From assembly GCA_001800745.1 (NCBI GenBank), contig MGVZ01000029.1, positions 9,133-73,132 of the forward strand: a DNA stretch of 64,000 nt. Direction: 5' to 3'. Of this stretch, positions 1 through 64,000 are shown one piece after another. The number at the start of each line of letters is the position of its first letter. Position 1 is the stretch's first letter. The notes under the pieces are model-generated. The model saw only the letters and a program-made list of their open reading frames with translations. It was not told the origin of the DNA and did not search any database. This stretch comes from Euryarchaeota archaeon RBG_16_67_27 (GTDB lineage: Archaea; Thermoplasmatota; Thermoplasmata; RBG-16-68-12). Position numbers and translations under genes: made by a program.

Positions 1-227
1 TCTCCGACGACGCGCGCCGCCTTCTTGTACGCGCTTCCTGCGCCCATCCCGAGCTCGTTCATCGCGAACAGGATCCGCCGCTGGACGGGCTTGAGGCCGT
101 CCCGGGCGTCGGGCAGCGCGCGCCCGACGATCACGGACATCGCGTAGTCGATGTACGACCGGTGGAGCTCCTGCTCGATCGCCTGGGGGACGACGCGGCG
201 GTGCGGCTCCTGGGTCTCCTCGGGCAT
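1..227 (-). CDS. gyrA: DNA gyrase subunit A, N-terminal fragment (runs off window)
   Basis: Reverse-complement translation from the ATG at 227-225 gives [60 protein letters not shown]. This is the GyrA N-terminal signature ([25 protein letters not shown]) and it lies 7 bp downstream of gyrB in gyrB-gyrA order. Confidence 0.8.
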
Positions 228-234
228 CGTCCAC

Positions 235-2145
<1,911 letters not shown>

Positions 2146-2380
2146 CTATTTCGCGACCTTCTCAAGCGCGGATTCCGGGGTCTCTCGCACCCCACCCCGA
2201 GGGATGGTCAGCGTATGCGAAGGTCGCTTATAAACGTTCGGAGGCTGTTATATGGAGAAAAACCGTCCGACGCTTAGGGGCCCGTGCAGGACCTTTTCAT
2301 TTAAATAGGTTCACACGGGCCGTTCTCACGTCTGAGACCGATCGACCCGACCCCTCCGTTTCCCGTCGAGCGACTGGCCG

Positions 2381-3805
2381 TCAGGCGCTCTTCCAGCGCA
2401 CCCCGTCGCGGGTGTCTTCGAGCACGATCCCGAGCTTTGCGAGGCCCTCGCGGATCCCGTCCGCCGTCGCGAAGTCCTTCCGCTTCCGCGCGTCCTCGCG
2501 GAGGCGGACGAGGAGGTCCATCAGGCCCTCCACGACGGCGTCGTCCGCACTCGCGCGGGCGAACAGGCCGAGGACCTCGCCGAACCTCGCGAACGCGGTC
2601 GCGGCCTCGTCGAGCGCGACGCGGCCCGTGCCGACTTCGACCGCCTTGTTGACGCTCCGCGCGTACTCGAAGATTGCCGCGATCGCCTCCCGCGTGTTGA
2701 AGTCGTCCGCCATCGCGGCGTCGAACGCCTCGAGCGCCGTCGCCGTCGCGGCGCGGAGGGCGGCGTCCGCGGATCCCGCGTCGGGCGTCCGGCGGCGCTC
2801 GGCGTCGATCGTCCGGACGGTCTCGCGGAGGCGCGCGTACGAGCGGCCCGCCTCGTCGACGAGCTCGGGGGCGAAGTCAATGGGGGAGCGGTAGTGCGCG
2901 TTCAGGTAGAAGAACCGCAGGACCTCGGGCTCCCAGCGTGCGAGCGCGTCCTTCAGCGCCCAGAAGTTGCCGAGGGACTTGTGCATCTCCTCCCCGCTCA
3001 CCATGAGCATCCCGCCGTGCATCCACACGTTGACGAACGGCTTGACGCCCGTGAACGCCTCCGCCTGCGCGATCTCGGCCTCGTGGTGGGGGAACATGAG
3101 CTCCGTCGCGCCGCCGTGGATGTCGTACCGCGGCCCGAAATGCCGGACCGTGATCGCCGTGTCCTCGATGTGCCACCCGGGCCGGCCCTTGCCCCAGGGG
3201 CTGTCCCACGCCGGCTCGCCGGGCTTCTGCGCCTTCCAGAGCGCGAAGTCCGCGGGGTTGCGCTTGCGCTCATCCACGGCGACGCGCGCCCCCGCGATGT
3301 GCTCCTCGACCTTCTGGCCGCTGAGCTTCCCCCAGTCCGGGTACCGCGTCGTGTCGTAGTACACGCTGCCGTCCTCGGCCGCGTACGCGAACCCTTTCGC
3401 GATGAGCCCCTCGATCTGCTCGAGGATCTCCGGCATGTAGTCCGTCGCGTACGCGTACAGGTTCACGGAGGTGCACGCGAGACGCGTCATCCCGTCGAGG
3501 TACTCGCCGACGAACTCCTTCACGAGGTCCTTCCAGCTCCGGCCGGACTTGTGCATCCGGTCGATGAGGCGGTCCTCGATGTCCGTGACGTTCTGCAGGT
3601 AGAACACGTCGTATCCCTTGCGCCGGAGGTACCGCGCGACGACGTCGAACGCGACGTACGTCTTCGCGTGCCCGATGTGCGTCGCGTCGTACGGCGTGAT
3701 GCCGCAGACGAACATCGAGACGCGGCGGCCGTGGAGGGGAACGAAGTCCTCCTTCCTCCGCGAGAGTGTGTTGTACACCCGGATCGTCATCGGCGCGGGC
3801 CGCAT
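2381..3805 (-). CDS. cysS: cysteine--tRNA ligase (class I aaRS)
   Basis: 474-aa ORF with HIGH motif (PYDATHIGHAKTY), KMSKS-type motif (KSLGNF) and CysRS-like overall architecture. Confidence 0.93.
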   Translation of the reverse strand: MRPAPMTIRVYNTLSRRKEDFVPLHGRRVSMFVCGITPYDATHIGHAKTYVAFDVVARYLRRKGYDVFYLQNVTDIEDRLIDRMHKSGRSWKDLVKEFVGEYLDGMTRLACTSVNLYAYATDYMPEILEQIEGLIAKGFAYAAEDGSVYYDTTRYPDWGKLSGQKVEEHIAGARVAVDERKRNPADFALWKAQKPGEPAWDSPWGKGRPGWHIEDTAITVRHFGPRYDIHGGATELMFPHHEAEIAQAEAFTGVKPFVNVWMHGGMLMVSGEEMHKSLGNFWALKDALARWEPEVLRFFYLNAHYRSPIDFAPELVDEAGRSYARLRETVRTIDAERRRTPDAGSADAALRAATATALEAFDAAMADDFNTREAIAAIFEYARSVNKAVEVGTGRVALDEAATAFARFGEVLGLFARASADDAVVEGLMDLLVRLREDARKRKDFATADGIREGLAKLGIVLEDTRDGVRWKSA

Positions 3806-3894
3806 GAGGGGGGCCGGTATTAAGGTTCATCGGGTTCGCGCACGACGGTCGGGCCCCGAACGCGCGGTCGTTCGCCCCGGAAGCCTTATGGACG

Positions 3895-4644
3895 ATGCCG
3901 TTCCATGGGAGCCTGTCCATGGCGGGCCCCTTCCCCCACCCGCGGACGGTCTCGCGGACCCGCTCATGGGCCCGGGACCTCCATCGGGCTGCGCTTCTCC
4001 TCGGGATCGGCGGCGCGGTCTACTGGTTCTCGTTCGGCCTCGGTCGCCGGAGCCTGTACCTCCCCGGGCTCGGTACGATGTACGTCGACCTCCTCGCCGC
4101 CTGGATCGCGATTCTCCTCCAGGTCGCCGCGTGGCCGTCGTTGTGGGACGGGCTGCGCGGCCTCCGCGCGCGCCATCCGCGAGACGCGAACCCCCGGATT
4201 GCATGGCGCTCGTTCCTCACGGCGGTCCTCCTCGCCCTCGCGCCACTCGCGGTCCTCCCGCTCCAGTACCACGCGTTCAGCTCGGCGGGCGCCTCAGTCC
4301 TCGTGCTCTACGTGACTGTGTTCCCGTTCGTTCCCTGGACGTTCATCCCTCTCCTCGTCCTCCACGCGATCCTGTTCGGTCGAGTCGCGAACTACCTCGA
4401 GCCTCGCGGGAGGCACGTCGCGGACCTCGGTGCCCTCCTCCTCTTCGCCGTCGCGGCCGTGACGAGCGCGGTGATCATCGAGCATCCAGACCCGAACGCG
4501 TTCATGCGATCGTGGTCCGTCGGCCGAGGCCTCCTGCCCGCCGCCGCGTTCGCTGGGTACGCCCTCATCGCGGTCGGACTCACCCTCCACGTGGTCCCGT
4601 CCGGGGCGAGGGCGCGGGCTCGGGCCGCACACGGCGCGCGCTAG
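3895..4644 (+). CDS. hypothetical multi-pass membrane protein
   Basis: 249-aa ORF with about 6 hydrophobic helices. It sits between cysS and the transsulfuration genes. The true start may be the internal ATG at 3919. Confidence 0.55.
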   Translation: MPFHGSLSMAGPFPHPRTVSRTRSWARDLHRAALLLGIGGAVYWFSFGLGRRSLYLPGLGTMYVDLLAAWIAILLQVAAWPSLWDGLRGLRARHPRDANPRIAWRSFLTAVLLALAPLAVLPLQYHAFSSAGASVLVLYVTVFPFVPWTFIPLLVLHAILFGRVANYLEPRGRHVADLGALLLFAVAAVTSAVIIEHPDPNAFMRSWSVGRGLLPAAAFAGYALIAVGLTLHVVPSGARARARAAHGAR

Positions 4645-4645
4645 G

Positions 4646-5770
4646 TCAGGCGAGAATCCTCTCGACGTCCTCCGTCAGGTCGTCGATGTCCTCGAGGCCG
4701 ACGGACATCCGGACCAGGGCCTCCGTGATTCCCTGGCGCGACCGCTGTTCCGGCGGCACGCTCGCGTGGGTCATCGACCACGGGTGCTCAATCAGGCTCT
4801 CGACGCCGCCGAGGCTCTCCGCCAGGAGGACGACCTGGGCGCGTCGCAGGCGCTCGACCGCCCCGCGCGGGTCCTTGAGCTCGAAGCTGAGCATGCCGCC
4901 GAAGCGCCGCATCTGCTTCGCGGCGAGCCGGTGCCCCTCGTCGTCGGGCAGGCCAGGGTAGTGGACCTTCGCGACGGCCGGATGATCGTGGAGGAGCTTC
5001 GCGAGCGCCGCCGCGTTGTCGCACTGCCGTTCGATCCGCACGTCGAGGGTCTTGATCCCGCGAAGGATCAGCCAGGCGTCGAAGGGGCTCGGGACGGCTC
5101 CGATCGCGTTCTGCGCGAACTTGAGCCTATCGAAGAGGTCCGCGCGGTTCAGCACGAGGGCGCCCCCGAGGACGTCCGCGTGGCCGCCGAGGTACTTCGT
5201 CGCGCTGTGCACGACGACGTCGACGCCCCACTTCAGGGGGTTCTGCAGGGCCGGCGAGGCGAACGTGTTGTCGCACACGCTGATCGCCTCGTGCGCTTTC
5301 GCGATCACCGCGAGCTCGCGGAGGTCGAGGACCTTCAGGAGCGGGTTCGTGGGGGACTCGATCCAGACCATGCGGGTGTCGGGTCCCATCACGTCCTCGA
5401 CGTCGACGAGGTCTCGCATGTCGACGAAGGTCGACTCGATCCCGTACGCGCTCAGGATCCGCGTGAAGATCCGGTGCACGCCGCCGTAGCAGTCGTCCGT
5501 GACGACGACGTGGTCCCCTTTCTTGAGGAGGGTGGTGAGGGTCGTGATCGCCCCCATCCCGCTCGAGAACGCGAGGGCGTGCGTCGCGTCCTCCAGGGAC
5601 GCGAGGTTGCGTTCCAGGGCCTCCCGCGTCGGGTTCACCCCGCGGGCGTAGTCGTACGTCTGCTGGTCCTTCTGGGAGTATGTCGAGGTCATGTAGATCG
5701 GCGGGGTTACGGTGCCCGTCGGAGGCATAGGCTCGCTTCCGACGTGGATCGCCTTCGTTGCAAAGCGCAT
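4646..5770 (-). CDS. cystathionine gamma-lyase/gamma-synthase family PLP enzyme (Cys/Met metabolism)
   Basis: 374-aa ORF starting MRFATKAIHVGSEP.. with the MetB/MetC/CGL fold, including the ..SATKYLGGHADV.. PLP-lysine region. Confidence 0.9.
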   Translation of the reverse strand: MRFATKAIHVGSEPMPPTGTVTPPIYMTSTYSQKDQQTYDYARGVNPTREALERNLASLEDATHALAFSSGMGAITTLTTLLKKGDHVVVTDDCYGGVHRIFTRILSAYGIESTFVDMRDLVDVEDVMGPDTRMVWIESPTNPLLKVLDLRELAVIAKAHEAISVCDNTFASPALQNPLKWGVDVVVHSATKYLGGHADVLGGALVLNRADLFDRLKFAQNAIGAVPSPFDAWLILRGIKTLDVRIERQCDNAAALAKLLHDHPAVAKVHYPGLPDDEGHRLAAKQMRRFGGMLSFELKDPRGAVERLRRAQVVLLAESLGGVESLIEHPWSMTHASVPPEQRSRQGITEALVRMSVGLEDIDDLTEDVERILA

Positions 5771-5952
5771 GGGAATCGCCGGCGCGGGAGTCTCGGCGTG
5801 GGGGTAAAAGGTTTGCCCGTTAGCGTGCCGCGTTCTTCTGTCCCAGGTGAGTCAACGCGGCCAAGTGCCTGAACGTTCCCGCGAACCGTCGGATGTTCGA
5901 CCAATCGATTGAGTCTGCGTGGTATGTCCTACCTGGGACAGAAACATGGTCC

Positions 5953-7407
5953 CTACGCCCGTCCCGCGAGGTATTCGATCACGTCGATCCGCGTGATGAT
6001 CCCTTCGAGGCGGTTCTCCTTCCCCACGACGACGGCGGGCGTCCCCCGGAGGAGGGACTTGATCGCGCTCTCCAGGTCCGCGCCGGGCTCGACGAGCGGG
6101 AACGGCTTCTCCATGACCTTTGCGACGTAGTCGTCGTACATCTTCGGATTATCGAGGAGCGCCTTCATCAGGACCTCCTCCCGCAGGGAGCCGACCATGA
6201 TCCCCGTGTCGATCACGGGGAGCTGGGAGACGTTGTAGTGCCGCATGAGGTCCACGGCCTCCCGGACCTTCGCGGCGATGTCCACGGTGATCACGCCGGA
6301 CACCGCGCGCTCCTTCCCGCGGAGGATCGCCATCAGGGGCGCGACGGGCTCCTCGAGGAAGCCCTGCTCCTTGAGCCACTCCTCGTTGTGGGCTTTGGAG
6401 AGGTACCGGGACCCCGTGTCCGGGAGCAGGACGACGAGGACGTCCTCCGGCGACAGGGTATCCGCGATCCGGAGCGCGGCGACCACGGCCGCCCCGCTCG
6501 AGCTCCCCGCGAGGACCCCCTCCTCCCGCGCGAGGCGGCGCGCCATGAGGAACGCCTCCTTGTCGCTCACCTTTACGACCTCGTCCACGAACTCGAACCA
6601 CATCGTCTCCGGGATGAAGTCCTCCCCGATCCCCTCGATCTTGTACGTGTGGGCTTTCGTTATCTCCTTCCGGTAGAAGTAGTCCTTGAGCACGGAACCC
6701 AGGGGGTCCACCCCGATGACCCGGACCTTTGGGTTCCTCTCCTTGAGGAACTTCCCCGCTCCGCTGATCGTCCCGCCCGTCCCCATGCCGCACACGAAGT
6801 GCGTCACCCGCCCGTCCGTGTCCCGCCAGATCTCCGGGCCCGTCGTCTCGTAGTGCGCCTGCGGGTTCGCCTGGTTCGCGTACTGGTTCGGGAGGACGGA
6901 GTTCGGCGTCTCCCTGTGGATGCGTTCCGCGACCTTGTAGTACGACTCCGGATGGTCCGGCGGGACGGCGGTCGGGGTGACGACGACCCGCGCGCCGAAC
7001 GCCTTGAGCAGGTCGATCTTCTCCCGGCTCATCTTGTCAGGCATCGTGAACACGGTGCGGTACCCCCTGATCGCCCCGACCATCGCGAGGCCCATCCCCG
7101 TGTTCCCGCTCGTCGGCTCGATGACCGTGCCGCCGGGCTTCAGGGACCCCGCGCGCTCCGCGGCCTCGATCATCCGCTGCCCGATGCGGTCTTTCACGCT
7201 CCCGCCCGGGTTGAACATCTCCAGCTTCGCGAGGACAAGCCCCTGCGTGTGCGCCATGATTTTCGGGAGCTTCACGAGGGGGGTGTTCCCGATCGTGTCG
7301 AGGATGCTCTCGAAGTACCGCACCGCGGGTCCCCCTCCGTGGCCCCGAAGCATAGGAGGGACGCTATAAGAACGTGCGCGCGGGATCATAGTCGCAGGCG
7401 CGTGCAC
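5953..7407 (-). CDS. cystathionine beta-synthase (PLP domain plus C-terminal tandem CBS pair)
   Basis: The ILDTIGNTPLV and GGSVKDR motifs match the CysK/CBS PLP fold. The C-terminal region has two CBS domains (VSGVITVD.., ..GIITRIDVIEYL). The start is probably an internal Met: MLRG.. at 7353 or MIPR.. at 7389. Confidence 0.88.
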   Translation of the reverse strand: MHAPATMIPRARSYSVPPMLRGHGGGPAVRYFESILDTIGNTPLVKLPKIMAHTQGLVLAKLEMFNPGGSVKDRIGQRMIEAAERAGSLKPGGTVIEPTSGNTGMGLAMVGAIRGYRTVFTMPDKMSREKIDLLKAFGARVVVTPTAVPPDHPESYYKVAERIHRETPNSVLPNQYANQANPQAHYETTGPEIWRDTDGRVTHFVCGMGTGGTISGAGKFLKERNPKVRVIGVDPLGSVLKDYFYRKEITKAHTYKIEGIGEDFIPETMWFEFVDEVVKVSDKEAFLMARRLAREEGVLAGSSSGAAVVAALRIADTLSPEDVLVVLLPDTGSRYLSKAHNEEWLKEQGFLEEPVAPLMAILRGKERAVSGVITVDIAAKVREAVDLMRHYNVSQLPVIDTGIMVGSLREEVLMKALLDNPKMYDDYVAKVMEKPFPLVEPGADLESAIKSLLRGTPAVVVGKENRLEGIITRIDVIEYLAGRA

Positions 7408-7448
7408 GGCGACAACTTCTTCGGCCCGCGTTCCGATGCGCCTTCGCG

Positions 7449-7643
7449 ATGTTCCTCACCCGCGACCAGCGGTTCGTCGTCGTGTTCTACCTTACCTGGG
7501 TCCTCCTCATGCCCCTCGCAGCGCTCGCGGCCGCCGTTTCGACCGGGGCATGGGGCGCGGTGCTCTGGGCGGCGATCCTCGGCTGGACGGGCCTCGTGGT
7601 CCTCGTGTGGCTCCGCGGGAGACGGAGACCGCACGTCCTCTAG
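7449..7643 (+). CDS. small hypothetical membrane protein
   Basis: 64-aa ORF with two hydrophobic helices. No homology evidence is available from sequence alone. Confidence 0.3.
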   Translation: MFLTRDQRFVVVFYLTWVLLMPLAALAAAVSTGAWGAVLWAAILGWTGLVVLVWLRGRRRPHVL

Positions 7644-7664
7644 GAGCACCCGCAGGAGGCGGAA

Positions 7665-7737
7665 TGCCGGGGGAGGGAGTCGAACCCCCTGGAAACCGAT
7701 CTGCAGTCGGTCACATTAGCCGCTCTGTCACCCCGGC
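7665..7737 (-). tRNA. tRNA-Cys (anticodon GCA)
   Basis: The minus-strand 73-nt sequence GCCGGGG-UG-ACAG..-ACCGA CUGCAGA UCGGU-..-GGGGG UUCGACU CCCUC-CCCCGGC-A has a 7-bp acceptor stem, an anticodon loop C-U-GCA-G-A, a T-loop GGUUCGACUCC, no intron and no encoded CCA. Confidence 0.85.
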
Positions 7738-7864
7738 TCCGCGGACCCATCCGGGCCTTGGTAATTGAACCTTTTTCCCGCACGCGCGTGAAGCGGGAAT
7801 TGACGCAACGTGCATCGTACAATCTCAAAGAACCTTTTTATGGCGCGGGCCCGCTTGCGCGCGC

Positions 7865-9163
7865 GTGTCGGCCTCGGGAGCAAAGACGATCACGGACACG
7901 GTCCACGGGACCGTGCGTCTCGAGCCCCTCACCCTCGACCTCCTGGAGACCCTCGAGATCCAGCGGCTGAACTCGATCCGGCAGCTCGGCCTCACATACC
8001 TCGTGTTCCCGGGCGCGAACCACAGCCGCGTCGAGCACTGCCTCGGCGTCGGGCACGTCGCCTCGGAGATGGCCCGCGTCCTTGGCCTCCCGGAGGAAGA
8101 GCGGAAGCTCGTCCAGGCAGCGGGGCTCCTCCACGACGTCGGGCACGGCCCGTTCTCCCACACCCTTGAGCACGTCCTGAGCCGCGAGCTCGCGGTCGAC
8201 CACATGGATCTGACCCAGCGGATCATCACGGGCAAGGACGACAACGTCGTGCCGGACGAGCGGAAGGGGTTCCCGGACGTCCCGCGGATCCACGAGGTCC
8301 TCGCGCGGCACGCCGTCAAGCCGGATGCAGTCGCCGCGCTTATCCGCGGTCCCGCAGACGCGGCTCCGGACCTCTTCGCTTCGCGGCCGCGGGGGGCGGG
8401 GAAGCAGTACCTCGCAGAGATCATCCACAGTCCGATGGACGCGGACCAGATCGACTACCTCATGCGGGACGCGCACTACACCGGCGCCGCGCACGGGATG
8501 ATCGACGTCGCGCGGATCCTGCAGACCCTCCGCGTGCACCGCGGCTCCCTCGCCCTTGACCGGAAGGGCCTCCCGGCCCTCGAGGGGATGCTCGTCGCCC
8601 GCGGCCTCATGTATTCGAGCGTGTACTTCCACAAGACCGTGCGGATCGCGGAGGAGATGGTCGCCCGCGCCGTCGAGCGCTCCGACGCGCCGATCGCCGC
8701 GATCCAGAAGATGGTCGACGCCGAGCTCCTCTCGTGGCTCGCGGACCAGGGCGCCTTCCAGAGAGAGATCGCGCTCCGCGTGAAGTTCCGGAAGCTGTAC
8801 AAGCGCGCGGTCTCGTTCGACTGGGACGGCCTCACGGAGCCCATGCGCGACACGTTTGCCGCGTTCAAAGATGCGGCCCACCGGCGTCGCGTGGAAGACC
8901 GGATCGCGCGGCGCGCGGGGCTCGAGCCCGGCCAGGTCATCGTCGACGTGCCCCTCCCGGAGCTCCTCGTGAGCGAGCCCCGGATCGCGAAGACCGAGGT
9001 CGCGATCCTCGAGGATGGCAAGGCCCGCCCGTTCTCCAAGGTCTCCACGCTCGGCCGCGCCCTCCAGACCCGGCAGGTCGTCGACTGGGTCCTCATGGTC
9101 GCGTGCCCTCCCGAGGCCGTGGCGCGTGTACGGAAGGCGGCCGCGCCGGCGCTCGGTCGCTGA
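7865..9163 (+). CDS. HD-domain dNTP triphosphohydrolase-like protein (dGTPase/SAMHD1 family)
   Basis: 432-aa ORF with a GTG start. It has the HSRVEHCLGVGHV motif and an LLHDVGHGPFSH HD motif typical of dNTPases. Confidence 0.8.
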   Translation: MSASGAKTITDTVHGTVRLEPLTLDLLETLEIQRLNSIRQLGLTYLVFPGANHSRVEHCLGVGHVASEMARVLGLPEEERKLVQAAGLLHDVGHGPFSHTLEHVLSRELAVDHMDLTQRIITGKDDNVVPDERKGFPDVPRIHEVLARHAVKPDAVAALIRGPADAAPDLFASRPRGAGKQYLAEIIHSPMDADQIDYLMRDAHYTGAAHGMIDVARILQTLRVHRGSLALDRKGLPALEGMLVARGLMYSSVYFHKTVRIAEEMVARAVERSDAPIAAIQKMVDAELLSWLADQGAFQREIALRVKFRKLYKRAVSFDWDGLTEPMRDTFAAFKDAAHRRRVEDRIARRAGLEPGQVIVDVPLPELLVSEPRIAKTEVAILEDGKARPFSKVSTLGRALQTRQVVDWVLMVACPPEAVARVRKAAAPALGR

Positions 9164-9220
9164 CGCGCGGGCGCCCCGCCTTTGTCAAATCGGCGGACGT
9201 TCGTCAGACACTTTTAAATA

Positions 9221-9230
9221 GCGTGCGCCG
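9221..9230 (+). promoter_or_regulatory. TATA-like box (cttttaaata) upstream of ftsZ1
   Basis: AT-rich element within the GC-rich intergenic region, about 55 bp upstream of the ftsZ1 ATG. Confidence 0.35.
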
Positions 9231-9284
9231 GATACGAGGCTCCACTTTGCGGGATGGGATGACCGCCGCGATGTTGGTGACGCG

Positions 9285-10379
9285 ATGAACTCGATGCTAG
9301 AGGACGTGCTCGCGAGGGAGGGGAGCGCCCCTGCCTTTGAGGACACTCGGGTCGACTCGGAACTCGAAGAGATGCTCAGCAAGATGCGGACGAACATCAA
9401 GATCGTCGGCATCGGCGGCGGCGGGTGCAACACGATCGCGCGAATCTTCAACGAGGGAATCGTCGGGGCCGACCTCTACGCGGCGAACACGGACGCCCAG
9501 CATCTCCTCCACATCACCTCCCCGAAGAAGGTCCTCCTCGGGCGGCGGATCACGAAAGGCCTCGGCGCCGGGGCGCTGCCCCAGATCGGCGAGGAGGCCG
9601 CGCGGGAGGCCGAGGAGGAGCTCCGCCAGCTCCTCCATGGCTCCGACATCGTCTTCGTCACCTGCGGCCTCGGTGGCGGGACGGGGACGGGCGGGAGCGG
9701 CTACGTCGCGCGCCTGGCGAAGGAGATGGGCGCCCTCACGATCGCCGTCGTCACCCTGCCGTTCCGCGGCGAGGGGAAGCTCCGCATGGAGAGCGCGGAG
9801 TGGGGCCTCGAGCGTCTCCGGGACGCGGCGGACACCGTGATCACGATCCCGAACGACAAGCTCCTCGACCTCGTGCCGCGGATGTCCCTGAACCTCGCGT
9901 TCAAGTTCGCGGACGAGGTCCTCATGCGCTCGATCAAGGGCCTCACCGAGATTATCACGAAGCCCGGCCTCGTGAACCTCGACTTCAACGACGTGAAGAC
10001 GATCATGAAGGGCGGCGGCGTCGCGATGATCGGACTCGGAGAGAGCCAGGCGATGGGCGAGAACCGCGCCGTCGAGGCAATCGAGGAGGCGATCAACTCC
10101 CCGCTCCTCGAGGTCGACGTGTCCTCGGCCCACGGCGTCCTCATCAACGTGACGGGCGGGAACGACATGACGATCTCCGAGGCGGAGCGCGTCGCCGAGG
10201 TCGTCCAGGAGAAGGTCTCCCCGACCGCGCGGATCATCTGGGGCGCGACCGTGGACCCGACCCTCGAGCACACGCTCCGCGTGATGCTCGTTGCGACGGG
10301 CGTCCGCTCGAAGCAGATCGTCGGCCGGCGGGACCCCGCGGAGGAGCGCGCCCGCGTCGGCGTGGACGTCATCCGCTGA
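9285..10379 (+). CDS. ftsZ: cell division GTPase FtsZ (paralog 1)
   Basis: Tubulin/FtsZ signature [10 protein letters not shown]7 loop region, 364 aa. Confidence 0.95.
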
Positions 10380-10499
10380 GGCCGGGGCGGGGAAACCCGT
10401 GACGCACGCCGTGCGTCCGGAAACCTTTATCTACGCCCCTCCTTTACGTCGCACCCACGGCTGTTCCGACCCCGCAGTTCGGCAGCCGGAGGCCGGACC

Positions 10500-11609
10500 A
10501 TGGATTCCATCGTGAGGGAAGTCGTCACCCGCGCCGGGGACGAGGCCCGCGTGCCGGACGCCCCGACGGCCCGCGTGGGGATCACCACGGAGGATGCCGA
10601 GCTCGAGCGCATCCTCGCAAGCCTCCGGACGAACATCAAGATCATCGGGATCGGCGGCGGCGGCTCGAACACGATCGACCGGCTCGTCGAGGCCGGCATC
10701 GTCGGTGCGGAGCTGTTCGCATGCAACACGGATGCGCAGCACCTCCTCACGATCCGCTCGCCGCACAAGGTGCTCCTCGGCCGGCGCACGACGCGCGGCC
10801 TCGGCGCCGGGGCGCTGCCCCAGGTCGGCGAGGAAGCGGCACGGGAGGCGTCCGACGAGCTCCGCGCGGTCCTCCACGGCGCGGACATGGTCTTCATCAC
10901 CTGCGGCCTCGGCGGCGGCACGGGCACGGGCGGCGGGCCGATCGTCGCTCAGCTCTCGAAGGAGGCCGGCGCGCTGACGATCGCGATCTGCACCTTCCCC
11001 TTCCGCGCGGAGGGAGCGATCCGGGCGGAGAACGCGGAGTACGGGCTCGAGAAGCTCCGGAACTTCGCGGACACCGTGGTCGTGATTCCGAACGACAAGC
11101 TCCTCGAAATCGTCCCGCGCCTCGCCCTGAACCAGGCGTTCAAGGTCGCAGACGACGTCCTCATGCGCGCGATCAAAGGGATCACGGAGGTCATCACGAA
11201 GCCCGGTCTCGTGAACCTCGACTTCAACGACATCAGGACAATCATGAAGGGCGGCGGCGTCGCGATGATCGGGCTCGGAGAGAGCGACAGCGAGAACCGC
11301 GCGGAGGAGGCGATCGAGGCCGCGATCAACTCCCCGCTCATCGACGTCGACGTGTCCGCGGCGACGGGCGCCCTCGTGAACGTCACGGGCGGGAACGACA
11401 TGTCCGTCTCTGAGGCGGAGAAGGTCGCGGAGATCGTCCAAGGCCGAATCAGCCCGAACGCGCGGATCATCTGGGGCGCGGCCGTCGACCCGGGCGTGCA
11501 GCACAAGCTCCGGGTCATGCTGATCCTGACCGGCGTCCGCTCGAAGCAGATCCTCGGCCCCGGGGAGCACCTCCGCGGGCGCGAGGTCGGCGTGGACATC
11601 GTGCGCTGA
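10500..11609 (+). CDS. ftsZ: cell division GTPase FtsZ (paralog 2)
   Basis: 369 aa with GIGGGGSNT. It is the second tandem paralog, as is typical of Euryarchaeota. Confidence 0.95.
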   Translation: MDSIVREVVTRAGDEARVPDAPTARVGITTEDAELERILASLRTNIKIIGIGGGGSNTIDRLVEAGIVGAELFACNTDAQHLLTIRSPHKVLLGRRTTRGLGAGALPQVGEEAAREASDELRAVLHGADMVFITCGLGGGTGTGGGPIVAQLSKEAGALTIAICTFPFRAEGAIRAENAEYGLEKLRNFADTVVVIPNDKLLEIVPRLALNQAFKVADDVLMRAIKGITEVITKPGLVNLDFNDIRTIMKGGGVAMIGLGESDSENRAEEAIEAAINSPLIDVDVSAATGALVNVTGGNDMSVSEAEKVAEIVQGRISPNARIIWGAAVDPGVQHKLRVMLILTGVRSKQILGPGEHLRGREVGVDIVR

Positions 11610-11619
11610 GGTACGCGAC

Positions 11620-11859
11620 ATGGCAGAGATCCTCGACAAGGGCTGGGAGGTCCAACGTCGGATCGAGGAGCGCACGAAGCGTCTCGGGAAGGGCAAGTAC
11701 GGCCGGATCCTGAAGATGGCCCGCAGGCCGACCTCCGACGAGTACTCGAAGGTCGTCCTGATCACGAGTCTCGGGATCGCCGCGATCGGGTTCGTCGGGT
11801 TCCTCATCTACTGGGCGATGCGGTACGGACCGGATTGGTTCCGCGCCCTCTTCTCCTGA
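11620..11859 (+). CDS. secE: preprotein translocase subunit SecE/Sec61-gamma
   Basis: 79 aa with a single C-terminal TM helix, in the conserved position immediately upstream of spt5/nusG. Confidence 0.8.
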   Translation: MAEILDKGWEVQRRIEERTKRLGKGKYGRILKMARRPTSDEYSKVVLITSLGIAAIGFVGFLIYWAMRYGPDWFRALFS

Positions 11860-11868
11860 GGTGCACGC

Positions 11869-12801
11869 ATGGGACTCCTCGATGACCTCGCGAAGACCCC
11901 GCCAACGAAGCCGGAGCCGAAGCCGGAGGAGCGCCCGGCCCCGGGCCGGTACGGCGTGAAGCTCGAGCTCGCGGAGGAGAAAGTCTCCCTCACCGCGGGG
12001 CAGGCGAAGGACTACGCCGTCGTGGTGACGAACACGGGCACGGAGGACGACGCGATCGTCTTCCGGCTCGACCTCGTGTACAACTCGGAGGTCCCCGAGC
12101 CGCCGGAGTGGATCATCAAGGTCTGGGGCATCGAGGAGAAGGTGTGGGACATCACTTTCACCAAGGTGACGGAGAAGGAGTTCATGCTCATCCCCGAGGG
12201 GCAGCGGGAGATCACCCTCACAATCACCTGCCCGAAAGGCGCGCGGTTCGGGGACCGGCTCAACGTCGTCGTGAACGCGATCTCCCGTGGCGACCCGACC
12301 GCCTTCGACGCGAAGACGTTGTCGTTCACCGCGCGACAGGCCGTCGTCGCCGTGAAGTCGTCGATCGGCCACGAGCGCGCGGTCGCAGATTCGATCTTCG
12401 CGCGGGCGAAGGCGAAGGACCTCGGAATCTTCGCGATCCTCGCGCCCGCGAACCTGCGCGGGTACGTGTTCGTCGAGTCGATGAACCCGGACCGGCTCGA
12501 GGAACTCGTCCGGGGGGTCCGGCGGGCCCGCGGGGTCGTGAAGGGACGCGGCGAGGAGAAGACGATCGCGTTCTCCGACATCGACCTGTACCTCGCCCCG
12601 AAGCCGATCGTGAGCGGGATCATGGAAGGCGACATCGTCGAGCTCGTCGCCGGGCCGTTCAAGGGCGAGAAGGCCCGCGTGCAGAAGATCGACGAGACGA
12701 AGGAGGAGATCACTGTCGAGCTGTTCGAGGCGATGGTGCGGATCCCCGTGACCGTCCGGGGAGACCACGTGCGGGTCCTGCAGAAGGAAGAGGAGAAGTA
12801 G
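11869..12801 (+). CDS. spt5: transcription elongation factor Spt5/NusG with an atypical ~160-aa N-terminal extension
   Basis: The C-terminal ~150 aa carry the NGN domain (IFAILAPANLRGYVFVE) and a KOW motif (GDIVELVAGPFKGEKARVQKID). The same uninterrupted ORF has an extra N-terminal region (TAGQAKDYAVVVTNTGTEDD...ITLTITCP) resembling a beta-sandwich/CARDB-like domain. Confidence 0.8.
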   Translation: MGLLDDLAKTPPTKPEPKPEERPAPGRYGVKLELAEEKVSLTAGQAKDYAVVVTNTGTEDDAIVFRLDLVYNSEVPEPPEWIIKVWGIEEKVWDITFTKVTEKEFMLIPEGQREITLTITCPKGARFGDRLNVVVNAISRGDPTAFDAKTLSFTARQAVVAVKSSIGHERAVADSIFARAKAKDLGIFAILAPANLRGYVFVESMNPDRLEELVRGVRRARGVVKGRGEEKTIAFSDIDLYLAPKPIVSGIMEGDIVELVAGPFKGEKARVQKIDETKEEITVELFEAMVRIPVTVRGDHVRVLQKEEEK

Positions 12802-12807
12802 CCCGGC

Positions 12808-13455
12808 TCACGGGGGCGCGGCGGTCGTCCCATTCGTGTAGAGCCGCACGCCGTTCCAAACGGCCCATGCGAGGGCGCTGAAGATCGTCGCGTGCTCCGT
12901 CGCCTTCGCGAGCTCGACGTTCGGCAGGATTCCCGTGTACGTCACGATGAAGACGACCGCGATCGCGAGCGTCACGACGGAGAGGACGCCGGAGACGCGG
13001 CCGAAGATCCGGGACCGGTACAGCGGCATGGCGTACAGGGCGACCGTGGCGGTCAGGGAGAGGAAGAACCCGATCGACACGATCCCGTGCATGTTGTTCG
13101 GGGACTCCTCCGGGAACACGCCAACGCCGATCAGGAACGCCTCCGCGACAAGGAGGACAGAGACGCCCGCGGTCCCCGTGCGTCCTCCGACGGCCTGGCC
13201 CAGCGCGACGGCGAACGGGAGGAAGAGGAGGCCCGCGAGGATGCAGGCGGCGTTCAGGGTCCAGGGGGCCGGCGCCGCGGGATGCCCGAGGTCGCTCACC
13301 CAGTGCGCCGTGACCCCATAGCCCGGATAGAGGGCGACGCCCACGACGAAGAGGGAGATCCAGAGGACCCCGGCCGTCAGGCCCGCGATCGCGCCGACCC
13401 GAGGCGGGACGAGCGTGGCCACGGGGACGTCATCGCGTCTCGCAAGAAAAGGCAT
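12808..13455 (-). CDS. hypothetical membrane protein (DUF998-like)
   Basis: 215-aa ORF with 6 predicted TM helices, convergent with spt5. Confidence 0.55.
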   Translation of the reverse strand: MPFLARRDDVPVATLVPPRVGAIAGLTAGVLWISLFVVGVALYPGYGVTAHWVSDLGHPAAPAPWTLNAACILAGLLFLPFAVALGQAVGGRTGTAGVSVLLVAEAFLIGVGVFPEESPNNMHGIVSIGFFLSLTATVALYAMPLYRSRIFGRVSGVLSVVTLAIAVVFIVTYTGILPNVELAKATEHATIFSALAWAVWNGVRLYTNGTTAAPP

Positions 13456-13481
13456 ACCCCACGGGGGCCTGCGAATGGATT

Positions 13482-14222
13482 ATGTCCGCGTCGTCCGTTC
13501 CCCACCCCGTGGACACGCCAATGGGTCCCCTTCCCGGAGGCCTTCGTCTCGGCGCGCGGATCCGCGCTGCCCTCGACGCCGTGGGGCCGTCCGGGCTGCG
13601 CGCCGCGATCCAGGCGTTCCTGCTCGGGCCCGAGCACTTCCGCGCCTTCCGGCTCCTCGCGAAGGTCGAGCCGATGCTCCTTTTCCCGCAAGACCGCGCG
13701 AGCCTGTCGGACCTCGATCGAATGCTCGTGGAGCCCGGGGACATCTACGCGCACCTGCCGACCCTCTTCCGGCTCACGCGGGACGGCCCGCGTCCGCGGG
13801 TCCTCGAGCTCGGGACGCGGTCGGGAGACTCCACGCTCGCGCTCCTCCTGGCCGCGAAGGCGATCGGCGGGCGTGTGACGAGCGTGGACATCGAGCCGTG
13901 CCCTGAGGCGACCGCACGCGTGAAGGCCGCGGGTCTCGCTCCGCACTGGACGTTCCTCCTTTCCGACGACCTCGGGCTCCCGTGGCGGGACCCGATCGAC
14001 CACCTCTTCATCGACACCTCCCACCGGTACGAGCACACGCTCGAAGAGCTCCGGAAGTTCGAGCCGTTCGTCGTGCCCGGCGGCGTGATCACGCTCCACG
14101 ACACGACGAGCCATCCCGAGGTCTGGCGCGCGGTGGAGTCGTACTTCCGCGGGCGCTCGGACATCGAGGTGTACCGGTACTTCCACAACAACGGATTCAC
14201 CGTCGCCGAGAAGCGGGGCTGA
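13482..14222 (+). CDS. class I SAM-dependent methyltransferase (CmcI/O-MTase-like)
   Basis: VLELGTRSGDSTLALLLAAK (motif I) .. GRVTSVDIEP .. HLFIDTSH. Confidence 0.7.
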   Translation: MSASSVPHPVDTPMGPLPGGLRLGARIRAALDAVGPSGLRAAIQAFLLGPEHFRAFRLLAKVEPMLLFPQDRASLSDLDRMLVEPGDIYAHLPTLFRLTRDGPRPRVLELGTRSGDSTLALLLAAKAIGGRVTSVDIEPCPEATARVKAAGLAPHWTFLLSDDLGLPWRDPIDHLFIDTSHRYEHTLEELRKFEPFVVPGGVITLHDTTSHPEVWRAVESYFRGRSDIEVYRYFHNNGFTVAEKRG

Positions 14223-14323
14223 CGGCGTCGTCCCCCGCTGCTGTGGGATCCGCGGCTTGGTGGGGTGGGTCGAAACCTTTATCTCGCTCCGGAAGCTCGG
14301 GGCGCCGCACCGAGGTTCCACGT

Positions 14324-14803
14324 GTGACCGAGAGACTCCAGGTCCTCGTCGACGGAGGCAAGGCAACGCCGGGTCCACCCCTGGGCCCCGCCCTCGGGCC
14401 CCTCGGGCTGAACATCGTCGAGGTCCTGAAGGCGATCAACGAGAAGACGAAAGCGTTCGAGGGGATGAAGGTCCCCGTCACCCTCCTCATCGACCCGAAG
14501 ACGAAAGGGTACACGATCGAGGTCGGCACGCCGCCGACGTCTGCCCTCGTGCTCAAGGAACTCGGGGTCGAGAAGGGCTCGGGCGACGCGGGCAAGACGC
14601 GCGTCGGGAACCTCTCCCTGCAGGCCGCGATCCGGATCGCGAAAATGAAGGCGGAGGCGATGCAGGGGACGTCCCTGAAGGTCCGCGTCCTCGAGGTCGT
14701 CGGCACCTGCGTGTCGATGGGCGTCACCGTCGAAGGCAAGCCCGCGAAGGAGGCGTCGAAGGAGATCCGCGCGGGGAAGTTCGACAAGGCCCTCGCCGGG
14801 TGA
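14324..14803 (+). CDS. rpl11: 50S ribosomal protein L11
   Basis: GTG start. (M)TERLQVLVDGGKATPGPPLGPALGPLGLNIVEVLKAINEKT is the canonical L11 N-terminus. The longer ATG-started ORF (from 13982) adds a non-homologous Arg-rich leader. Confidence 0.9.
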   Translation: MTERLQVLVDGGKATPGPPLGPALGPLGLNIVEVLKAINEKTKAFEGMKVPVTLLIDPKTKGYTIEVGTPPTSALVLKELGVEKGSGDAGKTRVGNLSLQAAIRIAKMKAEAMQGTSLKVRVLEVVGTCVSMGVTVEGKPAKEASKEIRAGKFDKALAG

Positions 14804-15048
14804 CTCCCGCCCTCCCGGGCTCGCGGCGGTTCCGGGGCCGGCCTCGTCCGTGCGTCGGGATGTCCGCCCCGGACGCATGAGCCTGCGGTATCTGTTGTAC
14901 GACGGACCGCTCGGCCGTCCCCAGGTTCCCGCGGTCCGCTGGAGGCGGTCTGCACTTCGCAAGCCTTATGTAGGACCCTCTCTTTCGACGGCTTCCCCTT
15001 GCAGGAGGCCGCGTCCCTGGCTGATTGCACTGCAGGAGGCGAGTCCCC

Positions 15049-15687
15049 TTGGCGGAGAAGCGATCGATCGACGCGGTGAAGAAGGCCCTCGAGGCCGCGA
15101 AGCCTCGGGGGTTCAAGGAATCCGTCGAGATCGCGGTCAACCTCAAGGACGTCGACCTTTCTGTCCCGAAGAACCGGATTGACGATGAGGTCGTGCTTCC
15201 GAAAGGCCGCGGCAAGACTGTCCGGGTGTGCGTGTTCGCGTCCGGGGAGCTCGCGCTGAAGGCGAGGGCGGCCGCGGACCTCGTGATCCAGCCGCAGGAG
15301 ATTGAGGAGTACGCCTCGGACCGCGCGAAGGCCCGGAGGCTCGCCTCGGAATACGACTTCTTCGTCGCGGAGGCGCCCCTCATGCCCGTGATCGGCAAGC
15401 GGCTCGGGATCGTCCTCGGCCCACGCGGGCGGATGCCACGTCCCGTCCCGCCGACGTCGGACCCGACGAACATGATCAACGCGATGCGGAACACGGTCCG
15501 TGTGCGATCGAAGGACCGGCGGACGTTCCACGCGCCAATCGGGACGCGAGACATGGCCGCGGAGGACATCGCGGAGAACCTCGACTTTCTCATGCGCCGC
15601 TTGATGGGCAAGCTCGAGCGCGGGCGCTTCAACATCCAGTCCGCATTCGTGAAGACGACGATGGGCCCCGCCGTGAGGTATCTGTGA
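15049..15687 (+). CDS. rpl1: 50S ribosomal protein L1
   Basis: The TTG start at 15049 gives (M)AEKRSIDAVKKALEAAKPRGFKESVEIAVNLKDVDL, which matches archaeal L1 N-termini. The track ORF starts at the TTG at 15025 with an 8-aa MHCRRRVP extension, judged less likely. Confidence 0.88.
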   Translation: MAEKRSIDAVKKALEAAKPRGFKESVEIAVNLKDVDLSVPKNRIDDEVVLPKGRGKTVRVCVFASGELALKARAAADLVIQPQEIEEYASDRAKARRLASEYDFFVAEAPLMPVIGKRLGIVLGPRGRMPRPVPPTSDPTNMINAMRNTVRVRSKDRRTFHAPIGTRDMAAEDIAENLDFLMRRLMGKLERGRFNIQSAFVKTTMGPAVRYL

Positions 15688-15696
15688 GGGACGACG

Positions 15697-16581
15697 ATGG
15701 CGCATGTCGCTCCGTACAAGAAGGAGGCCGTCGCGGACCTCGTCAAGCGCCTCGCGGACTCGAAGGTCGTCGGGATCGCGAACATCCAGGGCATCCCCGC
15801 CCCGCAGTTCCAGGCGATCCGTCGGAAGCTCCACGGCCGCGCGACGATCACCGTGTCTAAGAACAGCCTGCTGATGCTCGCCCTCAAGGAGGCGGCGGCG
15901 AGGAAGCCGCACTTGGACCAGCTCGTCGACGCGATCGATGGGCAGACCGCCGTGCTCACTGCGGAGATGAACCCGTTCCGGCTGTTCAAGGAGCTCGAGG
16001 CGACGAAGACGAAGGCCCCCGCGAGGGGCGGGGAGGTCGCCCCCGAGGACCTGTGGGTCCGGGAGGGTGAGACCCCGTTCAAGCCCGGCCCGGTCGTGGG
16101 GGAGCTCCAGAAGGCCGGCGTGCCCGCGGCGATCGAGCGCGGGAAGGTCGTGATCAAGAAGGACAAGCTCATGGTCAAGGCGGGCGAGCGGATCCCGCGA
16201 GAGGTCGCCCACGCCCTCACCCGGCTCGAGATCTTCCCCCTCACGGTCGGCCTCGACCTTCGGGGCGCATACGAGGCGGGCACTGTCTTCCGGCGGGACG
16301 CGCTCGCCGTGGACGAGACCGTCGTCCGCGCCCAGCTCTCCCGGGCGGCGCGGGAGGCGTTCAGCCTATCGCTGTCCGTCGGGTACCCGACGGCGGCGAC
16401 GATTCGCCCGCTGCTTTCCCTCGCGCACGCGAAGGCGCTCGCCCTCGCGGTCGAGTCCGGGTTCCCGACGAAAGTTTCGCTCGCGTTCATCCTCGCCAAG
16501 GCGCACGCGCACGCGCTCGCGCTCGCGAGCCGCGCGCCGGAGGCCGCGGACGAAGATCTCAAGAAGGCACTCGGAGGGTAA
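15697..16581 (+). CDS. rpl10: 50S ribosomal protein L10 / acidic ribosomal protein P0
   Basis: 294 aa starting MAHVAPYKKEAVADLVKRLADSKVVGIANIQGIPAPQFQAIRRKL, in L11-L1-L10-L12 order. Confidence 0.9.
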   Translation: MAHVAPYKKEAVADLVKRLADSKVVGIANIQGIPAPQFQAIRRKLHGRATITVSKNSLLMLALKEAAARKPHLDQLVDAIDGQTAVLTAEMNPFRLFKELEATKTKAPARGGEVAPEDLWVREGETPFKPGPVVGELQKAGVPAAIERGKVVIKKDKLMVKAGERIPREVAHALTRLEIFPLTVGLDLRGAYEAGTVFRRDALAVDETVVRAQLSRAAREAFSLSLSVGYPTAATIRPLLSLAHAKALALAVESGFPTKVSLAFILAKAHAHALALASRAPEAADEDLKKALGG

Positions 16582-16616
16582 CTCGAGTCAACGAACGGAA
16601 AAGGAGGTGACAACGA

Positions 16617-16928
16617 ATGGAGTACGTGTATGGGGCGCTGGTCCTGCACGCGGCCGGCAAGCCCGTGAACGAGGAGGGTCTGAAGAAGGTCCTCACCGCC
16701 GCGGGCGTGAAGGTCGACGAGACGCGCGTGAAGGCACTGACCGCCGCGCTGGAGGGCGTGAACATCGACGAGGCGTTGAAGGCCGCCGTCGCGATGCCCG
16801 CCGCCGCGCCCGCGGCCGCACCCGCAGCCGAGAAGAAGGACGAGAAGAAGAAAGAAGAGAAGAAGGAAGAGGAGAAGGTCTCGGAGGAAGAGGCCGCTGC
16901 GGGCCTTGGAGCGCTCTTCGGCCTGTAG
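16617..16928 (+). CDS. rpl12: 50S ribosomal stalk protein P1 (L12)
   Basis: 103 aa with an Ala/Pro hinge, a K/E-rich region and the C-terminal GLGALFGL stalk motif. Confidence 0.92.
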
Positions 16929-16938
16929 GCCGGAGGCG

Positions 16939-16967
16939 TTCCCTCAATTCCTTTTCCATTTCCTTCG
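16939..16967 (+). terminator. oligo-T/pyrimidine-rich putative archaeal terminator after the rpl12 operon
   Basis: ttccctcaattccttttccatttccttcg lies immediately after the rpl12 stop. It is the only T-rich run in the region. Confidence 0.4.
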
Positions 16968-17153
16968 AGGGTGAGCGGGAGCGCCGACCCGCGCTTCTCG
17001 ACGGCTGCGGTTGCGATGCGCACAGCCATCTTCGTCCGTCGGGCCTTCCATTCCGCATGTGGAGCCCTTAAGTAGATTACCGGGATTGCCGCCAATCGGT
17101 CCAGGACTGAGCCGGACGCGAAGGCCCCGCCGTCCGCAGGATTCCGGGATACC

Positions 17154-18313
17154 ATGGACGTCGTCCAGCTGGGTTGCGGCGTGTGCGGGCTCGTGTGCGC
17201 GGAGCACCTCGCGAAGCATCCGAAGGTCGACCGGATTATCCTCGCGGACCGGAGGACGGACGCCGCGGAGCGGCTGGCCTCCCGGGTCCCCGGCGGGAAA
17301 GCCCACGTGCACTCGGTAGACGGCACGGACTCGGAAGCCCTCCGGGGTCTCATCTCCGCATGCGACGTCGTCGTCGCCACGATGCCGTGGCGGCTCAATC
17401 GTCTGGCGCTCGACATCGCCGCGAAGGTCGGGACGGACTACGTGGACTTCGGGATGCCGTCGACGGCACGGGGCCGGAGTTCGACGCCGCCTCGAGGATG
17501 TGTTCCGATGCAGGGATCGCCGGCCTCGTCGGGATGGGTCAGGAACCTGGAATCTCCGACGTGTTCGCGATGCACGGAGCGAGCCGGCTCGACCGGGCGG
17601 ACGAAGCCCACGTCTTCGACGGGGATACCGCGGCGGTCGAAGGACTGGAGCTGTTCTCGGTCTGGTCGCCCGTCGACCTGCTCGACGAGATGAGCGTACC
17701 CGCCGCGGTCTTCGCCGACGGCCGGATCACGTTCGTGCCGCCCCTGAGCGAGAGCCAGACCTACGACTTCCCGGAACCGGTCGGCCCCCTCACGGTCTAC
17801 AAGACGAACCACGACGAGACGTACTTCCTGCCGATGGGCATCAAGACCCTGAAGAAGGCGTCGTTCAGCATCCACATCGACCGCGCATGGGTCGAGGCCG
17901 CCACCTGGCTCCGGAAGCTCGGTCTCCTTCGACACGATCCCGTGGACGTCCGGGGCGCCCGGGTCCGGCCCCTGGACGTCATCGCCGCGGCACTCCCCGC
18001 GCCCGTCGACCTCCTGGGCCGCATCCGTGGCCACGCCTACTGTGTCGTCGAGGTGACGGGCCTGAAGGTCGGCCGCAGGAAGATGGTGCGGACATGGTCG
18101 GGCATTTCATACGCAGAGGCGTACGCCGGCCACGGCACGAACGCGACCGCGTACATGGTCGGCACGGGAGGTGCGGTCGCGACCGAGATGCTCTTGGACG
18201 GGGAGATCCGGGAGAGGGGTCTCGTGATCCCGGAGCAGCTTGCTCCGGATCGGTTCCTGGAACGGCTCCGGGGGAAGGGCCTGCAGGTCCACGAAGAGAT
18301 CATCGATCTCTGA
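17154..18313 (+). pseudogene. saccharopine dehydrogenase-family NAD(P)-binding protein, interrupted by a -1 frameshift near 17440-17475
   Basis: Frame 1 (17154..) encodes the Rossmann N-terminus MDVVQLGCGVCGL...DYVDFGMP. The C-terminal Sacchrp_dh domain (VDGTGPEFDAASRMCSDAGIAGLVGMGQEPGISDVF... to 18313) continues in another frame. A single-base indel is implied, next to a GGGG run. Confidence 0.6.
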
Positions 18314-18412
18314 GCGAGCTCTCCCCGCCTCGATCGCCCCGCGTCGAGTGACGAGACGCGCATCGTGTCCCGTCCGCCTTGTCATGGGCTCGACGCGGCA
18401 CCGGAAGAGCCC

Positions 18413-18751
18413 TCAGACCTTGCCTTCCTTCGCTTTCGCTTGGAGCCTCTTGCCGCGCTCCTTCGCGTTGTATCCGGTCGCCGCTTCGAGGAAGCGGTTG
18501 TTGCGCGTGATCGTGTCCGTTGCGACGTCGTCGGGGACGCCGGACCTCATCGTGATGTCCACGAAGAGGCTCTTGCCATCCGTCCATGAGACGAGGCGCT
18601 CGATCGCGCCGAAGGCGACTACGACCTTGCCCCCGTCCGTGGACGCGGACCCGAACGTCTCCGCGGCGATTGACCGGAGCCTGTCCCCTTCGAGGTTCTT
18701 CGCCCAGCCCCGCTTGATCTCGTACGCCCGCATGGTGACCTCGCCCTTCAT
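18413..18751 (-). CDS. small hypothetical protein
   Basis: 112-aa ORF, likely starting at MRAYEIKRG (18733). It is the last gene of a three-gene minus-strand group. Confidence 0.45.
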   Translation of the reverse strand: MKGEVTMRAYEIKRGWAKNLEGDRLRSIAAETFGSASTDGGKVVVAFGAIERLVSWTDGKSLFVDITMRSGVPDDVATDTITRNNRFLEAATGYNAKERGKRLQAKAKEGKV

Positions 18752-18782
18752 CCCTGGATCTGCTAATAACGTTGCGACCGCG

Positions 18783-19799
18783 TCAGTCGGGGATGAGGGC
18801 GAGAGGATCCGCGGACGTGAGCATGAACTCCTGCACGTCGGCGTACGCCCGCCACACGTCGCGGCATTCGCAGTCGAGATCCCCGAAGTCGCGGCGCAGG
18901 CCGAGGCTGAACTCCTCGATCGCGTCGATCGCCCGGCGGTCGCACGAGCCGCAGTTGTGCGCCCCCCGCGCCTTCCCGCCCCCGGTCGGGTGGCTCTTCA
19001 CCTGGGCGCTGAGGTCCCGCGTGCGTTCGAGGACCTCGACGACGGACCAGAGCCAAGGCGGCCGGTATTCCCCGCGCCGGAACAGGCGGTCGACGAGCGT
19101 GCGCCCCTGCACGTTCACCGGGTTGAACGAGATCGTGTCGCTGTGCGGGTCCGCCGCGTGCCCCGACGCGACGGCGTCCTCGATCGCTTCGCGCTCGGTG
19201 AGGAACGCGGGCTTCACCAGGAGGTATGTCTTCACCGTCGCGCCGAGCTCGCGACACAGGGCCGCGGCTCTCGCATGCTCAGCGAGCCCCCACACCTTGT
19301 TCACGCTGTGCCTCAGCACCCGTTCGTTCGTCGATTCGAGGCCAAAGGCGACCTCGAGGGCGTCGACGAACGACATCGCATTCTCGAGCTGGTCCCGGCG
19401 GAGCATGTGGCTCAAGGTCTCGACGATCACCTTGTCGCAGCGGTCCCCGAGCTCCCTCAGGATCCGCGCGCGGACGTCCGGCGGCACCTCATGGTCGTCG
19501 AAGAAGTTCCCCGACGTGTACACCTTGACGAGCGGCTGGCCCGCGTGCCGCGCCAGGACCGAGTCGAGCTGGTGCATGAGGTCCGCGGCGGAGACCTCCT
19601 GGGCGACGTCGTTCACGTACCCGCACATCGAGCAGCCGCTCGCACGCGCCCAGTAGCAGCCGCGCGTTCGGAAGATGATCACCCAGGCATCGGCGACCTT
19701 CCCCCGGAGCAGGTCCTTCTCCGTCCACGTCGAGATGATCTCGCGGGGGTCGAACGACCGAGGGACTCGCTCGTCCTTCACGATCTGCTGGAGGCGCAT
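18783..19799 (-). CDS. radical-SAM-like protein, TIGR01210/archaeosine-synthase beta (RaSEA)-like
   Basis: 338 aa with a Cys cluster CYWARASGCSMCGY near the N-terminus and an HNCGSC motif near the C-terminus. The family assignment is tentative. Confidence 0.6.
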   Translation of the reverse strand: MRLQQIVKDERVPRSFDPREIISTWTEKDLLRGKVADAWVIIFRTRGCYWARASGCSMCGYVNDVAQEVSAADLMHQLDSVLARHAGQPLVKVYTSGNFFDDHEVPPDVRARILRELGDRCDKVIVETLSHMLRRDQLENAMSFVDALEVAFGLESTNERVLRHSVNKVWGLAEHARAAALCRELGATVKTYLLVKPAFLTEREAIEDAVASGHAADPHSDTISFNPVNVQGRTLVDRLFRRGEYRPPWLWSVVEVLERTRDLSAQVKSHPTGGGKARGAHNCGSCDRRAIDAIEEFSLGLRRDFGDLDCECRDVWRAYADVQEFMLTSADPLALIPD

Positions 19800-19842
19800 G
19801 GGCCCGCGCTCGAACGGCGACGCGCGGAAAAACCTTTGTCTC

Positions 19843-21360
19843 TCAGGCGTGGCTCTTCGCCGCGGCGAGACCCGTGATCGCCCCGAGGGCGACGAACAGA
19901 AAGCCGGAGAACCGGAGGAGGAACCCGACGTCGGGTGGGATCGCTGCGATCGGCGTCATCCCGAGGAACACCGGGAACTCGACGAGGACCTCGTACGCGA
20001 GCCACGTGCCGAGGCCGAGGCCGATGAGACCGATTCCCCCGACCGGGCTCCGGTGCTTGTGCCCTGGGACCGCCAGGACCGCGGCGACGGGCGCCGGCGT
20101 CGTGGCAGTGCTCGCGGTGACGGCCTGCGCCTCCGACACGGATCCGGGTCTCGGAGCGGGCAGGTCCACGGATCCGTACCGCCGGCACGCGTCGCACCAC
20201 CACCGATCGTATTGCTCGATCCATCGAAGCGTCGCTCCACAGCTCGGGCACGCGTGCTTGATGCTGGACGCCGGGGCGTACGCCCTGCAGATGTGGCAGT
20301 ACCACCGGTCGTACCGGGAGATGTAGTCGAGCTCGCGGCCGCAGGTGGGGCATGGATGCTCGACGCGGCGGACTTCCGGTTCGCGCGGCCTCGGAGCCTC
20401 CTGCGCCTCGGCCACGGCGGACGGCTCCAGCGCCGGCCCTGCGACGAGTTCGGCGGCGGGGGTCGCCGCGGGTGCGGGACTCGGGAGCGGACTGATGAGG
20501 ACGACCGCGGATGCGGCCGTCGGGGCAGGCTCCGCCGCAGGTGCAGGCGCCCAGTCCTTCGCCTCCTCGGGCTTCTGGACAAGCAGCAGGGCCGCCCCGG
20601 ACGCACCGGGGGCTTCGATTGCACGAGGCGGTTCGGGGCGGGGCTTCGCTTCAGGAGGCGCCTCCTGTCGGACGGCCCCCGGTGTCGCAGGGCGCGGCTC
20701 TGGGAGGATCACCGGTGGAGGCGTCTCCGTCGGAGCGGTGTTCCTCTCCTCCTCCTCGAGATAGCTGAGGAGCCGTTCTCGGAGTTGCTCCTTCGTCCCG
20801 GACGGATCGAGTTCGTACGCCTTGCACAGGTCGATGAGGAATGGCTTTTTCGCCTCAAGGATGTGCTCGCGCTTCAACGGAGGACGTTCGTCGGAATCGA
20901 GCTCCTCGTCGAGCTCCTCGAGCTGCTTCTCCTCCGTCATCGGCGCGGGGGTAGAGGGTGCCGAGGCCGGGGCGGCATCCCGAGGCCCGACGGGCGTTGG
21001 GACCGGTGCGACCTCCGGTGTCGAAGCGGGTACCGCCGGGGGAGCGGGCGATTCGACGGACGGCTGCGCCAGAGGCTCCGAGGCCGGGGCGGGCGACGGG
21101 GTCTCCTTCGGCGGCGTCTTTGGAACCGCGTACGCGTTCTCCCGGTAGCAGTAGAAGCGGTCATACGCGGCGATGTACGACAGGATGCCGCCGCACGCGG
21201 GACACCGCTCCGGTCCGCGTTCGCCATACCCCTCCGGGGCGTACTGCTGGCAGCGGTGGCAGAAGTGCCGCCGGTACTGCTCGAGGAAGGAAAGCTCGGC
21301 ACCGCAGTTCGGGCACGGAAGCGCGGTCACTCGCTCGCGCGCACGCGGGCGCGCCCGCAT
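19843..21360 (-). CDS. membrane-anchored protein with four zinc-ribbon repeats and a SAP-like motif
   Basis: Four copies of CPxCGxxLx[FYW]IxxYDR[FW][YW]CxxCxxY: two N-terminal and two after a Pro/Ala-rich linker. There is a central LIDLCKAYELDPSGTKEQLRERLLSYL (SAP-like) segment and two C-terminal TM helices. Confidence 0.7.
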   Translation of the reverse strand: MRARPRARERVTALPCPNCGAELSFLEQYRRHFCHRCQQYAPEGYGERGPERCPACGGILSYIAAYDRFYCYRENAYAVPKTPPKETPSPAPASEPLAQPSVESPAPPAVPASTPEVAPVPTPVGPRDAAPASAPSTPAPMTEEKQLEELDEELDSDERPPLKREHILEAKKPFLIDLCKAYELDPSGTKEQLRERLLSYLEEEERNTAPTETPPPVILPEPRPATPGAVRQEAPPEAKPRPEPPRAIEAPGASGAALLLVQKPEEAKDWAPAPAAEPAPTAASAVVLISPLPSPAPAATPAAELVAGPALEPSAVAEAQEAPRPREPEVRRVEHPCPTCGRELDYISRYDRWYCHICRAYAPASSIKHACPSCGATLRWIEQYDRWWCDACRRYGSVDLPAPRPGSVSEAQAVTASTATTPAPVAAVLAVPGHKHRSPVGGIGLIGLGLGTWLAYEVLVEFPVFLGMTPIAAIPPDVGFLLRFSGFLFVALGAITGLAAAKSHA

Positions 21361-21427
21361 AAAGACTTCCCCCAGGTTCGCGCGTTTGAGACCGATTCGT
21401 GCCCGCGCCGTGCACGTCCCCGGGAAA

Positions 21428-21438
21428 CCCTTTTACTC
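21428..21438 (+). promoter_or_regulatory. TATA-like box (cccttttactc) about 25 bp upstream of tRNA-Thr
   Basis: AT-rich hexamer at the expected archaeal -26/-27 position relative to the tRNA 5' end. Confidence 0.45.
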
Positions 21439-21460
21439 TTGGCGACGATGGGCACCACGC

Positions 21461-21533
21461 GCCACCATAGCTCAGCCGGTAGAGCAGCCGCCTTGTAAGC
21501 GGCAGGTCGGGAGTTCAATTCTCCCTGGTGGCT
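21461..21533 (+). tRNA. tRNA-Thr (anticodon UGU)
   Basis: GCCACCA-UA-GCUC AGCCGGUA GAGC-A-GCCGC CUUGUAA GCGGC-AGGUC-GGGAG UUCAAUU CUCCC-UGGUGGC-U. It folds as a perfect cloverleaf with no intron and no encoded CCA. Confidence 0.9.
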
Positions 21534-21630
21534 CTCCCCGTGCCTCGCGATCCTCCTCTCTATTCCTAACGGAATTTCCAGTGTGGTCAGATATTAGTAG
21601 AACCGGTTCCTCTTTCCGCTTGGTGCGGAC

Positions 21631-21831
21631 ATGAGCGAGCAATTCACGGTCCAGGACGTTCCGAGAGTCCTGGGTGTCGTCTTCTTCGCCGTCGATTTCG
21701 CGGCGATCGCGGACCGAGCGCTCGCACTGAGGCCCGGGGAGATGCTCCAGCTCCGACCCGAGGAAGCTCCGAGGTCGGCACCGATCCTTGAGGTCTCCGA
21801 CGACTCCTGGCGCAGCGACATTCAGGCGTGA
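21631..21831 (+). CDS. small hypothetical protein
   Basis: 66-aa ORF downstream of an AT-rich element (cagatattagtag). Weak support. Confidence 0.25.
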   Translation: MSEQFTVQDVPRVLGVVFFAVDFAAIADRALALRPGEMLQLRPEEAPRSAPILEVSDDSWRSDIQA

Positions 21832-21953
21832 GACGCAGGCGGTTCCGCCGGACGCGGGACGCATCGTCCGTCTCATCGCGCACCAAGAAGTCGTCACGGT
21901 TAAATACGGCGTAATATCTAGACCTCCACGGCCAGGTGGACTGACCCCTCTCC

Positions 21954-22340
21954 ATGCTCCAACCGCAGGAAGTCGTCGTCGCGAAGCTTCTCCCGGCGAT
22001 TCGCGCGAAACTCGCGCAGGGGCTCATCCGAAAGTATCAGATGAAGCAGGTCGACGTTGCCAGGGCCATGGGGATCACCCAGGCCGCGGTGAGCCACTAC
22101 AACACGAAGACCCGCGGGGTGGATCAGGACATCCTCCGGCGCTTCCCAGAGATCGACACCTTCGTTCATGAGCTCGCAGAACAGATCCACGACGGCCTGT
22201 CGAAGTCAAGGCAGATCGCCGTCCTGAACGAGTTCTGCTTCAACGTCATGCAGACCGCACGGTTCTGCGAGTACCACAAGAAACTCGGGGACATCGACCC
22301 CGTGTGCGCGGCGTGCTTCCCCGCCCCGCCGCGACCGTGA
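21954..22340 (+). CDS. HTH-containing putative transcription regulator with C-terminal 4-Cys cluster
   Basis: The segment QVDVARAMGITQAAVSHY is helix-turn-helix like. The C-terminus carries CFNVMQTARFCEYH...CAAC. Confidence 0.55.
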   Translation: MLQPQEVVVAKLLPAIRAKLAQGLIRKYQMKQVDVARAMGITQAAVSHYNTKTRGVDQDILRRFPEIDTFVHELAEQIHDGLSKSRQIAVLNEFCFNVMQTARFCEYHKKLGDIDPVCAACFPAPPRP

Positions 22341-22344
22341 CGCC

Positions 22345-23364
22345 TCAATCCCGCGGCATGTCCCGGATCGCCGCGCCGTACTTCCGGAGCCACTGCCCGA
22401 CCGAACGGGCGCCGACCTTCCGGTACCCGGCGCGCGAGCGGCGCTTCGCCAGGGCTCCGCGGAGGCCCGCGTAGGCGTCGAGCCGCCCCCGGACACGCGC
22501 ATCGACGAGTTCGCGGAACCCGGGCCCGGCCTCTGCGCCCGCCGCCCGTCGGCCGAGACCCCTCCGTGCAAGGGCCTCGAGGAGCCGCACGGCGTTCCAG
22601 CTCTCCCCTCCGGCGACGTACGCCCACGGGTAGTTCATCACGAGGTTCCAGATCCGGTTCCGTTCCCCCTGGTACGTCTTCCAGGCGGACTTGAAGCCAA
22701 CGGACGCGGAGTACTTGTGATGCACGACGGAGCGGGGCGCGAAGCGCCCCTCCCAGCCCGCAAGCCGCAGCCGCCACGCGAGGTCGAGATCCTCGAAGTA
22801 CGCGACGAAGTCGCCGTCGAACAGGCCGACGGCCTCGAGCGCCCCTCGCCGGTACAGGGCGGCCCCCGCGGATGCGCCGAAGACGTCCACCGCGTCATCG
22901 AACTGTCCCTCGTCCTTCTGAAGCCACCCCCGGTCCACGCCGTTGCCGTCGGGGGCGATCAGGATCCCTGCGCTATTGATGACACCCGGACGGTCCATGA
23001 ACACGAGTTTCGAGGCGACGGTTCCGATCCGCGCGGGATTCGCCGCGCGCACGAGCTCTGCGAGCCACTCCGGGTCCACCCGGGTATCGTTGTTCAGCGT
23101 GACGACATACGTGCACTCGGGATCACGGAGCGCGACCTCCATCCCCGCGTTCGTGCCCCGTGCGAAGTGCAGGTTCTCCGGCAGGGCGACGAGTGCGGCC
23201 TCCGGGAATTCGTCCCGGATGATTTCCCGCGATCCGTCCGTGCTCGCGTTGTCCACGACGATCACGCGGTACGTCGCGTACGTTTGGGCGAGGACGCTCC
23301 GGAGGCAATCCCGGATGTACGCCTCCCCGTTCCAGTTCAGCACGACGACGGTCGCTGCCCCCAT
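22345..23364 (-). CDS. family 2 glycosyltransferase
   Basis: The N-terminus VVVLNWNGEAYIRDCLRSVLAQTY..VIVVDNASTDGS matches GT2. A later DxD region is also GT2-like. Confidence 0.85.
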   Translation of the reverse strand: MGAATVVVLNWNGEAYIRDCLRSVLAQTYATYRVIVVDNASTDGSREIIRDEFPEAALVALPENLHFARGTNAGMEVALRDPECTYVVTLNNDTRVDPEWLAELVRAANPARIGTVASKLVFMDRPGVINSAGILIAPDGNGVDRGWLQKDEGQFDDAVDVFGASAGAALYRRGALEAVGLFDGDFVAYFEDLDLAWRLRLAGWEGRFAPRSVVHHKYSASVGFKSAWKTYQGERNRIWNLVMNYPWAYVAGGESWNAVRLLEALARRGLGRRAAGAEAGPGFRELVDARVRGRLDAYAGLRGALAKRRSRAGYRKVGARSVGQWLRKYGAAIRDMPRD

Positions 23365-23409
23365 GGACGCTGCCGGGAACCCGGGGGGAGGATTAGAAGG
23401 TGGCGGACC

Positions 23410-24657
23410 TCACGTCGGCCGGGGCGGGGTCGTTTCGTCGCGTGCCTGCCGCCGGTAGTCCCAGAGGCCCACGACCGCGAACCCGGCGAACCCGACCTGC
23501 GCCGCGAGGATTGCGACACCGACCCCCGTCAGCCCGAAGCGTGGCATGAGGGCGTACGACCCGCCGATCGCCGCGGCGACGAACCCCGCGTTCAGCGCGA
23601 TCAGGGGCGCGAGCCGACGCTCGACGCGGAGCCGCGTCGTGTACGCCCCGTTGAACGCCTGCACGAGCCCGTTCACCAGGAGGAGCTGGAGGAGCACGGC
23701 CGCGGTCGCGTAGCTCTCGTGAAACGCGGAGAGGAGGAACGGGGCGAGGAGGATCCCGACGAGCGCCGCGGGGGCGAGGACGGCATACGTCCAGAGGAGC
23801 CCCGTGCGCGTGTGCTCCTCCATCCGGCGCTCGTCTCGGGACGCCTCCGCGAGGACGGAGAGCTGGACGGAAGCGGGGAGGAGGTTCAGGAGGTTCGAGA
23901 TCTGCCACGCGACGTAGAAGAACGCCGCGGCCTCGGGCCCGATCGCATGCAGGGTGATCACGGGCAGCAGGAGCGCGACGCATGAGGCGAGGAGGACGGC
24001 GGTCTGGTTTCCCGCGGCGAACCGGGCCATCTCCCGGGCGGCCCCGCGGTCGATCCTCCAGCGCATCCGCCCGAACGCGTTCGTCCGCACGACGACGAGG
24101 ATGCCGATCGCGGTCCCGCACCACAGCGCGAGCCCGAACGAGGCCGGGATGCTGAGGCCCGTGCCTGCGAGGAGGACGAACGGCACGAGGAGACCGAGCT
24201 TGAGCACGTTCGTCACCGCACCTCTCTGGAGCACGCGTTTCGCGGCCCCGATTCCGATCAGCGCGGCGTCGAGAATCACGAACACCGTCCAACCGGCGAC
24301 GAACCCGAGGAAGAGGACGCCCTGGGCGGGTGTCGCGAGGGACGCGGCAAGGCCGGGCGCCCACAGTGCTGCCCCCGCGAGGAACACGCCGGACACCGCG
24401 AGGGACAGCCCGAAGCCGAGCAGGAGGGCGGTGTCGACGAATGCCGCGGTCCGCAGGCCCGCCGCAGGGGCGTACCGGATCAGGGCGGTCGGGAAGCCGA
24501 ATTGGGCGATCGCGCTCAGGAGCACCCCGACCCCGATGATCGCGGTCCCGATGCCGACCTCCCCCGCGGAGAGCAGGCGCGCGGCGAGGACCCAGAACAC
24601 GAGTCCGAAGACCGCACCGATTCCCTCGTTGACTGAGAGGTACGCCGCGTTCCGCAT
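23410..24657 (-). CDS. polysaccharide biosynthesis flippase (Wzx/MATE-like)
   Basis: About 12 TM helices, starting MRNAAYLSVNEGIGAVFGLVFWVLAARLLS. The longer track ORF to 24894 adds an Arg/Pro-rich non-membrane leader, judged spurious. Confidence 0.78.
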   Translation of the reverse strand: MRNAAYLSVNEGIGAVFGLVFWVLAARLLSAGEVGIGTAIIGVGVLLSAIAQFGFPTALIRYAPAAGLRTAAFVDTALLLGFGLSLAVSGVFLAGAALWAPGLAASLATPAQGVLFLGFVAGWTVFVILDAALIGIGAAKRVLQRGAVTNVLKLGLLVPFVLLAGTGLSIPASFGLALWCGTAIGILVVVRTNAFGRMRWRIDRGAAREMARFAAGNQTAVLLASCVALLLPVITLHAIGPEAAAFFYVAWQISNLLNLLPASVQLSVLAEASRDERRMEEHTRTGLLWTYAVLAPAALVGILLAPFLLSAFHESYATAAVLLQLLLVNGLVQAFNGAYTTRLRVERRLAPLIALNAGFVAAAIGGSYALMPRFGLTGVGVAILAAQVGFAGFAVVGLWDYRRQARDETTPPRPT

Positions 24658-24701
24658 GAGCGGCGACCGGAGGTCCCGGAGGACCCGGGTCGGCGTCCGG
24701 A

Positions 24702-25597
24702 TCACGCCCGGCCCCTCCCCGTATGGAGGATCGCCCGTCCCGCACGCAGGGACTCGATGCGAGCCTCGACGATCCAGCGGACCGCGCGGGCCTTGTCGCG
24801 GGAGCGGAGGAACTCCGTCGTCGCCGTGAGCGGGAAGAGCACAAGCCCGTCGAGGGCGAGGTAGAGCCGCTTCCACCGGTAGTTCCGGAGGCACACGAGG
24901 GTCCGGTTCCGCAGCATGTGGCGGAGGTACGTCCGCGTGCCCGCGCGATCGCGGCGCGACGCGCGGTGCGTGACCCGGGCGGCCGCGGCGTACGCGACCC
25001 GGTGGCCCGCGGAGCGCGCGCGCCGGCAGAAGTCCAGGTCCTCGCCGTACATGAACAGGCTCGCCTCGAGGCCGCCGAGGCGACGGAATCCGCGAGGCGG
25101 AAGGCGATCGCGCAGCCCGAGACCGCGTCGACCCGGCGGTCCCCCTCGTGGACGACGCAGATCCCCCCGTACAGCACCTCGAGGCCCGCGGCGTAGAGTC
25201 CCGAGCCGTCCTCGTACGCCACCCGGCTCCCGACGACGGCGACGCTGGGGTCGTCGAAGGCCCGGAGGATCGCGGAGATCCACCCGCGGTCGACGACGGT
25301 GTCCTGGTTGAGGACCGCGAGCACGCGCGCGCGGGCGAGCTCCCCGGCCTGGTTCACCGCCGCGGCGAACCCGAGGTTCTCCGCGTTCCTCACGATCCGG
25401 TGGTGAGGGAACCGCGCCGCGTGCCGGGCCACGACAGCCACGCTCTCGTCCGCGGATGCGTTGTCGATGTACAGGAGCTCGTACTCCGTCGCAGGCATAT
25501 CCATCGCGAGCAGCGAGTCGAGGCACGCCGCGAGGAACCGCGCCCCGTTGTAACCGACGATCGCGATGCTCACCCGGAGGTCCGGCTCGGGGATCAT
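24702..25597 (-). pseudogene. family 2 glycosyltransferase interrupted by a frameshift (around 25060-25110)
   Basis: The N-terminal GT2 domain (MIPEPDLRVSIAIVGYNGARFLAACLDSL..YIDNASADES..) is in one minus frame. The C-terminal half (..FRRLGGLEASLFMYGEDLDFCRRARSAGHRVAYAAAARVTHRAS..) is in another. The start ATG overlaps the GT4 stop (ATGA). Confidence 0.65.
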
Positions 25598-26706
25598 CGC
25601 GTGCCCCCCGCGCCGACCGCCCGGTAGATCCGCTCGTACTCCTGCGTGATCGACTCCCATGAGAACCGCGTCTTCGCGACGTCTTGGCCCGCGCGACCGA
25701 GCGACACGCGTTTCTCCGGGTCCGTGTAGAGGTCCGCCATGGCGGCCGCGAGCGCCTCGACGTCCCCCGGGGGGACGAGGACGGCGTTCGACGCGTCGCA
25801 CACGCCCGGGATTCCCCCGACCCGTGACGCCACGACGGGAAGGCCCGCGGCCCACGCCTCGAGGATTGCGATCGGGAATCCTTCCGCACGGGACGCGAGC
25901 ACGAAGACGTCCGCGGACCGGTACGCCCGGACGAGTGCGTCCCGCTTCAGGGGTCCGAGAAATCGAACGACGGATTCAAGGCCGAGCGCCCACGTCTCCT
26001 CCCGCAGACGGGCCGTGAGGGACCCGTCCCCCGCGAGCTCCACCAGGAACGGACCGTCGACGAGCTCGCGGCATCGGGCCGTCGCGCTCAGGAGGATGTC
26101 GATCCCCTTCTGGGGTTCGTGGCGGCCCACGAAGAGGAATCGGAACGGCGGCTCCTGAGGCACGTCGATCGCGAACTCCCCCGCGTCCACCCCGTTCGGG
26201 ACGATCTCGACATCGGCAAACCCTCCGGACCGAAGGGCCTCGCCGGACGTCGGGTCGACGGTCGTGAGCGCGGACGCCCGCGCGCGGCGGATTAGGAACC
26301 GTTCGAGCCAGCCGGCAACGGGTCCGCGGGTCGGGAACCAGACCCCGTGGCACGTGAGCACCACCGGGACGCCGCTATCCCGGGCGACGGGCCCGACGGC
26401 CGCACCGACGTCGACCGCATGGGCATGCACGGCGTCGAACCGGTCCCGCGTGACGTGCGCCCTCGCCCAGCGGCGCATCGCGGCCATGGCCCGGACCCGG
26501 CGGAATGTGATCCGATCGAGGTCTGCGGCGGCCTGCCGGGGTCCGACCCGATGGATCCCGGGTGCGGGCTCGACGCCCGGGGCGTCGTACGTCAAGACCT
26601 CCACAGTGTGCCCGGCTCGCCGCTGGACCCCCGCGAGCGCCGCGACCGCGGTCGCGTCCCCGCCGACGACGGGCGGGACCTTTTTCACGACGTGGAGAAT
26701 CCGCAA
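25594..26706 (-). CDS. GT4-family (GT1-fold) glycosyltransferase
   Basis: 371 aa from the TTG start: (M)RILHVVKKVPPVVGGDATAV... The C-terminal EGFPIAILEAWAAGLPVV motif matches GT4. The upstream part of the 973-aa track ORF is out-of-frame junk over the neighbouring gene. Confidence 0.8.
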   Translation of the reverse strand: MRILHVVKKVPPVVGGDATAVAALAGVQRRAGHTVEVLTYDAPGVEPAPGIHRVGPRQAAADLDRITFRRVRAMAAMRRWARAHVTRDRFDAVHAHAVDVGAAVGPVARDSGVPVVLTCHGVWFPTRGPVAGWLERFLIRRARASALTTVDPTSGEALRSGGFADVEIVPNGVDAGEFAIDVPQEPPFRFLFVGRHEPQKGIDILLSATARCRELVDGPFLVELAGDGSLTARLREETWALGLESVVRFLGPLKRDALVRAYRSADVFVLASRAEGFPIAILEAWAAGLPVVASRVGGIPGVCDASNAVLVPPGDVEALAAAMADLYTDPEKRVSLGRAGQDVAKTRFSWESITQEYERIYRAVGAGGTR

Positions 26707-26730
26707 CGGCGCGCGGATTCCCGCGAACCG

Positions 26731-26740
26731 TGATAAAGGT
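26731..26740 (-). promoter_or_regulatory. TATA-like box (acctttatca on minus strand) about 28 bp upstream of the GT4 TTG start
   Basis: It lies in the 45-bp gap between the GT-C gene and GT4. This supports the TTG start and a leaderless transcript. Confidence 0.4.
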
Positions 26741-26750
26741 GCGGGCGACC

Positions 26751-28436
26751 TCACGGCGCGAGCGCCCAGTCGATCCAGTATACGCGAGCGTACGCGTTGT
26801 CGAAGACCTTCACGAACGGGGCGTCGTCGAACTTCGCGATCGCCTCCGGGGACATCGGGACCGCCGGGTCCCACGGGTACAGCTGCACGCCCCGTTCGAT
26901 GTCCCCGTCGACCCAGACATAGCTCCCGTTCCTCACCCCCGAGGGCGAGGGGATGCCGATCAGGCCGGACCGCGCCTCCACGAATGTGCCTGCGAGGAGC
27001 GGCGTGCGAGTCGTGTCCCACGTTGCGTCGACTCCGCCGAAGCCGAAGGCGAGGGTCGAGGCGCGGTGGTCCGTCACGAGGAGTCCGTCGACGTGGTCCC
27101 GGGACCAGTGCGCCGCGTCCAGGGCCGGCGCCCGCGTCCCCTCCTGCCACCGGCCGAGGATCTCCGGCGGCGGGAACGCGGTGAGGGCGTTGCCCGCGAG
27201 GAGGACGATCGCGATGGCGATCACGGTCGTCCGACGGCCTTGGCCCACCCCCGCGAGGTCGAGGATCCGGAACAGGCCGATCCCCGCGAGGACGGCGAGG
27301 AGCACGATGAGGAACTCGATGTGCCGGTACGGGATCAGGAGCCTCGGGGCCGCGACGATCCCGACGAGGATCGACGCAAGGAGGGCGAGGATCCAAGCGA
27401 ACGGCGCGAGTCCGTCCCGGAGGAAGTCGAAGAACCGCCGGCCGGGGGCGGAGAACGCGACGAGGAGGTAGACGGGGGCGAAGTAGTACAGCACGCTCGC
27501 GGGGGGCGCGATCGTCGTCCCGGGGATCGCGACGGCGGCCGCGAACGCGATCAGGGCGAAGAGGAACCCGACGGTCCCCGCGTACAGGCCCGCGGCACGG
27601 TCGAGGCCCGGGTACCTCGGCCGGTACCGGCGCTCGGAGCGTCGGCGGAGGACCACGAGCGCGGCCAGCCCCGCGAGAAGGACGGGCAACGCCGCGGGGA
27701 GGAGCCACCACGGGTCCACGTCGACGTCGCTCAAGAGCGCGTCGCGGAACGGGGCCGCGTAGGCGAACCAGTAGAGGAGGGTGAGGGCGACGAGGATCCC
27801 GGCGGCGGCGACATCCCGCGTCTCGCCGGCCGCAGGCGTCGAGCGGACAAGGGCACGAAGGAACAGGGTGGCGACGACCATGACGATCAGGAAGTACGTC
27901 GAAAGGTGGTGGGTCACGACGAGGGCGCCGCCAACGAGGACGAGGGGGAGGAGCGCCTTCGGATCCCCACGGAGCCGGAGGAACAGGAGGAGGCCCGCGA
28001 AGACGAACAGGTCCCCGACGGTCGCGGGAGCGGCGTGGGAGGTCGGGTACACGTGGGGCATGACGACGGCGACGAGCGCGGCGGCGAAGAGGCCCGCCTT
28101 CGCCTCGCCCGTGATTCGCGCGGTGAGGAGGAAGATTGGCAGCACGGCGAGCGCGCCCGCCACGGGAACGAGGAGCCCGAGGGCCGCTGACGGAGCGACC
28201 GGCGCGAGCGACGCCATGGCGCCCGGAAGGAACCACATCCCCGGGAAATACGGATACGTGAAGCCCCACCCTCCGTAGTCCGTCGAGACGTGGGCGGTCT
28301 CGAGGAGCCCGCGAAGGATCGCGACGTACTCCCCGATGTCGGACCCCCAGTGGACGTAATACAGGAGGGGGGAGAGACGGATCCCGATCGCCGCAAGGAC
28401 GACCGTCGTGAGCGCGGCGCGGACCGACTTCCTCAT
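26751..28436 (-). CDS. polytopic membrane glycosyltransferase, GT-C fold (ArnT/PMT-like), putative
   Basis: 561 aa with about 12 TM helices in the N-terminal two thirds and a C-terminal soluble (external) domain. It is the first gene of the glycosyltransferase cluster. Confidence 0.6.
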   Translation of the reverse strand: MRKSVRAALTTVVLAAIGIRLSPLLYYVHWGSDIGEYVAILRGLLETAHVSTDYGGWGFTYPYFPGMWFLPGAMASLAPVAPSAALGLLVPVAGALAVLPIFLLTARITGEAKAGLFAAALVAVVMPHVYPTSHAAPATVGDLFVFAGLLLFLRLRGDPKALLPLVLVGGALVVTHHLSTYFLIVMVVATLFLRALVRSTPAAGETRDVAAAGILVALTLLYWFAYAAPFRDALLSDVDVDPWWLLPAALPVLLAGLAALVVLRRRSERRYRPRYPGLDRAAGLYAGTVGFLFALIAFAAAVAIPGTTIAPPASVLYYFAPVYLLVAFSAPGRRFFDFLRDGLAPFAWILALLASILVGIVAAPRLLIPYRHIEFLIVLLAVLAGIGLFRILDLAGVGQGRRTTVIAIAIVLLAGNALTAFPPPEILGRWQEGTRAPALDAAHWSRDHVDGLLVTDHRASTLAFGFGGVDATWDTTRTPLLAGTFVEARSGLIGIPSPSGVRNGSYVWVDGDIERGVQLYPWDPAVPMSPEAIAKFDDAPFVKVFDNAYARVYWIDWALAP

Positions 28437-28527
28437 CCTGCCGCGTAGCGCCGTGCGCTACTAAAGGGTTGTCTGGGCGCCCGACTCCCCGGGCCGCCTC
28501 GGGGCGGGGGCGCAAGGTTTTTGTGAG

Positions 28528-28872
28528 ATGCGCATCTCCCGGGGACGGATGGCGGACCGCTGCCCGGACTGCTATGCGGAGCTGCCCGAGGACGCCGTGT
28601 GGGTGTGCCCGGCGTGCGGGTACACGCTCCGCACGCCCGCGGTGGCGAAGGTCGGCATCGTCTTCATGCTCCTCGGCGTCGTCCTCCTTGGCTCGTACCT
28701 CGTCGGCCCGGAGAACCTCGGCCTGAAGACCGGCTGGATGCCCACGGAGCTCGCCGAGTTCACGATCGCCAACTACGCATGGCTCGTCCTCGGCGTCCTC
28801 GGCCTCGGGATGGCCCTCGTGATCGCCGGCGCGGTCAAGCTCCGCGTCGAGCGCGCGGCCGTCGCGGCCTAG
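28528..28872 (+). CDS. small zinc-ribbon membrane protein
   Basis: CPDCYAEL...CPACGY zinc ribbon followed by two TM helices. The start is possibly MADRCPDC at 28549. Confidence 0.45.
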   Translation: MRISRGRMADRCPDCYAELPEDAVWVCPACGYTLRTPAVAKVGIVFMLLGVVLLGSYLVGPENLGLKTGWMPTELAEFTIANYAWLVLGVLGLGMALVIAGAVKLRVERAAVAA

Positions 28873-31800
28873 AAGAAATCGTCAAGCTTGAGCGCCTGGA
28901 CCTTCTCGTTCGTGAAGAGGGATGTGATCGCCTCCTCGACGAGGCCGATCCGCTGCCGCAGGTAGTTCGAAACGTCGTACTGCTGCGTGATCTTCTTCGT
29001 GACCTCGAGGTACTTCTTCACGGAGCTCTCGTGGACGGTCAGCGTGAGGTTCCCCCCGCACGACGGGCAGCGGCCGCGGAGCGGGATCCGGCGGTACTTC
29101 TCCCCGCACTTCGTGCACCGGACCTGCTGGCTCGAGAACGCCTTCAGGTTCCCGATGAGGTCGGGGAGGAAGTGGTGCACGACGATGCGCGAGACGACGT
29201 CGTTCGCGTCCACCGCGCGGATCTTTAGGGCGAGCTCGAGCTGCTTGTCCATCTTCTCGATCATGGAGCCCTCGACGTAGGCGGATTCGAGCGGCCCCGC
29301 GGCCACGTCCGTGGTCTCCGTCGTGTAGCCGAACCCCTCGTACTGGAGGACGCTCCCGATCCGCCGGCCGACGGTGTCGACGAGCGGCTCGACCTCCTTC
29401 GGGTGCGCGAAGCGCTCCGCGCCCTCGTAGAGCGCGAGCGGGTACACGGGCGAGAGGTCGAGGTTGTGCGCCTCCTTGTCGATCTCGTTCGGGTCGATCT
29501 GCAGCGTGAGGACGAGGGGCGCGTCCATGAGCCCGCCCCGCTTCGCCGGCAGGAACGACCGGGAGAAGTTGACGAGGCTGTCGAGCAGGAGGATCACGGA
29601 GTCCTCGTCCCCGTCGCAGTTCCGGCGACGCGCCGCGATCAGGTACGGGTGTGCGAAGCATGCGCGGGCCTTCGTGAAACCGACGATCCGCGCGAGGACG
29701 CCTCCGCTCGTGTGCGGGGCGAGGGTGAGAACGAGGTGGCCGAGGAGGTCCTCCCGGCTCGACGCGCGGTAGAACCGCGGGAGGCCGTACACCTTCTCCA
29801 GGAGATCGTCGACGAAAGCGGCGACGTGGACGAGGTAGTCCCCGCACGATTCCGCGACGAGGATGTCCTGCGTCCGGAGCTCGAGGACCTGGTCGTCCCG
29901 TTCGAGGGGGGCGCCGCGGGCGTCCCTCCCGTACCCGAGGCGCCGCGCGGTCGCGACCGAGATTTCCGCCTCCCGGGGAGTCACGTGGGTCAGGGGCAGG
30001 TTCGTCATGTCGTACCGCGTCGTCCCGTCCTTGAACACGAAAATCCCGTGCTTCGCTCGGAGGATGCCCTTCTCGAGCGGCTCCGGCGTCTTCGTCTTCG
30101 AAATCATCCCCTGGACCGCCTTGATCTCCGAGGGCATCGGCTCCCCTAGGCTCTCGAGCGCGATGCGGAGGACGTCCGCGATCGGGATTCGCTGCCGCGC
30201 GGGACCGTTCCGCGCGACGGTATGTCCGCCGCAGGAGCACCGCGGGAGGAACCAGCGCTTCCCGCACGCGGTGCAGATCCGGAGGCCGACCTCGACCTCG
30301 AGGACGTCCCGCTTCGCCGCCTCCGTGAGAAGGCGCTGGGGGCCTCCCTCGAGCCCGATCGGGAACAGGGAGTGGGGCGCGGGCTGCATCTTCCGGGGCG
30401 CCGCTTTCTCGGGCCGAGCCATCCGGGCGCCGATGCGCGTCGGGCCCCTTGCCTTCACGGGGAAGCCCGCGAGGCTCGAGACGAACGCGAGCGGGTCCGC
30501 GTCCTCGGGTGCGCCGCGGGCCTGGAGCCCGTCCCGCGTCCGCTCGATCCCGAGGCACGCCAGGAACGCCTCCGTGTGCCGGTCGAGGACGAGCCGGTCT
30601 TCCCGGACCCCGTGCGTCGCGCCCAGCCGCACGAGGAGCTCCTTCAATTCCTCGTCCCGTCGAAGGGACAGACGTCCCTCGTCGAGGCGGCCATCGTCCA
30701 CGGTCGCCTGCCGGAGCCGCTTGAGCTCCTCGACCGTGAGGTCGTGCCAGAACAGGTTGTACCGCGGATGGAGAGGCACCTGGAGATCCCGCGACCATGC
30801 GAGCGCCTGCTCCGGGGTCGTGGACTCCCAGCCCCGCGGCCGGGTCCCGAGCTTCGCCTCCAGGATCTGCCCGTACCATTCGAGGGAGAACGCGCCGGGG
30901 ACGAGGAGGTGGTTGTTCTCCAAGAACTCCCCGAAGGGGATGAGGATCTCCCCGAGGTCCGCGATCACACGCACGGACGGCCCGAGCCGCTTCGCCATGG
31001 CGACGTCGGACACCTCGACGAAGTCCCCGGAGTCCAGGACGACGAGGGGACCCTCGATCCGGTCGCACGGAGTGACGGCGCCCGCTTTCCCCGGGCGCTC
31101 CGTCTTGATCTGCGTGCCGACGGCGATGAAATCGTCGAGGATGTGCATCGTCGCGGGGTGGAGGGCGAGCGCCGCGAGCCCCGTCGCCCGCGTCCGTCCG
31201 TACCTGAGGCGGAGGCCGCCGGGGCGGCTCGGATGGCAGAGAACCGGCCGTCCGGCGACGATGTTCTGGATGAACTTCTCGCTCGGCTCGAGGCCGTGGT
31301 CTTCCGCCGCCTGGTCCGGGTGGTCGGCCTTCCCCTTCAGGTACGCGTCGAGGAACTCCCAGCCATCGATCCGGAGCTTCGAGACGTGCTTCTGGATCTT
31401 GGGCGCCTTGAGGCACATCCCGTCCGCGATCACGAGGCATGCGCCGCCGCGGATCCGGTTCGTCTCGATCCGCGGGAGGTCCCGGTGGCCGGAGATCTCC
31501 GCGTCCTCCGTGCCCTCGCCGTTCAGTCCCACAGGGCAGTTCGCGGCGATGAGCTCGATCTCGCCGTCCGTCGGCGTGTACTGGAGGTGCTGGATCTGCT
31601 TGTAGAGGGGGATCTCCTCCTTGAACCGCTCGACCTCCGGGCGCGTCGGCTGCCACCGCCCGATCCCGAGCTCCCGGCGCACGACGTCCGCGATGAGCAC
31701 GCTGAGCGCCTGCCCCGTCCCGCCCGCGGACCGGATCGGTCCCGCATAGAACAGGTCGACGTACGTCGAGCCGTCCGCGTTCCGCTTCACTTTGACGTCC

Positions 31801-32183
31801 GCGAGACCTTCGAGGGGTGCGACGAGGATCCCCTCCGTCAGGATCGCGAGGCCCACGCGGACCGCGCGTTCGACCGCACGTTCCCGGCTGGGCGCGGGCC
31901 GGCGAGCCATCTCCTTCGCGACCACGATCGCGAGTTCCTCCCGGTCATGTACCTTCGCGAGCTCCCGGATCCGCCGGGCGACGCCCTCGACGTCGTAGTC
32001 CTTCAGGAGCCGCTCGACGCGGGATGCGAGGTCCTCCGTGAGCGGCGTCTCCACGTCGAGCTCGGGGTCGAAGCCCTTCGCTCGCGCGGCCCGCGCAACC
32101 CGGTAGCATGCCTCGACGCCCTCCCGGAGGCCGTCGAAGTAGCGGCGGGCATCCTCGGAGACGACAACCGAACCCAATTCCAT
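28869..32183 (-). CDS. polD: DNA polymerase II (PolD) large subunit DP2
   Basis: 1104 aa from MELGSVVVSEDARRYFDGL. It contains the zinc-finger CPxCG modules and conserved DP2 catalytic regions. The 80-aa N-terminal extension in the track ORF is likely spurious. Confidence 0.9.
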   Translation of the reverse strand: MELGSVVVSEDARRYFDGLREGVEACYRVARAARAKGFDPELDVETPLTEDLASRVERLLKDYDVEGVARRIRELAKVHDREELAIVVAKEMARRPAPSRERAVERAVRVGLAILTEGILVAPLEGLADVKVKRNADGSTYVDLFYAGPIRSAGGTGQALSVLIADVVRRELGIGRWQPTRPEVERFKEEIPLYKQIQHLQYTPTDGEIELIAANCPVGLNGEGTEDAEISGHRDLPRIETNRIRGGACLVIADGMCLKAPKIQKHVSKLRIDGWEFLDAYLKGKADHPDQAAEDHGLEPSEKFIQNIVAGRPVLCHPSRPGGLRLRYGRTRATGLAALALHPATMHILDDFIAVGTQIKTERPGKAGAVTPCDRIEGPLVVLDSGDFVEVSDVAMAKRLGPSVRVIADLGEILIPFGEFLENNHLLVPGAFSLEWYGQILEAKLGTRPRGWESTTPEQALAWSRDLQVPLHPRYNLFWHDLTVEELKRLRQATVDDGRLDEGRLSLRRDEELKELLVRLGATHGVREDRLVLDRHTEAFLACLGIERTRDGLQARGAPEDADPLAFVSSLAGFPVKARGPTRIGARMARPEKAAPRKMQPAPHSLFPIGLEGGPQRLLTEAAKRDVLEVEVGLRICTACGKRWFLPRCSCGGHTVARNGPARQRIPIADVLRIALESLGEPMPSEIKAVQGMISKTKTPEPLEKGILRAKHGIFVFKDGTTRYDMTNLPLTHVTPREAEISVATARRLGYGRDARGAPLERDDQVLELRTQDILVAESCGDYLVHVAAFVDDLLEKVYGLPRFYRASSREDLLGHLVLTLAPHTSGGVLARIVGFTKARACFAHPYLIAARRRNCDGDEDSVILLLDSLVNFSRSFLPAKRGGLMDAPLVLTLQIDPNEIDKEAHNLDLSPVYPLALYEGAERFAHPKEVEPLVDTVGRRIGSVLQYEGFGYTTETTDVAAGPLESAYVEGSMIEKMDKQLELALKIRAVDANDVVSRIVVHHFLPDLIGNLKAFSSQQVRCTKCGEKYRRIPLRGRCPSCGGNLTLTVHESSVKKYLEVTKKITQQYDVSNYLRQRIGLVEEAITSLFTNEKVQALKLDDFF

Positions 32184-32313
32184 CCCTTCGAGAAGGAGGC
32201 GGGCGGCCGTATCCGGCGCGCGGCGTATATGCCTTGCGTCCGCGCGAGTCGTGGTCTCGCGCAAATTCACGGACGAAGCTTTATTCTCGACGGGCGCGTC
32301 CTGCGGTCGAGAG

Positions 32314-32652
32314 ATGCTCGAGGTCCGGTCGCCCGAGGAGTTCCGGGAGCGCGTGCTCGAGTCGGATGCGCCCACGGTCGTCATGTTCTGGGCGACGTGG
32401 TGCCCGTTCTGCCGCCGGTTCAAGGTGGAGTTCGACCGCCTCGCGGAGCGGCTCCGCGCGGAGTTCGCGAGCGTCTACCTGGACGACTACGAGAGCCCGC
32501 TCTGGGAGGACTACGACGTGAGCGTCGTGCCCACCCTCGCCCTCTTCCGTGGCGGCGAGCTCGTCGATCGGGAGGATGGCGTCCTCGGGTACGGGATCGA
32601 CCGCGCCCGGGCCGAGGCGTTCGCCGCCCGCGTGGCCCCGCGCCTCCCGTGA
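32314..32652 (+). CDS. thioredoxin-fold protein (WCPFC active site)
   Basis: MLEVRSPEEFRERVLESDAPTVVMFWATWCPFCRRF. A TATA-like ctttattc lies about 40 bp upstream. Confidence 0.75.
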   Translation: MLEVRSPEEFRERVLESDAPTVVMFWATWCPFCRRFKVEFDRLAERLRAEFASVYLDDYESPLWEDYDVSVVPTLALFRGGELVDREDGVLGYGIDRARAEAFAARVAPRLP

Positions 32653-32718
32653 CGTCTGCTCTCAACCCCGATTTTCAGGTCGCCACGTATTTAATGCGCC
32701 GTCCTCGATGGAAACGCC

Positions 32719-33585
32719 GTGCGCAAGCTGAAGAGCGGAATCTATGGACTCAACCCGCTCTTGGACGGAGGCGTGAACGAGAACTCGACGACCGTCGTCA
32801 TCGGCCGCAGCGGCGCGGGCAAGACGACGTTCGCCACCCAGTTCATCCGCCGCGGGCTCCAGGACGGCCAGGAGGGGATCTTCGTGAGCCTCGACGAGAA
32901 CAAGGAGCAGATCATCCGCGAGGCCGTGGAGATGGGGTGGTCGGACATCCTCGACTCCCTCGACGACGAGCTCCTCGTGTTCATCGATGCGTCCGGCCGG
33001 GAGTTCTCGAACTTCATCCGGAAGGAGCTCCCCGCGTTCGTCTCCGAATGGAAGGGGAGCAACGCGCGGATCGCGATCGATCCCCTCACGCCGGTGATGT
33101 GGTCCACGAAGGACCTGTACGAGCAGCGCGACCTGATCGGCTTCATGCTCAAGCAGACGCGGAAGGTCGGGACGGTGCTCTGCACCCTCGAGGAGCACGG
33201 GCAGGCGGATCTCGCGGGCGCAGAGACCGTGATCCCGATGTACCTCGCGGACTGCGTGATCCACCTGAGGCTTGACCACGACGAGTCCGCCCCCTCCCGC
33301 ACGCTGAAGATCATCAAGTGCCGGAACAGCCGCCACAGCCAGTCCCGGCATGCATACCAGATCACCCGGGGCTTCGGGATCATCCTGGAGGGCATCGAGA
33401 GGCGCAAGGTCGCGACCGCGAAGGTACCGAGCCAGCTCCGGCAGATGCTCCTCACCCGCGCCCTCCCGAAGTCCGTCCTCGAGCGGCTCGAGAAGGCGCT
33501 CGAAGGCCTGACGGACGAAGACTTCCGCACGCTGAAGCCGGAGGCGCTCCTCGACCTGATCCTCCAGGAGTACCAGGATGCCTGA
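32719..33585 (+). CDS. RecA-superfamily KaiC-like ATPase (single domain)
   Basis: Walker A VVIGRSGAGKTTFATQF and a KaiC/RadA-like core, 288 aa. It overlaps the downstream gene by 8 bp. Confidence 0.8.
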   Translation: MRKLKSGIYGLNPLLDGGVNENSTTVVIGRSGAGKTTFATQFIRRGLQDGQEGIFVSLDENKEQIIREAVEMGWSDILDSLDDELLVFIDASGREFSNFIRKELPAFVSEWKGSNARIAIDPLTPVMWSTKDLYEQRDLIGFMLKQTRKVGTVLCTLEEHGQADLAGAETVIPMYLADCVIHLRLDHDESAPSRTLKIIKCRNSRHSQSRHAYQITRGFGIILEGIERRKVATAKVPSQLRQMLLTRALPKSVLERLEKALEGLTDEDFRTLKPEALLDLILQEYQDA

Positions 33586-34282
33586 GGGCGGCCGGCGGAT
33601 CGGTCGTGCGATGAGCGCGGCGCTCGCCCACGGCGACCCCGACGCGGGGCTCGACCTCGAAGGGCCGAGCCTCGCGAATGCGCGACGCCGACAGGTCTTC
33701 CGCTACCTGTGCATGCGCCCGTGCGCCCGCGTCGGGGAGATCGGACGGGCGCTCGTTCTGTCCCACGCGACGGTCCGGTGGCACGAGCGGAACCTCCTGG
33801 AGACCGGCTACCTCGAGGTCGACGGCGCCCTCGCGTTCCCCTCGGGCCTGATCGACCCCGCGGATGCGGAGCTCTTCCATCTCCTCACGACGCCGGCCCG
33901 CGACGCCGTTCTCCGAGCGTGCGTCGACGACCCGGGCGTTTCGTTCCAGGAGATCGGCGTCCGCGTCGGCCTGACGCGGCAGAGCGCGAGCAAGATCGCC
34001 GCGGAGCTCTCCGACGCAGGCCTCGTCGCCCTCGTCGAGGACGGCCGGTACCGGCGGATGTACCCCTCGGACGCCCTCGAGGCGAAGCGCGAGAGGAACC
34101 GGGCGCGGATCGCCGCGTTCGTCGACCGATTCCTCCGTCGGCTCGCGGACGACGGGCTTTCGCCGGAGCTCCTCCGCCGGGACGAGGCGACGCTCCTCGT
34201 GCGCCTGGGCGCGGGACCGCATTGGGTCGTGTTCGATGTGCCCCTCGACCCGTACCTCACGGGATGGGCCCCTCCCGCGTGA
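33578..34282 (+). CDS. winged-helix transcription regulator (two wHTH-like segments)
   Basis: RRQVFRYLCMRPCARVGEIGRALVLSHATVRWHERNLLETGYLEV and a second repeat VSFQEIGVRVGLTRQSASKIAAELSDAGLV. It is translationally coupled to the KaiC-like gene. Confidence 0.65.
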   Translation: MPEGGRRIGRAMSAALAHGDPDAGLDLEGPSLANARRRQVFRYLCMRPCARVGEIGRALVLSHATVRWHERNLLETGYLEVDGALAFPSGLIDPADAELFHLLTTPARDAVLRACVDDPGVSFQEIGVRVGLTRQSASKIAAELSDAGLVALVEDGRYRRMYPSDALEAKRERNRARIAAFVDRFLRRLADDGLSPELLRRDEATLLVRLGAGPHWVVFDVPLDPYLTGWAPPA

Positions 34283-34321
34283 CCCGGACACGTTAACGGA
34301 TTCGCTAGCCGCCTTGATACG

Positions 34322-34345
34322 CGAGATATAACCCCCTTTAAGTAG
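34322..34345 (+). promoter_or_regulatory. BRE/TATA-like element (gagatataacccccctttaagtag) upstream of the giant surface-protein gene
   Basis: AT-rich motif 25-40 bp upstream of the ATG at 34367. Confidence 0.45.
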
Positions 34346-34366
34346 GGCCCCAACGGCATCTGCGGA

Positions 34367-37300
34367 ATGGACGAGAGCTACCTCGAGTGGCTGGACGCGG
34401 CCGCGGGGCTCGGGCCGGAGAAGGCGCGGTGGATCGCCGCGCGGTTCCCGACCTTCGAGCACCTGCGTCACGCCACCCGCGAAGAGCTCGCGTCCGTCCG
34501 TGGCCTTGCCTCGGCCGACGTCGACCGCCTTCTCGAGCTTGCGCGCGGCGGCTCCGACCGGGACGAGGGGGGCCACCTCTTCCTTTGCCCGGAGTGCGGC
34601 TCGTTCGCTGGGGCGAACGCGGCGAACTGCCCCGTGTGTGGCGTCGCGTTCTCCGAGGAACCCGACGCCGCCCAGGCCGCGGACGCGATTGACAAATTCC
34701 TCGAAGAGGAGGAGCGACCCCGCCTCCTGTGCTCCTCGTGCGGGGCGGCGATGGCCTCCGGCGAGACGCGGTGCGGGATCTGCGGCCGCGCGTACACGAA
34801 GGAGGAGGCCGCGATCCTCCCGGGGCTGGACAGCTTCGTCCGGGAGACCGCCCCCCTCTGCCCCCATTGCGGCGCCTATCTGCCCGACGGGGCGACGGAC
34901 TGCACGATCTGCGGCCGCGCGCCCGCGGCCCCCCAGGAGGCCGCAGGGAGCGCACACAACGGCCACGGGATTACCCGCGGCTTCCTCGACCGCTGGCAGA
35001 AGGTCGCGGAGACCGCCGACCTCTCCCCTCAGGACCGGCTCACGGAGGAGCTCGCGTACTGCGAGCGCCTCCTCGAGGCGGACCCCGAGATCGAGCGGAC
35101 CTGGGTGAAGAAGGCCCGCATCCTCGAGGGGCTCGGCCGCCCGCGGGAGGCGGCGGACGCGCTCACCCGAGCCGCGCAGCTCAACCCCTCGAAGGAGGTC
35201 GAGTACCGTCTCGAGGTCCTGAACCTGCTCAAGGCCGCGGGGGACGCCTCCCCGGTCGTCGCGCGGTGGCCCGAGCAGCCCGAGGCGACGGCCCCGCCGC
35301 GCGAGGACGCCCGCCTCCTGGACACCTTGCACCACTACGAGGACCTGCTCCGAGTCGACCCGGACCTCACGGTCGCCTGGCGCACGAAAGGGGAGATCCT
35401 CCAGCGTCTCGGTCGTGACGAGGAGGCGCAGCGCGCGCTCGATCGCGCGGATACCGTCGAGGGCCGGGGGGACCGCGGCCTCCGGGATGCCGCCGAAGGA
35501 CTGCGGAGCCACGGGATCGAGGCGATCCCGCCGGTGGGCGCGGGCCGCACGAACGGCCGGGTGAACGGCCGCGTGAACGGTCGTGTGAACGGTCGTGTGA
35601 ACGGGCTCGCCGGAGGACGTATAAACGGTCTCACGAACGGCTTGACGAACGGCCTCACGAACGGCGCGGTGAACGGGCTTACGCTGGGTGTGGGGGCGAC
35701 GAACGGCCTCGATGGATGGACGGATCGCGGCGGGCGGACGAACGGCCTCGTGAACGGGAACGGCTTCACGAACGGACGGCGCGGACGCTACCCGGCGATG
35801 CGCGTCCGGGCGCAGCCCCACTGGGCCCGCTCCGTGGTCGGGATCGCCGCGGTCGTGGCCCTCATGGTCCTCGCCCCGGTCCTCGCGAGCCTCCTCTCCC
35901 CGACCCCCGTCCCGCCTGAAGGGATCCGGATCGACGGTCGGTTCGACGACTGGCGCGCCCTTGCCGCCTACGCGGACTCCCCGGCGGACCAGACCGCGAA
36001 CCCCGACGTGAACCTCCTCGAGATGAAGGTCGCCCCGACCGCGGACGGTCTCCTCGTGTACGCCCGGGTGCAGGGGATGCTGTTCCGAGGCGCGGGGACG
36101 AACGGCACGGACAGCCTGCACGTCTTGATCGACGAGGACGCCGATCCGACGACGGGCTACCCCTTGGGAGGGATCGGAGTCGACGTGCGTGCGGATGTCT
36201 ACGGCTGGTCCGACGCGATCTACGGGAGCGCGCTCAAGGCGTTCAACCGCTCCCAAGGCCCGACGTCGGAGGACTGGAACCGTTTCGACGTCTCCGGGAC
36301 GGTGTCCGCAGCCTCGCTCGGGCCTGAGGTCGAGCTCGCAATCCCGAGCCTCCGGGACCCCGAGCGCGCGAAGGTCCTCGTGTACCTCGCGGACAATCGC
36401 GGGCGTCGCGACCCGGCCGACGGCGTCGTCCGAGCGGATCGGCCGACCCTCGCGATCGACGAGCAGGGGGTCGCCCCTGAGGTCATCGTCGCGACAAACG
36501 CTCTCGTCCTGCGGGCCAGCCTCACGCCCATCGGCGGTGCGCCGAACGTCACGTCCGTCGACCTGGCGCGCCTCGGTTCCTCGACCGATCCCGCCACAAT
36601 TGTCGCCTACGCGGACGACGGCGACGGAACCTTCGACGCGGGGGATCCGGCCCTCGCGAGCGTCTCCCTCTCGGGCGCGACGGTCTCCCTGTCCGTCAAC
36701 CTCTCCCTGACGGCGCCCGCCCTCCTCTGGTTCGAGGCCCGGTGGACGGCGATGACGCCCGCCTCGACGTTCGGCCTGACGGTCCAGGGTCTCGGTACGA
36801 ACGGGACCTCCGACGTCCGGAGTTCCGAGCCCGTGCTCGCGTACCTCGCTGCGCCTCCCGCGGGTCTGGTCGTCGACGGGGCCTTCGGGGACTGGTCCGG
36901 CCGCGCGTACGGTCAGGACCTCATCGGCGACGTGGCGGACCCGCTGGGCGCGGTCATGTACGACGCGAACGTCGACCTCCTCGCGACCGCGACGGATCTC
37001 GGGGCGAACTTCACCGGGTACGCCCGGGTCGACGGCCGAATCCTCGGCGGGGAGGACATCCCGTCGCTCCGCGCCCGGTACGTGACCTCGACGACGATCG
37101 ATTCCGACCGCGACAGCGTCCCCGATTCCGTGGAGATCCTTCTGCCGAACCGGGACCTCCGGTTCGACTTCAACAACGACAACATCACGGACAACCGGAC
37201 CTCGGGGGACGTCGACGCGGACGGCATCCTCGATTACGGGGAGCCCGGCGGGACGGACCTGTGGCTGAACACGACGATCCCGGCCTGGTATCCGGCCCCC

Positions 37301-38971
37301 TTCGCGGGTGCTCCCGTGCGGCGGTACATCGGGCCGATCGCGCCGACCGTCCAGAAGGGCGTGGACGCGCTCTACGCCTACTTCGATGCGGACAACGCGA
37401 CTGCCACAGGCCTATGGTCCGATGTCGCCGGAAGGACGTACGGCTTCGACTACGCGATCGCGGTCGTCGGCCGGAACGGGATTGTCGAGTCAAGCGGTCT
37501 CTACGTATTCTCCCCGGGCGTCTCGATCCCCTGGGTCCCGATCGGTCCCGTCTCCGTCGGCCTCGACGCCCGCCGAATCGAGTTCGCCGCGAACGCGAGC
37601 GCCATGAATCTGAGCGCGGGGTATCGCGTCGTGTTCCACGCGGCAAACTGGCGGCTCGGGTACGACGCGGCTCTCCCGGACGCTGCACCAGCCGTCTTCC
37701 CCGTCTCCGCCCGGGCTGCAACCCACCTCCTAATCAACGAGGTGTGGCCCCAGCCCAACCCGGAAGCGTTCGAGATCGTGAATCCGACAGGGGCCGCGGT
37801 GTCCCTCTCCGGGTGGAACCTGGCCGCCAAGCGTGGCAACCTCATTATCGTGATCTACACGTTCACGACGGGGACGATTGGCGCCTGGGGCTCCGGTTCG
37901 GAGTACCTCCGCATTCTCCTGCCGACCAACTCGCTGCCGAACGGCAACCTGAAAATCATGCTCCGGCAGATGACAATCGTGATCGACGAGACGACATACT
38001 CCCAGAGCGTCGCGAACGGCCAGTCGTGGTCGAGGCTCAAGGACCCGATCACCGGTGTGCCGCTGGACACGGACAACGACGCCGCGAACTTCTACATCTC
38101 GCTGTCCCCGACCCCGGGCCGCCCGAACGACAGGCACAGTCCCCTCGTCGCGGTCGCGAAGACGGCGAGCCGGGCCGTCGCCGCGCCGGGCGAGACGATC
38201 ACATACTCCGTGTTCTACAACAACACCGGAACGGGGATGGCGAGCTTCGTGTGGGTGAACGACACTCTCCCCGCGGGCGTCGTGTACGTGTCCTCGAGCG
38301 TCCCCTATGCGACCCTCGCCGGCTCGACGTATGGTTGGCTCTTCACGAACGTGATGCCCGGGACGTCGAACGCCTTCAGCGTCACCGTCCAGGTAACCGC
38401 GGCCGCGAGCGACGGCCAGATTCTCGGGAACACCGTGAGCCTGGACTACTCGGACCAGCTCCGCCAGCCCCTGCCCCGGAGCCAGGCGTGGGCGAACACG
38501 ACCGTCTCCCGACCCGTGATCACGGTCGCCAAGACCGCGAGTCCTTCGACGGCGATCCCGGGGGACATCGTGACCTTCACGATCTACTACAACAACACGG
38601 GCTCCGCGCCCGCGGGGACACTCACGATCAAGGACGTCTTGCCGAGCGGGATGACGTATGTCGGGAGCAGCCCCTCGCCGACCTGGACCGACGGACGAAC
38701 CTTCTACTGGAACATGACCAACGTCGCGCCGGGCAGCCACAGTGTTACCCTGAGCGCACAGGTGGACGCCACGGCGAGCGGGTCGCAGCTCGTGAATTGG
38801 GTGTTCCTGAACTACACGACCACGGGCGGATACGCACTCGCGGGAAGCAGCGCTTCATCGGTCGTCGCGATCCCCGAGCTGTCGGACTTCGTCTTCGTCG
38901 TCGTGGTGCCCTTCCTCGTCCTCGGCCTGCGCAGGCGTTTCAAGGATCGGGAGGCGCGAGAGAGTGGCTGA
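34367..38971 (+). CDS. giant two-TM surface protein: cytoplasmic HhH/Zn-ribbon/TPR/[RL]xNG-repeat N-terminus, extracellular sequon-rich lamin-tail-like and DUF11-like domains, C-terminal TM anchor
   Basis: 1534 aa. Three double Zn-ribbons (CPECG..CPVCG; CSSCG..CGICG; CPHCG..CTICG). TPR-like repeats. About 18 NG-tetrapeptide repeats. TM1 is WARSVVGIAAVVALMVLAPVLASLL. The ~1000-aa ectodomain has more than 30 N-x-S/T sequons, an LTD hallmark (LLINEVWPQPNPEAFEIVNPTGAAVSLSGWNL) and two DUF11-like repeats (..ITYSVFYNNTGTG.. / ..VTFTIYYNNTGSA..). The C-terminal end is PELSDFVFVVVVPFLVLGLRRRFKDRE. Confidence 0.85.
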   Translation: MDESYLEWLDAAAGLGPEKARWIAARFPTFEHLRHATREELASVRGLASADVDRLLELARGGSDRDEGGHLFLCPECGSFAGANAANCPVCGVAFSEEPDAAQAADAIDKFLEEEERPRLLCSSCGAAMASGETRCGICGRAYTKEEAAILPGLDSFVRETAPLCPHCGAYLPDGATDCTICGRAPAAPQEAAGSAHNGHGITRGFLDRWQKVAETADLSPQDRLTEELAYCERLLEADPEIERTWVKKARILEGLGRPREAADALTRAAQLNPSKEVEYRLEVLNLLKAAGDASPVVARWPEQPEATAPPREDARLLDTLHHYEDLLRVDPDLTVAWRTKGEILQRLGRDEEAQRALDRADTVEGRGDRGLRDAAEGLRSHGIEAIPPVGAGRTNGRVNGRVNGRVNGRVNGLAGGRINGLTNGLTNGLTNGAVNGLTLGVGATNGLDGWTDRGGRTNGLVNGNGFTNGRRGRYPAMRVRAQPHWARSVVGIAAVVALMVLAPVLASLLSPTPVPPEGIRIDGRFDDWRALAAYADSPADQTANPDVNLLEMKVAPTADGLLVYARVQGMLFRGAGTNGTDSLHVLIDEDADPTTGYPLGGIGVDVRADVYGWSDAIYGSALKAFNRSQGPTSEDWNRFDVSGTVSAASLGPEVELAIPSLRDPERAKVLVYLADNRGRRDPADGVVRADRPTLAIDEQGVAPEVIVATNALVLRASLTPIGGAPNVTSVDLARLGSSTDPATIVAYADDGDGTFDAGDPALASVSLSGATVSLSVNLSLTAPALLWFEARWTAMTPASTFGLTVQGLGTNGTSDVRSSEPVLAYLAAPPAGLVVDGAFGDWSGRAYGQDLIGDVADPLGAVMYDANVDLLATATDLGANFTGYARVDGRILGGEDIPSLRARYVTSTTIDSDRDSVPDSVEILLPNRDLRFDFNNDNITDNRTSGDVDADGILDYGEPGGTDLWLNTTIPAWYPAPFAGAPVRRYIGPIAPTVQKGVDALYAYFDADNATATGLWSDVAGRTYGFDYAIAVVGRNGIVESSGLYVFSPGVSIPWVPIGPVSVGLDARRIEFAANASAMNLSAGYRVVFHAANWRLGYDAALPDAAPAVFPVSARAATHLLINEVWPQPNPEAFEIVNPTGAAVSLSGWNLAAKRGNLIIVIYTFTTGTIGAWGSGSEYLRILLPTNSLPNGNLKIMLRQMTIVIDETTYSQSVANGQSWSRLKDPITGVPLDTDNDAANFYISLSPTPGRPNDRHSPLVAVAKTASRAVAAPGETITYSVFYNNTGTGMASFVWVNDTLPAGVVYVSSSVPYATLAGSTYGWLFTNVMPGTSNAFSVTVQVTAAASDGQILGNTVSLDYSDQLRQPLPRSQAWANTTVSRPVITVAKTASPSTAIPGDIVTFTIYYNNTGSAPAGTLTIKDVLPSGMTYVGSSPSPTWTDGRTFYWNMTNVAPGSHSVTLSAQVDATASGSQLVNWVFLNYTTTGGYALAGSSASSVVAIPELSDFVFVVVVPFLVLGLRRRFKDREARESG
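35549..35779 (+). repeat. 12-nt periodic tandem DNA repeat encoding (R/L)xNG tetrapeptides
   Basis: acgaacggccgg gtgaacggccgc gtgaacggtcgt gtgaacggtcgt gtgaacgggctc ..., about 19 units. It is in-frame and lies inside the surface-protein gene, just upstream of TM1. Confidence 0.8.
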
Positions 38972-39241
38972 CGGCGTTCCATGGACCGGCGGCCGTTAGA
39001 GCGGCACGGTTCGTCGTCCACCACAAGGATGGACGGCTAGCGTACCTAGGTCGCCGGCCCAAGCCCTCCTCAAAGGAGGGCAGGCTTCCCGCGGGCTCGC
39101 GCACCGCAGTACCGCAGGGAACGTGGGCGGGCTTAACTTCCGGGTTCGGGATGGGACCGGGTGTATCCCCGCCGCTTTGGCCGTCAAACCACTGCTGAGC
39201 GACGGAGAGGGCGCGCTGTATATCAGGGTTTCGTTCCCGCC

Positions 39242-40150
39242 TCACCGCGGGAGGACCGCGAGAAGGAGATTCCCCACGAAGAACGCGAGGACGAAGCCGA
39301 CGGACAGGGGGACCATGAGCGGGATCTTCGGTTGGACCCACGCCTCCGTCTTCCCTGCGGCGCGGAGGCGTTCGGCGTCCGCCCGGGAGTCGCCCGTCCT
39401 CGGCGGGAAGAGGACCAGGACCTGCTCCCCCTTCGCGTCGACCTGTTCCATGATCCAGACGTGTCTCGGGAGCTCGTCGAGTCGTCGGCGGTATCCGAGG
39501 AACGCGGCGGGAAACGCGAGGTCCCCTCGGGCCGCGTTGTAGACGAGGAGTGCGAGGGGCACGGCGAGGAGCAGGACCGCGGCATCGACGAAGACGACGA
39601 GGGAGAACGGGAAGACGAGGTTCATCGTCGCCTCGACGAGGAGGTTCGGGGCGAGCAGGGGCGCGGTGTTCGGGTACGCCGGCACGAGGAGGGTGAGGGC
39701 GATCAGCGCCTTCGCGTCCGCACCGCCCACGATCAGGCGCGCCTGGTACAGCGCTTGGTAGAGGACGACCATCACGGGCATCGAGGCGATCGCGGCGATC
39801 GCGGTCGTCACGGGGCGTGAGCTCCCGGCGACGGCGAGCGGGCCTGCCACGAGGGCCGCGGCGGAAAGGAGCACACCGATCCGTGCCGGTCGAGGATGGA
39901 ACCCGTCCTCGTCGAACAGCGGCGCTCCGAAGAAGATCCCATAGAACAGGATCGCGGTCCCCGCGATGAACGGATACACGAGCGCGTCCGCGCCGTCGGT
40001 CGCGAGCTCGATGAGGAGCAGCCCGAGCCCGGCGGTGCCGAGGACGAGCCACAATGGATCCCGGACCCGGCGTGTGCGCACGTCGGAGACGGCCGCGAAC
40101 GCGAGCGCCGCGACCCCGATCCCGAAGCGCGCCGCGGTGAGCGGGTCCAC
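39242..40150 (-). CDS. A24-family aspartic peptidase (prepilin/pre-archaellin peptidase, FlaK/PibD-like)
   Basis: GGADAKALIALTLLVP matches the second catalytic GxGD-type motif. A first Asp lies in SDVRTRRV. The protein is polytopic. The proposed GTG start at 40150 is preceded by a TATA-like ttgaaataag. The track ORF extends to 40270 with a basic, non-membrane leader. Confidence 0.7.
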   Translation of the reverse strand: MDPLTAARFGIGVAALAFAAVSDVRTRRVRDPLWLVLGTAGLGLLLIELATDGADALVYPFIAGTAILFYGIFFGAPLFDEDGFHPRPARIGVLLSAAALVAGPLAVAGSSRPVTTAIAAIASMPVMVVLYQALYQARLIVGGADAKALIALTLLVPAYPNTAPLLAPNLLVEATMNLVFPFSLVVFVDAAVLLLAVPLALLVYNAARGDLAFPAAFLGYRRRLDELPRHVWIMEQVDAKGEQVLVLFPPRTGDSRADAERLRAAGKTEAWVQPKIPLMVPLSVGFVLAFFVGNLLLAVLPR

Positions 40151-40383
40151 GGCGCCGCATCGAGCGGTCCTTATTTCAAGGGTTCGACCTCGTTGTGTCC
40201 GCGCGCGATTCGCTCCATCCGAGGTCGGAGGAACGCGAATCGGAAACGTCGTCGCCTGCGTGCGTCGCACGTGCGGTGCGCTCCTGCTTGGCGTCGCGCG
40301 AAATCGGCCGCAAACGCCTAAATAGACCCTGACGAATGACGCGCTGCCCCGGGAGCATTCCGGGGCCGGCCGGTCGTGTCGCG

Positions 40384-40935
40384 ATGACGGAACCTCGTCG
40401 GATGAAGGTGAAGGTCTGCCTCGTCGGCGAGCACGCCGTGGGCAAGACGTCCCTCATCCGCCGCTACGTCCTCGAGGAGTTCGACGATCGCTACATCGTG
40501 ACGCTCGGAGCGAAGGTCTCGAAGAAAGAGATGCTCCTCACGCCGAAGAGCGGTCCGCCGGTCCAGATGGACATGACGATCTGGGACATCATGGGATCGA
40601 AGGGGTTCCGGGAGCTCCTGCGCGAGGCGTACTTCCACGGCGCTCAGGGAATCCTCGCGGTCGCCGACATCACGCGGTACGACACGCTCGAGGACCTCGA
40701 CTCCTGGGTCGAGTCCGTGTTCCGCACCGTCGGTGAGATCCCCGTCGCGTTCGCGGTGAACAAGCTCGATCTCCGGGACCAGGCCGCCTTCGGCGAGGAA
40801 CAGGTGAAACAGGCGACAGAGGCGTTCAATGCCCCGTACTTCTTCAGCTCCGCGAAGACCGGGGAGAACGTCGAGACCGTGTTCCAGAGCCTCGGCGAGA
40901 CCGTCGTGAAGATGGCGTCGAAGTCGGGCGCTTGA
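40384..40935 (+). CDS. Ras/Rab-like small GTPase
   Basis: G1 GEHAVGKT, G3 DIMG, G4 NKLD, G5 SAK, about 184 aa. The start could also be 40336 (track) or 40402 (MKVKV). Confidence 0.8.
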   Translation: MTEPRRMKVKVCLVGEHAVGKTSLIRRYVLEEFDDRYIVTLGAKVSKKEMLLTPKSGPPVQMDMTIWDIMGSKGFRELLREAYFHGAQGILAVADITRYDTLEDLDSWVESVFRTVGEIPVAFAVNKLDLRDQAAFGEEQVKQATEAFNAPYFFSSAKTGENVETVFQSLGETVVKMASKSGA

Positions 40936-40981
40936 AGGCACCGCCATAATCTCAAGTAGTCCGTCCCGGGTTCTCCGGGCC

Positions 40982-43279
40982 GTGGCGTCCCCTCCGAGGC
41001 CCGAAGCCGTCCGCGTGCGCGTCACGCGGGACCTCGGCCTCTTCGACGTCACGATGGCCGCCTCGGGTACGATGGTCGGCGCCGCGGTGTTTCTCCTCGC
41101 AGGGGCGACGTTCGCCGTCGCGGGTCCCCTCACCTTCGGCAGCATCCTGTTCGCGGGATTCGTCGTCGCCCTGTCCGGCCTTGCCTACGCGGAGCTTGCC
41201 TCGGGACGGGAAGGGGCGTCCGGAGGGGCGTACGAATGGGTCCGCTCCGCGCTTCCCGCCCCGAGCGGCTTCCTCGCGGGATGGTCGTCGTGGGGCGGTC
41301 ACCTCGCGGCGTCCGCGCTCAGCGCCCTCGGCCTTGGCGCATTCCTCCTCGAGCTCCTCCGCCCGTCCGCGGAAGCGTTCCTCCCGATCGGGCTCGATGA
41401 GCGCGTCCTCGCGCTCGTCCTCCTCGCGGTCGCGACGGGGTTCCATTTCGCCCGCCTCCACGTCCCCGCGCGGACTCTCAGCCGGCTGACGTTCGTGAAG
41501 ATCCTCCTCATCCTCGGCGTCGCCGCGGTGGGGCTCGCGTCCCTCGCGGCGCCCGCCGCGGACCGCGGCATCGGGACCCCATCGACGCCCTCGGGCGCGC
41601 TCGGGCTCGCGCTCGGCGCAGGCGTGTTCTTCATCGCCTTCCAGGGGTTCGAGTCCGTCGTCCAGCTCGGGGAGCAGACGAAGCAGCCGGCGCGGACCGT
41701 GCCCCGCGGGATCCTCCTGGCCGTGCTGCTGTCCCTCGGCGTCTACCTCGCGTACTTCGCTGCGGTCCTCACGAACGCGCCGACGGCCGCGACCTCCGGG
41801 TGGCCAGGATGCCCCGCGTGCGCCGGGGGGACGGAGGATCTCGGGATCGTGAGCCTGTCCCGGATCGCCCTCGGGGGGCCGTTCTGGCGGGAGATCTTCC
41901 TCCTCGTCGGCGTCGCCTCCATGGCGGGTGCCCTCAACGCGAACCTCACGTCCGCCGTCCGGGTCGCGTTCGGGATGTCCCGCGACCGGCTCCTCCCTGC
42001 GAGCCTCTCCCACGTCGGCGGTCGCGAGGTGCCCGTCGTCGGGCTCGCGATGACCGCGGGCGTGACGGCGATCCTTCTCGCGTTCTCCCTCGAGACGATC
42101 GCGATCCTCGCGGGCCTCGCGTTCCTTCTCCTGTTCGCCTTCGTCCATGGCTCCGTCATCTCCCTGCGGCGCCGGGAGCGGCGCTCGCGACCCGGCTTCC
42201 GCGTCCCTCTCGTCCCCGCCGTGCCGATCCTCGCGATCGCCCTGAACCTTGCCCTCGGGGCCGTCCTCTGGAACTATCCGGCTCCCGCCGGGGGACGGAT
42301 GCCCGCCGGCGTCCTCGCGGCGTACATCGGCGCGGTCTGGCTCGCCGCGGGCCTGATCTTCCACTGGTTCGCAGGCGGGCGGGAGGCGCTGCGCCGGACG
42401 GCGCTCGTCCCCAAGGTGGAGGTCGAGGACGTCCTTACCCCGACGGAGGACCACGTCGAGCTCGAGCGGTTCCGCGTGTTCCTACCCCTCCGTGAGTTCG
42501 AGGATCTCGAGCTCGTCGATCTCGGTGCGCGGATCGCGCGGGCGCGCCATGGGGAACTCAGCCTCCTCAACGTCGTTGAAATCCCGCGGAACCTCCCGCC
42601 GAAGGCGATCCGCTTCCGGTTCGTCGACGACCGGATCAAAGGTCTCCAGCGGCTCGCGCGCGTCGGGATGCGGCTCGGCGTCGACACCCGGCCCGTCGTG
42701 AAGATCGGTCACAAGGTCTACGAGATCATCCTCGACACGATGCGCGACGAGGCCGTGAACGTCCTCGTGATGGGATGGCGCGGAGGCCGGACGGACGGCG
42801 CGGAGCGGAGAATCCTCGGGAGCAACATCGACTACCTGATCGAGAACGCGACGTGCGACGTCGTCGTGTACAAGACGCACGGCCTGCGCCGTCCCCTGAA
42901 GAAGCTCGTGATCCTCACGAGCCCGATCTGGAGCATCCTGGGGATCGACGAGCTCGCCCTTGTCCTCGCGGAGTCCGACCTTCCGACGATCGAGATCGTG
43001 AGCCTCGCGGCCGATCCGTCGGACGCGGAGCGGATCAAGAAGGAGGTCGCGCCGTTCCTGGAGACCTGCCACTCGCGCGGGATCGCCGTCGAGCACAAGG
43101 TCCTGTATTCGACTCAGTGGGAGTCCGTGGCTCTCCACGAAGGGGCGGACGCCTCCGCGCTCCTCATCCGCGCGAGCTCCCCCGGGGGCCTGAAGAAGTT
43201 CACCCTGAACCCTGTGGAGGACCGGATCGTGAAGCTCGCACCCTGCCCGGTTCTCATCCTCAAGAAGGGGACGTCCTAG
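40982..43279 (+). CDS. APC-superfamily amino-acid permease fused to C-terminal tandem universal stress protein (UspA) domains
   Basis: About 12 TM helices with APC-like motifs in the N-terminal 480 aa. The C-terminal 280 aa carries two Usp-like alpha/beta domains (..VLVMGWRGG..; ..APCPVLILKK). Confidence 0.82.
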   Translation: MASPPRPEAVRVRVTRDLGLFDVTMAASGTMVGAAVFLLAGATFAVAGPLTFGSILFAGFVVALSGLAYAELASGREGASGGAYEWVRSALPAPSGFLAGWSSWGGHLAASALSALGLGAFLLELLRPSAEAFLPIGLDERVLALVLLAVATGFHFARLHVPARTLSRLTFVKILLILGVAAVGLASLAAPAADRGIGTPSTPSGALGLALGAGVFFIAFQGFESVVQLGEQTKQPARTVPRGILLAVLLSLGVYLAYFAAVLTNAPTAATSGWPGCPACAGGTEDLGIVSLSRIALGGPFWREIFLLVGVASMAGALNANLTSAVRVAFGMSRDRLLPASLSHVGGREVPVVGLAMTAGVTAILLAFSLETIAILAGLAFLLLFAFVHGSVISLRRRERRSRPGFRVPLVPAVPILAIALNLALGAVLWNYPAPAGGRMPAGVLAAYIGAVWLAAGLIFHWFAGGREALRRTALVPKVEVEDVLTPTEDHVELERFRVFLPLREFEDLELVDLGARIARARHGELSLLNVVEIPRNLPPKAIRFRFVDDRIKGLQRLARVGMRLGVDTRPVVKIGHKVYEIILDTMRDEAVNVLVMGWRGGRTDGAERRILGSNIDYLIENATCDVVVYKTHGLRRPLKKLVILTSPIWSILGIDELALVLAESDLPTIEIVSLAADPSDAERIKKEVAPFLETCHSRGIAVEHKVLYSTQWESVALHEGADASALLIRASSPGGLKKFTLNPVEDRIVKLAPCPVLILKKGTS

Positions 43280-44613
43280 TCGGTCCGGGCATCCCGCGGC
43301 ACGAGGCCCTCCGCGCGGAGCGCATCTTGGATCCGGAAGATCAGGTCCGATTTGACCTCCTTCATCCGCTCCGGGCGGTCCGTGTACGCGAGGAGCTGGT
43401 ACACGATCCCGGCCCCTGCGAGCTCCTTGCCGAACGCCTGCGGCGACGGGTCCGGGACGACCCCTTCCGTATCTCGCGCGGCGCGGACGAGGATTTCCCT
43501 AACGCGGTGGTGGGGGACCTCGAAGCCGAGGGCGAGCTCCACGGACATCGCGTACGGCTTCGATCGGCTGAAGTTCAGGATCGGCTCGCGGAGGAGCTGT
43601 GTGTTCGGGATGTTCACGACCTCCCCACGGAGGGTCCGCACCTGGGTCAGGGTGAGGCTCATCGAGACGACGTCGCAGACGAGGTCGTTCCCGATCTTCA
43701 CGCGGTTCCCGACGTCGAACGGGTCCGCCCGCATGAGGGTGACCCCGGCGAGCGCGTTCCTCACGGGGTCGAACGCGAGCACTAGGATGACGAGGAGGAA
43801 TGCGATGAACCCGACAGCGAAGACGACGAGGCGGTCTGCCGGCAGGACATGCACCATGAGGACGAACAGGAGGACGACCGCACCGATGATCCACACCGCG
43901 TACCGCGTGATCGACTTGAACTCGTCGATGACCCGCGCACTGAACTTCGCGGTGCGCCGCTTCAGATCTTCGAAGATCGAGTCGACGAAGCGATCTGCGA
44001 CGATCACGAGGAGGACCGCGACGACAATCTCGAGGGCGAAGCTCGAGGGGAGCGTGGGCAGTCCGCTGAGGTCGAAGTACGTCTGGTCCCCGGGGGGGAG
44101 GATCCGGATCGCGCCGAGGGCCGCGATCGCGAGGGAGGCGATATAGATCAGGTACTTCAGGACGATCTCCGTGAAGGCGAGTGCCCGTGGCGGGGCGATC
44201 TGCTTCGGTTTCGACTTCAGCTCCCCGCGGAGGAACGCGGCGAACCGGTGGATGACCCGGACGAGGATCGCCGCGAGGAAGACGACGAAGATCGCGAAGA
44301 ACAGGGCGGGCACGCGGAGGACGAACGCGACGAGGGCGTCATGGAGCGGCGCCGACTGCGTCTGCGCGATCGCGAGGACGACGATTGCCATGAACGCGAT
44401 CCAGACCCCCTCGAGCACGCGACGGACGAAGTCGAGGGTGGCGTGGTCGAGCCAGCGGCTCTCGAGGGTCTTCAGGTACTCGAAGTAGCGGGACATCCAA
44501 GCGAGGAGCCACATCATGAGCCCGACGAGGAGCACGATCGCCGCGATGGGCGGGAGGAACTGGACGAGACCCGCGAAGGCATCCTCCCCGGTCTGGAACG
44601 GAAGAAGCGCCAC
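43276..44613 (-). CDS. small-conductance mechanosensitive channel (MscS family)
   Basis: N-terminal TM helices. MscS beta-domain signature region (..GVTLMRADPFDVGNRVKIGNDLVCDVVSMSLTLTQVRTLRGEVVNIPN..). Confidence 0.85.
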   Translation of the reverse strand: MALLPFQTGEDAFAGLVQFLPPIAAIVLLVGLMMWLLAWMSRYFEYLKTLESRWLDHATLDFVRRVLEGVWIAFMAIVVLAIAQTQSAPLHDALVAFVLRVPALFFAIFVVFLAAILVRVIHRFAAFLRGELKSKPKQIAPPRALAFTEIVLKYLIYIASLAIAALGAIRILPPGDQTYFDLSGLPTLPSSFALEIVVAVLLVIVADRFVDSIFEDLKRRTAKFSARVIDEFKSITRYAVWIIGAVVLLFVLMVHVLPADRLVVFAVGFIAFLLVILVLAFDPVRNALAGVTLMRADPFDVGNRVKIGNDLVCDVVSMSLTLTQVRTLRGEVVNIPNTQLLREPILNFSRSKPYAMSVELALGFEVPHHRVREILVRAARDTEGVVPDPSPQAFGKELAGAGIVYQLLAYTDRPERMKEVKSDLIFRIQDALRAEGLVPRDARTD

Positions 44614-44632
44614 GACGGCGGCAGCCGACGGG

Positions 44633-44645
44633 GATTATAAAAGGG
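44633..44645 (-). promoter_or_regulatory. TATA box (aacccttttataatc on minus strand) about 25 bp upstream of mscS
   Basis: Strong AT-rich element at the canonical distance from the ATG at 44613. Probable leaderless transcript. Confidence 0.5.
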
Positions 44646-44782
44646 TTTCACGGAGGGGAGGCGCGCGGATGGACGATTCGATGCACGGATTAGCGCGGGT
44701 TTAAGGCTCTCCGTCCTTTGTCCGACGGGGTGAGGAGATCCCGGCACCCTCGCGGCGTTCGCCACTCCCCTGGCCGTCGTTC

Positions 44783-45616
44783 GTGACGACGTGGCGGATT
44801 GCGTTCCTCCTCGCGCTCGTTCTCATCCTCGCAGGGCTCGCCGTCACACTCGTCGCGAACACGGGGTCCACGATCCTACTGGCGACGACGACGAGCGCGC
44901 GCGATTCGGGTCTCCTTGACGTCCTCCTCCCGGAGTTCTCCCGAGATGCCGGGATCGGTGTGCGGTTCGTCGCCGTGGGCACGGGCCTCGCCCTCGATAC
45001 GGCACGGCGCGGGGACGCGGACGTCGTACTTGTCCACGCTCCGGCCGCCGAGCTCGAGTTCATGTCCGACCACGGCCTCTGCCGGAGCCGCGTGATGCGG
45101 AACCAGTACATCGTCGTGGGACCCGCGACGGACCCGGCGGGGATTCGCGGCCTCACGAACGCGACGGTCGCCTTCACGAGGATTCTGTCGGCCCGGGCGA
45201 CGTTCATCTCCCGCGGGGACAACTCAGGGACTCACAGTATGGAGAAGACGATCTGGTCGTGGGTCGGGTATCAGCCGAGGGCCGCCACGGATCCATGGTA
45301 TCGCGAGGCGGGGCAGGGGATGGGCGCTACCCTCGAGATCGCGTCGCAGCTCGGCGGGTACACGCTCACGGACGACGGCACCTTCCTCGTGCGGCGGCCG
45401 AGCCTCTCCCTGGAGATCGACGTGACGAACGACCCGCCCCTTCAGAACGTGTACAGCGTAATCCCCGTGAGCCCCGCGCGTCATCCCGGCGTGAACGCGC
45501 CCGGGGCGCTCGCCTTTGCGAAGTGGATCGTGGGCGCCCGCGGCCAGGGAATTATCGGCAACTACACGGTCGGGAGCGAACGGCCGTTCCATCCCGAGGG
45601 CCTCGACGGGTGCTGA
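44783..45616 (+). CDS. tupA: tungstate/molybdate ABC transporter substrate-binding protein
   Basis: N-terminal TM/signal segment. An ATTTSARDSGLLDVL motif (the TTTS oxyanion-binding signature of TupA/WtpA-type PBPs). It is followed by a cognate permease and ATPase. Confidence 0.75.
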   Translation: MTTWRIAFLLALVLILAGLAVTLVANTGSTILLATTTSARDSGLLDVLLPEFSRDAGIGVRFVAVGTGLALDTARRGDADVVLVHAPAAELEFMSDHGLCRSRVMRNQYIVVGPATDPAGIRGLTNATVAFTRILSARATFISRGDNSGTHSMEKTIWSWVGYQPRAATDPWYREAGQGMGATLEIASQLGGYTLTDDGTFLVRRPSLSLEIDVTNDPPLQNVYSVIPVSPARHPGVNAPGALAFAKWIVGARGQGIIGNYTVGSERPFHPEGLDGC

Positions 45617-45617
45617 C

Positions 45618-46268
45618 TTGGCGCTCGACGCGGAGCTGCTCCAGATCGTGGGCCTTTCGTTCCTCGTCGCAGGCACGTCCACGCTCATCGGCTCCGTGAT
45701 CGGGATCCCGCTCGGCGCGATGATCGCCCTGAAAGAGTTCCGGGGACGCGACTTCGTCCGAACGCTCGCGTTCACCTTCTACGGATTCCCGCCCGTCCTC
45801 GCGGGGCTCCTCGTGTTCCTCCTCCTCTCGAAGGAGGGGCCGCTCGGCTCCCTCGAGTGGCTCTTCACCCCGATCGGCATGGTCGTCGCCCAGGTTCTCA
45901 TCGTCACGCCGATCGTCACGGGGATCACCGCGTCGGCGGTGATGAGCGTCGAGAAACGGCTCCACGAGACCGCGCTCGCGCTCGGCGCGGACGGACGGCA
46001 GTGGCGTGCGACCGCGCTCCACGAGGCCCGGGTCGGGCTTCTGACCGCGGTCATGCTCGGGTTCGGCCGGGCGATCTCCGAGGTCGGGGCGGTCCTCATC
46101 GTCGGCGGCAACATCCGGGGCTACACGCGCGTGCTGACGACCGCGATCGTCCTGGAGACCTCCCAAGCGCACTACGTCGAGGCGACGGTCTTCGGCGTCG
46201 TCCTCTTCGCAGTGTCGTTCGTCGTGTTCGCGGTCCTCCAGCGAGTGCAGGGGAGGGCCTTCCTGTGA
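45618..46268 (+). CDS. tupB: tungstate ABC transporter permease
   Basis: TTG start 1 bp after the tupA stop. Five to six TM helices. ABC-permease EAA-like loop (LGADGRQWRATALHEARVGLLTAVMLGFGRAISEVGA). Confidence 0.8.
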   Translation: MALDAELLQIVGLSFLVAGTSTLIGSVIGIPLGAMIALKEFRGRDFVRTLAFTFYGFPPVLAGLLVFLLLSKEGPLGSLEWLFTPIGMVVAQVLIVTPIVTGITASAVMSVEKRLHETALALGADGRQWRATALHEARVGLLTAVMLGFGRAISEVGAVLIVGGNIRGYTRVLTTAIVLETSQAHYVEATVFGVVLFAVSFVVFAVLQRVQGRAFL

Positions 46269-46999
46269 CCGCGCCGATCGTGATTGAGGCGGTCGAGAAG
46301 GCCTTCGGCGAGAAGGCCGTGCTCCGGGGCGTGAGCGCGGAGATCCAGCGGGGAGAGATTTTCGGCATCCTCGGCCCGAGCGGCGCGGGAAAGACGACCG
46401 TGCTCCGTCTCGTCGACCTCCTCCTCGCCCCGGACGCGGGGCGCATCCTTTTCCATGGGACCGCGCTCGACCCGCGCTCCCCGGAGGCCCTTGCCCAGCG
46501 GCGGCGGATGGCGATGATCATGCAGAATCCCGCCACGTTCCGTGCCTCCGTCTTCGAGAACGTCGCGTTCGGGCTGTGGCTCCGCGGCGCGGACGCAGCG
46601 GAGGTCCGGGCGAGGGTGTTCCAGGCGCTCGAGTTCGTCGGTCTCCTCGGCGCCGCGCGCGAGCGTGCGGACCGCCTGAGTGGCGGGGAGCAGCAGCGGA
46701 TTGCGTTCGCACGCGCGGCCGTCCTTCGGCCGGAGGTCCTCCTCCTTGACGAGTTCACCGCGAACCTCGATCCGGCGAACGTCCGGGCCCTCGAGGAGGC
46801 CACCCTGCGTTACCGAAGGGAGACGGGATGCACCGTGGTAATCGTGACGCACAACCTGTTCCAGGCGAAGCGGCTCGCGGATCGCGCGGCCCTCCTCCTT
46901 GACGGCCGTCTCGTCGAGGTCGCGCCCGCGAAGGACATCTTTGAGAACCCTCAGAGGGCGGAGACGCGGGCGTTCCTGACGGGGGAAATGGCGTACTGA
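46265..46999 (+). CDS. tupC: tungstate ABC transporter ATP-binding protein
   Basis: GTG start overlapping the tupB stop (GTGA). Walker A GPSGAGKTT, signature LSGGEQQRIAFARA, Walker B LLLDEFTANLD. Confidence 0.85.
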   Translation: MTAPIVIEAVEKAFGEKAVLRGVSAEIQRGEIFGILGPSGAGKTTVLRLVDLLLAPDAGRILFHGTALDPRSPEALAQRRRMAMIMQNPATFRASVFENVAFGLWLRGADAAEVRARVFQALEFVGLLGAARERADRLSGGEQQRIAFARAAVLRPEVLLLDEFTANLDPANVRALEEATLRYRRETGCTVVIVTHNLFQAKRLADRAALLLDGRLVEVAPAKDIFENPQRAETRAFLTGEMAY

Positions 47000-47003
47000 C
47001 GGA

Positions 47004-47264
47004 TCACACGAGGGTGACGTCGATCGCCTGGACGCTCCCGACCCCCGGGAGGGTCTGAAGGGATGCCTCGAGCCGGGCGGATCCTCCACCCGCGTCGTCG
47101 ACGACGGCGAGGGCATGGATGGCTTTGAGGCCGAACGCAACCGGCTTCTCTTCCATGCTCCGGAACGCGGTGCCCAATGCCGTGCGGACCGCGTCCTTGA
47201 GCGCGCCGAGGTCGACATCCTCGCCCTCGGGCATGACACGGTAGGTGATCGCGACGGACCCCAT
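47004..47264 (-). CDS. ef1b: translation elongation factor aEF-1 beta
   Basis: MGSVAITYRVMPEGEDVDLGALKDAV...PVAFGLKAIHALAVVDDAGGGSARLEASLQTLPGVGSVQAIDVTLV. This is the canonical archaeal EF1B. Confidence 0.9.
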   Translation of the reverse strand: MGSVAITYRVMPEGEDVDLGALKDAVRTALGTAFRSMEEKPVAFGLKAIHALAVVDDAGGGSARLEASLQTLPGVGSVQAIDVTLV

Positions 47265-47273
47265 CCTCGTCCC

Positions 47274-47444
47274 TCACGGTCCGTGGAAATCGCACGTCGG
47301 GCAGTGGTACGCCACGGACTGGTCCCGACAGCGCGCGCAGCGTCCGATTCTCGTCTTGCCGCAGCTCGGGCACCCGAAGACCGTCGCGCCCTTGCCGATG
47401 AGGACGGCACCACAGGAGGAGCAGCGCGATTCCGCGGGACTCAC
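47274..47444 (-). CDS. small Zn-ribbon protein (COG2888-like, conserved EF-1beta partner)
   Basis: Not in the ORF track. GTG start. (M)SPAESRCSSCGAVLIGKGATVFGCPSCGKTRIGRCARCRDQSVAYHCPTCDFHGP carries three CxxC pairs. It sits 9 bp upstream of ef1b on the same strand, with a TATA box just upstream. Confidence 0.7.
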   Translation of the reverse strand: MSPAESRCSSCGAVLIGKGATVFGCPSCGKTRIGRCARCRDQSVAYHCPTCDFHGP

Positions 47445-47465
47445 GGACGCGAGGAAAGAGCGGGG

Positions 47466-47475
47466 TCTATAAAAT
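47466..47475 (-). promoter_or_regulatory. TATA box (attttataga on minus strand) for the Zn-ribbon/ef1b operon
   Basis: About 25 bp upstream of the GTG at 47444. Confidence 0.5.
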
Positions 47476-47577
47476 GTTGTGGGGCTCGGCGACCGCCCCT
47501 AATTTCATTTCAATTCTGAAATAAATATAGATCCTCGGCGGGCAGGCGCCGGCGCTGGTCGCCCCTTGTGCACCGCA

Positions 47578-47589
47578 AAGTTTAATTAC
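47578..47589 (+). promoter_or_regulatory. BRE/TATA-like element (gcaaagtttaattac) upstream of tRNA-Lys
   Basis: About 50 bp upstream of the tRNA 5' end. A second AT-rich block (47508-47545) lies further upstream. Confidence 0.35.
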
Positions 47590-47635
47590 GGCCGCAGATT
47601 TCGACCGTGGTCGCATGTCGCCGCCGCTAGCCCGA

Positions 47636-47797
47636 GGGCCCGTAGCTCAGCTAGGTTGGACGGCGAACCCGTCGTCCCTAGAAAGAGCATCTGGCTTTTA
47701 GCCGCGCCCCTCGCGGGGTGCGGGTGGAAACCAGGTGGTCCGGGGTTCGAACGGGTCCTGCGACCCGCGCGGGGCCTCGAAAGTCCCCGCGGGCCCG
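47636..47797 (+). tRNA. tRNA-Lys (anticodon UUU) with three putative introns (D-loop, canonical 37/38, after T-loop)
   Basis: A 7-bp acceptor stem is formed by the ends of the 162-nt stretch (GGGCCCG / CGGGCCC + G). D-stem GCUC/GAGC is split by about 27 nt. Anticodon stem UCUGG/CCAGG carries loop CUUUUA, followed by a 29-nt insert. T-stem CGGGG/CCCCG with T-loop UUCGAAC is followed by a 32-nt insert. The spliced length is 74 nt. Confidence 0.7.
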
Positions 47798-47872
47798 CAC
47801 GGCCAGCTGCGTGACATGCCAGGTGGGACAAGCCAGGCCGCCGAAGGGGGGACGCCCTTGAGGTTCAACGTG

Positions 47873-48109
47873 ATGGAGCATCAGCTCGTACCAGAGCACC
47901 GCCTCGTTTCCGAGGAAGAGGCGGAGCGGATCTTGAAGGCCCTGCGGATTACCCGAGACCAGCTGCCGAAGATCCGGCGGAGCGACCCGGTGATCCAGCT
48001 CCTCGAGCGGATCGAGGGCCCGATTGATGAGGGCCGGATCATCCGAGTCACCCGCGTGAGCAGCACCGCGGGCGTGTCCGAAGCGTACCGCCTCGTCATC
48101 GGGAGGTAG
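47873..48109 (+). CDS. rpoH: DNA-directed RNA polymerase subunit H (Rpb5 homologue)
   Basis: MEHQLVPEHRLVSEEEAERILKALRITRDQLPKIRRSDPVIQ... The start may instead be the TTG at 47858 (MRFNVMEHQ). Confidence 0.85.
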   Translation: MEHQLVPEHRLVSEEEAERILKALRITRDQLPKIRRSDPVIQLLERIEGPIDEGRIIRVTRVSSTAGVSEAYRLVIGR

Positions 48110-48112
48110 ACC

Positions 48113-51100
48113 ATGCGCGAGCTCATCGACGCGTTCTTTCGCGAGCGATCGATCGTGAACCACCACACCGCCTCGTTCAATGACTTCCTTCCCACGATCG
48201 ACAACCCGAACTCGCGGATGCAGCGGATCGTGGACAACCACCGGTCCTCGCCCGAGGACGAACGCCGGGGGATCATCAAGCTCGACGAGGACCGCACGGA
48301 AGGCGACATCATCGAGATCCGGATCGGGCGGAAGCGGGACGAGCGCGGGCGGATCGACATCGAGGCGAAGCCGACGATCGCCCTCGGCCTCCCCGTCGTC
48401 AAGGAGGCGAACGGCGCCACCCACGCGCTCTCGCCCATGGAAGCCCGCCTCCGGAATCTGAACTACACCGCGCCGATTTACCTCGACTTCACGGTCATCG
48501 AGAACGGCATCGAACGGGAGCCGGAGCGCGTCCACATCGGGAACCTCCCGATCATGACGAAGTCGAAGAAGTGCCTTCTGTACAAGGAGAACCTGGAGAC
48601 GGAGGGCGAGCTCACCCTCGACGAGTATCGCCGGAAGCTCATCGAGAAGGGCGAGGACCCGTGCGACCCGGGCGGGTACTATATCATCGGCGGCACGGAA
48701 CGCACGCTCATCTCCCTCGAGGACCTCGCGCCGAACCGCGTCCTCGTGGAGTTCAACGAGCGCTACGGGAGGAAGGTCGAGGTCGCGAAGGTCTTCTCCC
48801 AGAAGGAGGGGTACCGCGCCCTCACTCTGATGGAGAAGAAGAAGGACGGTCAGCTCATCGTATCCGTGCCGACGGCATCCGGCCAGATCCCGTTGATCAT
48901 CCTCATGAAGGCACTGGGGATGGAGAAGGACTCCGAGATCCACGACGCGGTCGTGTCCCACCCCGCGATGGCGAACATCGTCTACGCGAACATCGAGGAA
49001 GTGAAGAACAAGAAGCTGTACCCGCCGAACGGCATCCTCACGCGGGACGACGCGATCAACTACCTGGAGAAGAAGTTCGCGACGGGCCAGGCGAAGGAGT
49101 ACCGGACGAAGAAGGTCGAGTCGATCCTCGACCGGTCTCTCCTCCCCCACCTCGGCGACGCCCGTGAAGACCGGATCAAGAAGGCGATCTTCCTCGGCCG
49201 CGTCGCGCGCACGGTCCTCGAGCTCTCCCTCGGGAAGCGCCGCGAGGACGACAAGGACCACTACGCGAACAAGCGCCTCAAGCTCGCGGGGGACCTCATG
49301 GAGGACCTCTTCCGGGTCGCGTTCGCGAACCTGATCAAGGACCTCAAGTACCAGCTCGAGCGGTCGTACGCTCGGCGGCGCGAACTGAAGATCGCGTCCG
49401 CAATCCGGCCGGACCTCCTCACGCAGCGCCTCCTCCACGCCCTGGCGACGGGGAACTGGGTCGGCGGACGGGCGGGCGTCAGCCAGCTTCTCGACCGGAC
49501 CTCGAACATGTCCACCCTGAGCCACCTGCGACGGGTGACGAGCCCCCTCACGCGGTCCCAGCCGCATTTCGAGGCGCGCGACCTGCACCCGACGCAGTGG
49601 GGCCGGCTCTGCCCCAACGAGACGCCGGAAGGCCAGAACTGCGGCCTGGTGAAGAACTGCGCTCTCGTCATCGACGTGTCCGAAGGCTTCCCCGACGACG
49701 AGGTGAAGATCCTCCTCGCGGACCTGGGCACGAAGCAGGTGAAAGGTCAGCAGACGACGTACACGCGGGTGTACGTGAACGGCGACCTCGTCGGGCTCCA
49801 CGAGGACCCGCACATGCTCGTCGCCGAGATCCGGGAGCGGCGGCGGAGCGGCCTACTCAGCCATGAGGTCAACGTCCGGTACGACGAGAACATGGGGGAG
49901 ATCATCATCAACTGCGACGAGGGCCGCATCCGCAGGCCCCTCCTCGTCGCGAAGGAGGGCCACCTCTCCCTGACGAAGAAGCACCTCGAGGACCTTCGTC
50001 TCGGGCGCACCCGCTTCTCCGACCTGATCCGGAACGGCGTTGTCGAGTGGATCGACGCGGAGGAGGAAGAGGACACGTACATCGCGATCTACCCCTACGA
50101 CGTCCCGAGCCGCTGCAAGGAGTGCAAGCGTCCCCTGAGCCGGAACGACGTGTCGTGGGTGAACATGGGCGCGAAGGAGGACGAGATCGAGCTCGAGTGC
50201 CAGGAGTGCCACAAGTCGTTCCGCGTGAAGCCGCATGTCTCCCGAGAGACGACGCATCTCGAGGTCGACCCGATGGTCATCCTCGGCGTCGCCTCGGGCC
50301 TCGTCCCGTACCCCGAGCACAACTCGTCCCCTCGCGTCACGATGGGCGCGGGGATGGCGAAACAGTCCCTCGGCCTCGGGGCGAGCAACTACCGCGCCCG
50401 CCCGGACACGCGGAGCCATCTCCTCCACTACCCGCAGAAGCCGCTCGTCCAGACGGACTCGATGCCGTATGTGTCGTTCAACGAGAGGCCCGCGGGACAG
50501 AACTTCGTCGTCGGCGTGATGTCCTACCATGGCTACAACATGGAGGACGCGATCGTGATGAACAAGGCGTCGATCGAGCGTGGCCTCGGCCGGTCCTCGT
50601 TCATGCGGACGTACCGGGCGGAGGAGCGGCGATACCCCGGCGGCCAGGAGGACCACTTCGAGATCCCTTCGCCCGACGTGCGAGGCGCTCGGGCCGACCT
50701 GAGCTATGCGAGCCTCACCCCGGACGATGGTCTGATCTCCCCGGAGGTCCTGGTCACGGGGGGTGAGGTGCTGATCGGGAAGACGAGCCCTCCGCGGTTC
50801 CTGGAGGAGGAGACGGACTTCCTCACGCCCCAGAAGCGTCGGGAGACGTCGATCACGGTCCGCCACGGCGAGAGCGGATGGGTCGACTCCGTCATGCTCA
50901 CGGAGAGCGAGAACGGGTCGAAGCTCGCGAAGGTCAAGGTCCGGGACCTCCGCGTCCCGGAGCTCGGGGACAAGTTCGCCTCCCGCCACGGGCAGAAGGG
51001 CGTAATCGGGCTGATCGCGTCCCAAGAGGACATGCCGTTCACGGGCCAGGGCATCATCCCCGACCTGATCATCAACCCCCACGCGATCCCATCGCGCATG

Positions 51101-51702
51101 ACCGTCGCGCACGTCCTCGAACAGATCGGCGGCAAGGTCGCCTCGTTCGAGGGCCGGGACATCGACGGGACCCCGTTCAGCGGCGAGCGCGAGGAGTCCC
51201 TCCGGAAGGCGCTCGAGGAGGCCGGCTTCCGGTCGAACGGAAAGGAGATCCTGTACGACGGGAAGACGGGGCGGATGATTCCCGCGGAGATCTTCATCGG
51301 CGTGATCTACTACCAGAAGCTCCACCACATGGTCTCCGGGAAGCTCCACGTGCGGAGCCGCGGACCCGTGCAGATCCTCACGCGTCAGCCGACGGAGGGG
51401 CGCTCCCGCCAGGGCGGCCTCCGGTTCGGTGAGATGGAGCGAGACTGCCTGATCGGCCACGGCGCGGCCATGGTGATCAAGGACCGCCTGCTCGACGAGT
51501 CGGACGGGACGATCCAGTACGTCTGCGGGAACCCCGACTGCGGCCACTTCGCGATCAAGGACCGGAAAGGGAACCTTCGCTGCCCTGTGTGCGAGAACAC
51601 GTCGAAGATCTACCCGGTGCAAACGTCGTACGCGTTCAAGCTCCTCCTTGACGAGCTCCTGTCCCTCGGCGTCGCCATGCGCCTGCAGCTGGAGGACCTC
51701 AA

Positions 51703-51706
<4 letters not shown>
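48113..51706 (+). CDS. rpoB: DNA-directed RNA polymerase subunit B (unsplit)
   Basis: 1197 aa. It carries all Rpb2 conserved regions in a single ORF and ends with a [11 protein letters not shown] zinc ribbon. Confidence 0.97.
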
Positions 51707-56323
<4,617 letters not shown>

Positions 56324-56331
56324 GTGTCCGA

Positions 56332-56757
56332 ATGGTCGAGGTCACCTTCGACGAACGCACGATGACGTTCGTTGCACTCTTCCAAGACGTTACCCGCACG
56401 ACCGTCGTGGACTGCGTGGACGCTGTGGATCGCCTGATCTTCGTTGTGAAGGAAGGCGACATCGGCAAGGCGATCGGCAAGAAAGGCGAGCACGTCGCGA
56501 AGCTGAAGCGAATCATGAACAAGGATATCCATGTCGTCGAATACGCCGACGCCCCCGAGAAGTTCGTCGCAAACGTATTCCGGAACTACGACGTGAAGGG
56601 CGTGCATATCGAGCAGCGGGGCGACGTGACCCATGCGACGGTGACCGTCGACGCGAAGAAGAAGGGCCGGGCGATCGGCAAGGAGGGGCGGAACCTCCGC
56701 GTGTCGCGCGACCTCATCGCCCGACACCATCCAATCCAGAGCGTCAGCGTCGCGTGA
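56332..56757 (+). CDS. nusA: archaeal NusA homologue (tandem KH domains)
   Basis: MVEVTFDERTMTFVALFQDVTRTTVVDCV...KEGDIGKAIGKKGEHVAKL...GRAIGKEGRNLRVS. Both KH GxxG loops are present. Confidence 0.9.
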   Translation: MVEVTFDERTMTFVALFQDVTRTTVVDCVDAVDRLIFVVKEGDIGKAIGKKGEHVAKLKRIMNKDIHVVEYADAPEKFVANVFRNYDVKGVHIEQRGDVTHATVTVDAKKKGRAIGKEGRNLRVSRDLIARHHPIQSVSVA

Positions 56758-56837
56758 CTTTCGGGAGGGTCGAGTCGCGCGGCACCGCGACGGTCGAGGC
56801 CGTCACTGGGCCGCCGGCGGGGATGCGTCATCCGCAA

Positions 56838-56848
56838 GCGTTAATATC
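56838..56848 (+). promoter_or_regulatory. TATA-like box (gcgttaatatc) upstream of the SNF2 ATPase gene
   Basis: The only AT-rich element in the 144-bp nusA/SNF2 spacer, about 55 bp before the ATG at 56902. Confidence 0.35.
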
Positions 56849-56901
56849 GCCGCGGGCCATCGACGGCCGCCCGCGCCTGCGGGCGAAGGGACCCCCGTTC
56901 G

Positions 56902-58668
56902 ATGAGCGTCCTCCCCCCGGAGGCGACTCCTTCCGCAGACGCCTCCTTGCAGCTCGAGTTCTCCGAGCAAGACCGCGGGATCCTCGATCTCTTCGGCCGA
57001 GGTCCCCCGGACGGATCGCGCGCCTGGCGCCTCAACGGTCTCGCGCATCGCCTCAGCCTTGTTCAGGGATTCGACACGCTCCTCGGATGGCCGGTTCTGC
57101 GAGGCGTCGCGAGATACCCTCACCAGGAAAAGGCGGTCCTCCGGGTCCTGCGGGACATGGGAGGACGCGCGGTCCTGGCGGATGAGGTCGGGCTGGGGAA
57201 GACGATCGAGGCCGGCCTCGTCCTCAAGGAGTACGCGGTCCGGGGGCTTATCCACCGCGGCCTGATCCTCACCCCCCCGGGCCTCCGGTCGCAGTGGCGG
57301 GAGGAGATGAAGGAGAAATTCGGGCTCCCGTTCGAGCTCCTTCGAGGCACCGAGGACTGGGCGCGCCATCCGTTCCTCATCGCGTCTCTCGACACAGCGA
57401 AACGCGAGCCTCACGCATCCGCGGCCCGCGGGGTTCCCTGGGACATCGTCGTCGTGGACGAGGCCCACCGGCTCAAGAACCGCGAGAGCCGGAACTCGAA
57501 GTTCGTCGCGAGCCTCCACCGGCGACGCATGCTCCTCCTCACCGCGACGCCGGTTCAGAACGATCTGGCCGAGCTGTTCAACCTCGTCAGCCTGCTCAAA
57601 CCGGGTCAGCTGCACACGTTCACGGAGTTCGTCTCGCGCTACGTCGCGAGTTCTGACGGGCGCGTCCCCGCCCGCGTCCCGGAGCTTCGCAGCCGGCTCA
57701 AGGACGTCATGGTCCGGAATCGGCGAGGGATCTCGTTCGAACTCCCGCCGCGAAGGGTCCACTCCCTCGCCGTTCGCCTCACGCCGGAGGAACGTCGCCT
57801 CTACGACGGCGTCACTGCGTTCGTGCGGGAAGCGTACGGCACCCCCGTCCACCGCCTGCCATTTGCCGCGAAGCTCACCCTGATCGTTCTTCAGAGGGAG
57901 ATCGGGAGCAGCACGTTCGCGGCGGCCCGGACCCTCGCGAAGCTCCGCGAGAGTTCTCTCTTCGGTCCCGAGCATCGGGACCGGTTGGCGGCTCTTCACG
58001 ACGAAGCCTGCGCGATCCGCGCGAACGTGAAAGCGGGCCACCTGAGGCGGTTCCTCGCGTCCACGGACGAGAAGGTCCTCGTGTTCACGCAGTACCTTCG
58101 GACGCTGGAGTACCTCCGCGGCGTCCTCGAGTCCGACGGCATCTCCGTCTCGATCTACCATGGCGGCCTCTCGCCCGCTGCGAAGGAGGACGCGGTGCGC
58201 GCGTTCCGGGGCGACCGCCGTTGTTTCCTGAGCACGGAGGCCGGCGGCGAAGGCCGGAACCTGCAGTTCGCTCGGACCCTCGTGAACTACGACCTTCCCT
58301 GGAACCCCCTGCGAATCGAGCAGCGAATCGGCCGTGTCCATCGGCTCGGCCAGGAGCGGGAGGTCCACGTCGTGAACCTCTGGGCGGTGGACACCGTGGA
58401 GGAGTATCTCATCGAACTCCTGGACCGGAAGATCCACATGTTCGAGCTCGTTGTCGGCGAGCTCGACCTCATCCTCGGAGACCTTGAAGGCCGCAAATCT
58501 TTCGAGGAGCTGCTCATGGACATCTGGGTCCTCAAGGAGACGGAGGCGCGCCGGGAGGCCCTCCGACGGCTCGGCGACGCCCTCGTCCGTGCCCGCGCCG
58601 GATACGAGGACCTCAAGGATCGGAACGATGAGATCCTCCGGACGATGAGCGAGGAGGTCGCCGCGTGA
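56902..58668 (+). CDS. SWI2/SNF2-family ATPase (RapA/HepA-like core helicase, no large accessory domains)
   Basis: Motif I LADEVGLGKTIEA, motif II VVVDEAHRLKN, motif III LLLTATPVQN, and helicase-C motifs (..LSTEAGGEGRNLQ.., ..QRIGRVHRLGQ..). 588 aa. Confidence 0.88.
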   Translation: MSVLPPEATPSADASLQLEFSEQDRGILDLFGRGPPDGSRAWRLNGLAHRLSLVQGFDTLLGWPVLRGVARYPHQEKAVLRVLRDMGGRAVLADEVGLGKTIEAGLVLKEYAVRGLIHRGLILTPPGLRSQWREEMKEKFGLPFELLRGTEDWARHPFLIASLDTAKREPHASAARGVPWDIVVVDEAHRLKNRESRNSKFVASLHRRRMLLLTATPVQNDLAELFNLVSLLKPGQLHTFTEFVSRYVASSDGRVPARVPELRSRLKDVMVRNRRGISFELPPRRVHSLAVRLTPEERRLYDGVTAFVREAYGTPVHRLPFAAKLTLIVLQREIGSSTFAAARTLAKLRESSLFGPEHRDRLAALHDEACAIRANVKAGHLRRFLASTDEKVLVFTQYLRTLEYLRGVLESDGISVSIYHGGLSPAAKEDAVRAFRGDRRCFLSTEAGGEGRNLQFARTLVNYDLPWNPLRIEQRIGRVHRLGQEREVHVVNLWAVDTVEEYLIELLDRKIHMFELVVGELDLILGDLEGRKSFEELLMDIWVLKETEARREALRRLGDALVRARAGYEDLKDRNDEILRTMSEEVAA

Positions 58669-59786
58669 GCGACGCCGACCCGGTCCGAGGCTTCGTCGCG
58701 GAGGTGCTCTCGGACCTCGGGGCGGATCTCTCCGAGCACGACGGCATCCTCTGGGTCACCGCGGCGGAGGGCCTCCAGCGGGCACTCGAGGTCCCCAGGC
58801 ACGTGGCCCTCGCCTTCGACCCGGTCGCGGCGGACGCAAGCCGTGCGGAGCTCGTCGCGCCGGGGAGCTTCTTGCTCGAGCGGATCCTCGCCCTCGCGAC
58901 CGCACGCGGGCGATGGGACGTCGGGCGGGTTGCGGTCGCCTCCCCCGCATGGGCGAGAGATGCGCTGAGTGGCGCGGGGCTACCCCGAGCCTGGGTCGAG
59001 CGTGCGTCCGTCGAAGACCTCGGCGAGGAGCCCTTCGTCTGCTTCACGTTCCGCGTCACCCTGACCTCGGACGCCAAGCGAGAGACGTACCACGCGATCC
59101 TCGTGTCCCGACAGGATGCGTGGGAGGTCCTCCCGGAGGAGGCCGAGGTCCCGCTGGTCCCCGTCACGATCCCTCCGTCGCTTGTCGACCTCCACGCCGG
59201 ATACGACCTCGCGCGGCGGTTTCTCTCGGCTCGGCTCCTTGAGTCCCTCGAGGCGTTCCGGCGGGAGTCGATCGCAGCGCTCGACGAGGAAGTCCGTCGG
59301 ATCTTCGCCTACTTCGATGGGACGGTCCGGGAGATCCGAGCGGCGTCTGCGGAGGTTGCGCGAGAACTGATCGCGGCGGTCGAGGGGGAGAGGGATCGCC
59401 GGCTCGCAGAGGCCCTGGAACGGTTCGAGCCCCACGCCACGGCGGCGCTCTGCGGCGTCCGCGTCGTCCTCGCTCCCCGGGCGGTCGCTCGGTCCGGCAC
59501 CACCGCGGATCCCGCCGTGGTCGAGATCGACGCGTTCGCGAGACGGGCTCGCGGCCTCCGCTGTTCCCGATGTGGGAACGTCGACGGCCCATGGTCCGCC
59601 GACTCCCTCGGACGGATCACCTGCGCGGGCTGCACACCTACGGGAGCCGCATCCGCTCGACCTCGAGGCCATCCGCGGTCGGGTATTCCTCGACGACGTA
59701 CGAAGGCCGGCCGAGCCTCGGTGCGATCTCCTCGAGGATCCAAGGAGCGATCTCGATTCGACGGCGCGACCCGTCGAGGCGCATGA
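58665..59786 (+). CDS. hypothetical protein with C-terminal zinc ribbon, translationally coupled to the SNF2 ATPase
   Basis: The GTG start overlaps the SNF2 stop (GTGA). It contains ..CSRCGNVDGPWSADSLGRITCAGC.. The last ~50 aa (Arg/Pro-rich) overlap the convergent radical-SAM gene and may be read-through. Confidence 0.55.
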   Translation: MSDADPVRGFVAEVLSDLGADLSEHDGILWVTAAEGLQRALEVPRHVALAFDPVAADASRAELVAPGSFLLERILALATARGRWDVGRVAVASPAWARDALSGAGLPRAWVERASVEDLGEEPFVCFTFRVTLTSDAKRETYHAILVSRQDAWEVLPEEAEVPLVPVTIPPSLVDLHAGYDLARRFLSARLLESLEAFRRESIAALDEEVRRIFAYFDGTVREIRAASAEVARELIAAVEGERDRRLAEALERFEPHATAALCGVRVVLAPRAVARSGTTADPAVVEIDAFARRARGLRCSRCGNVDGPWSADSLGRITCAGCTPTGAASARPRGHPRSGIPRRRTKAGRASVRSPRGSKERSRFDGATRRGA

Positions 59787-60708
59787 GGTCCGTCGGCACC
59801 CGGTGCCGGCGCGCGAGCTCCCGCAGGAGGGCGTCGAGACCCTCTCCCTCGATCACGCCCTTCACGAGGGTTCCGTCTTCCGTCACGACGTCCCACTTCC
59901 CCGCGACACTCTCCGCTCGCCTCTTGATCCGGGTCCGGAGTTGCCATCCGTCCTTGTAGCCGCTCGTGCAGTAGTGGACCGTGATCCTCCAGGGCCGCCC
60001 GAGGAGGCGGAGGGCGGCCGCGTCGGCGCCCCGGACGCCGTACGACAGGTCGTGCTTGGTCGCGTAGCCGCGGACCTTCATCCGTGCGAAGTTCGCGTCG
60101 GAGAACTCCATCTCGTCCAGGTTCACGAACGCGAGCCCCTCGGCCTCCGCCCACTCGATCAGCCTCCGAAGGTCCTCCTCCCGCTCTGGGATCAGTGGGA
60201 CCTCGAGGCCCACGGTCATCCCCAGGGACTTCGCGAGGCGCGCGGTCGCCTCGAACCCCGTCCCCGCGACCCGGGACCAGAGGCCCGGGGGCACGTGCAG
60301 CCGGAGTTCGTCGAGGCCCGCGGTCGCGAGCCGGCGGATGCTCTCGGGGTCCGTGGACATCGTGTACAGGTGAGTGTGGAACTCCTCACCGAACTCCGAC
60401 TTCAGGAGGCGGATGTAGTGGCAAGTCCGGTCGAGCGCCTCGACGGGATCGCCACCCGTGATCCCCGCGCCTTTCGCGCGGATCGCCCGGGCCTCCTCGA
60501 GGACGTCCTCGTCTCGTTCGACCCTCTTCTCATCCGCGAACACGACGTCCCGGTACATCTTCTCGTCGGACACGGGGCAGTAGAAGCAATGGAACGAGCA
60601 GAGGCCCGTCACGAACAGGACCATCTTCGCCCCCTCCGTGCACTGCGCGCAGCCCACGGGGAGGCGTCCCTGGATCCGGGAGCCGTACGGGCGGTCCGCG
60701 GGCGTCAC
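59638..60708 (-). CDS. radical SAM protein (PflA-related, COG2108-like)
   Basis: GLCSFHCFYCPVSDE supplies the CxxxCxxC cluster. A glycine-rich SAM motif (AGITGGDP) follows. 356 aa. Confidence 0.78.
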   Translation of the reverse strand: MTPADRPYGSRIQGRLPVGCAQCTEGAKMVLFVTGLCSFHCFYCPVSDEKMYRDVVFADEKRVERDEDVLEEARAIRAKGAGITGGDPVEALDRTCHYIRLLKSEFGEEFHTHLYTMSTDPESIRRLATAGLDELRLHVPPGLWSRVAGTGFEATARLAKSLGMTVGLEVPLIPEREEDLRRLIEWAEAEGLAFVNLDEMEFSDANFARMKVRGYATKHDLSYGVRGADAAALRLLGRPWRITVHYCTSGYKDGWQLRTRIKRRAESVAGKWDVVTEDGTLVKGVIEGEGLDALLRELARRHRVPTDLMRLDGSRRRIEIAPWILEEIAPRLGRPSYVVEEYPTADGLEVERMRLP

Positions 60709-60783
60709 GGTCTCCGACGAAGCGGCCTCCCGCCATAAGGATTGCCCCGAGGGCGGGGTCGGGCGCCCGGGAGCGGCACCCGC

Positions 60784-61080
60784 CTACACGGGCCGCTTGC
60801 ACTTCGCGCACATGAGCCGGCACTCCCGCCTGCACTCCGTGCAGATTCCATGGAGGAAGCGCTCGCGCACGGGCGCGTGATGGCAGTCGCTCACGACGTT
60901 GACCATGTGCCCGCAATAGTCGCACAGGTGCTGGACGGGCTTCTTCCCGACGAGGTACCGTTGGTAGGCGAGGAGGATCACGAGGACGAGGACGAGCACG
61001 CCGACGATCGCGCCGACCATCCAGCACTGCAGGCCGCCCTCCCCGGCCTGGAACGGCTGCGCGGCGCCCGGAAACGCCAC
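60784..61080 (-). CDS. small membrane-anchored Cys/His-rich protein
   Basis: An N-terminal TM helix (MVGAIVGVLVLVLVILLAY) is followed by CDYCGH..SDCHH..HGICTECRRECRLMCAKCKRP. The minus-strand TATA (cttaatgt) lies about 30 bp upstream. Confidence 0.45.
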   Translation of the reverse strand: MAFPGAAQPFQAGEGGLQCWMVGAIVGVLVLVLVILLAYQRYLVGKKPVQHLCDYCGHMVNVVSDCHHAPVRERFLHGICTECRRECRLMCAKCKRPV

Positions 61081-61162
61081 GCGGCGGCAACGCTCGCGGC
61101 CCTACATTAAGGGTTCGGACGGCCGACCCGTCGTTCGGGGGGGGCCGAACGGTTCGGGGACG

Positions 61163-61170
61163 TTTATATC
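61163..61170 (+). promoter_or_regulatory. TATA box (tttatatc) about 33 bp upstream of the secreted repeat-protein gene
   Basis: AT-rich hexamer in the GC-rich spacer. It follows a G8 homopolymer. Confidence 0.45.
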
Positions 61171-61202
61171 GTCATAGGCCCCTGAGAGGTCTTCACGGGT
61201 GA

Positions 61203-62924
61203 TTGGCGATGATCCTCACGACGCGGGCGATCGCCCTCGTCTTGTCCCTGGCATTCGCATCGGGCGGAGCGGCTCTGAGCCTCGTTTCCCTGACGACGCC
61301 CGCGGACGGCGTCGGCTCCGACCGGGGCCTCGACACGAATGGAAACGGTGCGTTCGACTGGCTCGTCCTCGAGGCGAGCGTGGACCTTCCCACGACGGAC
61401 TACTGGAACGTCCAGGCGATGCTCTCCTCGACGAGCCCGCCCAAGGGCGGCGTCTGCGGCCAGGCCGTGCCCCCACCCGTCCCGATCCTGGAGACGGGGC
61501 TGCCGTACGGCTCGCTCCTTCCTCCGGAGTACCCGATCGCTTGGGCGGGCGAGCGGTACTTCTTCCTCGCGGGTGCGCAGACCGTCCGGATCGCGTTCCG
61601 GGGCACGGACATCTTCCGCGCGGGCATCGACGGGCCGTACCTCGTGCGTGCGACCCTCATCGGCGGCGATGGGATCGTGTACGGCCGCGCGGACGGCTTC
61701 GCCCCCGTCCCGTGGCCCGGCCCGCCTGTCATGACGTGGAACTACACGACCCAGGCGTACGCGGCCGCGGACTTCGAAGAGCCGTTCCGGCCCGCATACT
61801 TCACGGGAGCCCACGACGACCTCGGGATCCACGTCGACGAGGACGGGGCCTACGACCTGTTCGAGCTCCGAGCCGCCGTCCACGTGAACACCGCCGGGAT
61901 CTACTATCTCAACGGGATGCTCCTGCCGCGGGCCTCGGACCCCAACCGCTACGCGACGGTCGCGTACGGCTACCGGGATCTCACCCTCGAGGCCGGGGAG
62001 ACGAACGTGGCCCTGCGCTTCCGCGGGGACCAGATCCGCGCCGCCGGCGTCGACGGCCCTTGGGCCTTCTCCCTCGTCCTGACCGGGCCGAACATCTACA
62101 CGTGGGACGGCGGGAACATGACGCCGCAGCCCGCGTTGCCCGGCACGGCTCCGTACGCGGGCATCCTGCCGCCGACGTACCCGGAGGTCCTGTGCGGGGA
62201 GACGTCCGCGTACAGCGCCGTCGCGTTCGACGACACGATCGAGCTCGCCCGGTACACGGGCGTCTTCGCGGAGGCAACGGTCGACTGGGATGGGGATGGG
62301 CTCCATGACCTCCTCGTCGTCCGCGCGGAGGTCGATGTGTTCCTCGCGTCCGCGTTCGAGATCCGAGGGGCCCTTCGCGTCTCCGATCGGTCCATGGACA
62401 TCGCCACGAGCTGGGGCCAGGTCCAGTGGCCCGAAGGGACCGCGTGGGCGGAGTTCGCGTTCGCGGGCCCGGACATCCGCGCGAGCGGCGTCGAGGGTCC
62501 GTACGAGGCCTTCCTGTCGATCATCCCCCTCGTGTGGGGGATCGACCCCTCGACGACGTACGTGACCCGCGCGTACAAGGCGACGGACTTCGACGACCGT
62601 GCGGACGGGAACCGGAGCTACTGGATCGACTCGCTCTCCGCGAGCGTGGACCCCTCGCGAGTCCTCGGCGTCCGCGTCGTCGTCGTCCGGGGGAACGACA
62701 TGCTGACCGTCGTGTACGAGGACACGCTCACGATCGAGCTCAGCGACCCTGCGGGGGTGCTCGTCGGGAGTGTAGTGGACCGCGTCGTGCTCACGAGCGG
62801 CGGCTCCTCCTGGTCGATGTCCGCCACGTTTGGCGTCTTGGGCTCGGGCACGTACACGGTGACAGCGATTCTCGGACCGCCGTCCGCCCCCGTCGACGTG
62901 CGGTCGACGGTCGTCACGGTCTGA
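61203..62924 (+). CDS. secreted protein with signal peptide and three ~120-aa internal repeats
   Basis: Signal/TM segment MAMILTTRAIALVLSLAFASGGAA. Three repeated modules (..FDWLVLEASVDL..IAFRGTDIFRAGIDGPYLV..; ..YDLFELRAAVHV..LRFRGDQIRAAGVDGPWAF..; ..HDLLVVRAEVDV..FAFAGPDIRASGVEGPYEAF..). Confidence 0.7.
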   Translation: MAMILTTRAIALVLSLAFASGGAALSLVSLTTPADGVGSDRGLDTNGNGAFDWLVLEASVDLPTTDYWNVQAMLSSTSPPKGGVCGQAVPPPVPILETGLPYGSLLPPEYPIAWAGERYFFLAGAQTVRIAFRGTDIFRAGIDGPYLVRATLIGGDGIVYGRADGFAPVPWPGPPVMTWNYTTQAYAAADFEEPFRPAYFTGAHDDLGIHVDEDGAYDLFELRAAVHVNTAGIYYLNGMLLPRASDPNRYATVAYGYRDLTLEAGETNVALRFRGDQIRAAGVDGPWAFSLVLTGPNIYTWDGGNMTPQPALPGTAPYAGILPPTYPEVLCGETSAYSAVAFDDTIELARYTGVFAEATVDWDGDGLHDLLVVRAEVDVFLASAFEIRGALRVSDRSMDIATSWGQVQWPEGTAWAEFAFAGPDIRASGVEGPYEAFLSIIPLVWGIDPSTTYVTRAYKATDFDDRADGNRSYWIDSLSASVDPSRVLGVRVVVVRGNDMLTVVYEDTLTIELSDPAGVLVGSVVDRVVLTSGGSSWSMSATFGVLGSGTYTVTAILGPPSAPVDVRSTVVTV

Positions 62925-62968
62925 GCCGCGGGCGCAAGCCTAAACCGTCCGGGAACCGTGCGGAGACC

Positions 62969-63781
62969 GTGGCGGATTCCGATCCCCGGCAGGTCCTTGC
63001 CCAGCTCGGCGTTCGGGCGAGGAAGGGTCTCGGCCAGCACTTCCTCGTCGACACGCGGGTCGCGGAGCGTCAGCTCGCGTACGCCCGGCTCACACCGTCG
63101 GACGTCGTCCTCGAGATCGGCCCGGGTCTCGGCGTCCTAACGCGCCGGCTCGCGGAGCGCGCGAAGCGCGTCATCGCCATCGAGGCGGACCGGCGCCTCG
63201 CAGAGTACCTGCGCGGCGCGGTCCCGGACGCGGAGATCGTCCTCGCGGACGCCCTCCGGGTCGACTGGCCCGCGTTCGACGTGATGGTCTCGAACCTCCC
63301 CTACGGGATCTCCTCACCCGTGACGTTCAAGCTGCTCGATGAGCCGTTCGACCGAGCCGTCCTCATGTACCAGTGGGAGTTCGCGAAGCGGATGGTCGCG
63401 AAGCCGGGCACGTCGGACTACTCCCGTCTCAGTGTCGGCGTGTACCGTCGAGCCGCGTGCGACATCCTCGAGCGGGTGCCGCGGAACGCGTTCCGGCCTC
63501 AGCCCCGAGTGGACTCCGCCCTCGTCCGGCTGGCCCCTCGCCCATCTCCGTTCCCCGTGTCCGACCCGCGACTGTACGACGCGCTCGTCGACGCCCTGTT
63601 CGGGCACCGGCGGAAGACCGTGGAGAACGGCCTTCGGCTCTCCTGGCGGTCGTTCGCCCCTTCGGAGGCGGCCCTCGAGGCGCTCCTCCCGAGGCTCCCG
63701 TATCGAGGTCGCCGGGTCGAGGAGCTCCGGCCCGAGGACCTCTCCCTCCTTGCCGACGCGATTGCCGGGCCGAAAGGTTAA
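62969..63781 (+). CDS. ksgA: 16S rRNA (adenine1518/1519-N6)-dimethyltransferase KsgA/Dim1
   Basis: GTG start. GLGQHFLVD, SAM motif VLEIGPGLGVLT, NLPYGISSP. The 451-aa track ORF overlaps the upstream gene and is over-extended. Confidence 0.85.
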   Translation: MADSDPRQVLAQLGVRARKGLGQHFLVDTRVAERQLAYARLTPSDVVLEIGPGLGVLTRRLAERAKRVIAIEADRRLAEYLRGAVPDAEIVLADALRVDWPAFDVMVSNLPYGISSPVTFKLLDEPFDRAVLMYQWEFAKRMVAKPGTSDYSRLSVGVYRRAACDILERVPRNAFRPQPRVDSALVRLAPRPSPFPVSDPRLYDALVDALFGHRRKTVENGLRLSWRSFAPSEAALEALLPRLPYRGRRVEELRPEDLSLLADAIAGPKG

Positions 63782-63826
63782 TGTCGCGACCCCGATTGAC
63801 CGCACTCCACCTTCTCGGGGGGCCGC

Positions 63827-64000
63827 ATGGTCCGGAAGAAGAGCCTTTCTGAACTGGAGAAGGCGGAGATCAGGCTCGAGAGCCTCCTCGAGAAGCGGGA
63901 CGCCCTGAACCGGGAGGCCCATCTGCTCCGCCAGGAGCGGGACCTCGTCCACGAGAAGAAGCGAGAGCTCGGCGCGAGGTTCCGCGAGCTCAAGGACGCG
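63827..64000 (+). CDS. coiled-coil protein, N-terminal fragment (runs off window)
   Basis: MVRKKSLSELEKAEIRLESLLEKRDALNREAHLLRQERDLVHEKKRELGARFRELKDA has heptad-like charged repeats. Confidence 0.4.
   Translation, partial: MVRKKSLSELEKAEIRLESLLEKRDALNREAHLLRQERDLVHEKKRELGARFRELKDA

Follow-up and report, generated by a model that had tools for sequence, protein, structure and literature searches.

A predicted two-gene relative of RapA behind the RNA polymerase operon of a Thermoplasmata lineage and its relation to Bacillus yqhH-yqhG

The 64-kb stretch of archaeal DNA analysed here (the window) contains two overlapping genes, one for a compact SNF2 ATPase of the YqhH type and one for a partner protein, which we propose encode the two halves of a single RapA-type Swi2/Snf2 machine acting on RNA polymerase (RNAP), as the counterpart of yqhH-yqhG. 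Taken as a whole, this reading is an evenly balanced proposition: the homology of both proteins to RapA, the split architecture, the membership of the partner in a large protein family and the gene order are observed, and a heterodimer that binds and recycles RNAP would be their functional consequence.

The SNF2 gene (56902..58668, + strand) starts with ATG and encodes 588 amino acid residues equivalent to the RapA ATPase core (domains 1A/1B/2A/2B). The partner ORF (58665..59786, + strand) starts with GTG and encodes 373 residues. At the junction (gccgcGTGAgcg) the partner start codon GTG (58665-58667) overlaps the SNF2 stop codon TGA (58666-58668), and a Shine-Dalgarno-like GAGGAGG for the partner gene is located inside the SNF2 gene (58651..58657, + strand), 8 nt upstream. 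This motif together with the GTGA overlap (58665-58668) suggests translational coupling of SNF2 and partner. An (A/G)TGA overlap is kept across the clade, occurs also in loci L009 and L045 and on haloarchaeal plasmids, and is frequent among the loci. The genes upstream are, in this order, rpoH (~47870-48109), identified from its own sequence, and rpoB (48113-51706), rpoA' (51703-54492), rpoA'' (54495-56051), rpl30e (56048-56323) and nusA (56333-56757), all assigned by Pfam; a gap of 144 nt separates nusA from the SNF2 gene. The preliminary description had placed directly after these genes a compact 588-aa SNF2 ATPase with a DEAH box and intact motifs, joined by a GTGA overlap to a 373-aa ORF, and the Pfam assignments, the translation and the junction sequence agree with it on each point. 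Signatures of rps12 and EF-2 were detected nowhere in the 64-kb window.

The SNF2 ORF affiliates with SNF2-rel_dom (PF00176, E 2.8e-30, 105.8 bits) and Helicase_C (PF00271, E 2.4e-23, 82.9 bits), both above cut-off. Both lobes of a Swi2/Snf2 enzyme are present and motifs I-VI are intact, with DEVGLGKT (I), DEAH (II), TATP (III), STEAGGEGRNLQ (V) and QRIGRVHRLGQ (VI) in the translation. RapA is its closest solved relative by sequence; residues 66-515 align with residues 147-633 of the Escherichia coli protein at 31% identity (E 3e-42). Some 65 residues precede the core, and the alignment begins at RapA residue 147; the tandem Tudor-like domain at the N-terminus of RapA (residues 1-107) was not found in the SNF2 protein. 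The RapA equivalog model NF003426 (NCBIfam) is matched in two stretches of the core only, with 190.3 bits against a cut-off of 576. Sequence identities range between 69 and 78% within the Thermoplasmata clade and amount to 42% with the Brevibacillus YqhH orthologue (E 3e-139) and 46% with another Firmicute copy.

The partner protein did not match any Pfam model, remaining below the gathering threshold of PF11079 (25 bits), and a phmmer search against the PDB returned nothing. Its AF2 model (pLDDT 88.8) begins with an alpha/beta domain, continues with a beta-sheet into which two long helices are inserted, and includes a Zn ribbon. In a Foldseek search of the PDB with this model, the only significant matches were to RapA (E 2e-8 to 4e-7, ~295 columns). 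A profile of 91 family members (A3), on which the links of the partner to RapA and YqhG are based, aligned with RapA residues 711-923 in hhalign (87.5%, E 3.6e-6) and retrieved RapA first among 177,635 PDB sequences in hmmsearch (E 1.2e-5); the clade-only profile (A2) alone was not significant against RapA or bona fide YqhG. For a concatenated model of SNF2 and partner, five RapA entries were the best matches (E 1e-29 to 2e-20, ~900 columns), the top one an N-terminally truncated RapA, and other remodellers matched over ~500 columns only; confidence in this model is low (pTM 0.37; pLDDT 71 for the SNF2 part), and its collinear match to RapA was used, not its domain packing. The Spacer (alpha/beta) and C-terminal (beta-sheet, long helices) domains of RapA are thus found in trans on the partner. 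Since the SNF2 protein corresponds to RapA 147-633 and the partner to RapA ~710-923, the pair is read as a RapA-type enzyme cut in two: as judged from alignments and models, the two genes together would yield a RapA truncated at its N-terminus, lacking the Tudor N-domain and bearing an additional Zn ribbon. [quoted passage not shown]

The partner also bears on a different function for the pair, the remodelling of the nucleoid, of chromatin or of another DNA-bound machine, with the proximity to the RNAP genes reflecting inherited gene order only. Protein-DNA complexes are the general substrate of Swi2/Snf2 enzymes, the scores of many eukaryotic remodellers on the core alone come close to that of RapA, and the synteny described below is confined to one shallow clade. 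The fold of the partner, however, has no counterpart in chromatin remodellers and its significant matches are to RapA only, and we consider a remodelling function very unlikely.

The YqhG-like core of the partner, homologous to the RapA Spacer/CTD, comprises residues 1-326 (58665..59642, + strand) and includes the Zn ribbon CxxC-(19)-CxxC, recognized from the sequence at residues 300-323 (59562..59633, + strand). Across 91 distant family members the cysteines C300 and C303 do not vary, and C323 is conserved in at least 90%. About half of the close relatives carry a deletion of the ribbon, namely the 352-aa and 315-aa classes of the clade. The partner had been described as ending in CxxC...CxxC, and the ribbon is indeed there, but it is not terminal. 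It is followed by an Arg/Ser/Pro-rich 3' tail of 50 aa (59643..59786, + strand) that overlaps the convergent radical SAM/DUF8061 gene (59638-60708), the overlap with the partner ORF measuring 149 nt. The tail is the antisense of the conserved radical SAM C-terminus (…EEYPTADGLEVER…), which is the conserved reading of this region. In loci L007 and L015 the partner ends early, leaving an overlap of 44 nt with the radical SAM gene, and some relatives have no tail. It is probably a dispensable read-through.

The partner family consists of 1128 clusters at 50% identity and includes the Pfam family YqhG; nine of the 91 distant members match PF11079. The family profile A3 aligns with Brevibacillus YqhG (98.9%, E 2.7e-17), and the clade profile finds protein P0134 (E 1.3e-31), which itself passes PF11079 at 36 bits, so that homology of the partner to YqhG is established by profile methods. 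The Brevibacillus SNF2 gene used in the comparison adjoins a PF11079 YqhG gene (248 bits) and gcvT-PA-PB. In every locus with sequence at that position the SNF2 gene lies directly upstream of the partner gene, which is the layout of the YqhH/YqhG two-gene module, a compact YqhH-type SNF2 gene followed directly by its partner. On sequence grounds, the pair appears to be the archaeal counterpart of Bacillus yqhH-yqhG, a gene pair widespread in bacteria. One study equates B. subtilis YqhH with HepA/RapA and cites work on E. coli for the RNAP claim (PMC7385302); we found no experiment in the literature tying any YqhH/YqhG pair to RNAP.

Knockout of yqhH renders Bacillus thuringiensis sensitive to UV, and the YqhH protein shows ATPase and unwinding activity (PMC10054049); in B. 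subtilis, ΔhepA (yqhH) cuts survival on MMS under PcrA depletion (PMC7385302). Such phenotypes would suit a general translocase of DNA damage or replication-transcription conflict that remodels protein-DNA or branched DNA and is not an RNAP-bound recycler, as would the adjoining pair of a PD-(D/E)XK nuclease and a UvrD-type helicase on two haloarchaeal plasmids and the Rad54-like core of Sulfolobus SSO1653 as second-best solved relative. Failure to clear stalled RNAP would, however, give the same phenotypes, it is RapA, and no repair helicase, that both proteins resemble specifically and in collinear order, and no repair genes lie beside the pair in the window or the clade. A function in DNA damage separate from RNAP is therefore rated as unlikely.

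The pair lies behind the RNAP operon in all Thermoplasmata loci with upstream sequence (~24 loci in 28 Thermoplasmata assemblies from soil or sediment), including the divergent locus L038. The host of the window is a soil archaeon. In most relatives a gene for an MFS transporter is located between nusA and the pair. The clade with this arrangement is shallow (RpoA' 87-95% identical), and identities within it are 69-77% for SNF2, similar to the 62-76% of the neighbouring L30e and the 72-84% of the radical SAM protein. The site downstream of nusA is thus kept among the Thermoplasmata relatives, but in all other lineages examined the pair occupies unrelated loci, chromosomal and plasmid.

A BRE/TATA-like box, CAAGCG-TTAATAT (56835..56847, + strand), is located ~55-65 nt upstream of the SNF2 ATG and forms an AT-rich island in DNA of ~67% GC. 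Its core AA..TTA does not vary among 27 related loci, whether or not an MFS gene lies upstream, and the box is likely the promoter of the two-gene unit. It is followed by a conserved leader hairpin of 7 bp, CGCCCGC-GCCT-GCGGGCG (56868..56885, + strand). In the 27 loci 99.5% of the cells are paired, compared with 24-61% in slid controls; two pairs show compensatory changes, and one pair is G-U in 20 of the loci, consistent with a sense-strand RNA stem. The hairpin belongs to no Rfam family, the sole match being a chance one to xerDC (E 0.5). Just upstream of the ATG lies the invariant box GAAGGGAYCCCC (56885..56896, + strand), which is found once per locus in the 27 loci, has no other occurrence in the window and may be part of the ribosome-binding region. 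A scan for sigma-70 promoters and intrinsic terminators, a type of scan unsuited to archaea, gave nothing relevant. The preliminary description had argued from co-location with the RNAP and nusA genes for an RNAP-associated factor. Such a factor gains support from RapA as closest relative and from the RapA Spacer/CTD on the partner, but the co-location argument itself is not supported, given the promoter-like box and leader of the pair's own, the intervening MFS gene, the shallow clade and the unrelated loci elsewhere.

A defence-type module had been offered as the alternative, with a resemblance to SWIM-Zn-finger/SNF2 pairs. The latter is ruled out, the partner having a CxxC-19-CxxC ribbon and no Pfam match, as opposed to the SWIM motif CxCxnCxH. 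For a defence-derived or mobile split helicase of the BrxHII/Hma type, landed behind nusA as an orphan or within an unrecognised defence system, the best PADLOC matches of the SNF2 protein could be cited (BrxHI|BrxHII 255 bits, DrmD 232, HmaA 198). BrxH and DrmD stand above RapA among its top PADLOC/NCBIfam scores, all of them far below cut-off; against curated cut-offs it reaches 235 of 610 bits for DrmD, 201 of 500 for DpdE and 66 of 1500 for ZorD, and the same set of models also gave 233 bits against 950. Because housekeeping YqhH of Bacillales scores as high as the window SNF2 or higher, these matches reflect the SNF2 core only, and the PADLOC ranking was discarded as evidence for defence. 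The partner matched no PADLOC model. Membership in DISARM, BREX, Dpd or Zorya systems was rejected, as scores are far below cut-off and the companions (DrmA/B/C with methylase, the dpd cluster, ZorA-C) are absent; similarly, neither a BrxC/DUF499 ATPase nor an N6-methyltransferase of type 3 BREX or DUF499-centred BR (Hma) systems was found among the ORFs scanned between 47.5 kb and the window end.

The ORFs scanned with Pfam from rpoB to the end of the window comprise the RNAP genes, the radical SAM gene, a DUF4785-like ORF and an RrnaAD ORF, and no DNA methylase, DUF499, PglZ or nuclease was found among them. The earlier statement that no methyltransferase or nuclease is adjacent is accurate for DNA methyltransferases and nucleases; the lone methyltransferase nearby is a rRNA adenine dimethylase (RrnaAD) domain (ORF 62426-63781). 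On plasmids, genes for a DUF1156 methylase and DUF499/AAA ATPases are neighbours of the pair in four of four haloarchaeal cases examined, joined by HNH on one and by PD-(D/E)XK on two, and par or mob genes adjoin it on both cyanobacterial mobilizable plasmids (2/2). The defence alternative thus finds its companions on the haloarchaeal plasmids, and an architecture shared with BrxHII, but none of these companions at the window locus. Here the locus is fixed in all relatives, the SNF2 protein evolves slowly, and no copy of the pair was found in 50,697 phage records. Phylogeny, proposed earlier as a check, is so far represented by a rough NJ tree, in which the Thermoplasmata clade stands apart from the haloarchaeal plasmid copies. 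Altogether a defence origin seems distinctly unlikely for this pair. The module occurs in housekeeping, plasmid-backbone and defence contexts, and annotation from the SNF2 core alone (DrmD, BrxH, RapA) is for that reason unsafe.

The Thermoplasmata unit is read as a stably inherited, housekeeping-like pair, apparently with its own promoter and a structured leader. As two halves of a RapA-type machine, the first protein would act as ATPase and dsDNA-translocase core and the second would supply in trans the Spacer and C-terminal domain that RapA carries in cis after its core. Both would most likely form a heterodimer docking on RNAP, or on polymerase stalled on DNA, and ATP-driven translocation on duplex DNA would dislodge or recycle the polymerase, as RapA does. 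A point against such docking is that RapA touches parts specific to the bacterial enzyme, namely the beta flap-tip helix and the alpha subunit, where the archaeal polymerase is different. RapA deprived of its N-terminal domain retains both RNAP binding and activation by RNAP, and its Spacer, an inactive restriction-endonuclease-like fold (PMC12839542), contacts the beta' zinc-binding domain (PMC8501970). A link of the pair to RNAP is plausible. Since the RapA architecture is common to BrxHII of type 3 BREX and the helicases of DUF499-centred BR systems (PMC12839542), homology to RapA alone is no proof of RNAP recycling. That the pair is a true two-subunit RapA on RNAP, and as such the first factor of RapA type to recycle or release an archaeal, Pol II-like polymerase, is accordingly a tentative and rather doubtful proposal.

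If correct, the YqhG family, of unknown function in Pfam and with more than 1100 clusters here, would represent the missing C-terminal half of RapA, and the constant pairing of compact YqhH-type SNF2 genes with the partner would be explained. The pair would be a candidate release factor for post-termination or stalled polymerase in archaea, and Swi2/Snf2-driven polymerase recycling would not be restricted to bacteria. To our knowledge, the polymerase release factors of archaea are Eta and FttA/aCPSF1, and both fall outside the Swi2/Snf2 enzymes.

Among known systems, E. coli RapA (HepA) shares with the pair the order of parts and has a homologous core and Spacer/CTD. The pair differs from it in being composed of two polypeptides instead of one, in lacking a Tudor-like N-terminal domain and in having an extra C-terminal Zn ribbon; E. 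coli RapA recycles bacterial RNAP, whereas the RNAP of the host is archaeal and its binding by the pair putative. The BrxHII and DUF499-centred (Hma) helicases (PMC12839542) show the same series of domains: the Swi2/Snf2 core is followed by an REase-like alpha/beta domain that is inactive and, at the C-terminus, by an alpha+beta domain containing two long helices. Such helicases are single chains of ~940 aa that in most cases have a Tudor domain and frequently a nuclease as well, and an ATPase and a methylase always go with them, whereas the window pair is split and has neither companion. Sulfolobus solfataricus SSO1653 (SsoRad54) likewise has an archaeal Swi2/Snf2 core (E 2.6e-36); the whole protein is a single chain, longer and extended at its N-terminus. 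Its likeness is confined to the core, and the partner showed no relation to regions of SSO1653. Bacillus yqhH (hepA)-yqhG has the same layout as the window pair, a compact SNF2 gene of ~570-590 aa followed by a YqhG-like protein. In contrast to Bacillus YqhG, the window partner has no PF11079 match of its own, carries a Zn ribbon and has a helical insert of another length, and the archaeal pair lies behind the RNAP operon whereas the Bacillus pair lies beside gcvT.

The nucleotides of the window have a GC content of 64-71% and come from an uncultured lineage of Thermoplasmata from soil or sediment; the genomes nearest to it are MAGs that carry the labels Thermoplasmata, Methanobacteriota or 'Euryarchaeota archaeon RBG_16_68_13'. 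Upstream of the SNF2 gene, the operon order rpoH-rpoB-rpoA'-rpoA''-rpl30e-nusA that was proposed in the preliminary description was confirmed, with rpoH at about 47870-48109 and an unsplit rpoB (1197 aa). The SNF2 gene (56902-58668) follows nusA after 144 nt and, as expected, encodes a protein of 588 amino acid residues in which the helicase motifs, including the DEAH box, were read complete from the translation. The partner ORF (58665-59786, 373 aa) starts with a GTG overlapping the SNF2 stop, so that the described GTGA junction holds, and a GAGGAGG is located 8 nt 5' of this start. No rps12 or EF-2 signature was detected in the 64-kb window. A radical SAM/DUF8061 gene (59638-60708, minus strand) is convergent with the pair. 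This gene, with its C-terminal DUF8061 domain, always lies 3' of the pair throughout the clade of related Thermoplasmata, the divergent locus L038 included; beyond it the downstream gene content differs among related loci.

Several further features of the locus were recorded. An ORF of the PBP_like_2 type (phosphate-type periplasmic binding) and an ABC-transporter ATPase ORF (44783-46999) are ordinary neighbours 5' of rpoH. Several very long ORFs (860-1541 aa) occupy both strands at about 23000-39000, some of which may be spurious because the DNA is so GC-rich. The window rpoA'' (518 aa) is free of inteins, and in some relatives this gene carries one (Intein_splicing and LAGLIDADG; L003, positions 2733-5870, 1045 aa; L038, positions 4024-7080, 1018 aa).

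The best solved relative of the SNF2 ATPase is RapA, the RNA polymerase-recycling enzyme of E. coli, with 31% identity between SNF2 residues 66-515 and RapA residues 147-633 in BLASTP. The partner points to the same protein. In a confident AF2 model of it (pLDDT 88.8), an alpha/beta domain at the N-terminus is followed by a beta-sheet, into which two long helices are inserted, and by the Zn ribbon. A Foldseek search of this model against the PDB gave four significant matches over about 295 columns (E 2e-8 to 4e-7), all of them to RapA of E. coli, and nothing besides RapA under E 0.05. From sequence alone, a 91-member family profile aligned with RapA 711-923 (hhalign 87.5%, E 3.6e-6) and ranked RapA first among 177,635 PDB sequences (E 1.2e-5). 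A model of SNF2 and partner joined end-to-end was of low confidence (pTM 0.37); its best matches were five RapA entries, aligned over about 900 columns and led by an N-terminally truncated RapA, whereas chromatin remodellers matched this low-confidence model in the core only (about 500 columns). The pair is hence RapA cut in two, with the SNF2 protein as the equivalent of the RapA core and the partner as that of the Spacer and the C-terminal domain. RapA lacking its N-terminal domain retains RNA polymerase binding and activation by the polymerase, and the Spacer contacts the beta' zinc-binding domain (PMC8501970). Some other kind of remodelling by the pair appears improbable.

Profile searches showed the partner to belong to a large family and thus to be no orphan. 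Its homologues comprise 113 close sequences with 40-52% identity, none of them named or carrying a Pfam domain, and one distant sequence. A profile built from the homologues retrieved 1128 cluster representatives at E<=1e-3 (498 at E<=1e-10), usually of about 350 aa. The Pfam family PF11079 'YqhG' was matched by nine of 91 distant members, one of them above the gathering score. A bona fide YqhG from Brevibacillus (PF11079, 248 bits) matched the partner-family profile with 98.9% probability; it adjoins gcvT-gcvPA-gcvPB and an SNF2 gene whose product is 42% identical to the window SNF2, and another Firmicute copy reaches 46%. In every readable locus the SNF2 gene lies directly 5' of the partner, often with an (A/G)TGA overlap. 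The CxxC...CxxC ribbon of the partner does exist (residues 300-323) but is not, as previously described, its C-terminal end, since 50 more residues follow. The ribbon is near-invariant over the wide family, yet deleted in about half of the clade. The final 50 residues are antisense to the radical SAM C-terminus, which is conserved, and are missing in some relatives; the convergent overlap spans 149 nt in the window (59638-59786) and only 44 nt in the related loci L007 and L015. In the overlap it is the radical SAM C-terminus that is conserved, and the Arg-rich tail of the partner looks like a by-product. The motif S-D-(E/A)-K-R-E (residues 135-140; 59067-59084), within F.FR..L.SDEKRE, is kept across the clade; the wide-family consensus has SDE..E at this position, and RapA does not conserve the motif.

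Gene order speaks for a link with RNA polymerase. In all Thermoplasmata loci that extend far enough 5' of the pair (about 24), rpoA''-rpl30e precedes it and the radical SAM gene follows, and even L038 keeps this order with an SNF2 protein of 56% and a partner of 29% identity. Within the clade, SNF2 (69-77% identity to the window) is about as conserved as the housekeeping neighbours L30e (62-76%) and the radical SAM protein (72-84%), which also counts for the link; the partner shows 42-50%. Three observations on the same loci count against it. RpoA' identities of 87-95% indicate a shallow clade. In most clade members nusA and the SNF2 gene are separated by an MFS/sugar-transporter gene (e.g. 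L003, 6736-8160; L005, 6670-8082; L007, 1656-3086), which is missing from the window, L001, L015 and L038. Lastly, an upstream region of the SNF2 gene (56835-56896), common to 27 related loci, is conserved with or without the MFS gene. It contains a BRE/TATA-like box (56835-47), an invariant GAAGGGAYCCCC box and a 7-bp hairpin (56868-85) that shows compensatory changes as well as a G-U pair, and it matched no Rfam family. In most loci the 3' arm of the hairpin holds AGGTGA, a sequence similar to a Shine-Dalgarno motif.

Also counted against the link is that, outside the Thermoplasmata clade, the pair is found elsewhere than at the RNA polymerase operon: next to LysM and SASP genes in a spore-former, to POR and TPR genes at another locus, to response-regulator and KaiC-like genes in a probable planctomycete, and beside parA/parB or mobC-relaxase on mobilizable plasmids of Nostoc and Oscillatoria. 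On all four haloarchaeal plasmids examined, its neighbours are genes for a DUF1156 methylase and for DUF499/AAA ATPases, with an additional HNH gene on one and a PD-(D/E)XK nuclease and a helicase on two. These loci are DUF499-centred BREX-related (Hma) systems (PMC12839542), which suggests that some of these systems use a split helicase of the pair's family. A defence-derived module is nevertheless a distinctly unlikely reading of the window pair. The Pfam scan of its neighbours revealed no companion genes and that of the partner no SWIM domain, contrary to the SWIM-Zn-finger/SNF2 comparison drawn earlier. The position is fixed, the pair being present in all sampled relatives with readable flanks, the SNF2 protein evolves slowly, and none of 50,697 phage records held a copy of the pair. 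A rough NJ tree, which carried no support values, placed the clade beside a chromosomal Firmicute copy and apart from the haloarchaeal plasmid clade. PADLOC and NCBIfam matches to BrxH, DrmD, DpdE and RapA were all far under cut-off, and a housekeeping Bacillales YqhH reached PADLOC scores equal to or above those of the window SNF2.

Experimental work on YqhH is scarce. The B. subtilis genes yqhH and yqhG are neighbours 5' of sinI-sinR (PMC6123443); YqhH has been called HepA/RapA, and its deletion had mild phenotypes with MMS and PcrA depletion (PMC7385302). Knockout of yqhH made B. thuringiensis sensitive to UV (PMC10054049). When PcrA was pulled down from B. subtilis, the RNA polymerase subunits were recovered as well, and the SNF2 protein obtained was YwqA rather than YqhH (PMC3797733). 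That the pair is a translocase with a broader role in repair or conflicts is unlikely, and for a RapA-like action on RNA polymerase we consider the chances evenly balanced. The homology with RapA is strong, yet indecisive for function, because BrxHII and BR-system helicases have the same architecture (PMC12839542).

A literature search of incomplete coverage, and hence no proof of novelty, found no paper in which YqhG is recognised as the counterpart of RapA's C-terminal half. The pair belongs to the known but uncharacterised yqhH-yqhG gene pair and to the RapA/BrxHII kind of Swi2/Snf2 enzymes. RapA is a single protein with a Tudor N-domain, whereas the pair consists of two proteins without this domain and with an added Zn ribbon; the split, the Tudor loss, the ribbon and the stable seat behind an archaeal RNA polymerase operon are its variant features.
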